From contig JAUCBJ010007743.1 in NCBI GenBank assembly GCA_032718475.1, forward strand, positions 1 through 39,169: DNA of 39,169 nt. Reading direction: 5' to 3'. Within the stretch, counting starts at the first letter, position 1. The number at the start of each line of letters is the position of its first letter. Positions 1 to 39,169 of this stretch are shown here, piece by piece. A program made the position numbers and the translations under genes. This DNA comes from Nemertoderma westbladi (taxonomy: Eukaryota > Animalia > Xenacoelomorpha). The notes under the pieces were generated by a model. It did no database searches, was not told the origin of the DNA, and saw nothing but the letters and a program-made list of their open reading frames with translations.

Positions 1-29
1 GGCAATCTAGGGGTATAGAGCCCGGTGTA

Positions 30-3000
30 GTGTACATAGGGCCATACTTAGTGGATGCCAGGGGAATTAAGTTAGTGGGTTGGGCGGGACCGCAGGAGGG
101 CGAATCCGAGGTTAACCCCGAGGATTCGGTCTCGTCGGTCGGCGAAAACCTCAGAAAGCGGGGGAAAGTTAGTAGGACGGGGAGGCGACGGGAGTCCGTC
201 GCGACCGACAAGTCTGCTACATCCTCCGCAAAAGTAAGAAGGGTGCTAGAAATAGATCTGGCGTGCCAGTTGGATATGGTGGCGCTAGACCAAAAGGAGT
301 TAGAGAGACAGTTGGAAGAGGGGAGTGCATTGTTGGAGAGAGAGAGAGAACTGGCGAGAGAGAATAAAGAAAGGGCCGAGAGGGTCGCGAGAAACTTTAG
401 AGAGTGTGAGGAGATAGAAATGAGGGAAAGAAAGGAGCGGGAAGAGCGAGAGGCGAAAGAGGCGAGTGAACGTAAAGAGCGTGAGGCGGAGCGAGACCGC
501 GCAGCCGCGAGGCGGCTTGAGAGGATTGCGAGGGAGGCAGAGCTGGCCGAGCAAAGCTTGCGAGAGGATGGGGAGAGAGAGAGAGCGGGAAAGCACGTGC
601 GAGATGACATGCACGCCCGGTTGAGGGGGCTTATGCAATACCAGGCCAAACAGAAGCGCCGATTGAAGCTGGCGCAGTTGGGGCTGTCAGAGAGTGAGGC
701 TGGCTCGGGCAGTGTAATGAGGAGCCAGAAGTTATGGAAACGTTTGTTAATACCCCACTTACAGGGACCGGACGACAGACCCAAGACTGGTGTAACCGTA
801 CGGGCGGGGGGGGGGGGGGGGGGTAATAATAATACGTTAGAGAACGTTCATAGCAGGAAATAATATTTTGCCCGATAATAGTAATTTAAATCCGAATGAT
901 TCTAATTTAAACGTACATAGTAATCCTAGTAATTTAAATAATAATTTAGATCCGAATATACAAAATAATTCAAATAATATAATCACGCAAAATAATTTAA
1001 ATAACAATCCTAATTCGAACGACCAAAATAATCCCGTTTCTAATACAGATGTGCAAAATAATTTAAATAATTTAGAGAATAGTGTTGATAATGGTGCTAT
1101 TAATATAAACATGGCGGACGCAGGTGGCCCGGCAAATGAGAGCCTGGTAGGCCACGTAGTCAGTAGGCAGGGAGCAACGGGGGTGAGAAACCCCAATGAG
1201 AGCCTGGTAGGCCACGTAATCAGTAGGCAGGAGGTGGCGGGGGTGAGAAACCCCAATGAGGGCCTGGTAGGCCACGTAGTTAGTAGGCAGGAAGTAGCGG
1301 GGTTGAGTCAACCCGACGGGAGCCTGCCAGGCCACACAGTGATAGAGGGAGAGGCGGGGGTGAGTAGACCCAGCCGCAGTGGAGTTGGTGCGTCGACTGG
1401 AGAGGGGTGTAGGGGCGAAGTGAGAGATAGTGAAGTGATAGGTGGCGAGCGGGGGGGGGGGGGGGGCTACAGGAGCCCTACAACGAGAGATTAGTAGCGA
1501 GAGGGCGGGGCAGAGAGTGCCCCACAGGCGTCGGCGGATAATGCACGGGGCGAATTAGGTGAACCGCAGCACCCGGCGATGGAGAATAGTAGGGGGATTA
1601 CGAGTATCCCCAGCGGCGTGCGACCGGGTAGAGAGAGAGAGGTTAACGTCGCGAGGGGGCGAGCGACGAGACGTCGAGCCCAGTCAGAAGAGGGAAGAAG
1701 AACAGTGGAGTTTAACCGGGAGGTCGACGAGAGATCTCACGAGCGGGGACACTGCACTGCAGAGAGAAGATGGGAAGAGAGTAGAAGAAGTGTCGTCGCG
1801 AACGACAGAAGAGCAAGGATGGATAGCGAGCCGTCGGCAGTAGAAATGGAGACGGAGAGTCAGTGGGGTTGAACTCCGGGAGATTGCCGTCGTCCCGGAG
1901 AAGCGCGACCTGGCGAGGTGTACTATACGCCGAGAGAGGGGTATAGGGTGTGTGAGGATGAGAACAGTAGAGGAGATCGAAGAGAAACTTCCCGACGGGA
2001 TATAACTGCCGATCGAGGATACGGTAGCCGTGGGGAGGACTTCTTGGATTATTCGAGAAGGTTAAACTTCGAACCCGAGCGACACATACAGACTGTAGGA
2101 CATACTGTAGGCCTTACTGCACATACTATAGGCCATGCTGGGAGAGATAATGTAGGCGATAGGGCAGCGCGGATGACGGGATTAAACCCGGAAGTCGCGG
2201 AGTACATACCGGCAGGTAGGCCAGAAGTGGATAGGCCTATACCGGTACCAGCACAACAGCATGACTACAGCATGCAAGGACATAACATATATCCAGGGGA
2301 GGGGAGAGTTATTGCAGATAGGTGCATGGGCCCCAATATATTAACATCAACCCCAGTACCAAACATACCGGTGGGGGTGGGGGTGACATTCCCCCATCAC
2401 AATATCAACAATATACTCAAACAGGAATAAGAACATCGAACCACCTGGATGAGAACAGATCATGCGACACCGAAATATGGAGGGGGCCGCTACCCCCAAT
2501 GATATATCCGACGCAGAGAAAGGCAGCAGATAGGATGGGCGGACCGCACCCAACAGGGGAATCTATACAGCATCCATCGAACCCATTGGAAGCACAAGCG
2601 ATGGGAATGGCTACATTGATCGATGCATTAAAAACCAGGATCGAGTTACCACCCGTAGAACCATTTAAATTCGATGGGAGTAGGCCGGAAGAATACCTGC
2701 AGTTTCGGCGCATGTATAGCAATGAAATACTAACGAAGAACTTGACGCAGGCGGAGTGCCTAAAATATCTACAAGTGTATACAGGAGGCCCAGCATACGA
2801 CATTGTGAGGCAGTACCAGGGCATCGAGGGCGGCTTCACGACAGCATGGCGGGCACTAGACAGGGAATACGGGCACCCGGCCAAGATCATCCGGCAGACC
2901 CTGAGAGGTACAACATCGGGTGGCCTACAGGATAACCCCGTTAGCATAAAGACATTTGCGAACAAAGTTGAGAAGGCGCTAATCGTGTTAAAGACGCTAG

Positions 3001-3660
3001 ACGCACCATACGAACTCAACGTGTCTAATAACATCACCACGATAGCGCAGGCACTGCCGATGTGGCTGCGCAACAAGTGGAGGAAGATTGCTTTCTCCAC
3101 CCGAGACAAGACGGGTGCGGAACCGGGCCTAGAAGAAATGTCGAGCTTCCTGAACTATGAAGCCGAACTGATAGCGGACCCAGTCTATAGCGAGGATAGC
3201 CTGGGAAAGGGACCAAAGACCGAATACCATAGGCCGAAACCAGAACACAACACGGCGAACGCATTGCCAAAGCTCAGACAATCGCTGCCATACGCGGCGA
3301 TGCAGGGGACTGCTAGTCCTTATGTAGCCAGGGGTAAGACTACATCATGGAGCGGACAGGGGATAAATAACAACACAAATAAACATAACCCCAACACGCC
3401 CAGTAGGCCGAACCCAAACAATAAGAACAGTAGGGACTTCGGTACGAACGCAAGTGCGATACGCAGCGCCTATACAAGGACGGATATAACCCAAACAACA
3501 AATGCCAACTACACACGAACGCACTTCATCAGACCATGAACTGCAGGTATTGGCAAGCACTACCCAGGGAAGATCAGGTAGAATACGCGAGGAGGAATGA
3601 AATTTGTTCTCGATGTGTGATGAGTGGACATAGCTAACCAATGCAAGGAAACACCAATCA
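30..3660 (+). pseudogene. gag: BEL/Pao Gag, long and broken by stops/frameshifts (ORF pieces 30-863, 868-1494, 1579-1872, 1918-2430, 2322-3539)
   Basis: N-terminal PEDSVSSV motif and E/R coiled coil; capsid-like block LPPVEPFKFDGSRPEEYLQFRRMY...LKYLQVYTGGPA...AWRALDREYGHP (DUF1759-like); zinc knuckles in shifted frames ~3500-3645 (CQLHTNALHQTMNC; CSRCVMSGH/..NQC). Confidence 0.85.
1135..1335 (+). repeat. 60-bp in-frame tandem repeat (3 copies plus a degenerate 4th) in gag
   Basis: AATGAG(A/G)GCCTGGTAGGCCACGTA recurs at 1135, 1195, 1255; encodes NESLVGHVVSRQ..AGVRNP. Confidence 0.9.
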
Positions 3661-3719
3661 AATTCGGTCAAGGCAAAGGACAGACGATGGCGACAAGCAC
3701 CGTAGGGGCGAAGAAGAGA

Positions 3720-6330
3720 GGAACGGTACTACTCGGGGTAGTACCAGTGAGGGTAATTGGATAAGGCGATCGATCAGTAACCACGCTGATGCTGGTCGAC
3801 AGTGGAGCAGCCTTCACGTTGGTCGAAAATTGGGTGGCCGAAGAGATAGGATTGAAGATGAGGCCAAGTAGAATGGCGGTAACAACCATTTCCAGCAAGG
3901 ATGAGGTCCTGGAAATGAGAACTGGATGGTGCGAGATAGCAGCGATAGCACCGGGATGCGATTATGGGGCGACCATCGACCCCATCCAGGTGATAGAGTC
4001 TATAAATATCAACGCCAGGCGACCAACCAACATCGAGGTCGAACAATATAAATTCCTGGACAATATCGACTTCTCAATACCAGAGGTGGACGTTAGGAAG
4101 GTATCCATTATAGTACGAATGGACTGCCCGACGGCCCACGAGAGAATGCAGACGGTCTTCGGTGAAGACAGGCAGTGTGACCTGGTGGCGATTTTAACAC
4201 CATTCAGGTGGACGCTGAGCAGCCCAATTAAAACCAAGATACCGTTTAGGATGTCGGAGACATCAGGGTGCATGTTCGCGGGAACTATGCGAGAGATGGG
4301 AGATGAGGGAGCGGAGGAGCAGCTCAGGAGACTGCTCAGGCAGGATTTTGGGGGATTGAAAGAGACCGTGGTTGGAACCTCGGTAGAAGATAAACAGGCT
4401 TTACAACGCGTAAAGGAATCGATGACATGCGACGAGGGGCGGTATACCATAGGGATGGTATGGAAACAGCCAAAACTACCGCTACCCGGCAACAAAGGAA
4501 TGGTACTCACGAGGCTTCGTAAGTTGAAGCAAACGCTAAAACGGAGCCACGAAAAGAATGAGTACATTCATAAGACGATTAGGAAGTATGTCGAGAAAGG
4601 ATGGGCCGTGGAGTTACCGGTCGATGAACCGAACACGGACAGGACCTACTACCTACCACTTCACGTGGCTCTAGATCCAAAGAAAGGTAAACTACGGATG
4701 GTAGTTGACGCATCAGCTAAGACCGAAGGCAAATGCCTAAACGATTATCTGTTAGAGGGTCCCAATATCTACAACTCAGGGATCGAGGTCCTACTCAGAT
4801 TCAGAAACGGAAGGCACGCCTTCACCTGCAACATTGAAGGCATGTTCAACCAGGTCCGTGTTACGGAGGAGGATAGCGACAGCCAGCGCTTCCTATGGTA
4901 CAACGGCGATGAGGAATCGTCGACAATACAGATGTACAAGATGGTGGTGCAGAATATGGGGGCCAAGTCATCCTCATTTACGATGACTGTGGCTGTGAGG
5001 GACACAGTAGAGGGGAAAGAGGAGAGATACAGCGCCAAATCCGTCGATATGATTCGACACGGATTCTATGTAGATGACGGGATGGAGTCTGGAAACACGG
5101 TTAAAGAACTACTGGATACAGGCCGTGAAGTTCGCGACATCCTTAAAGGATCCGGGTTTAACCTGACCAAGTTCCAATCCAGCTCGGAAGAGTTCATGAG
5201 AGCCATAGGGGACAGGAGGCCAGAATCAACCATGGACAATCCCACAACAGCCAAGGGACAAGACATGGCGAACAAGAGGGTAGAGTCCCAACAGAAGGCA
5301 CTAGGGATCGTGTGGAACTGAGAGACAGACGAGTTTAAGTACCAACTGAGCCAGGAGGGTGCGGACATCCACACAAACAGGGGCTATGTATCGTACATAG
5401 CGAGGATATACGATCCCCTAGGCCTAGCATCCCCATTATTAGTCACGGGGAAACAGATACTTAAGAAAGTATATAAGCTAAAGGACGAATGGGATACAGA
5501 GGTCCCAGAAGAGATCAGCAAGCAGTGATGCAAGTGGACAGAGAGTTTAGAACAGATGGGGACATACAGCTTGCCACGCGTGTATTTCCCGGATGGGGAC
5601 ATGACGAATCTGGATCTACACATGTTCTCCGATGCGTCGTTGGAGGCATACGGAGCAGCACTTTACCTAGTACAACAGGAGGGGGCTCATAAGCCCAGAC
5701 TTGCATTCAGCAAAGCGAAGTTGACACCGCCAGATTCAGCATCGGTCCCGAAACTCGAGTTGACAGCTGCGAGGTTAGGAGTAAGGGCCACAGCCTACTT
5801 GATGGACGCTATTCCCAACATAGTGGAAACACACTACTGGAGGGACTCCATGGTAGTGCTTGGTTGGCTACACAATGAGAAGACGAGATACCCTATATTC
5901 GTCGCAAATAGGGTGGACGAAATAAGAGCGACGACGGAGTTGGAAAGGTGGCACTACTGCCCAACGGACGAGAACCCAGCGGACTGGTTATCGAGGGGCG
6001 TGGCACGCCACACTTTCTTGAAGAAGGAAGTATTGTGGCAGCACGGACCGCAATTTCTGAACGATAAGACAGCCTGGCCACCGATGAAGAAGGTAGACCC
6101 GGGCTCAGATGAAGTAGTATTAGGGGAAGAGGGAGGAGATTCAGAAGGTGAAGAGATATATAGCCAGATGGTGAGGGAGATAAGGGACGTGCAACCAAAA
6201 CCGGAAGAACTATGCGATAACCAGGGATTTCCTCAAGGGAGTCGGTAAAGACACCAAAAATAAACCAAACATCGATCTGGAGGGAGCGGCCAAGGCCGTG
6301 ATTCGCTACGAATAGAGAAAGAACTACGGC
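3720..6330 (+). pseudogene. pol: BEL/Pao Pol: aspartic protease, reverse transcriptase, Pao-type RNase H (in-frame stops at 5319-5321 and ~5527, frameshift near 6200-6330)
   Basis: LVDSGAAFTLV (protease); YYLPLHVA..KKGKLRMVVDASAK, LNDYLLEGP, IEGMFNQVRV, FYVDDG, GFNLTKF (RT); YDPLG, LHMFSDASLEAYGA, SVPKLELTAA, DSMVVLGW, FVANRV, ENPADWLSRG (RNase H). Confidence 0.93.
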
Positions 6331-6336
6331 GACGAA

Positions 6337-7638
6337 GTGGAGCGCGTCGGTAAACAACAGCATCTCCGCCGGGACAGTGAGCTGATCATGCTGTCGCCAC
6401 AACTCAATGACGATGGGATCTTAGTAATGAATTCCAGAGTGCTAAATATCAACAGCATCATCATTCCACCAAAGCCCATCATCATCCCTAATGGATCGCC
6501 GATAGTCCACCAGATCATCTGGGACTCCCACAAGTCGATATGGCACGGGGGCACCAACCGAACCCTCACGGAGATACGAAGGACCGTTTGGGTCAAACAG
6601 TTAAGGAAGAAGGTAAAGGCGGTAGTGGGGAAGTGCCAGACCTGCCGACGGACGAAGAAGGAGCGGGCCATACAGGAGATGGCGCCACTACCGGCCAGTA
6701 GGGTGAGACAGCACAACCCGCCATTCACGCACTGCGGTGTGGATATGTTCGGGCCGATAAAAATCAGGGTGATGCGGCACACGGAGAAGCGCTATGGCAT
6801 TATCTTCGTATGTAACAACACACGGGCGGTAGGGATAGAACTCGCCCAAGACGCAACCGCATCGGCATTCATCAATGCCCTAGAGAGGTTCAGAGACTGC
6901 AAAGGTGGGACGATCGCAGTAATATACTCCGACAACGGAACCAACTTTGTGGGGGCAGAGAACGAGCTGGCAGATGCCTTGGACATCCTGGAAGGGGAGG
7001 AAGTCAGGGCAGCCATGAGAAGACGACAGGTGAAGTGGGAGAGGAGGACGCCATATTCACCGCATACTCTAGGATGCGTCGAGAGACTCGTGGGTAGTTC
7101 CAAGCGTCTAATGACGAAGTTGATGAACACCCACATGGTAACAGAAGATGTACTAAGGACGGTACTGGCAAAGTGCGAGGGTGTCATTAATAGCAGACCG
7201 CTATATCCAGAAAATGATGACCCAGAGTCATTAGATGTGCTGATACCCAGTCACTTTCTAATGGAGAGACCAGCGACCATCGACATGCGGGGTGTAGACC
7301 CAGACGATATACACTCCCGACAGAGTTGGAAAGTCGCTAAGGCGATAAGCGCGGAGTACTGGAGGAGGTGGGTCGAGGAATACCTACCCACACTTCATAG
7401 AAGTAGCAAGTGGAGAAATACCACTAGGGAGTTGAAGAAGGGTGATCTGGTGATCGTCACGGACGATACCATCATCAACAACCAATGGAGATTGGCAAGA
7501 GTAGTGGACACTTACTCCGATGAGGACGGAAGAGTCCGATCAGTAGAAGTGCGGATAGGTGGAAAGATAGGAGTGAGATATAGGAAAACCTACAGGAGGG
7601 CTGTAGGAAAGTGTTGCTTTCTAGAGGGCGCACCGTAA
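6337..7638 (+). CDS. pol: BEL/Pao integrase plus C-terminal DUF5641-like domain (open frame)
   Basis: H..WHGG...CQTC zinc motif; MAPLPASRV; GVDMFGP, YSDNGTNFVGA, VERLV (DDE); INSRPL; WRRWVEEYLPTL...KW...LKKGDLV...DGRVRSV. Confidence 0.95.
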   Translation: MERVGKQQHLRRDSELIMLSPQLNDDGILVMNSRVLNINSIIIPPKPIIIPNGSPIVHQIIWDSHKSIWHGGTNRTLTEIRRTVWVKQLRKKVKAVVGKCQTCRRTKKERAIQEMAPLPASRVRQHNPPFTHCGVDMFGPIKIRVMRHTEKRYGIIFVCNNTRAVGIELAQDATASAFINALERFRDCKGGTIAVIYSDNGTNFVGAENELADALDILEGEEVRAAMRRRQVKWERRTPYSPHTLGCVERLVGSSKRLMTKLMNTHMVTEDVLRTVLAKCEGVINSRPLYPENDDPESLDVLIPSHFLMERPATIDMRGVDPDDIHSRQSWKVAKAISAEYWRRWVEEYLPTLHRSSKWRNTTRELKKGDLVIVTDDTIINNQWRLARVVDTYSDEDGRVRSVEVRIGGKIGVRYRKTYRRAVGKCCFLEGAP

Positions 7639-7844
7639 TATTTAGTCGTCCAAGTGTTGGACTGAGGGGGGTGGGATTGAGGGCGAGATGCCCTTCCCCA
7701 CACAAATATAAAAATATAAAAAAAATAATTAAAATAATAGAGAAAGAGAGAAAGGGAAAGGAAAGTAGTACATAGTAAGTATGCAGTAAGTAAGTAGGCA
7801 GATAGAAGTTAGTAAGAGTTAGTAGTAAGAGGGTACATAGTACC

Positions 7845-9190
<1,346 letters not shown>

Positions 9191-9596
9191 AGTAAGAGGG
9201 TACGTAGTACCGTTAGTAGGAGAGTTAGTTAGTAGTAAGAGGGTACGTAGTACCGTTAGTTGGAGAGTTAGTTAGTAGTAAGAGGGTACGTAGTACCGCT
9301 AGTGGAGTGAGTTAGTTAGTTAGTTAGTAAGAGGGTACGTAGTACCGGTGGTAAAAGTTAGTGGAGTTAGAGGAGTTAGTAAGAGGGTACGTAGTACCGG
9401 TAGTAAGAGTAGTGGAGTAGTAAAAGGGTACATAGTACCGGTTAGTAAGAGTTAGAAGAGTTAATAGTAAGAGGGTACGTAGTACCGGTTAGTGAGAGTT
9501 AGTGGAGTTAGTTAGTAAGAGGGTACATAGTACCGGTTAGTAAGAGTTAGAAGAGTTAGTAGTAAGAGGGTACATAGTACCGGTTAGTAAGAGTTA

Positions 9597-10523
9597 CTAC
9601 TACTAGGATCGGCATGCTGCATTGCAGCTGCATTTTTAAGAATGCTGTGCCGGCTTGTCAACAAAATTGCACCGCCACAACTCTCTATCACCCATGACAT
9701 TTGCTAGATCATCCGCATCTTTAAGGCCAGTGTCCTTTAAGATGCGTCTCAAGAAAGTCATGGGCTGTCCACCATGCTTATTCACTCCATGAGGCTGCCA
9801 AAGTACAAGATTATGCACTGGCTGGTCCTCACGGTGAAAGCAATGTCCTGCAAAGCGGAGGCGATTTTGTTCTAGTGTCAAGCTTGGGGGAACCAATGAG
9901 ACACCTCCAATGTTATATAGTGTCTGGTTGGAGATGTGTGCATTGTACTTGACACAATGAACCCGGTGTAGCATTCTTGTGAATGTGCCATCCAGAGATT
10001 TGGTGTCCTCAGCAGTTAGAGCCCAGCATGGACTCCCGTAGAGGAGTACTGGAACTACTGCTGCTCTAAATAATCGGACCTTAAGTTTCCGATTAATTCT
10101 CGGTGACTTCCAAATCCTGGAAAGCCTATTCAAGGCTGCCCATGCCTTTCCCTTACGTATTCGAAGGTCCTCACCTGACTTCCGGATCCATGATCCCAGG
10201 TAACAGAAGTCGTCCACATGCTCAAGCATACCATCCTTTGAGCTTATGCTCATCCGATCAGAGACTTGCTGAGGACTTTTAAAGTTAACTGTCAGAATTT
10301 TGGTCTTTCTGGAGTTAATAAAAAGACCAACACTAGAAGCAGCATGTTCTAATGAGCTGAGGAGCCGTTGGGCTCCCTCTAATGATTCTGAGAGTACTCC
10401 TAAGTCATCAGCAAAGTCTAGATCAGTTAGGTACTTGGCAGGATTTCCTCGACTTCTGGAGCCAGTAGGTGGAGTTATCATCACCCCATCATCATTATGA
10501 TGATCTAAGGACATGCGTAGAAC
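9597..10523 (-). mobile_element. 5'-truncated non-LTR retrotransposon (RTE-like LINE) inserted into the hairpin array; RT C-terminal half in ORF 9636-10514
   Basis: LTDLDFADDL, GLFINSRKTK, FCYLGSWI, AWAALNRLSRIWKS, VLLYGS..WALT, RLRFAGHCFHR; short 3' UTR ending in a (TAG)n tail; flanked by AGAGTTA (9590-9596) and AGAATTA (10524-10530), an imperfect 7-bp TSD. Confidence 0.9.
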
Positions 10524-11288
10524 AGAATTAGAAGAGTTAGTAGTAAGAGGGTACGTAGTACCGGTTAGTAAGAGTTAGAAGAGTTAGTAGTAAGAGGGTA
10601 CGTAGTACCGGTTAGTAAGAGTTAGTGGAGTTAGTTGGTAAGAGGGTACATAGTACCGGTAGTAAGAGTTAGTAGGAGTGAGAGGAGGAGTTAGAGGTTA
10701 GTAAGAGGGTATGTAGTACCGTTTAGTAGGAGTTAGTTAGAAGTTAGTAAGAGGGTACGTATAGTACAGTACCGTTAGTAGTAAGAGTTAGTGGTTGGAG
10801 GGTATGTATGATATAAATATAGTAAGAGTTAGTAGAGATTAGCTAGGAAGTTAGTAGAGCTAGTAGTGAGTAGTGAGAGGGGGGCACGTGGGTACAGCTG
10901 GATAAATCGTGTAGGCCACGTGACACATGTACTGCCCATAGAGTAGGCCAGAAAGTGGATTAAAACAGAAATAATCCATTAGTAGGCACTGATAGCACAG
11001 TTGTAGGATTAAATTAAATATTAAAATAAATAAAATTAGAAAATCAGACAAATTATGGTAACAGTAGGAGAAATATTCCAGAACATAATTAAAGTAACGG
11101 ACAGAATTACGAAATTTAGTAAAATTAAGCACTTTTAGGAAATAAGGTAGGAAAATTAGGCGAAAACCTAACATTCAGTGAGAAGTAGGCCATTATCGGA
11201 CTGTATAAACCATCCTAACTTCATCACTCATCTGTATTGCGCCTTGGCAAGGCACCACCTTATAGGTGAGCGATTGGGAGAGTTCGAA

Positions 11289-13699
11289 ATGGCGGAGAAA
11301 CTTGTTCGAAAGAGAAAGGCGGAGTTGGGAGGAAAGGAGATACTGGTGGATTTCACCGAGAGGCATCCGGAAGAGAAGACGAGGGGATATTACGAGCGGT
11401 TAGAGAGGGGTCACAAAGCGCGAGCGCTACAGGACCATTTCAGGGAGGTGCACGAACAGCGGCTGGTCGGGACCTATGGGACACCGTCGCTAGACAATGC
11501 GATCTTCGAGCATTTCCACTACGTGGTGAAGGGAGACGAGGCGAAGTTCAGGATACTGAAGTATCCAAAGGAACCACCGAGAAAGGACTGGAACAGGTTC
11601 GTAGAGTCCGTCCCGTTCGAGGAGGGGCTCGGTGGGGTAGGCCAGAACCATACTCCTACATTTGGCCGCGCCAAATGGGGACATTCTCCTATTCAACCTG
11701 GGAACATATGGGAGGAAGAATGGGCCAAAGTTGAACCGGTTGCCAAAGGCGGTGCAAACCCTAGTAAGAGAGAAGTCGACTATAAAGGTGGGATCGGCGA
11801 TCCGCGACGATGCAGAGAGAATCATCGGTCCGGACACCCCCAACCTCCTGGACATGCAGACGGTCTACATGGCTATGACAGCACCAGACGGGTTGGGACT
11901 AGTAGAGAACGCAGGCCATTGTGGAGCGGTGGTGATGGGCCAGCTAATGGGGCTCGTGTGTCACAAACCAATGGACTGGGGTAAATTCAGAGAGGAGTAC
12001 GGAGCGGAGTTAGTGAACTCGCTGAAGTGGGGAGCAAGACCGGGGAAGCAAGAGGTGTATCAATTCCGGAGAGGAGCGATAAAGGTATATCAGAAGCGAT
12101 ATATCCTGCAGGAGGACTGGATAATGATAGGTTTGCTAAACCTATTCATGACCGTGGTTATCGAGAGAGAACCAACGGAGAACCAACAAATATCTAGTAG
12201 ACGGAGAGGTGGATACGCCATATCAGAGGTGGGAGCAGCTAGAGGCGGATAGACAAGAGCCGAAGCGATTGGAAGAAATCGCTAGGCGAGAAAGGAGGGA
12301 GGCAGAAGAAAGGGAGGAGGAAGCAAGAAGGGAGAGCTATGGATTCGAGGAACAGGCGGCCTTAGATGAGCTACACTGGACATCAGGAAGTTCGGGCGAG
12401 TCTCTAGGGCGAGAATTGGGGTGGACGGTGGGATCACCGAAACAGTCGACATCGGGATTGCAGACGACGCCCATACCAGCGGGCGCCAAGGGCGACTTCA
12501 CACAGAGCAGGCCAGGGGAGCTAGAAGGATGGAGAATCACGGGCGAGAGCCAAGGTGGGAAGGGTCATGGTGGATCCACCGGGATACCGGGATTGGAGCC
12601 ACTCGCAGAGGGGGGCGAAAATGATGATGAGTTCGGAGAGATGCCGTCCATCGAGAGAATCGGCCACTCGGACACGGACTTGGTTGGCGGGAGGGTGGTG
12701 ACGGCCAGCGGGGCGAGGGCCTTCTGGGATAGACCCGGCAAGTGGGCCTGGGTGCATGAGGAGCCGGCAATGGATTTCGCAGGGAGCACCATCAGGTTGG
12801 GCGAGCAACTGGGGATGGCACCACGGGTAGTATTCGGAGAGACGATGCCCGGGCAGGGCGAGGAGATAGACGTGGACAGGGACGCTAACGTCCAGAAGTT
12901 CGCTTACCAGCGACTCCACAGACTGAGGAGATTGCTTGGGACGAAAGACGACGTGGGGTGGGAGGCATTGGTACTCGGCTGCGATTACTGCGGGAGGCAG
13001 ACTCACCAGGAAAGGAGCTGCTTGTACCGATTCCAGAAAGGGACTAGTTGTCTCTACTGCCGCGAGTCGAGCCACAGGATGGGGGCATGTCCACGGTTGC
13101 ACAACCGGTGTTCTAAGTGCAACTTCTGGGGGCACTACGGACGCCAGTGCGACTGGATGGATGATGAGGAGAAGTTTAGGATCTTCGAGGAGTGGGCCGA
13201 TGTTGGCGCCATGACCCGACAGCGGATGAAGGCCCAGGAATTCCAGTGGGGCTTCTTTAATATCAACCAGGAGGCCCATCTGGAGATTATTAAACGGAGA
13301 CTTCCGTTTACCTATCAGGAGGTGTCAACGGCGGCGTCGTATGCCAGAGTGATAAATAAGCAGAGGTATTTGGACAGGTGGACGCCACAGAACCGAGGAG
13401 AGTTCAGAGATTTCTTGGCGGAGCATGTGCCGCGGGCAATGAAAGTGATCCTATGGGACGCCACTAGGGGGAAACAACAGGGCCATTCGGAGGGGCCACC
13501 CGCGAAGCGATACCGGGAGCTGATAACACCAGCACCCAAGGAGTCGACGACGGGAATCAGTAGAGAGGTGACGGCGAGGGTCAGGAGCCTGAAAGGGGAT
13601 AAGACCAAGGGAGCGGCAGTGGCCAGGAAACGACCGAGGGAGGAGGACGACAGAGGGAAGGAGTTGAGATGGTTCCCAAAGTCGGGTGGAACGAACTAG
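11289..13699 (+). pseudogene. Accessory ORF of the BEL/Pao element (~800 codons when two frameshifts are repaired): DEDDy-like 3'-5' exonuclease, coiled coil/linker, three CCHC zinc knuckles, basic tail
   Basis: Overlapping ORFs 11178-11984, 11662-12252, 12209-13699 in successive frames. ILLHLAAPNGDILLFNL...LPKAVQTLVREKSTIKVGSAIRDDAERI...LLDMQ...WGARP...YQKRYILQED resembles RNase D/WRN exonucleases. CDYCGRQTHQERSC, CLYCRESSHRMGAC and CSKCNFWGHYGRQC are all CX2CX4HX4C. Confidence 0.7.
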
Positions 13700-14390
13700 A
13701 ACTTGGGTGTGGAGATGCCTGGAAGTCGCCACATGTGAAGTAATACGAACTCCTAAGTGCAAATTTAATTAAAAGTGCAAATTAGTATGTACGTATGTAA
13801 TAATCATTAGTTTAGTCAAATAGCAAATATAATCAAAGTAAGTACTATAGTCATATAACCTTTTCCAATTAGCTACTGGGACTGGGGACCAATTGACTAT
13901 GACAGGACGAGACATTAGACGACTTCACACTTCTTGAGTGCGATGGCACAGGAGGGGAGGGTGAGGCTCGTCAGGAGAGAGTGGGTTGAGATAGGGGTTG
14001 AGTACAGAACGTGAGGGGAGAGTGCGGGTGCAATTCAAGTGTGGGGGGGGGGGAAGTAAGAGGTAGAGCGAGGGACAGGGAGGTCCGAGAGTTAGAGTGG
14101 AAGAGAACTTAGAGTCAGTTAGAGCGGAGTTAGAGTGGAGAGAGTGTTGGGGAAACAAAAATTGTGTGAGAGAAACCCACAATTCGCCCGACACGGGACG
14201 CCAGATGTCTTGGTGCAAGATAGATGAAGTTGCACCAAGACAGGGTAGCGATATCATGCCCATAGGGAGCGGCCTGGAAAGCCGGCTCCGAGAAAAAATA
14301 ACTCCACCCCACACCCGATAGTAGATCGGGTTCCAGCGGAATTGATGCGCACTTGAGGTAGATGCTATCTTCTCACCGGGAAGATAGCAT

Positions 14391-14399
14391 GGGGGGGAG
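14391..14399 (+). promoter_or_regulatory. Polypurine tract of the BEL/Pao element
   Basis: GGGGGGGAG directly before TGT at 14400. Confidence 0.7.
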
Positions 14400-14958
14400 T
14401 GTTAGCGGATTCAATTCCGCTAACCACCCCATAAAGTTGGGAAACGGTGCCTTTAAGCAATATTGGGGAGTACGAGATTGATTGCCAATCAACCTCGTAT
14501 CACCCCCAATAAATGGGGACGACAAAACCCCAAAGGGCCGTACACAATGGAGGTCAGAGGTTAAGCCTCCGGGAGAGGGAAAGTGACAGTAGAAAGGGGG
14601 GAAACACTCCCACAAAGGTGGGAGCCGAGAATTAGGTTATCAACCAATGGGGGGACAGGAAAGGCATCAGCTGAGTAATAAGGCCAACGTAGTGTAATAT
14701 ATTACCAGTTGGTGTTTCATATCACAGTTAGTTTACTCAGTCAGTTAGGGCAGAATGGTAACACTTTATTACCGTCGCCGCCACCGTCACCAATTACATC
14801 ATATATTCTGTATTACATATATCTATCAATTGTGCTATCTGTCTTACTCAACTATATTTTATATACTCATTAATAATATCGGAACGATAACAAACTCTTT
14901 CACTCACGGCGGGGACGCGTAAATAAACCAAAACCGGTCGGGATGTGATCCCGTCACA
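14400..14958 (+). repeat. Putative 3' LTR (559 bp) of the BEL/Pao element
   Basis: Begins TGTTAGCGGAT, ends ATCCCGTCACA (8/11 inverted match); AATAAA near 14922; the next base starts a different element. The partner LTR is not in the window. Confidence 0.7.
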
Positions 14959-16870
14959 TATAACCACCTATAACGAGCTATAATCTGAAAATTTACAATA
15001 AAAAAACCTATTTTAGAATGGATTTATTATCCTAGTCAGTAATTTAATTACGCAATTTGGTTTTTTAGTCCATAATGCTTTTCATCTTTGTGGTATCACG
15101 AAATCAGTCATTACTGCATTAGTTAGCATGCCACTACTGCATTATCTGACTTTCAGACAGTGCAGCAGAGGAGAGGTCTCTCATATCTTTGTCTATCCTC
15201 CATACTGCTATATCCGCTGTCAGCTTCTGGTCGATATAGAATACAGGAATGTGAGCAATATAGGCCAATAAAAAAAACTTACCAGTAGCAATTAGGCATA
15301 GGCAGATAGGTAGTGTTGAGAACTGTAACTGTAATTATACTGTAACTGCAACTGTAACTGAATGGTTTTGATGATTTTTTTGATACTGTAACTATAACTG
15401 TAACTGTAATTGCGAACTTTGAATACTGTAACTTTAACTGAAACTGTAATTACGTATTTTGAATACTGTAACTGTAACTGAAACTGAAATTAACAAAATC
15501 CGATTCAGTTCTCAATCACACAATTAACATGAATAAGCATTTAAAACAGCATTGTAATAACGTATATAGTATAGTTTAATAAATGAATAACAGTGGTTAC
15601 CATAGGTATCATTTTTAAAACATTGTTATAAAAAAAAAAAACAATCTCGTTTTTTCCACTTCTGAACAAAACCATAATATTACACAATATAAAATCAAAG
15701 ACCCATTGCCCACTTAGCTCAAATGTGATTTATTTGGAGAGTCAAGTAGTGAACGAAGATCTAGCATATAGTCTATGTTCATCGGACTCAACTATTAGAC
15801 TATTATCAGACCTTATCACCACTTTTGCTTCATATTAAATGTAAATGTTTTAGATAAACAAAGAAAAGTTAGGCCTAATGGTAGAGGGATATTAACGGAT
15901 ATATATTTTACATTATTAATTATTAATGTTTTTACCGTTACTATTAATATCACAATCACACTAGAGGCACACTGGAAATTAAATTTTGATCAAGTTTACC
16001 ATTATAAATTACAAAATTAAACTTAAAAGTGAAAGGAGCAGCTTATCGAGGTGGGTCTAACCAAAACAATAAATATATGATTACTAAAACAAATTACGAA
16101 TTAAGGAAAATGAGCAGGATTCAGAAGCATGGCTTTATAACCAAAACAATAAATGATAACAATAAGTGTACAAGCACTGAAACAAGATGTACAGTAAAAT
16201 GTGGGTGCCTTTAGTGTGATCTTGTGACGTGCCACTTTCATTACATACTATCAGTATATTAGTTACAAAATATTACCATAGCGTGGGTCCAACTTTCCTA
16301 CAACAACTACCTATTAGCTCTACAAAGAGGACGTTTCGTAATGAACATTATTATTAGCGTATATAACAGTAATATATTAAAGTGCCTCATTTTTAGTTTC
16401 AGATGACTGCTTACTACGTGAGATCATATATATTGAATCTATAACTGAAACTGTTAACTGAAACTGAAATGCTCAATTTTGTAATACTGAAACTGTAACT
16501 GTAACTGAAATGTTACACTTTGTAATACTGAAACTGTAACTGTAACTGAAATACAAAACTTTGAATACTGAAACTGTAACTGTAACTGAAATGCAAAACT
16601 TTGAATACTGAAACTGTAACTGTAACTGAAATTAGTCAAAATTGATTCAGTTCTCAACACTACAGATAGGCCTACCCTAATTTTTAACCTGCGGGATTTT
16701 TCAGACCACCGTGTTAATCCAAAAGTTAAACACACCCAAAGGGCGTTTTTTTAATGTAAATTTTCATATTATAGCTCGTTATAGGTGATTATAGCCTGTT
16801 TATAGGAAATTATAGCCCGTTAAGATCGTTATAGCCCGTTATAGATCGTTCTACCTTTTAGTACGTACCC
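14959..16870. mobile_element. Non-autonomous TIR element whose left TIR is interrupted by the BEL/Pao insertion
   Basis: 14959-15008 is the near-perfect reverse complement of ~16744-16793; the right arm continues through TTATAGCCCG repeats to ...GTACGTACCC at 16870. Confidence 0.65.
15311..16662. mobile_element. Non-autonomous hAT-like DNA transposon (1352 bp)
   Basis: TIR TAGTGTTGAGAACTG / CAGTTCTCAACACTA; exact 8-bp TSD CAGATAGG at 15303-15310 and 16663-16670; subterminal (AACTGT/AACTGA)n arrays. Confidence 0.9.
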
Positions 16871-17314
16871 ACATTAGGCCCTACTGCATTATGAGTATGA
16901 CGTACTGTAATCATTGCTTTTTACGATTGTACAGTACGCACAGTACGGTATTTGTGAAATGTTTCAGTATTGTTATTGTACCGCGTTCGTTACCGCTCTG
17001 CCAGTCTGCCTTTACTACGATGTTTGGGCTTGCACCACATACTGACATATTATTACAGTATTATTGCATAATATTACGCAATAAATATTATGAGAAGGCC
17101 GTTACCTGCTGTATACTATCAGACTATAAGCCTATGGACTTGACTAGGGGCAGAGGGGGTGGGTGTATATAATACGGTACCGGTAAGTACTGTAAATTAC
17201 ACATTTTATGACGTTATCCTAGGTAAATCTTTTCGACCTACGCGTAGCTACGCGTAGTTGGTAACTTTCATTCCTGTCATTTACCGGTAGGGCCAGACTT
17301 ACTGCCTTTTTAAC

Positions 17315-17550
17315 AACTACGCGTAGGTATTTTGGAACTGCGGGTAGGTATTTTGAAACTACGCGTAGGTGCTGCAGTCCCGCTCTCAAAAAGCATTCCT
17401 TTTATCAAACTTTGATCAAACATTGATAGAATAGCATTGTAAGTAGCATTGACATTGAAATGACATTGATGGCATATTGAAATGACCTTGAAATAGACGG
17501 ACCGAAATTCCAGACTTTCTGTCTCATATTGAAATGACATTGAAATGATT
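17315..17550. repeat. Short tandem repeats: 21-bp AACTACGCGTAGGTATTTTG unit (x~2.7) and recurring ATTGAAATGAC
   Basis: Units at 17315, 17336, 17357; ATTGAAATGA repeated several times in 17450-17550; probably internal to a decayed DNA transposon. Confidence 0.6.
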
Positions 17551-18377
17551 TCAAGGTAACAGTATACATCTCTCTTCTGCGGCAAGCCTTTGTACTCAGA
17601 TTCCCGCCGAGAACTGGCTTTTGTTAATGGCCAAGCCGCGATGTGATTGACAGGGCGGCGGATGGAAATGCTTGATTTTGTGGATGGACAGCGATTAGAT
17701 TTACAAGGCAGTGTTGTGGTAGTGTCAGACTGAGTCTTGTAGGGCCTATTATTACACTACAACTAGTTCAGAAAAACAGTTTGAATAACCTTTGGAATAT
17801 TTTTAAATTATTGTTTATTAGAAATTTATTTTAATGTTCCTTAAATCAGAATCAAGGCGGAACACCTCCATTGACGTATCAGCGCGATGGCTGCCGTTGC
17901 ATTGCATTTTCTTATACATTAATTGTTTAGATTCAACAAGCTTGCCCCTAATTTTCCTAATAAATGGAAATAAAGAAATAAATAAATCCATAAAATATAT
18001 TTTTATTTATAATTTAATTATACATAACTGCTTTGTGATCATGAAAAATTCACGTAATTTAGAAATAGTAAGCTACTGTAGAAATGCAGGCCTACTTAAT
18101 GAGCGGACACCTTTAAATAACTTCTAAAAAATTTACGTAATTTAATTTGAATACTCTGATAAGGTATTTTTATTGAAAACTTAATATATTTTCAAGTTAA
18201 CTATGTACATCATTAGTTACAAACACATCATTAGATTTTAAATCAGTTTATCATATTGTAATCATAAATCAGTTGGGAGTGGAGAGAAAACGTAAACGTC
18301 AAGTTTTAACCCCCTCGGCATTGGAGATAATAGGAGATTCCCTCTAAGAGTCGAAAAGTAGATGCCCATCGCCGTCT

Positions 18378-18986
18378 GTGTTAGCGAGTGAATTGAACGC
18401 GACTGCTACCATTCAAATAGAAAACACACCAGATATTTCAAATAATATTACTGCGAAAAATGTTACCAATTATAAGTATAGGGGAGTGGGGGAAGAGTTC
18501 ATTCGCGATTGTGTTTACGGTAGTCGTGGATTTCGTTATCAGTTATACACTGACTATCAGTTGGAAGAGACAATAACTTTCACATCTACAGCTACATCCT
18601 TCCCACTAGGAGGAGACACGGTTTTTAGCATTACTAATTGCGCTTGGGGATTTTTTATCTCATATCGTCTGTCCATTTTTGAAGGAGACCAAATGATGTT
18701 GGGACCTGGAGGTCTCATTCCAGCACGTGAGTGGTCAGAATATCGTGGAATTTTACAACCTCTTGGAGATACATCGTTAAAAACGACTTAGTTAATTATA
18801 TTACAGATGGTGAGCCTGGAATTTCGAAAGCTTGTAACAACTTATTCCCAAAGTTGTTTACGTTGATTTTATTTACGTCATTTACGTGGATTGGAACACT
18901 TGTTAAGTGATGTAGCTGCGATGGGGCAGAAATATGGATTTTCCAAACACGCTATTCAATATTTGAAATCTGGCATTGGCGGATGA
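18378..18986 (+). pseudogene. Mutator-like (MULE) transposase relic, frameshifted
   Basis: GDTVFSI...FEGDQMMLGP...R...Y, then in shifted frames NYITDGEPGISKACNNLFP and LRHLR..HLLSDV; matches the MULE D...TD(G/x)E..A...FP...CxxH pattern. Confidence 0.55.
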
Positions 18987-19040
18987 TGTAGGAGCCGAAT
19001 GGAGCGTTACTATGGATACGGATAGGCAGATAGGTACCTA

Positions 19041-19904
19041 CCCAGTGAAAAATGCGCATGCGTATCGCAAGTGATTTGAATGCGTCATGCGTTTTTATTG
19101 CGGCTCAATAAATAGCGATAAAATCTCTTGTGATTCGCATGTAAAATAGGGAAGCGATTCCACGCATGCGATTCACAACTTATTTTACGCATGTGATTCC
19201 ATGCATGAAAATCGCATGGGAATCACACCTCATTTAACGCTTATTTTACGCATGTTTTACACCATGAGAATCTCATGCGTTAATTCCCATGTGAATCACA
19301 TGTTTTAAATACACTCAAGATTATTAATTAAAAAAAAAATTGCTTATCAAGAAATAAATAGATTTAAAATATAAAATTGATGAATATGAATTATCTAATA
19401 TGGCTGTCGAATTCAGTGATTATATTAATATATTTTATTTGTCTTCTATTTGTATTATCCTGTATATAACCAACCATTTCTAGTATTGATTCAAACAACA
19501 TGTCTAATGTTCTAAGTCTAGAGAGTGTAATGTAATGTAATGTAAGGTAAGTACAGTAGGCAGATGATATGGAAGCGCATAGTATCAAACAGTATTGGAA
19601 TAATCAACTACTGTATCATATTTTCTATCACAATGTCTCAATATATTACACAAAAATCACAACCAGTAGATTTTTGTGATATTTATGGCTCATGACGCTT
19701 GAAAGTCGTAAGTGAATCGCATGTGAGTTTTATGCGACTGAACGCAAGTTGTTGCGATGTTTATGCGACTTAACGCAAGTTGTTGCGATATCTCTGCAAC
19801 TTAACGCAAGTAGGTCGCTTGCGTAAAGGTCGGGCCATAACTCTTGGGAACTCAGATACGCCTACGTTGCTCGCTTGCGATACGCTTGCGCACTTTTCAC
19901 TGGG
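19041..19904. mobile_element. Non-autonomous TIR element (MITE) with CCCAG termini flanked by TA
   Basis: TA|CCCAGTGAAAAATGCGCATGCGTATCGCAAG ... CTTGCGATACGCTTGCGCACTTTTCACTGGG|TA; internal CGCATG and AACGCAAGTTGTTGCG repeats. Confidence 0.85.
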
Positions 19905-19939
19905 TAAATGACGAGCTGGATTCTAGAATGATTGACTAT

Positions 19940-20484
19940 GAGACGATTTGAGGACCCTGAGCGATTTTGGGGGGTTGAAGTGTTAGTGACTGAGGAGAGA
20001 CCTCGTTCGGAGTGGTCGGCCGATGTGTCTGTATGGTTTCAACCACAATCAGACAATTAGGAACAAGAATGGCGCAAGTGTGTCGTGTCTCCCTGGAGGA
20101 CTCCCCATACTGCCATACTTCCCCATACTGCCATACTCCCCATACTTCCCCATACTCCACGTCGAATGGTTCTGTGTCACATCAACAGTAGACACAAATG
20201 TTGTCGAACCATCGTATACTGATCTGATTGCTGCAATAATTACATCAGGAATCCCATATAATGAAAGTATGCTGAACATACGTGAGCGAGAGACTGAATC
20301 AAAGGCCTTGAAGAAGTCAACAAAGATAACACCCAGATGCCTGTCTTTCTTTTTTGATACCGGTAACTCTTCAATTATCCTTCTAAGAGCCAAAATGGGC
20401 TCCATGGTCCCACGGCCACGACCTTTACGGACAGACGGAACCCATTCTGATTTCCACGGAGCAGTCTCTGAGTTGGATCGCTGA
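19940..20484 (-). pseudogene. LINE (RTE-like) reverse transcriptase N-terminal fragment, degraded
   Basis: LLRGNQNGFR, ILALRRIIEE, IFVDFFKAFDSVSR, YGIP, DTLAPFLFLIV; the GVxQG motif is overwritten by a ~9-bp ACTCCCCAT tandem expansion (20100-20157). Confidence 0.85.
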
Positions 20485-20770
20485 TGCGATATAATACTGT
20501 AATATAGAATAGTACTGTCAGACTGTAGTACCCGTCTCGCCTGCCTGATAAGTGTACTACCACCGGCACGGGTACTATCGGTACGGTACAATACAGCAAT
20601 AGGAATAGATAGGCCTATTATAGTATTATTTCTTACCAGTCCGTGCAGCCGTGGTATTGCAGTATTACCGACTACCGGTATTATTTTCATATCTGGCAGT
20701 CTGGGAATATAAATAAACCTCATTATACTGTTATAAGCCGCTGACCCCACCAATAGAATAAAAGAAGAAA

Positions 20771-21600
20771 ATGCCAAAGAAAAAGGGAAGTACTAGGAAG
20801 GAAACAATAAAAAAGGCTGAACATCCAACAACAAGTGGATGTACCGGTACGAGAGATGAGTTAGTAGTGGATGAGGGGTCTGGGGATGATGAAGGTTCGA
20901 TACACAGTGAGGGAAATAGAAGTGTTATAGTATTAGACGAGGAAGTTGTTGAAGATACCGTACAGTCCCCTGATGGGGAATTACAGAGCAGAACTGTAGA
21001 TAGACTGCTAGACTTTATAGAAGGCACCACCCAGAAGAGTTCCTCGGGGAGACAGACGTGTTTAAGAGGGATTGTAGATATATTCCTTACTTGTAGCGAC
21101 GTGAATGACGTCATAGAGGATAGAAGACTTACTCTTATAGACTGCGTGGAGCGGAGTCTCAAGAAAGGTTCATCTGAAGAACGATTCTTGGCTGTTCATC
21201 TAGGGGAGGTTTTGTGTTTTTCTTGGGGCCCTGATTCGGAGGAGCTCGGGTTGATGATGAAACCCATACTGATCCCGATAGTTTCAGACGTCTCCGAGAG
21301 ACAAGAGCTGCGCGGACGTGCGGCGAGGTGTCTGGCGTTGCTAAACTTCGTTTTATCCAGCGATATTATCAACATAACAGAAACGATGGCGGAATTAAAG
21401 AACATCTACCGTTTATCTTTCCTTAAAGGTGACGGTTCGGTCCCTTCTTTGCCACCCTCCGTGTCCGCGTTACACAACGTGTCGCTAATGTCCTGGTCAC
21501 TGTTGGCCACATTAACTCCTTTATCCCGCGTAGAGGAACTTATAGAAGACAACCTTGCTAAACTCCCTCAACTGCTGCTATCCGATGATGTTAACCTAAG
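20771..21600 (+). CDS. IFRD1: Interferon-related developmental regulator (IFRD1/2 family), exon 1
   Basis: MPKKK start; DRRLTLIDCVERSLKKG, WSLLATL, LLLSDDVNL; exon ends ...CTAAG|GTTAGT donor at 21601 (phase 2). Confidence 0.92.
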
Positions 21601-22429
21601 GTTAGTGGCAGAGGTAGACCTCTAGACCAGTCAGGTGGGTCTAATATCACGAATATATTTTTAATTAATATATTTTAAAAATCAAATTCGAATATAACAT
21701 GTAAACTGTGGTTGGTGTCTGGGGCTCTTAAATTTACCTGAACCAAAATATTCAACCAAATAACCACGACCACGGCTGCACGGGTTTCATGGAAGACATA
21801 CAAACGATAGATAGCTAAAGGCTCTATTATTATTGTTTTTGATTTGAGGCAGAAGTATCAAACACAATGGGAGGAACCCTTTTAAACTGAATTGGTAGCG
21901 ACTAACAATGTGTTTACAGCATGTTTACACGGTATCTGCTATATGGTAGTTTGGTAGTAATAAACAATAATTCTTGGAAGTAAATAAGGTCAACAAAAAA
22001 AGGTAAACAAGTCCCCGGTAATGCGCATTGGTGGTTTCTGCCTCAATTACTAAAAATCCAATCTTCAATTACGGTACATGTGTATTGCGTTGTATTTATT
22101 ATTATCGTCAATTCCGGTAGTATAGTAATTAGCATCAATATATCATCACCCATGTGAAGAATACCAGTGGTTTCACTCGCGGCCAAATTCAGTTAGAATT
22201 TTGCGATGAAGAATTTGTATTTTCTTTAAATTTCCCCTGGTTTACTGTTTTATAGCGGTCGCTATTCAATCTTATAATCTGCACCGATACAGCTGCTAAT
22301 TCGTTTATTGTTTTATTTAGATTTTGTAACTTGAATTTTTCGTGAAAACCTGGTATTCCGCGCATCTTATTCTTATATATAACAAACAGAATACGAATAT
22401 ACTTCACATGGGCCAAACATATTGTAATG

Positions 22430-22720
22430 GGGTGTAAACGTTAAGCAGACAATGGTGCAGACAGTGGTGCAGACACCTGGTGCAGACAGTGGTGCAGACA
22501 GTGGTGCAGACATCTGGTGCAGACAGTGGTGCAGACGCTGGTGCAGACAGTTTACAGACAGTTGTACAGACAGTGTTGCAGGCAGTGGTGCAGACACCTG
22601 GTGCAGACAGTGGTGCAGACAGCAGTGTAGATAGTGGTGCAGACAGCGGTGCAGACACTGGTGCAGACAGCGGTGCAGACACCTGGTGCAGATGTGGTGC
22701 AGACAGTGGTGGATGCAGTG
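22430..22720. repeat. Solo arm of a foldback element: GGGTGTAAACGTTAAGCAGAC followed by a ~12-bp GGTGCAGACA(G/C)T minisatellite, in the IFRD intron
   Basis: Same terminus and repeat unit as the arms at 27672 and 28962. Confidence 0.85.
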
Positions 22721-23239
22721 GTTCAATACAAGTGGATTAGATGGGAGACCATGTGTCAGGGGCAAGTGGCTGAACTGGTTAGCGCTACTGGTAAGGCCTG
22801 ATAGGCCGAAACGTACATATAGCGCTGATTCAAACCCCTGTGACGTGCTTCCTCATTTATTCAATTTCTGAACAAGCCATTATATTACATTATTATAAAT
22901 TATTGTAACTCACTGTTAATTTAATATCTTTAGAAACTGGTTACAATTTAATTCTGTGACATTTTATAGAATTGAATAGGTGTATAGGCCTATACTATCG
23001 ATTTGAAAAATTAGCAGTAAATGAAAAGTAATCGAACTCGTCAGCCTCCAGGAGTTCACGACTTCCATGTCTTGTAACTATAGTATAGATCGCCTTGGGT
23101 AACGCGTTATATATGTTTTTGAGAGAATACGATACGATACGAAAATTGCAAAATAAAAAAAAGTTTATTTCTGGTAAAAAAAATTTCATTTGCTTGAAAA
23201 TTTTTCTGTAGAAATACTATGATAAATATAAAAGGCTAG

Positions 23240-23989
23240 AGTTCCGTATAGAACTGCGTTTTTAAAATATATGCCATTGTTACTATGGCAACATTGAAGA
23301 GTTCTAGAACAATAGAAAAGTATTATATACTATTCTAGAACATAAATAAAATCAAAAATATAATGTTCTAGAACATATAGCTAGTTTTTTTTAATTTTAA
23401 AATAGCTAGTAAATTTTAAAAAATATCCAATTTGGACTCGTATTCATTTAATAATTATTGTATGAAATATGATTATTAAAGTGATGCATTTATTAAATAG
23501 AATTAAATTTGGTAGATAAATTTTCTAATAAATAAATAATATAAATAAATAATTTTTTTTGTGTTACTAGCTATTTTAAATTTGAACTAGCTACCGGTAT
23601 ATGTTCTAGAACATTATATTATTTGTATTATTTATGCTCTAGAATAGTGTATAATACATATAATATGACATAAATAAAATAAAAAATAATACTGTTCTAA
23701 AACATATAGCTAGTTTTTTTTAAATTTTAAAATAGCTAGTAAATTTAACTAATAATACAATTTGGTACCGGTAGATAAATTTTTTAATAATAATATAAAT
23801 ATATAATTTTTTTTTATTACTAGCTATTTTAAATTTAAAAAATTACTAGCTATATGTTCTAGAACAATAATTTTTTATTTTATTTTTGTTCTAGAATAGT
23901 GTATATTATATATTTTTTGTTCTAGAACTCTTCACTGTTGCCATCGTAACAATGATTTATGTTATAAAAATGCAGTTCTATACGGAACT
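23240..23989. mobile_element. ~750-bp AT-rich palindromic MITE in the IFRD intron
   Basis: AGTTCCGTATAGAACTGC...GGCAACATTGAAGAGTTCTAGAAC is mirrored by GTTCTAGAACTCTTCACTGTTGCC...GCAGTTCTATACGGAACT; internal TTCTAGAA/TAGCTAG blocks are duplicated. Confidence 0.85.
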
Positions 23990-24515
23990 GTTACCAATAT
24001 AAAATAAGTATTTCTTATTTATAATTCCTTCGATATTGGAGTTGCAACTTGCAATTATGAATTTATGTACTAATATGGAATAACATTCAAAGCTGAAAGT
24101 TTGAACTCAAACTCTCATCCCTAGTGGTATTAATTCATTGTGTACAAATATTAAACCTAATAATCAATTTACTTTAGTTAAATTTATAATTACATTATTA
24201 CGTATCTTGTTCTAGAACCATTTAATTTTATAGTAACTTTGGATTCATTTTCTAATGGCCAATGTACCAATGATTTTCTTTAAAGAAGTATTTTTTGTCC
24301 CCGCTGTAATCCGCATTTCAATCAATTAAAGGTAAATAATTTTTTCCTTATCCTTCGGCTTCGAAATAGTATGAGTGTACTATTATTCATTTTAATTTAA
24401 TTAAAAAGTTAAATTATTTTTCCCTTTAAAAGACAGTGCAGTGCAACCACGTTCTGTATTTCTCTGCCTATTACTTTGACAACCACATTATTAATTAAAA
24501 CTTATTATGTTTTAG

Positions 24516-25017
24516 GATTTCGGCTGGGGAATGTTTGGCTCTGCTGTACGAACTGGGGAGAGAGAGCGGTCGTCGCACCTTCCGAGGGCAGACTCATCGG
24601 GAGTTATTGGAGCGATTGGAGGAGTTGGCGACCGATAGTAATCGGCACAGGGCTAAACGAGATCGGAGGCAACAGCGGTCCTGTTTCCGGGATATTCTGC
24701 GGAGTATATCGGGGATGGAATACCCCTACACTAAGATACGGTTCGGTAGGGAACTTCTGGAACTCAACTCATGGTGTCGGAAACTCCAGTACAATGTGTT
24801 TAAGGATATCCTTGGGTCCGGGTTGAGTTTGTACCTCCGAGAGAATCATTTACTCCGAGATATATTCGGGTTGGGGACGCCTCTTACTGTGGATCACGTC
24901 GTAGCCAAAGTATCCAAACGGGAGCGTCAGTTTATCAACTCTGAGAACTTTAAGGCTCAAACAACAGTCCGGGGAAAGTTGAGGGATAAACGCAGTTACC
25001 GGATTCCCGACGAATAG
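24516..25017 (+). CDS. IFRD1: IFRD family, exon 2 (joined CDS 830+502 nt = 443 aa plus stop)
   Basis: TTTTAG|G acceptor restores DDVNLR-ISAGECLALLYEL; LATDSNRHRAKRDRRQQRSCFRDIL, ENHLLRDIFGLG, KAQTTVRGKLRDKR (IFRD C-terminal motif). Confidence 0.92.
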
Positions 25018-25240
25018 ATTCCTGTCCTTTTCTCCCGGACACTTTAGGTTTATTATATTATTTCATTATTATTTAAATGTCATTAATCAATGCAGGAAGA
25101 GATTTCAATATGGTTTGTGAGGTTGCTTTCTATATCGTGTTGGAGCTAAATTATTTTGGAGCGATGCCGCTAGAATACGGGCTCGTTCTACCAAGATAAG
25201 GTGCTAAACTGCTAAACATTGTCAATATATTTTGAGTTAT

Positions 25241-25408
25241 GGGCTGGGCTGGGCTGGGTTGGGCTGGGCTGGGCTGGGCTGGGCTGGGCTGGGCTGGGCT
25301 GGGCTGGGCTGGGCTGGGCTGGGCTGGGCTGGGCTGGGCTGGGCTGGGCTGGGCTGGGCTGGGCTGGGCTGGGCTGGGCTGGGCTGGCTGAGCTGAGCTG
25401 GGCTGGGG
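25241..25408 (+). repeat. (GGGCT)29 microsatellite with GAGCT tail
   Basis: 25241-25385 is 29 pentamers (one GGGTT), followed by GGCTGAGCTGAGCTGGGCTGGGG. Confidence 0.97.
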
Positions 25409-26940
25409 ATTCCGAATCTGGTATCAGTTTTTCGATTAGTTGCTTTCATCTCGAGTTAGGCAATAATTGCAATTTTAACGTAAAATTTTTAAATTTGGTA
25501 CAGCACCTCTTTGACACCAAAAAGGCCAAAAACCACCCGAAAATTTTGAAATATTTTGCGAGTTTCGGAATCAGCCCCAAAAAGTTCCCTATTGGTATCA
25601 AAACCATAAAAGAAGATTGGAAAAAATTTCAAAGTGTTCACTTTTGGTGCATTTTTGTCAGTTGTAATCAGGAGAAAATTTCAATGCCATTATTCTCGCG
25701 ATGGCTTTTTTTTGTGATACTTTGTTGTACATATACATCATAAAACATCATACACACATTTTAACTACTCTCTAATCTCTAACTTTCGTTTTGTTTGCAG
25801 AATTAAGTAGATAAATATTCCACGCAAAAATTTGTTCATTAATTAAAAAATAAATAGAGAAAGTGTTCCAAAAAATCAATCGCGGGAAAAATTACATTAC
25901 AATTTTCCTGATTACAACTGACCAATCATGCACTACAAATGTTTCCAAAAGTCGCGAACAAAACAACTTATAGAGAAACTGATTTCTGATTCGGAATAAC
26001 CATGAATTTGATAAAATTTGATATTGGGAAACGCATTTAAAAGAAAACTGTCGAAAAACTAGGTGTGAACCAGTGTTTAAACGGGATCAGACTTTTCGAG
26101 ATTTCCTGGATCGGGATTATCACTCTCGGGATCCTGTTTAAACACTAGGTGTATCCCCTCTCCAAAAAAATGTTTATTCGACTCAAATATAATGTGGTTC
26201 TGATAATATAAACTCCTTATTTATTATTTATACAATATGGCGAGAATACGGAGAGAGGAGATTCCCAAACCTCTTTTGGTCTGTGTTATTAAAAAGCCGC
26301 CGCAGGGCAAGCGTAAGCGAAATAATAACAATTACAATATAACTAATGTACCTCTACCTAGACCAATATACAACAAAATAGTTCCTTCGCGTAGCGCGTC
26401 ACATAAACTTATGTTAATCAATATTATATATATTTAATTATTTCGGCACATTATGTTTAAAACATACTGGAACAGGTTCATAACCCCTACTGTTGTAGTT
26501 CATATAAGCCAATGTATATTAGGACAACCCCCCCCCCCCCTTCTTTGATTGCCAGTATATTATTATACTGTAGGTCGTAAAGTTCAACAATAAGTATACT
26601 CAATCAAAAGTAGGCCTACGTTATTTATAAACAATCAGACGCCGTTGCTTAATCCTAATTCTTTGAAAACTTTACCGCAAAACCAAATAATATAAATGAT
26701 ACAAAGTGTTAAATAACGAGATGCGGGAACTAAAGACTGGAAAATTACCTTAAAAGTTTGAAGAAAGTAACGACTCGTTTGCATCAGCAGGAACTAAAGA
26801 AGCGGAAAATATCTTCCTGGCCTGTTGTATTTATTACATATACTAACTAAGTCGCTAGACGCGGGCACTAACGTCTTGCGGGCACTAACGTGTCGCGGGC
26901 ACTAACGTCCCATGGGACAGTAGTGCCAGCGATAATGCGA

Positions 26941-27357
26941 CTAAGTGACCGCGGGGTTTTTCGCCAGAGCGTGTGAGTGCGTGCGAGCGTGAGTGCGTTG
27001 GTGTTTCGTTAGATCGCCAGTCCTGGCGTATGATTTACTATACACGGAACAGCTATAGGGTTTCTCACAAGAGTGAGTGCGTTCGTGTTTCATTAGATTA
27101 TATTTCCTTGCAAACACTTTCCCACAAGAACTACAGTACATCCCACACTATTATGGTTGGTTCATCTGAACTGGATCGTTTCTTAGGATCAGTAAAAACG
27201 TTGGAACCCGAACATGTTGGAGTAGAGCCGGTTCATTGTGTTTCCGTTTTAAATGGGAAACGAGAAAAGATTCCGCCGTGTAGATGATGTCGCAATGTTC
27301 GCACGGGAATTTATGTAAACTCATATCGTGAACTACTCGAGGTTGCGCGTCGCTCAC
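26941..27357 (-). pseudogene. C2H2 zinc-finger coding remnant (three fingers, one defective)
   Basis: FPCEHCDIIYTAESFLVSHLKRKH; YCSSCGKVFARKYNLMKHERTH-SCEKPY-SCSVYSKSYARTGDLTKHQRTH (second Cys replaced by Tyr); in-frame TAA TAG between fingers 1 and 2. Confidence 0.65.
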
Positions 27358-27483
27358 TCTCTTTTCAAGGTCCTAGAGCTGGAATTTCGAACTTTCTTAA
27401 AAAATTGAAAAAAAACATTTTTTAAAGCTTAATTAAATTTTTAAAATAATTCGGGCTCTAACTGGTTTCTGTTCGGTCTCAAC

Positions 27484-29560
27484 TAGGGCTCAACAGAAGC
27501 TTCGGCTTCGGTTCGGTTCGGGCCGAAGTTTGGCAATTTCGGTTCGGTTCGGCTTCTGCAATTGATACTGCAGAAGCCCGGAGCTAAATATTCCAAGTAT
27601 TACATTGACTGATTGAGCTCAGAAGACAGTAAGACTAATCAATCTGTCCATCGTTGTACTAATTAATTTTAGAGTGTAAACGTTAAGCAGACACTGGTGC
27701 AGAGCAGACAGTGGTGCAGACAATGGTGCAGACAGTGATGCAGACAGTGATACAGACAGTGGTGCAGACACAGGGTGCAGACAGTGGTGCACGCACTGGT
27801 GCAGACAGTGGTGGAGACCCAGACAGTAGTGCAGACATTGGTGCAGACAGTGGTGCAGACAGTGGTGCAGATACTGGTGCAGACAGTGGTGCAGACACCT
27901 GGTGCAGACAATGGTGCAGACACTGGTGCAGACAGTGGTACAGACACTGGTGCAGACACTGGTGCAGACAGTGGTACAGACACCTGGTGCAAACAGTATG
28001 GTGCAGACACTGGTGCAGACAGTGGTGCAGACACTGGTGCAGAGACAGTGGTGCAGACAGTGGTGCAGACAGTGGTGCAGATACTGGTGCAGACAGTGGT
28101 ACAGACACTGGTGCAGACAGTAAAGGGGCGAGCAGGTTAGTAAAGGAGCAGGTTTCAGAGGAGTATTGGGGGAACCAAAACAATAAACGTTATTGTTTTG
28201 CGGGCTAAGAATACCCAAGGGCCAAGAATACTCGCAGGCTAAGAATACTCGCGGGCTGAGAATTCCTGAGACCTTACTGTAGTTAGTGAATGTATAGGCC
28301 TATCCCCAGCATGAGACAATAACTTAATGAGCTCGTTTTATTATACAGTAATAAGCAGTGGCTCCAGTAAAGGTAAACAAATTAAACATACTCTGTATAA
28401 AGTAAGTCATGTATAAACAATCAAACACTGTCGCTTAAACCTCATTCCTTGGAGACATTGCTGCTTACAATTTATAGACATTATTGTTTATATGAAAACG
28501 AGAATACCGATTAATTACTTTCGTACACACCTCTTATAATTATTTGTAATCAGGGCACATTTACCCGCACGCACCCCGACTTGTACTACATACGTCCTCC
28601 CTACTTCATGTAGAACCTTTCAGTAGTTACTCGCATATTTGTAGATAATAAAGTGTATGATAAAATATAATATAATAGTGCCTGGTGGTATTGTGTTTTG
28701 TGGTACTCTGGTAATTCAGTATTTTCACCAGGAGTCTGCACCACTGTCTGCACCACTGTCTGCACCACTGTCCGCATCAGGTGTCTGCACCACTGTCTGC
28801 ACCAGTGTTTGCACCACTGTCCGCACCAGTGTCTGCACCACTGTCTGCACTAATGTCTGCACCACTGTCTGCACGCTGCACCACTGTCTGCACCAGTGTC
28901 TGCACCACTGGCCGCACCAGGTGTCTGCAGTCTGCACCACTGTCTGGTTAACGTTTACACCCTTAATTTTGGACTGAACTTCCATTTAAATGGCTTTTTT
29001 TTAATATTTTCCAGGTTACTTGGGTAGTTTCAAAATTAGCTTAATTATACAGTAGTTTAGGTTAGGCTAAATATTGCCATTTTACTTTGTAGTACCATTT
29101 TTTTTAATTAATCATAACTTTGATACATAATACCAAATATACCTACTACCTCATATAAATAGTATTACAAAGACTACCTGTACTTTTAGTGAGGTTTTCT
29201 AAATTTGACGTCACTACTGTACGGCTTACTACGGGTGAAAATATGGTGCATACAGTAAGTGCATGCATACAGTAAGTATACAGTAGTTTAGGTTAGTAAT
29301 GTACAGTAATGTAAATATTGCCATTTTATTTTGTAGTATTTATTTTTTTAATTAATCATAGCTTTCTCGCCAAGTCCGCAGACCAAATAGGTACCAGTCT
29401 GCCACTGCCAGTCAGACAATAGTGACGTAAATACGAATTTATGACCATTACTTGCTAACTTTCTGAACTTCGGTTCGGATTCGGTTCGGTTCGGCCCGAA
29501 GTTGGCCCTGCTTCGGTTCGGTTCGGTTCGGCCCCGTAAAGTGCCTTCTGTTGAACCCTA
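27484..29560. mobile_element. Non-autonomous hAT-like DNA transposon (2077 bp including nested insert)
   Basis: TIR TAGGGCTCAACAGAAG / CTTCTGTTGAACCCTA; exact 8-bp TSD GTCTCAAC at 27476-27483 and 29561-29568; subterminal (TTCGG)n at both ends. Confidence 0.9.
27672..28962. mobile_element. Foldback (Mutator-like) element with minisatellite arms, nested in the hAT-like element
   Basis: Left GAGTGTAAACGTTAAGCAGAC plus (GGTGCAGACAGT)n to ~28120; inverted arm ~28735-28962 ending GTTAACGTTTACACCC; flanks TTAATTTTA / TTAATTTTG (8/9 match, 9-bp TSD-like). Confidence 0.8.
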
Positions 29561-29761
29561 GTCTCAACTCATTCTCACTCAGCGCACATCCTTTCATTAA
29601 TACATTCGGATTCCCCACCACCTATAACTTTTTTCTTTATCTTCTTTTTTTCCTGACGTCTTAAATTTTCATACTGCATTTTCACAACTCGATTCCATAA
29701 TGGTTGCCGACTTATGTTTTTTGTTTGTTTATGTAAATTTTTGTACTGCTGTATGTAGATA

Positions 29762-29894
29762 GGGAGTACCAGTTAAATAACTGGGAGCAAATCTTGGGAT
29801 AGGAGTAGCGCCCACCCCTACCCTCAGGTAGCAGCTATCGAAAGAGGAGCCTTCGGGTTGCCTCCGGCTTCGGCCGACTGTTTGCTTGCTTGCT
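29762..29894 (+). mobile_element. 133-bp 5'-truncated retroposon (SINE/LINE 3' tail)
   Basis: Exact 12-bp TSD TGTATGTAGATA at 29750-29761 and 29895-29906; (TTGC)n tail; GC-richer hairpin-forming body. Confidence 0.8.
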
Positions 29895-30146
29895 TGTATG
29901 TAGATAACTTTTCGTGTCAATTGTTTCCTACTGTATTTCCCCTCTTTCTTTCCAGTCTGCCAGTCTGGCAACAGCAACACTACTGTAGCTATGCTATATT
30001 AATTTCATGGACTTGTTAGAAACCTTTACTTGCAGTGCCATATATTATATATACATAGAAGTTATTTTGTTATATTTGTTTATTTTGTTGGTTTGGTTTA
30101 ACTTATCATTTATATTAGTTGTAATATTTGCGATTAAAGTTCAAGT

Positions 30147-30335
30147 TGTGGAGATGGCGTCTAGCCACGAAATGAAAACGTATGTAGACTCAAGTTCGAG
30201 CGATCGCTGATGGCATACTGCAGTACTGTCGTACAATTCTGTAGGTGGGCCTAGAGTTCCTCTCTAGGGTTGCTAGGCAACCGTAATAACAAAGTTTTGG
30301 GATTGTATAATATGTATGTCAGTGGGGCTGCCACA
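30147..30335 (-). repeat. Gypsy 3' LTR (189 bp)
   Basis: Direct repeat of 34282-34471; preceded on the - strand by G18 PPT (30339-30356). Confidence 0.96.
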
Positions 30336-30370
30336 TGACCCCCCCCCCCCCCCCCCAGTCTCGAAACGTA

Positions 30371-33300
30371 TTAGAGATATTCAGGTGGACGGACCGTCCG
30401 GCCCGATCGAGTTTGTACGGGCGGTTGGGCTGGGGTTGGTGGTCTTTGCGTTAGTACCGGCGGTGTAGGAGGTACCGGAGGTGCGTTCGGGGGTCGACCT
30501 CGGCGCCGCGGTTGGCCGAGAACGACCGGCTCGGTAAAATCGAGATGGGCCGGTTTGAGTCGGTCGACTGAAATCGTTTCAGTTCGACCGCCCATATCGA
30601 TCTTAAATGTTTTGGGTCCGGGGGTGAGGACCTTGTAAGGCCCCTCGTAGGGGCGTTCGAATGGCGTCCGGTGGGCGTCGCGCCGGACGAAAACGTAGGT
30701 AGCGTCGTGGAGGTCCGGTGGAACCGACGACGGAGTCAGTCCGTGGCGTGACGTCGGTACCGGAGCGAACCGCCCGACCGTATCCCGGAGTTGAGGGAGG
30801 ATCGTGGACGGCGAGTGCTGGGCGCCTGTAGCCGGCGGAAGGAACTCGCCCGGGACGGTGAGGGGGGCACCGTAGACCAGCTCGGCGGAGGAGGTCCCCA
30901 AGTCGTCCTTGGGAGCGGTCCGGATTCCGAGGAGAACCCACGGCAACTCGTCGACCCAATCGGGGCCGGTGAGCGAGGCCCGCAGGGCGGACTTTAGGTG
31001 GCGGTGGAAACGTTCCACCAGTCCGTTCGCTTGTGGGTGGTAGGCCGTGGTGCGGTGCAGTTGGGTGCCCAGCAGCTGGTTGACGGCGGACCAGAGCTGG
31101 GAGGTAAACTGCGAACCGCGGTCGGAGGAGAGATCCGCGGGGACGCCGAACCGAGATATCCAGATGGAGATGAGAGCCCGGGCGCAACTCTCGGTGGAGG
31201 TCTCGGTGAGGGGCACGGCCTCTGGCCACCGAGTGAACCGGTCTACCATCGTCAGCAGGTGAGTGAACCCGCGCGATGGTGGTAGAGGGCCGACCAGATC
31301 CACGTGGATGTGGTCGAACCGGCGGGGTGGGGGGTGGCGAAGGTGCCGAGGGGCGCGCGAACGTGGCGTTGCACCTTGGAAGACTGGCAAGGGATGCAGG
31401 TCTTCGCCCACTCGCCCACCTCTTTGCGGAGGCCGTGCCACACGAACCTGTCGGCGACGAGTTTCTTGGTGGTACGAGCGCCGGGGTGAGACAGGCCGTG
31501 CAGGGCGTCGAAGACGCGCCGTCGCCAGGCGACGGGGACGACGGGGCGCGGGTGTCCGAGAGAAACGTCGCAAAGTAGAGTGGCGTTGGCGGGGGCGAGC
31601 GGGACGTCTTCCAGTTGGAGGCCGGACACGGCGGAGCGGTAGGTTGGCAGCTCGGGGTCGGCGAGTTGGGCAGCCGCCATAGCCGTGTAGTCGAGGCCGG
31701 GGAGGAGGGTTCGAACCGCGCTGACCGTAGTCCTGGAGAGCGCATCCGCCACACAGTTGTCTTTGCCAGCGACGTGTTCGATCGCCGTGGTGAACTCGGA
31801 AATGTAGGCGATGTGCCGTTGTTGCCGATTCGACCACGGGTCGCTGATCTTGGCGAATGCGAACGTCAGGGGTTTGTGGTCTGTGTAGGCGGTGAATACG
31901 CGGCCCTCCAGGTAGTACCGGAAGTGGCGAACAGCGAGGTACAGCGCGAGGAGTTCCCGGTCGAACGCGCTGTACTTCACCTCCGGGGGTCGAAGTTGGC
32001 GGCTGAAGAACGCCAGGGGGCGCCACGAGTCGCCGACGAGCTGTTCTAGAACGGCGCCCACCGCCGTGCCGGATGCGTCCACGGTGAGCGCCGTCGGTGC
32101 GTTGGCGTTGGGGTGGGCGAGCATCGTGGCGTTGGCGAGGGCTTCCTTGGCGTTCCGGAACGCCGCCGCCATGTCGGGGGTCCAGTCGATGGACTTGGGT
32201 TTACCGGCAAGGGCCGCGTAGAGGGGCCGCATGATGGCGGCGGCCGCGGGGACGAACCGATGATAGAAGTTCACCATCCCCACGAACTCCTGCAGGCCCT
32301 TGACGGTGGTCGGTTGGGTGAACTCACGGATGGCGGCGACCTTGTCGGGGAGCGGGTAGGCGCCGTGGGCCGAGATTCGGTGGCCGAGGAAGTCGATGGT
32401 CGACCGACCGAACTCGCACTTGGCGAGGTTGATCACGAGGCCGTGTTCTTGGAGGCGCGCGAAGAGCTGACGGAGGTGGTCACGGTGTTCCTTGGGGGAC
32501 CGACTCGCGACGAGGACGTCGTCTAGGTAGACGAAGAGGAAGTCGAGTCCCTGGCACACCGTGTCCATCAGTCTCTGGAAGGCCTGGGCCGCGTTTTTCA
32601 GCCCGAACGGCATTCGAAGGAATTCAAACAGGCCGAACGGGGTTATAACCGCGGTCTTGGCGATGTCGGCCTCGGTTACGGGGATCTGGTGGTAGCCGCG
32701 CACCAGATCGATCTTAGAAAAGATCTTCGCCCCAGCCAGTCTGGAGGAGAAGTCCTGGATATGGGGGATGGGGTACCGGTCCGGAATCGTGGCGTCGTTG
32801 AGGCGTCGGTAGTCGCCACACGGCCGCCATCCACCCGAGGGTTTAGGGGCCATGTGGAGGGGTGACGCCCATGGACTGTTGGACCGGCGGATGATCCCCA
32901 TCTCCTCCATCGTCCGGAACTCGTCCCGCGCGATCTCGAGTTTGTCTGGAGGCAGACGACGGGCGCGGGAGTAGACCGGGGGTCCCTCGGTGGGGATGTA
33001 ATGTTCGACCCCGTGTTTCGCGGTGGGGTCGGAGAACCGAGGGATCGTAATATCGGGGAACTCGGCGAGGAGCCGAGCGAACTCGTCGTCCGAGGCGGTG
33101 ACAGAACCGAGGTGGGGGGCGTGGCCCGTAGTCCGCCCGCACGGGATCGAGGTCAACGTCTCGGCGTCGACCAGACGACGGCCTCTCAGGTCGACCAACA
33201 TGTTGTTCGCTCGGAGGAAGTCGGCTCCGAGGAGAGGCTGGGCGACGTCGGCCGCGATAAACTTCCACTGGAAACGGCGGGAGTGGAAGTCGAGTTTGAC

Positions 33301-33520
33301 GGAGCGGTGGCCGTACGTTCGAATGTACGTTTTGTTGGCGGCGAGGAGGGGCGGCCCGCTCTGTCCCGAACGTTCCTCGCGAGTCGTCGCGGGAATAACG
33401 CTTACCTCCGCCCCGGTGTCGACCAAGAAGCGTTGCGCGGAAACGCGGTCCCAGGCAAACAGCAGCAGGTCGGTGTGGCCGGCCTTTGTAACTGCTACAA
33501 ACGGCCGGCCGGGGCGTTTC
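30371..33520 (-). CDS. pol: Gypsy Pol (PR-RT-RNaseH-IN), one frameshift in C-runs at ~31325-31337
   Basis: [10 protein letters not shown]; [32 protein letters not shown]; TVDAS, DRELLA, TDHKPL, ADALSR; HGLSHPG..CIPCQ; [23 protein letters not shown]; YEGPY. Confidence 0.95.
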
Positions 33521-34184
33521 CCTGGTAACTGCAGGGCGGGCGGCACTTCCTGGCTGTGGGGCCGAACGTCTGGTGATAATAGAACCAGTTCGAGTGCGGG
33601 GCCCGCGGGGCGGGAGTCGACGCCGACGAGGAGTTCTTGCCGGTTCGCTGCGGCGGGACCGGCGTCGGTTTCCTGACGGCGTGGGCCGCGAGTGGGGTCT
33701 GCCGGGAGGCCTCCCACAGCGCGTCGGCCCGGTCCGCAACCCTGTCGAGGTCGCGGAATTGCTGTTGGAGGCGGATTGCGGCGGGCATCTGCCGGAGGAA
33801 GGCCTCCTCGAAGAGGAGTCCCGCGTTGTCGTCGCCGAGGAGCGCCTGCATTTCTCCGAGGAGTTGCGAGGGGCGCCGGTCACCGAGGCCGTCGAGGTCC
33901 CAGAGTCGGGCTGCGCGCTCGCGTCGGGAGAGCCCGAAGGCCTTGAGAAGTTGGCCCTTGAGTTTGAGGTACTTCTCAGTAGCAGGAGGGTTCTGGATGA
34001 GTTTTAGGAGGCGAGCGGCTGTCTCCTGGTCGAGGGCCCCCACCACGTAATAATATTTTGTAGCGTCCTCGGTGATGCTACGAATGTGGAACTGTGCCTC
34101 CGCCTGGGCGAACCACACCTCGGGTTGGGTGGTCCAGAACGGAGGCAGCTTAATAGAAACGGCGTTGGCGGTCGCTTCGGCCAT
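33495..34184 (-). CDS. gag: Gypsy Gag
   Basis: [32 protein letters not shown]; [10 protein letters not shown]; C-terminal (C>F)[17 protein letters not shown], a CHCC-type motif with the first Cys lost. Confidence 0.93.
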
Positions 34185-34267
34185 TGTCGTCAACACAGTT
34201 TCGGTGGCTGATCAGTTTGATTGCAGGATCATGCTGCGAGTCGCGGTCTCAAGAGTTCGTCTTGAGA

Positions 34268-34280
34268 CGCTGGGTCACCA
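34268..34280 (-). promoter_or_regulatory. Primer-binding site TGGTGACCCAGCG (tRNA-Trp-like)
   Basis: Starts 1 nt after the 5' LTR with TGG (complement of tRNA CCA); tRNA identity inferred from recalled similarity only. Confidence 0.75.
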
Positions 34281-34281
34281 A

Positions 34282-34471
34282 TGTGGAGATGGCGTCTAGC
34301 CACGAAATGAAAACGTATGTAGACTCAAGTTCGAGCGATCGCTGATGGCATACTGCAGTACTGTCGTACAATTCTGTAGGTGGGCCTAGAGTTCCTCTCT
34401 AGGGTTGCTAGGCAACCGTAATAACAAAGTTTTGGGATTGTATAATATGTAATGTCAGTGGGGCTGCCACA
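34282..34471 (-). repeat. Gypsy 5' LTR (190 bp)
   Basis: Direct repeat of 30147-30335 with one extra A (TATGTAATGTC vs TATGTATGTC). Confidence 0.96.
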
Positions 34472-34591
34472 AAGTTAAGTTAGGAGGGCAGTCTGGGCAG
34501 TACTCCGTAAGGTACATTAAATACAGTAGTTACCTAACTAACAGAAAACAGCGAGACTGCCCTGTTGTGTTTGTTTCTACTTATGTGAAAA

Positions 34592-35392
34592 ATGTCTATT
34601 CCCCAATTGGTGGAATTATCGGGTAAGGTTGCCCTGGTAACGGGGGCCAGTTCGGGTATTGGCGCGGCCACGGCTATTCTATTCAGCCAATTAGGAGCCC
34701 GAATGGCGATCACTGGTCGTGTTAGCGACGCATTGGACGCCACAGCCAATGAATGCCGGGAATCAGACGACGTATTCCGACGTACCTGCGATCTCACGGA
34801 CGATGACGAATGCAAAAAACTTATAGCGGATGTGGTAGAACGATTCGGTAGACTGGATATTCTGGTAAACTCAGCAGGAATACTACGCTTCGGTTCTCTA
34901 GAATCAACCACCTCGGAGGAATACAACCAGATATTTGATATAAACGTTAAGTCGACTTTCCGTTTGAGTCAGTTAGCTATTCCGCATCTCGAGAGCTCCC
35001 GCGGTAGCATCGTGAACGTTTCCAGCGTCACCGGAATCCGCTCATTTGCCGGCGTCATCTCGTACAATATGAGTAAAGCCGCGGTGGACCATCTCACGCG
35101 GTCCGCCGCACTCGAGTTGGCCCCCAAGGGGGTGCGGGTCAACGCGGTCAATCCGGGTGTCATAGTAACCGATATATTCAGACGAGCGGGGATGGATGAG
35201 TCGGCAGTGGCCACCCATGTGGAGGAGGCTAAGTGGATGCATCCGTTGGGGAGACCCGGTCGGCCCGTAGATGTTGCTAGGGTTATTGCTTTCCTAGCTA
35301 GTAAGGCAGCCGACTTTATTACTGGGGTTACGTTGCCAGTGGATGGTGGATGGCAGGCAACTTGCAGAGCTCCCACCATTGCGTCATCTTAA
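34592..35392 (+). CDS. Classical short-chain dehydrogenase/reductase (FabG/glucose-dehydrogenase-like), intronless, 266 aa
   Basis: TGASSGIG NAD(P)-binding motif, LDILVNSAG, VNVSS, catalytic YNMSK, VRVNAVNPG, FITGVTLPVDGG. Confidence 0.95.
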   Translation: MSIPQLVELSGKVALVTGASSGIGAATAILFSQLGARMAITGRVSDALDATANECRESDDVFRRTCDLTDDDECKKLIADVVERFGRLDILVNSAGILRFGSLESTTSEEYNQIFDINVKSTFRLSQLAIPHLESSRGSIVNVSSVTGIRSFAGVISYNMSKAAVDHLTRSAALELAPKGVRVNAVNPGVIVTDIFRRAGMDESAVATHVEEAKWMHPLGRPGRPVDVARVIAFLASKAADFITGVTLPVDGGWQATCRAPTIASS

Positions 35393-36129
35393 CGAGTCTC
35401 GCTGTTTCCAAAATTGAGCGCTATTCAACTATAATTGAGCAAAAACAATGAAAATTGAATTATTTTAGAATTTTCCATTTCAGGGGGGGGGGGGGGGGGG
35501 GGGTTACTGGCTTTCAATTTTTTTTCTATTTCAACTAGAGCACATTTTTATCAAGATTGCAAAGATGAAAACCGTTTAGCAAGATTTTTCTTACTTCTCG
35601 AGATATGGCTGTCTGATGTCCGTTTTACTGTCGGTCTGTCCGTCAGTATGTCTCCAAAACAATAGAAAACATACTAGCTGTCTAAAATTATTTCCTATAT
35701 GGGTTTTCTTTGTCCGTGGCTTCATTACTGTCAGTATTCAAATTTGGCCTTTTTTTTCTGTCTGTATGCATGTCACATGTCAGCCTGTCCATCAAAATAT
35801 AGGTACAGTATTAGTACGTTTGAACGACACTAGCCAAACAAGCCTGATATCAGATAATTAATGGACTTAGATCGTGACTTTTCCAGTTATCATTATTCCA
35901 TTTTGTATAAAACAAGTGAGGTGGTTGGAGAAAGCTGCTAAGGGCTTCTACTAAGCAGCAACCAATCACGTTAATCCTGTTTAACACAGAGTCAATGAGA
36001 ATGTAATATTGCTAACATGAAAAAGTTCAGGTTAACATTATTCCATATCTCAGTATCTGCTGATCTGTATTCACTATTCTATTTATTAGGCCCTACTCCT
36101 TCCTACCCTTGCTGGCCTTGTCTGTTTTA

Positions 36130-37090
36130 TTATACACGAAGTGGGGCCTTCGCGCAGCACGTGAAATGAGTTAATGCTAAGTATCAACTCGAAAGGATTA
36201 TAAAAACATAGGAGACTAGACGTTAACCCTCTAGCGGGAGACTGGGTAACTGAAGAAGGAAGGATTAGTTTCCCTACAAAGCCACAGCCTATGGTCTATT
36301 ACATATCTACCAAGTTTCCGATTGACGGATCATAAATAACGAAATGTTGGAAGGTTTTCACTTTCATACATTTAGCCCTCTAGCGGCATATTAAAGAACT
36401 ACGGATCGATTACCTTCCTCACAAAGACGAGGCATGTGGTCTAGTACATACCGGTACTGTATATTCCAAAATTCAGCTTAAATAGATTAAGATCAAGGAA
36501 TTCGCGAAGGTTATCACTTTCCTACATTTCGCCCTCTAGCGGCAGAGTCGAAAACTCCGGACCGATTACTGTCCACACAAAGACTTAGGATGTCTTCTAG
36601 TACATATATGACAAGTTTCAGCGTAATCAGATCATAAACAACTAAATGGAAGAATAATTTCACATTCGGGACATTTCGCCCTCTAGCGGCAGACTGGAGA
36701 ACTGCAGACAGATTAGCCTCCTTTGAAATTTACAGCTAATGGTCTAGTACATACTTCCCAAGTTTCAGCTTAAACGGATTAAAAGCAAAGAAATGGGTGG
36801 CCATTTAATGTTTAGACATGTGGCCCTCTAGCGGGAGACCATTGCACTGATGGTGTCTGAAAGTCTCTCAAAAATCTCAACTTTTGCTCATATTGATACC
36901 TACAAATTTTCAACTTGGCAGCTTTAAATCCGACAAAGTTATTAGCATGTCAAAATCGTAACGACGACGACAACGACGACGACGACGACGACAACGACGA
37001 CGACGGCGACAACTATTTGCATAAATTGACCCACCCCCTAACAGTGTCAATTCGCTAAGGCTCCGCCAACTTCGTGGCTCGCCCCACAAG
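36130..37090. mobile_element. Helentron/HINE-like non-autonomous element with five ~145-156-bp tandem monomers and (CGA/CAA)n microsatellite
   Basis: CCCTCTAGCGG at 36227, 36376, 36532, 36679, 36824; CAAGTTTC motif in most monomers; microsatellite 36960-37012; GC-rich end 37057-37088 with ACTTCGTG complementary to CACGAAGT near 36135. Boundaries approximate. Confidence 0.6.
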
Positions 37091-37144
37091 ATATACCGTG
37101 CAGTCAGGCAGAACAATAGGTACAGCAAAGCAAATTTATTAAGA

Positions 37145-39169
37145 ACTAGAAAGCCTGTGGCCCTTCGGGCCACAGCTTTCTAGTGCACGTGCAGATGATA
37201 TATGAATATGTGTGGGAGATTGGAGAACTGCATACGGAACAGACACCATCATTAAATAAAACACCACCCCCATAAGAGATAACTGTCAAGTTTCAACTTT
37301 AGTCAGATTGTAAATAACAAAATTTCCAGAAAATGATCACTTTCAGATCCACCCTCTACCTGCGGACTGGTGAATGCAGACGGCGCTGCAGTTTGGTAAA
37401 GATGGGGTTTATGGTGAAGTAAAATGCCTGCCTTTCAAGTTTCAGCTTAAACAGATTGTAAATAACAAAATTGGTGTAGATGTTCATATTCAGACATTTC
37501 ACCCTCTAGCGGTAGACTGAAGAACTGTAGACGACTCTGGGACTCCGTAAAGATACAGAATATGCTGTAGTAGATTCCTGCCAAGTTCCAGCTCAATAGG
37601 ATTAAAAAGAACCAAATGGGATGAGGTGTTCACTATCAGATATTTCGCCCTCTAGCGGCAGATACGGACTGTATAGAACTCTGTGACTCCGTAAAGGTAC
37701 AGCCTATGCTGTAGTAGAAGCCTACCAAGTTTCAGTCTAAACCGTTAGTAAATAACAAAGTTGGAGAAGATGTTAACTTTCAGACATTTCACCCTCTAGC
37801 GGTAGACTGGGGAAGTGAATAGGATTCTGCAACCCCGTAAAGATACAGCCTATGATGTAGTAGATACCAACCAAGTTTCAGCTCAAAATGATTAAAAAGA
37901 ACCAAATGGGATGAGGTTTTCACTATCAGACAATTCGCCCTCTAGCGGATGACTGTGGAACTGTAGACGACTCTACTACTCCGCAAAGATATAGCCTATG
38001 CTATAGTATAGGCCTAAGTTTCAGTCTAAAAGGATTGTAAATAACAAAGTTGGATGAGATGTTAACTTTCATACATTTCGCCCTCTAGCGGCAGACGCGG
38101 GTAATGTAGACAACTCTGCGCGACTCAGTAAAGATATAGCCTATGCTGTAGTAGATGCCTACCAAGTTCAGTCTAAATGGATTATAAATAACAAAGTTGG
38201 AGAAGATGTTAACTTTCAGACATTTCGCCCTCTAGCGGTAGACTGGGGAATTGTAGACGACTCTGCGACTCAATAAAGATACAGCCTTTGCTGTAGTAGA
38301 TGCCTACCAAGTTTCAGTCTAAACGGATTGTAAATAACAAAGTTGGAGAAGATGTTAACTCTCAGACATTTAGCCCTCTAACGGTAGACTGGGGAACTGT
38401 GGACAACTCAGTGACTCCGGAATTATAAAGCCTATGCTGCTGCTGCAGTATATAGCAACCAAGTTTCAGCTCAAAAGCATTAAAAACAACCCAATGAGAT
38501 CAGGTTTTCAGTATCGGACAATTCGCCCTCTAGCGGCAGACGGGGGAACTTCAGACGGCTCTGAGAGGGCGAGACCTATCTAACGAGCTATAGTAAGCGA
38601 GATTTCATCGAGATTAGATGTATAATATTAGATAAAATAATAATACAGTAAGTACAGGCGTAGAGAAATAATTATTTTACTTTTAATATTCATAACAGTA
38701 AAACAAAAATGTTATAAACCTCTCTTTCCATGCAGCCAATGATTGAGAAAGCAGAATTACTCTGAGCAATTCGCAATAGACAACCCAAACCCACCCCAAT
38801 CAACACTCCAGCCTGCTTGCTCCTTATCTGTGCCCAGCCAGCTAGACTGGGGAATTGTAGACGACTCTGCGACTCAATAAAGATACAGCCTTTGCTGTAG
38901 TAGATGCCTACCAAGTTTCAGTCTAAACGGATTGTAAATAACAAAGTTGGAGAAGATGTTAACTCTCAGACATTTAGCCCTCTAACGGTAGACTGGGGAA
39001 CTGTGGACAACTCAGTGACTCCGGAATTATAAAGCCTATGCTGCTGCTGCAGTATATAGCAACCAAGTTTCAGCTCAAAAGCATTAAAAACAACCCAATG
39101 AGATCAGGTTTTCAGTATCGGACAATTCGCCCTCTAGCGGCAGACGGGGGAACTTCAGACGGCTCTGAG
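37145..39169. mobile_element. Second Helentron/HINE-like element: terminal hairpin plus ~146-bp tandem array running off the window
   Basis: ACTAGAAAGCCTGTGGCCC-TTC-GGGCCACAGCTTTCTAGT hairpin 37145-37184; monomer anchors at 37352, 37502, 37648, 37792, 37938, 38081, 38228, 38374, 38526, 38978, 39130. Confidence 0.7.
38843..39169 (+). repeat. 327-bp apparently exact direct duplicate of 38239-38565
   Basis: Constant 604-bp offset at start, internal anchors and end; separated by a 277-bp non-array segment. Confidence 0.9.

Follow-up and report, generated by a model that had tools for sequence, protein, structure and literature searches.

A decayed copy of a Bel/Pao LTR retrotransposon in Nemertoderma westbladi carries, at its ORF3 position, a stretch that we read, with a probability of roughly 0.45, as the broken 5' half of an additional gene encoding a WRN/EXD2-like fold that would bind RNA ends rather than cut them, with three CCHC zinc knuckles encoded downstream. 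On this reading the crippled exonuclease pocket would hold the 3' end of an RNA and the knuckles would grip its single-stranded part; without the first catalytic aspartate, RNA ends would be bound and shielded rather than trimmed, and the element's own RNA might be protected or handled in the particle, or guarded against host small-RNA and decay enzymes. It is tempting to go one step further and to imagine that a captured, catalytically disarmed exonuclease with three zinc knuckles, carried by a widespread Bel/Pao family, mimics host RNA handlers of the EXD1 or Rrp6-Air type and suppresses small-RNA silencing or RNA decay; we consider this extended scenario improbable.

The host element and the ORF3 position

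The window (39,169 nucleotides of contig JAUCBJ010007743.1, the whole stretch of DNA that was analysed) is repeat-rich eukaryotic DNA. The features on which the argument relies are the following:

2322..3539 (+): Bel/Pao gag-region frame with DUF1759 (Pfam, E 2.5e-10)
3765..6248 (+): pol, with protease, reverse transcriptase (RT) and Pao RNase H region (Asp_protease_2; RVT_1, weak; Peptidase_A17, E 1.6e-21 and 1.5e-12)
6316..7638 (+): integrase with DUF5641 tail (Pfam), in a frame that differs from that of the RNase H piece
7845..10672 (+): GTTA microsatellite and 43-47 nt tandem array, split by a LINE RT fragment (repeat analysis, Pfam)
11289..11639 (+): ORF3 5' piece, 117 aa, an open frame in which 7 of 11 shared variants are synonymous
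11598..11606 (+): likely ExoI register, with Phe at the first acidic position and Glu at the second, placed by spacing
11638..11660 (+): break, a reading-frame change between the 5' and the exonuclease-like pieces, with a stop of the downstream frame at 11638
11641..12252 (+): putative WRN/EXD2-like DEDDy exonuclease-fold piece, with LxHLA, KVG, ExoII Asp (11809), ExoIII Tyr (12100) and Glu (12112), from ESM Atlas, profile and alignment
12152..13699 (+): frame of 515 aa whose beginning is charged and helical, with Cx2Cx4Hx4C knuckles at 12980, 13049 and 13109 (ORF list; zf-CCHC_4, E 0.031)
14391..14399 (+): candidate polypurine tract, 9 nt, from the sequence
14400..14763 (+): candidate 3' LTR, 364 nt with 5-nt inverted ends, unpaired, the 5' LTR lying beyond the window

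The stretch is assigned to the ORF3 position because its frames sit 3' of a Bel/Pao gag-pol and 5' of the polypurine tract and candidate LTR. Both gag and pol are present, and the order protease, RT, RNase H, integrase, with Pao-type domains, is the one by which Bel/Pao elements are defined (PMC8742986). The 9-nt polypurine tract before the 364-nt candidate 3' LTR likewise agrees with the definition of the Belpaoviridae, which has a polypurine tract (~10 nt) before a 3' LTR of 0.2-1.2 kb (PMC8742986). The same source describes lengths of 4.2-10 kb and a third gene, if any, that is env-like, the only kind of third gene listed for Bel/Pao in this ICTV profile. Our element exceeds 12 kb even after subtraction of the microsatellite and the LINE fragment, which places it outside the 4.2-10 kb range, and its third gene is exonuclease-like, not env-like; since length and third gene are given as a descriptive range, we regard the element as a variant and not as a non-member.

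Decay of the copy shows in pol as in-frame stops at 5319 and 5526, between gag and protease as further stops, and ahead of the integrase as a frame change; gag-pol has at least four breaks. The purine fraction is 0.59-0.65 from gag to the candidate LTR versus 0.51 in the flank. No second copy of the candidate LTR was found within the window, and one contig of run X5 carries different sequence up to exactly 14400, as an LTR start would give. The integrase has 11 distant relatives (31-37% identity), and a relative of ORF3 was absent from the 11 distant integrase loci examined; the linkage of pol with ORF3 is seen in this copy only.

Several neighbours deserve a mention in their own right. Within the element, the GTTA array is perfect (336 copies, 7845-9190) and has grown from the element's tandem unit, by real expansion or as an assembly effect; the LINE RT 3' fragment (9639-10574, minus strand) is inserted within the tandem array, and an Asn-rich frame of low complexity (841-1494, +), in which a 20-residue repeat occurs three times in near-identical form, lies at the Bel/Pao gag N-terminal region. 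Further along the window, a second, GC-rich LTR retrotransposon (30147-34451) bears minus-strand genes for RT, RNase H and integrase, with pol in overlapping frames; its two 170-nt LTRs are identical and therefore indicate a young insertion. An uninterrupted short-chain dehydrogenase frame (34589-35392, +) starts about 140 nt after the LTR of this second element. Two pieces that match IFRD (interferon-related developmental regulator; 20762-21625 and 24499-25017, +) are likely host exons or a broken copy. An array of ~146-nt units with a conserved core (36223-39159), accompanied by a 300-nt exact repeat, may be a satellite or the subterminal array of a mobile element, and 12-nt minisatellite blocks (22429-22729, 27682-28131 and 28717-28929, direct and inverted) are possibly foldback or Helitron-like remnants.

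The probable exonuclease-like fold and its catalytic positions

The preliminary description of this DNA had assigned the stretch to the RNase D/WRN-like DEDDy exonucleases, and the assignment holds: piece 11641-12252 very probably adopts a distant fold of the WRN/EXD2-like DEDDy type, as judged from two comparisons of sequence. In the ESM Atlas, clusters of PF01612 make up 28 of the 30 matches of the piece (top score 0.93); the shared features number 167, just below the 170 typical of true members, and shuffled sequences reach 0.9 in 4-10 of 100 cases. Against a profile of 130 WRN/EXD2-like exonucleases collected from bacterial genomes, a reference set that retrieves WRN, EXD2 and mut-7 first in the PDB, the piece scores 7.2 bits, the best of 198 window segments of at least 60 aa and a value reached by none of 1000 shuffles. 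It fits this profile better than those of RNase D (9 sequences; reached by 13 of 1000 shuffles) or NrnC (19 sequences; 186 of 1000). An hhalign comparison with 10 sequences gave the expected register with a probability of 0.8% and an E of 0.075, which is not significant.

The Pfam match and the predicted structure to which the preliminary description had looked did not materialize: Pfam returned no match for either piece or for a read-through joined by X, and the single-sequence AlphaFold model (pLDDT 33) was unusable, Foldseek on it giving nothing usable. Supplying 62 family rows as a guide gave a model of pLDDT 66 that resembled EXD2 with E 6.4e-3; this is circular, and we set it aside as evidence because those rows dictate the fold. 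An alignment with 62 references shows K49, G51, D57, Q151, Y154 and W160 as invariant (the Lys and Gly of KVG, the Asp of ExoII, and three residues around ExoIII, namely Gln, Tyr and Trp); of the 36 aligned columns in which 90% of the references agree, 13 hold the identical residue in the piece. Identity to the WRN/EXD2-like references is 16-24%, with insertions, and lies below Pfam detection; the Trp-to-Tyr spacing is 24 versus 12 in the references. A PDB sequence search with the exonuclease piece found nothing, no homologues outside the species appeared in metagenome, viral and phage collections or in protein searches, and a word-index search confined to near lengths gave 0 of 356 candidates for the exonuclease piece and 0 of 7998 for the knuckle frame. 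The 11 matches from phmmer over 1.84 billion representatives were multi-repeat proteins matching residues 32-84 and were dropped; from the alignments of the first two we take them to be TPR-like.

As regards the active site, the ExoI first proposed, SLDNA (11487..11501, +), is placed 53 residues ahead of the LxHL strand, where the reference families have 15-18, and had to be abandoned. A D-T-E near 11550 in the third frame was likewise rejected as ExoI, needing two frame changes and being wrongly spaced. Most likely ExoI reads F-x-E, with the second residue kept and the first Asp lost, in a register placed by spacing: the Glu at nt 11604 lies 18 residues before the matching His, and the Glu-to-Gln spacing in WRN-like references is 17 in 106 of the 108 in which it was measurable, out of 130 (15 in RNase D and NrnC). 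The ExoI block at 11598-11606 itself scores negative and ranked third. The ExoII Asp (nt 11809) stands intact within the KVG block, in an invariant column, and the ExoIII Tyr is kept at nt 12100, followed by Glu (nt 12112) at the acidic position, that is YxxxE instead of YxxxD; both had been correctly read in the preliminary description. The four inferred acidic positions read Phe/Glu/Asp/Glu (F-E-D-E), so that of the marks of an active DEDDy enzyme this copy has the ExoII Asp and has neither the D-x-E of ExoI nor the YxxxD of ExoIII. In the trypanosome enzyme TbRND, loss or mutation of the first Asp abolishes activity (PMC7797062, in part), and mouse EXD1, whose acidic set (A-E-L-E) is similar to F-E-D-E, is inactive (PMC4712191, in part). 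Between the two options raised at the outset, a decayed active enzyme or an EXD1-like pseudo-nuclease, the residues lean towards the latter.

Frame breaks, other copies and competing explanations

Frame 1 begins at 11289, with no other ATG in 11150-11300, and is open to 11984; frame 2 (11641-12252) overlaps it. The overlapping ORFs and the peptides quoted earlier are all present in the sequence, and the claimed repair works, as an X placed near the break yields a single open frame of 320 aa. Because the profile score gains nothing when the upstream 5' piece is added (6.5 versus 7.2 bits), the join of the two pieces rests on spacing and synonymous variation.

The variation comes from other copies. 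With region 10900-14700, four runs of one species label give 5690, 8936, 6159 and 92 contigs at 80-100% identity, which points to many diverged copies. Among the 40 variant rows listed of 989, 32 of which fall in three frames, 11 of 15 shared variants are synonymous in the two frames of the stretch, as compared with 2 and 1 when they are read in the other frames, and 11 of the 15 sit at third positions (p 0.002); 3 of 5 shared variants are synonymous in the knuckle frame; and of the 12 differences almost confined to this copy, as assigned by shares, only 3 are so. Mostly synonymous shared variants indicate that both pieces were coding and constrained in the family, while this copy drifts. The breaks in ORF3 are probably specific to the copy. 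In deleted copies 11563-11565 is fused to 13284 and to 14478, and these junctions link the 5' piece with both the knuckle frame and the LTR.

The knuckle frame (12152-13699) overlaps the exonuclease piece and has its first Met at residue 164; in the ESM Atlas it leads to zf-CCHC clusters, at scores below 0.9. It is probably the rest of ORF3, a protein of ~800 residues broken twice, and a single twice-broken ORF3, in line with the lesion density in gag-pol, is the simplest reading. An env function was considered and rejected for ORF3, no membrane-spanning stretch standing out (maximum 19-residue hydropathy 1.46).

The residues that survive would also suit a different history, which we hold to be somewhat unlikely, in which the product of the family is an active DEDDy 3'-5' exonuclease that trims the ends of element RNA or cDNA, or host small RNAs, and this copy has lost the first Asp or has its ExoI elsewhere. 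With ExoI Glu, ExoII Asp and ExoIII Tyr kept and the last position conservatively changed to Glu, three of the four acidic positions would fit an active family too; a variant set, DEED, is retained in rotifer ORF3s (PMC5408684, in part) and DEDD in Dada elements (PMC3706591, in part), and the present copy is decayed elsewhere, as its gag-pol breaks attest. However, decay by a single substitution does not explain the first acidic position, whose codon would need more than one substitution to encode Asp, and no variant falls at 11598-11606 or 12112-12114 among the 40 rows listed of 989, a weak point since most rows are hidden.

The frame change near 11640 might instead be common to the family, as a programmed frameshift or as the boundary of two separate products. 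No indel near the break occurs among the 12 best-supported ones listed of 98, short contigs being possibly clipped at indels, and the upstream frame stays open for 114 codons beyond the break; yet 315 of 5000 synonymous resamples also produce such an open stretch, a slippery heptamer of the classic type is absent from 11561-11700, the break would separate ExoI from the next strand of the domain, and the lesion density elsewhere in the copy is similar, all of which makes a shared frame change very improbable. It is quite improbable, too, that the ORF3 region and the LTR are parts of a different element, nested or non-autonomous, or that the exonuclease likeness arose by chance. The ~3.6 kb of repeats and LINE fragment between integrase and ORF3, the position of the 5' LTR outside the window and the blank standard profile searches speak for one or the other, but the same 43-47 nt tandem unit runs from just after the integrase to just before ORF3, one strand bias extends throughout, and two methods, the ESM Atlas and the profile test, both point to PF01612. 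We retain, at the probability given above, the broken gene for an RNA-end-binding exonuclease fold as the preferred reading.

Relation to known systems

An exonuclease ORF in Bel/Pao was not found in the literature searched, which was open-access only, with Repbase and GyDB outside it. Malik, Henikoff and Eickbush (2000) are said to mention, perhaps, an exonuclease domain in nematode BEL elements. The word 'exonuclease' was not found in PMC3118150, PMC13524379 and PMC2774666, nor was a Bel/Pao exonuclease found by term look-up in PMC11662393 and PMC9094657.

Close parallels are the DEDDy-like ORF3s described in the Juno and Vesta LTR elements and the Athena/Terminon elements of bdelloid rotifers (PMC5408684, in part), echoed in excerpts of PMC5718144, PMC6431247 and PMC6338049; their activity is stated as not shown (PMC5408684, in part). 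Juno, Vesta and Athena share with our stretch an RNase D/WRN-like domain at the ORF3 position of an LTR element and an altered acidic set. They differ in that the host here is Bel/Pao, that the first acidic position is Phe whereas the rotifer set, DEED, is described as intact, and that the domain here probably runs on into a helical, charged region and then three CCHC knuckles. With its many copies and its marks of purifying selection, the present family would lend itself to per-copy and selection analyses, unlike the low-copy rotifer families. Dada DNA transposons also bear a DEDDy domain, with a CCHC motif within the same protein family, but there the domain lies inside the transposase of a DNA transposon and has all four acidic residues (PMC3706591, in part).

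Among host proteins, WRN, EXD2 and mut-7 (PF01612) share the LxQLA-like strand, the KVG-ExoII block and the QxxYxxxD-like ExoIII helix, and are set apart by the low identity, the insertions and the incomplete acidic set noted above. RNase D of Trypanosoma brucei (TbRND) likewise has an exonuclease domain followed by CCHC fingers; these tandem fingers bind RNA, and the combination is called very unusual (PMC7797062, in part). In this layout the pocket receives the 3' end of the RNA that the fingers grip. TbRND is, however, an active host enzyme with a full DEDD and four adjacent fingers, whereas the knuckles here lie ~280 residues on, across a second frame change. EXD1 resembles the stretch in its DEDD-family fold, its lost first Asp and its proposed RNA-binding role (PMC4712191, in part), but it is a host piRNA factor with an N-terminal Lsm domain and a dimer hook; neither is seen here, Pfam on the 5' piece giving no such match, the gene lies within a repeated mobile element, and the ExoII Asp and the Tyr are kept.

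If this were only a decayed DEDDy ORF3, Bel/Pao would be added to the known list of carriers; if the pocket proved disarmed family-wide, cargo capture by LTR elements would extend from enzymes to pseudo-enzymes aimed at RNA surveillance. The Bel/Pao host, the F-E-D-E site and the knuckles make this stretch a variant of the known DEDDy ORF3 cargo.
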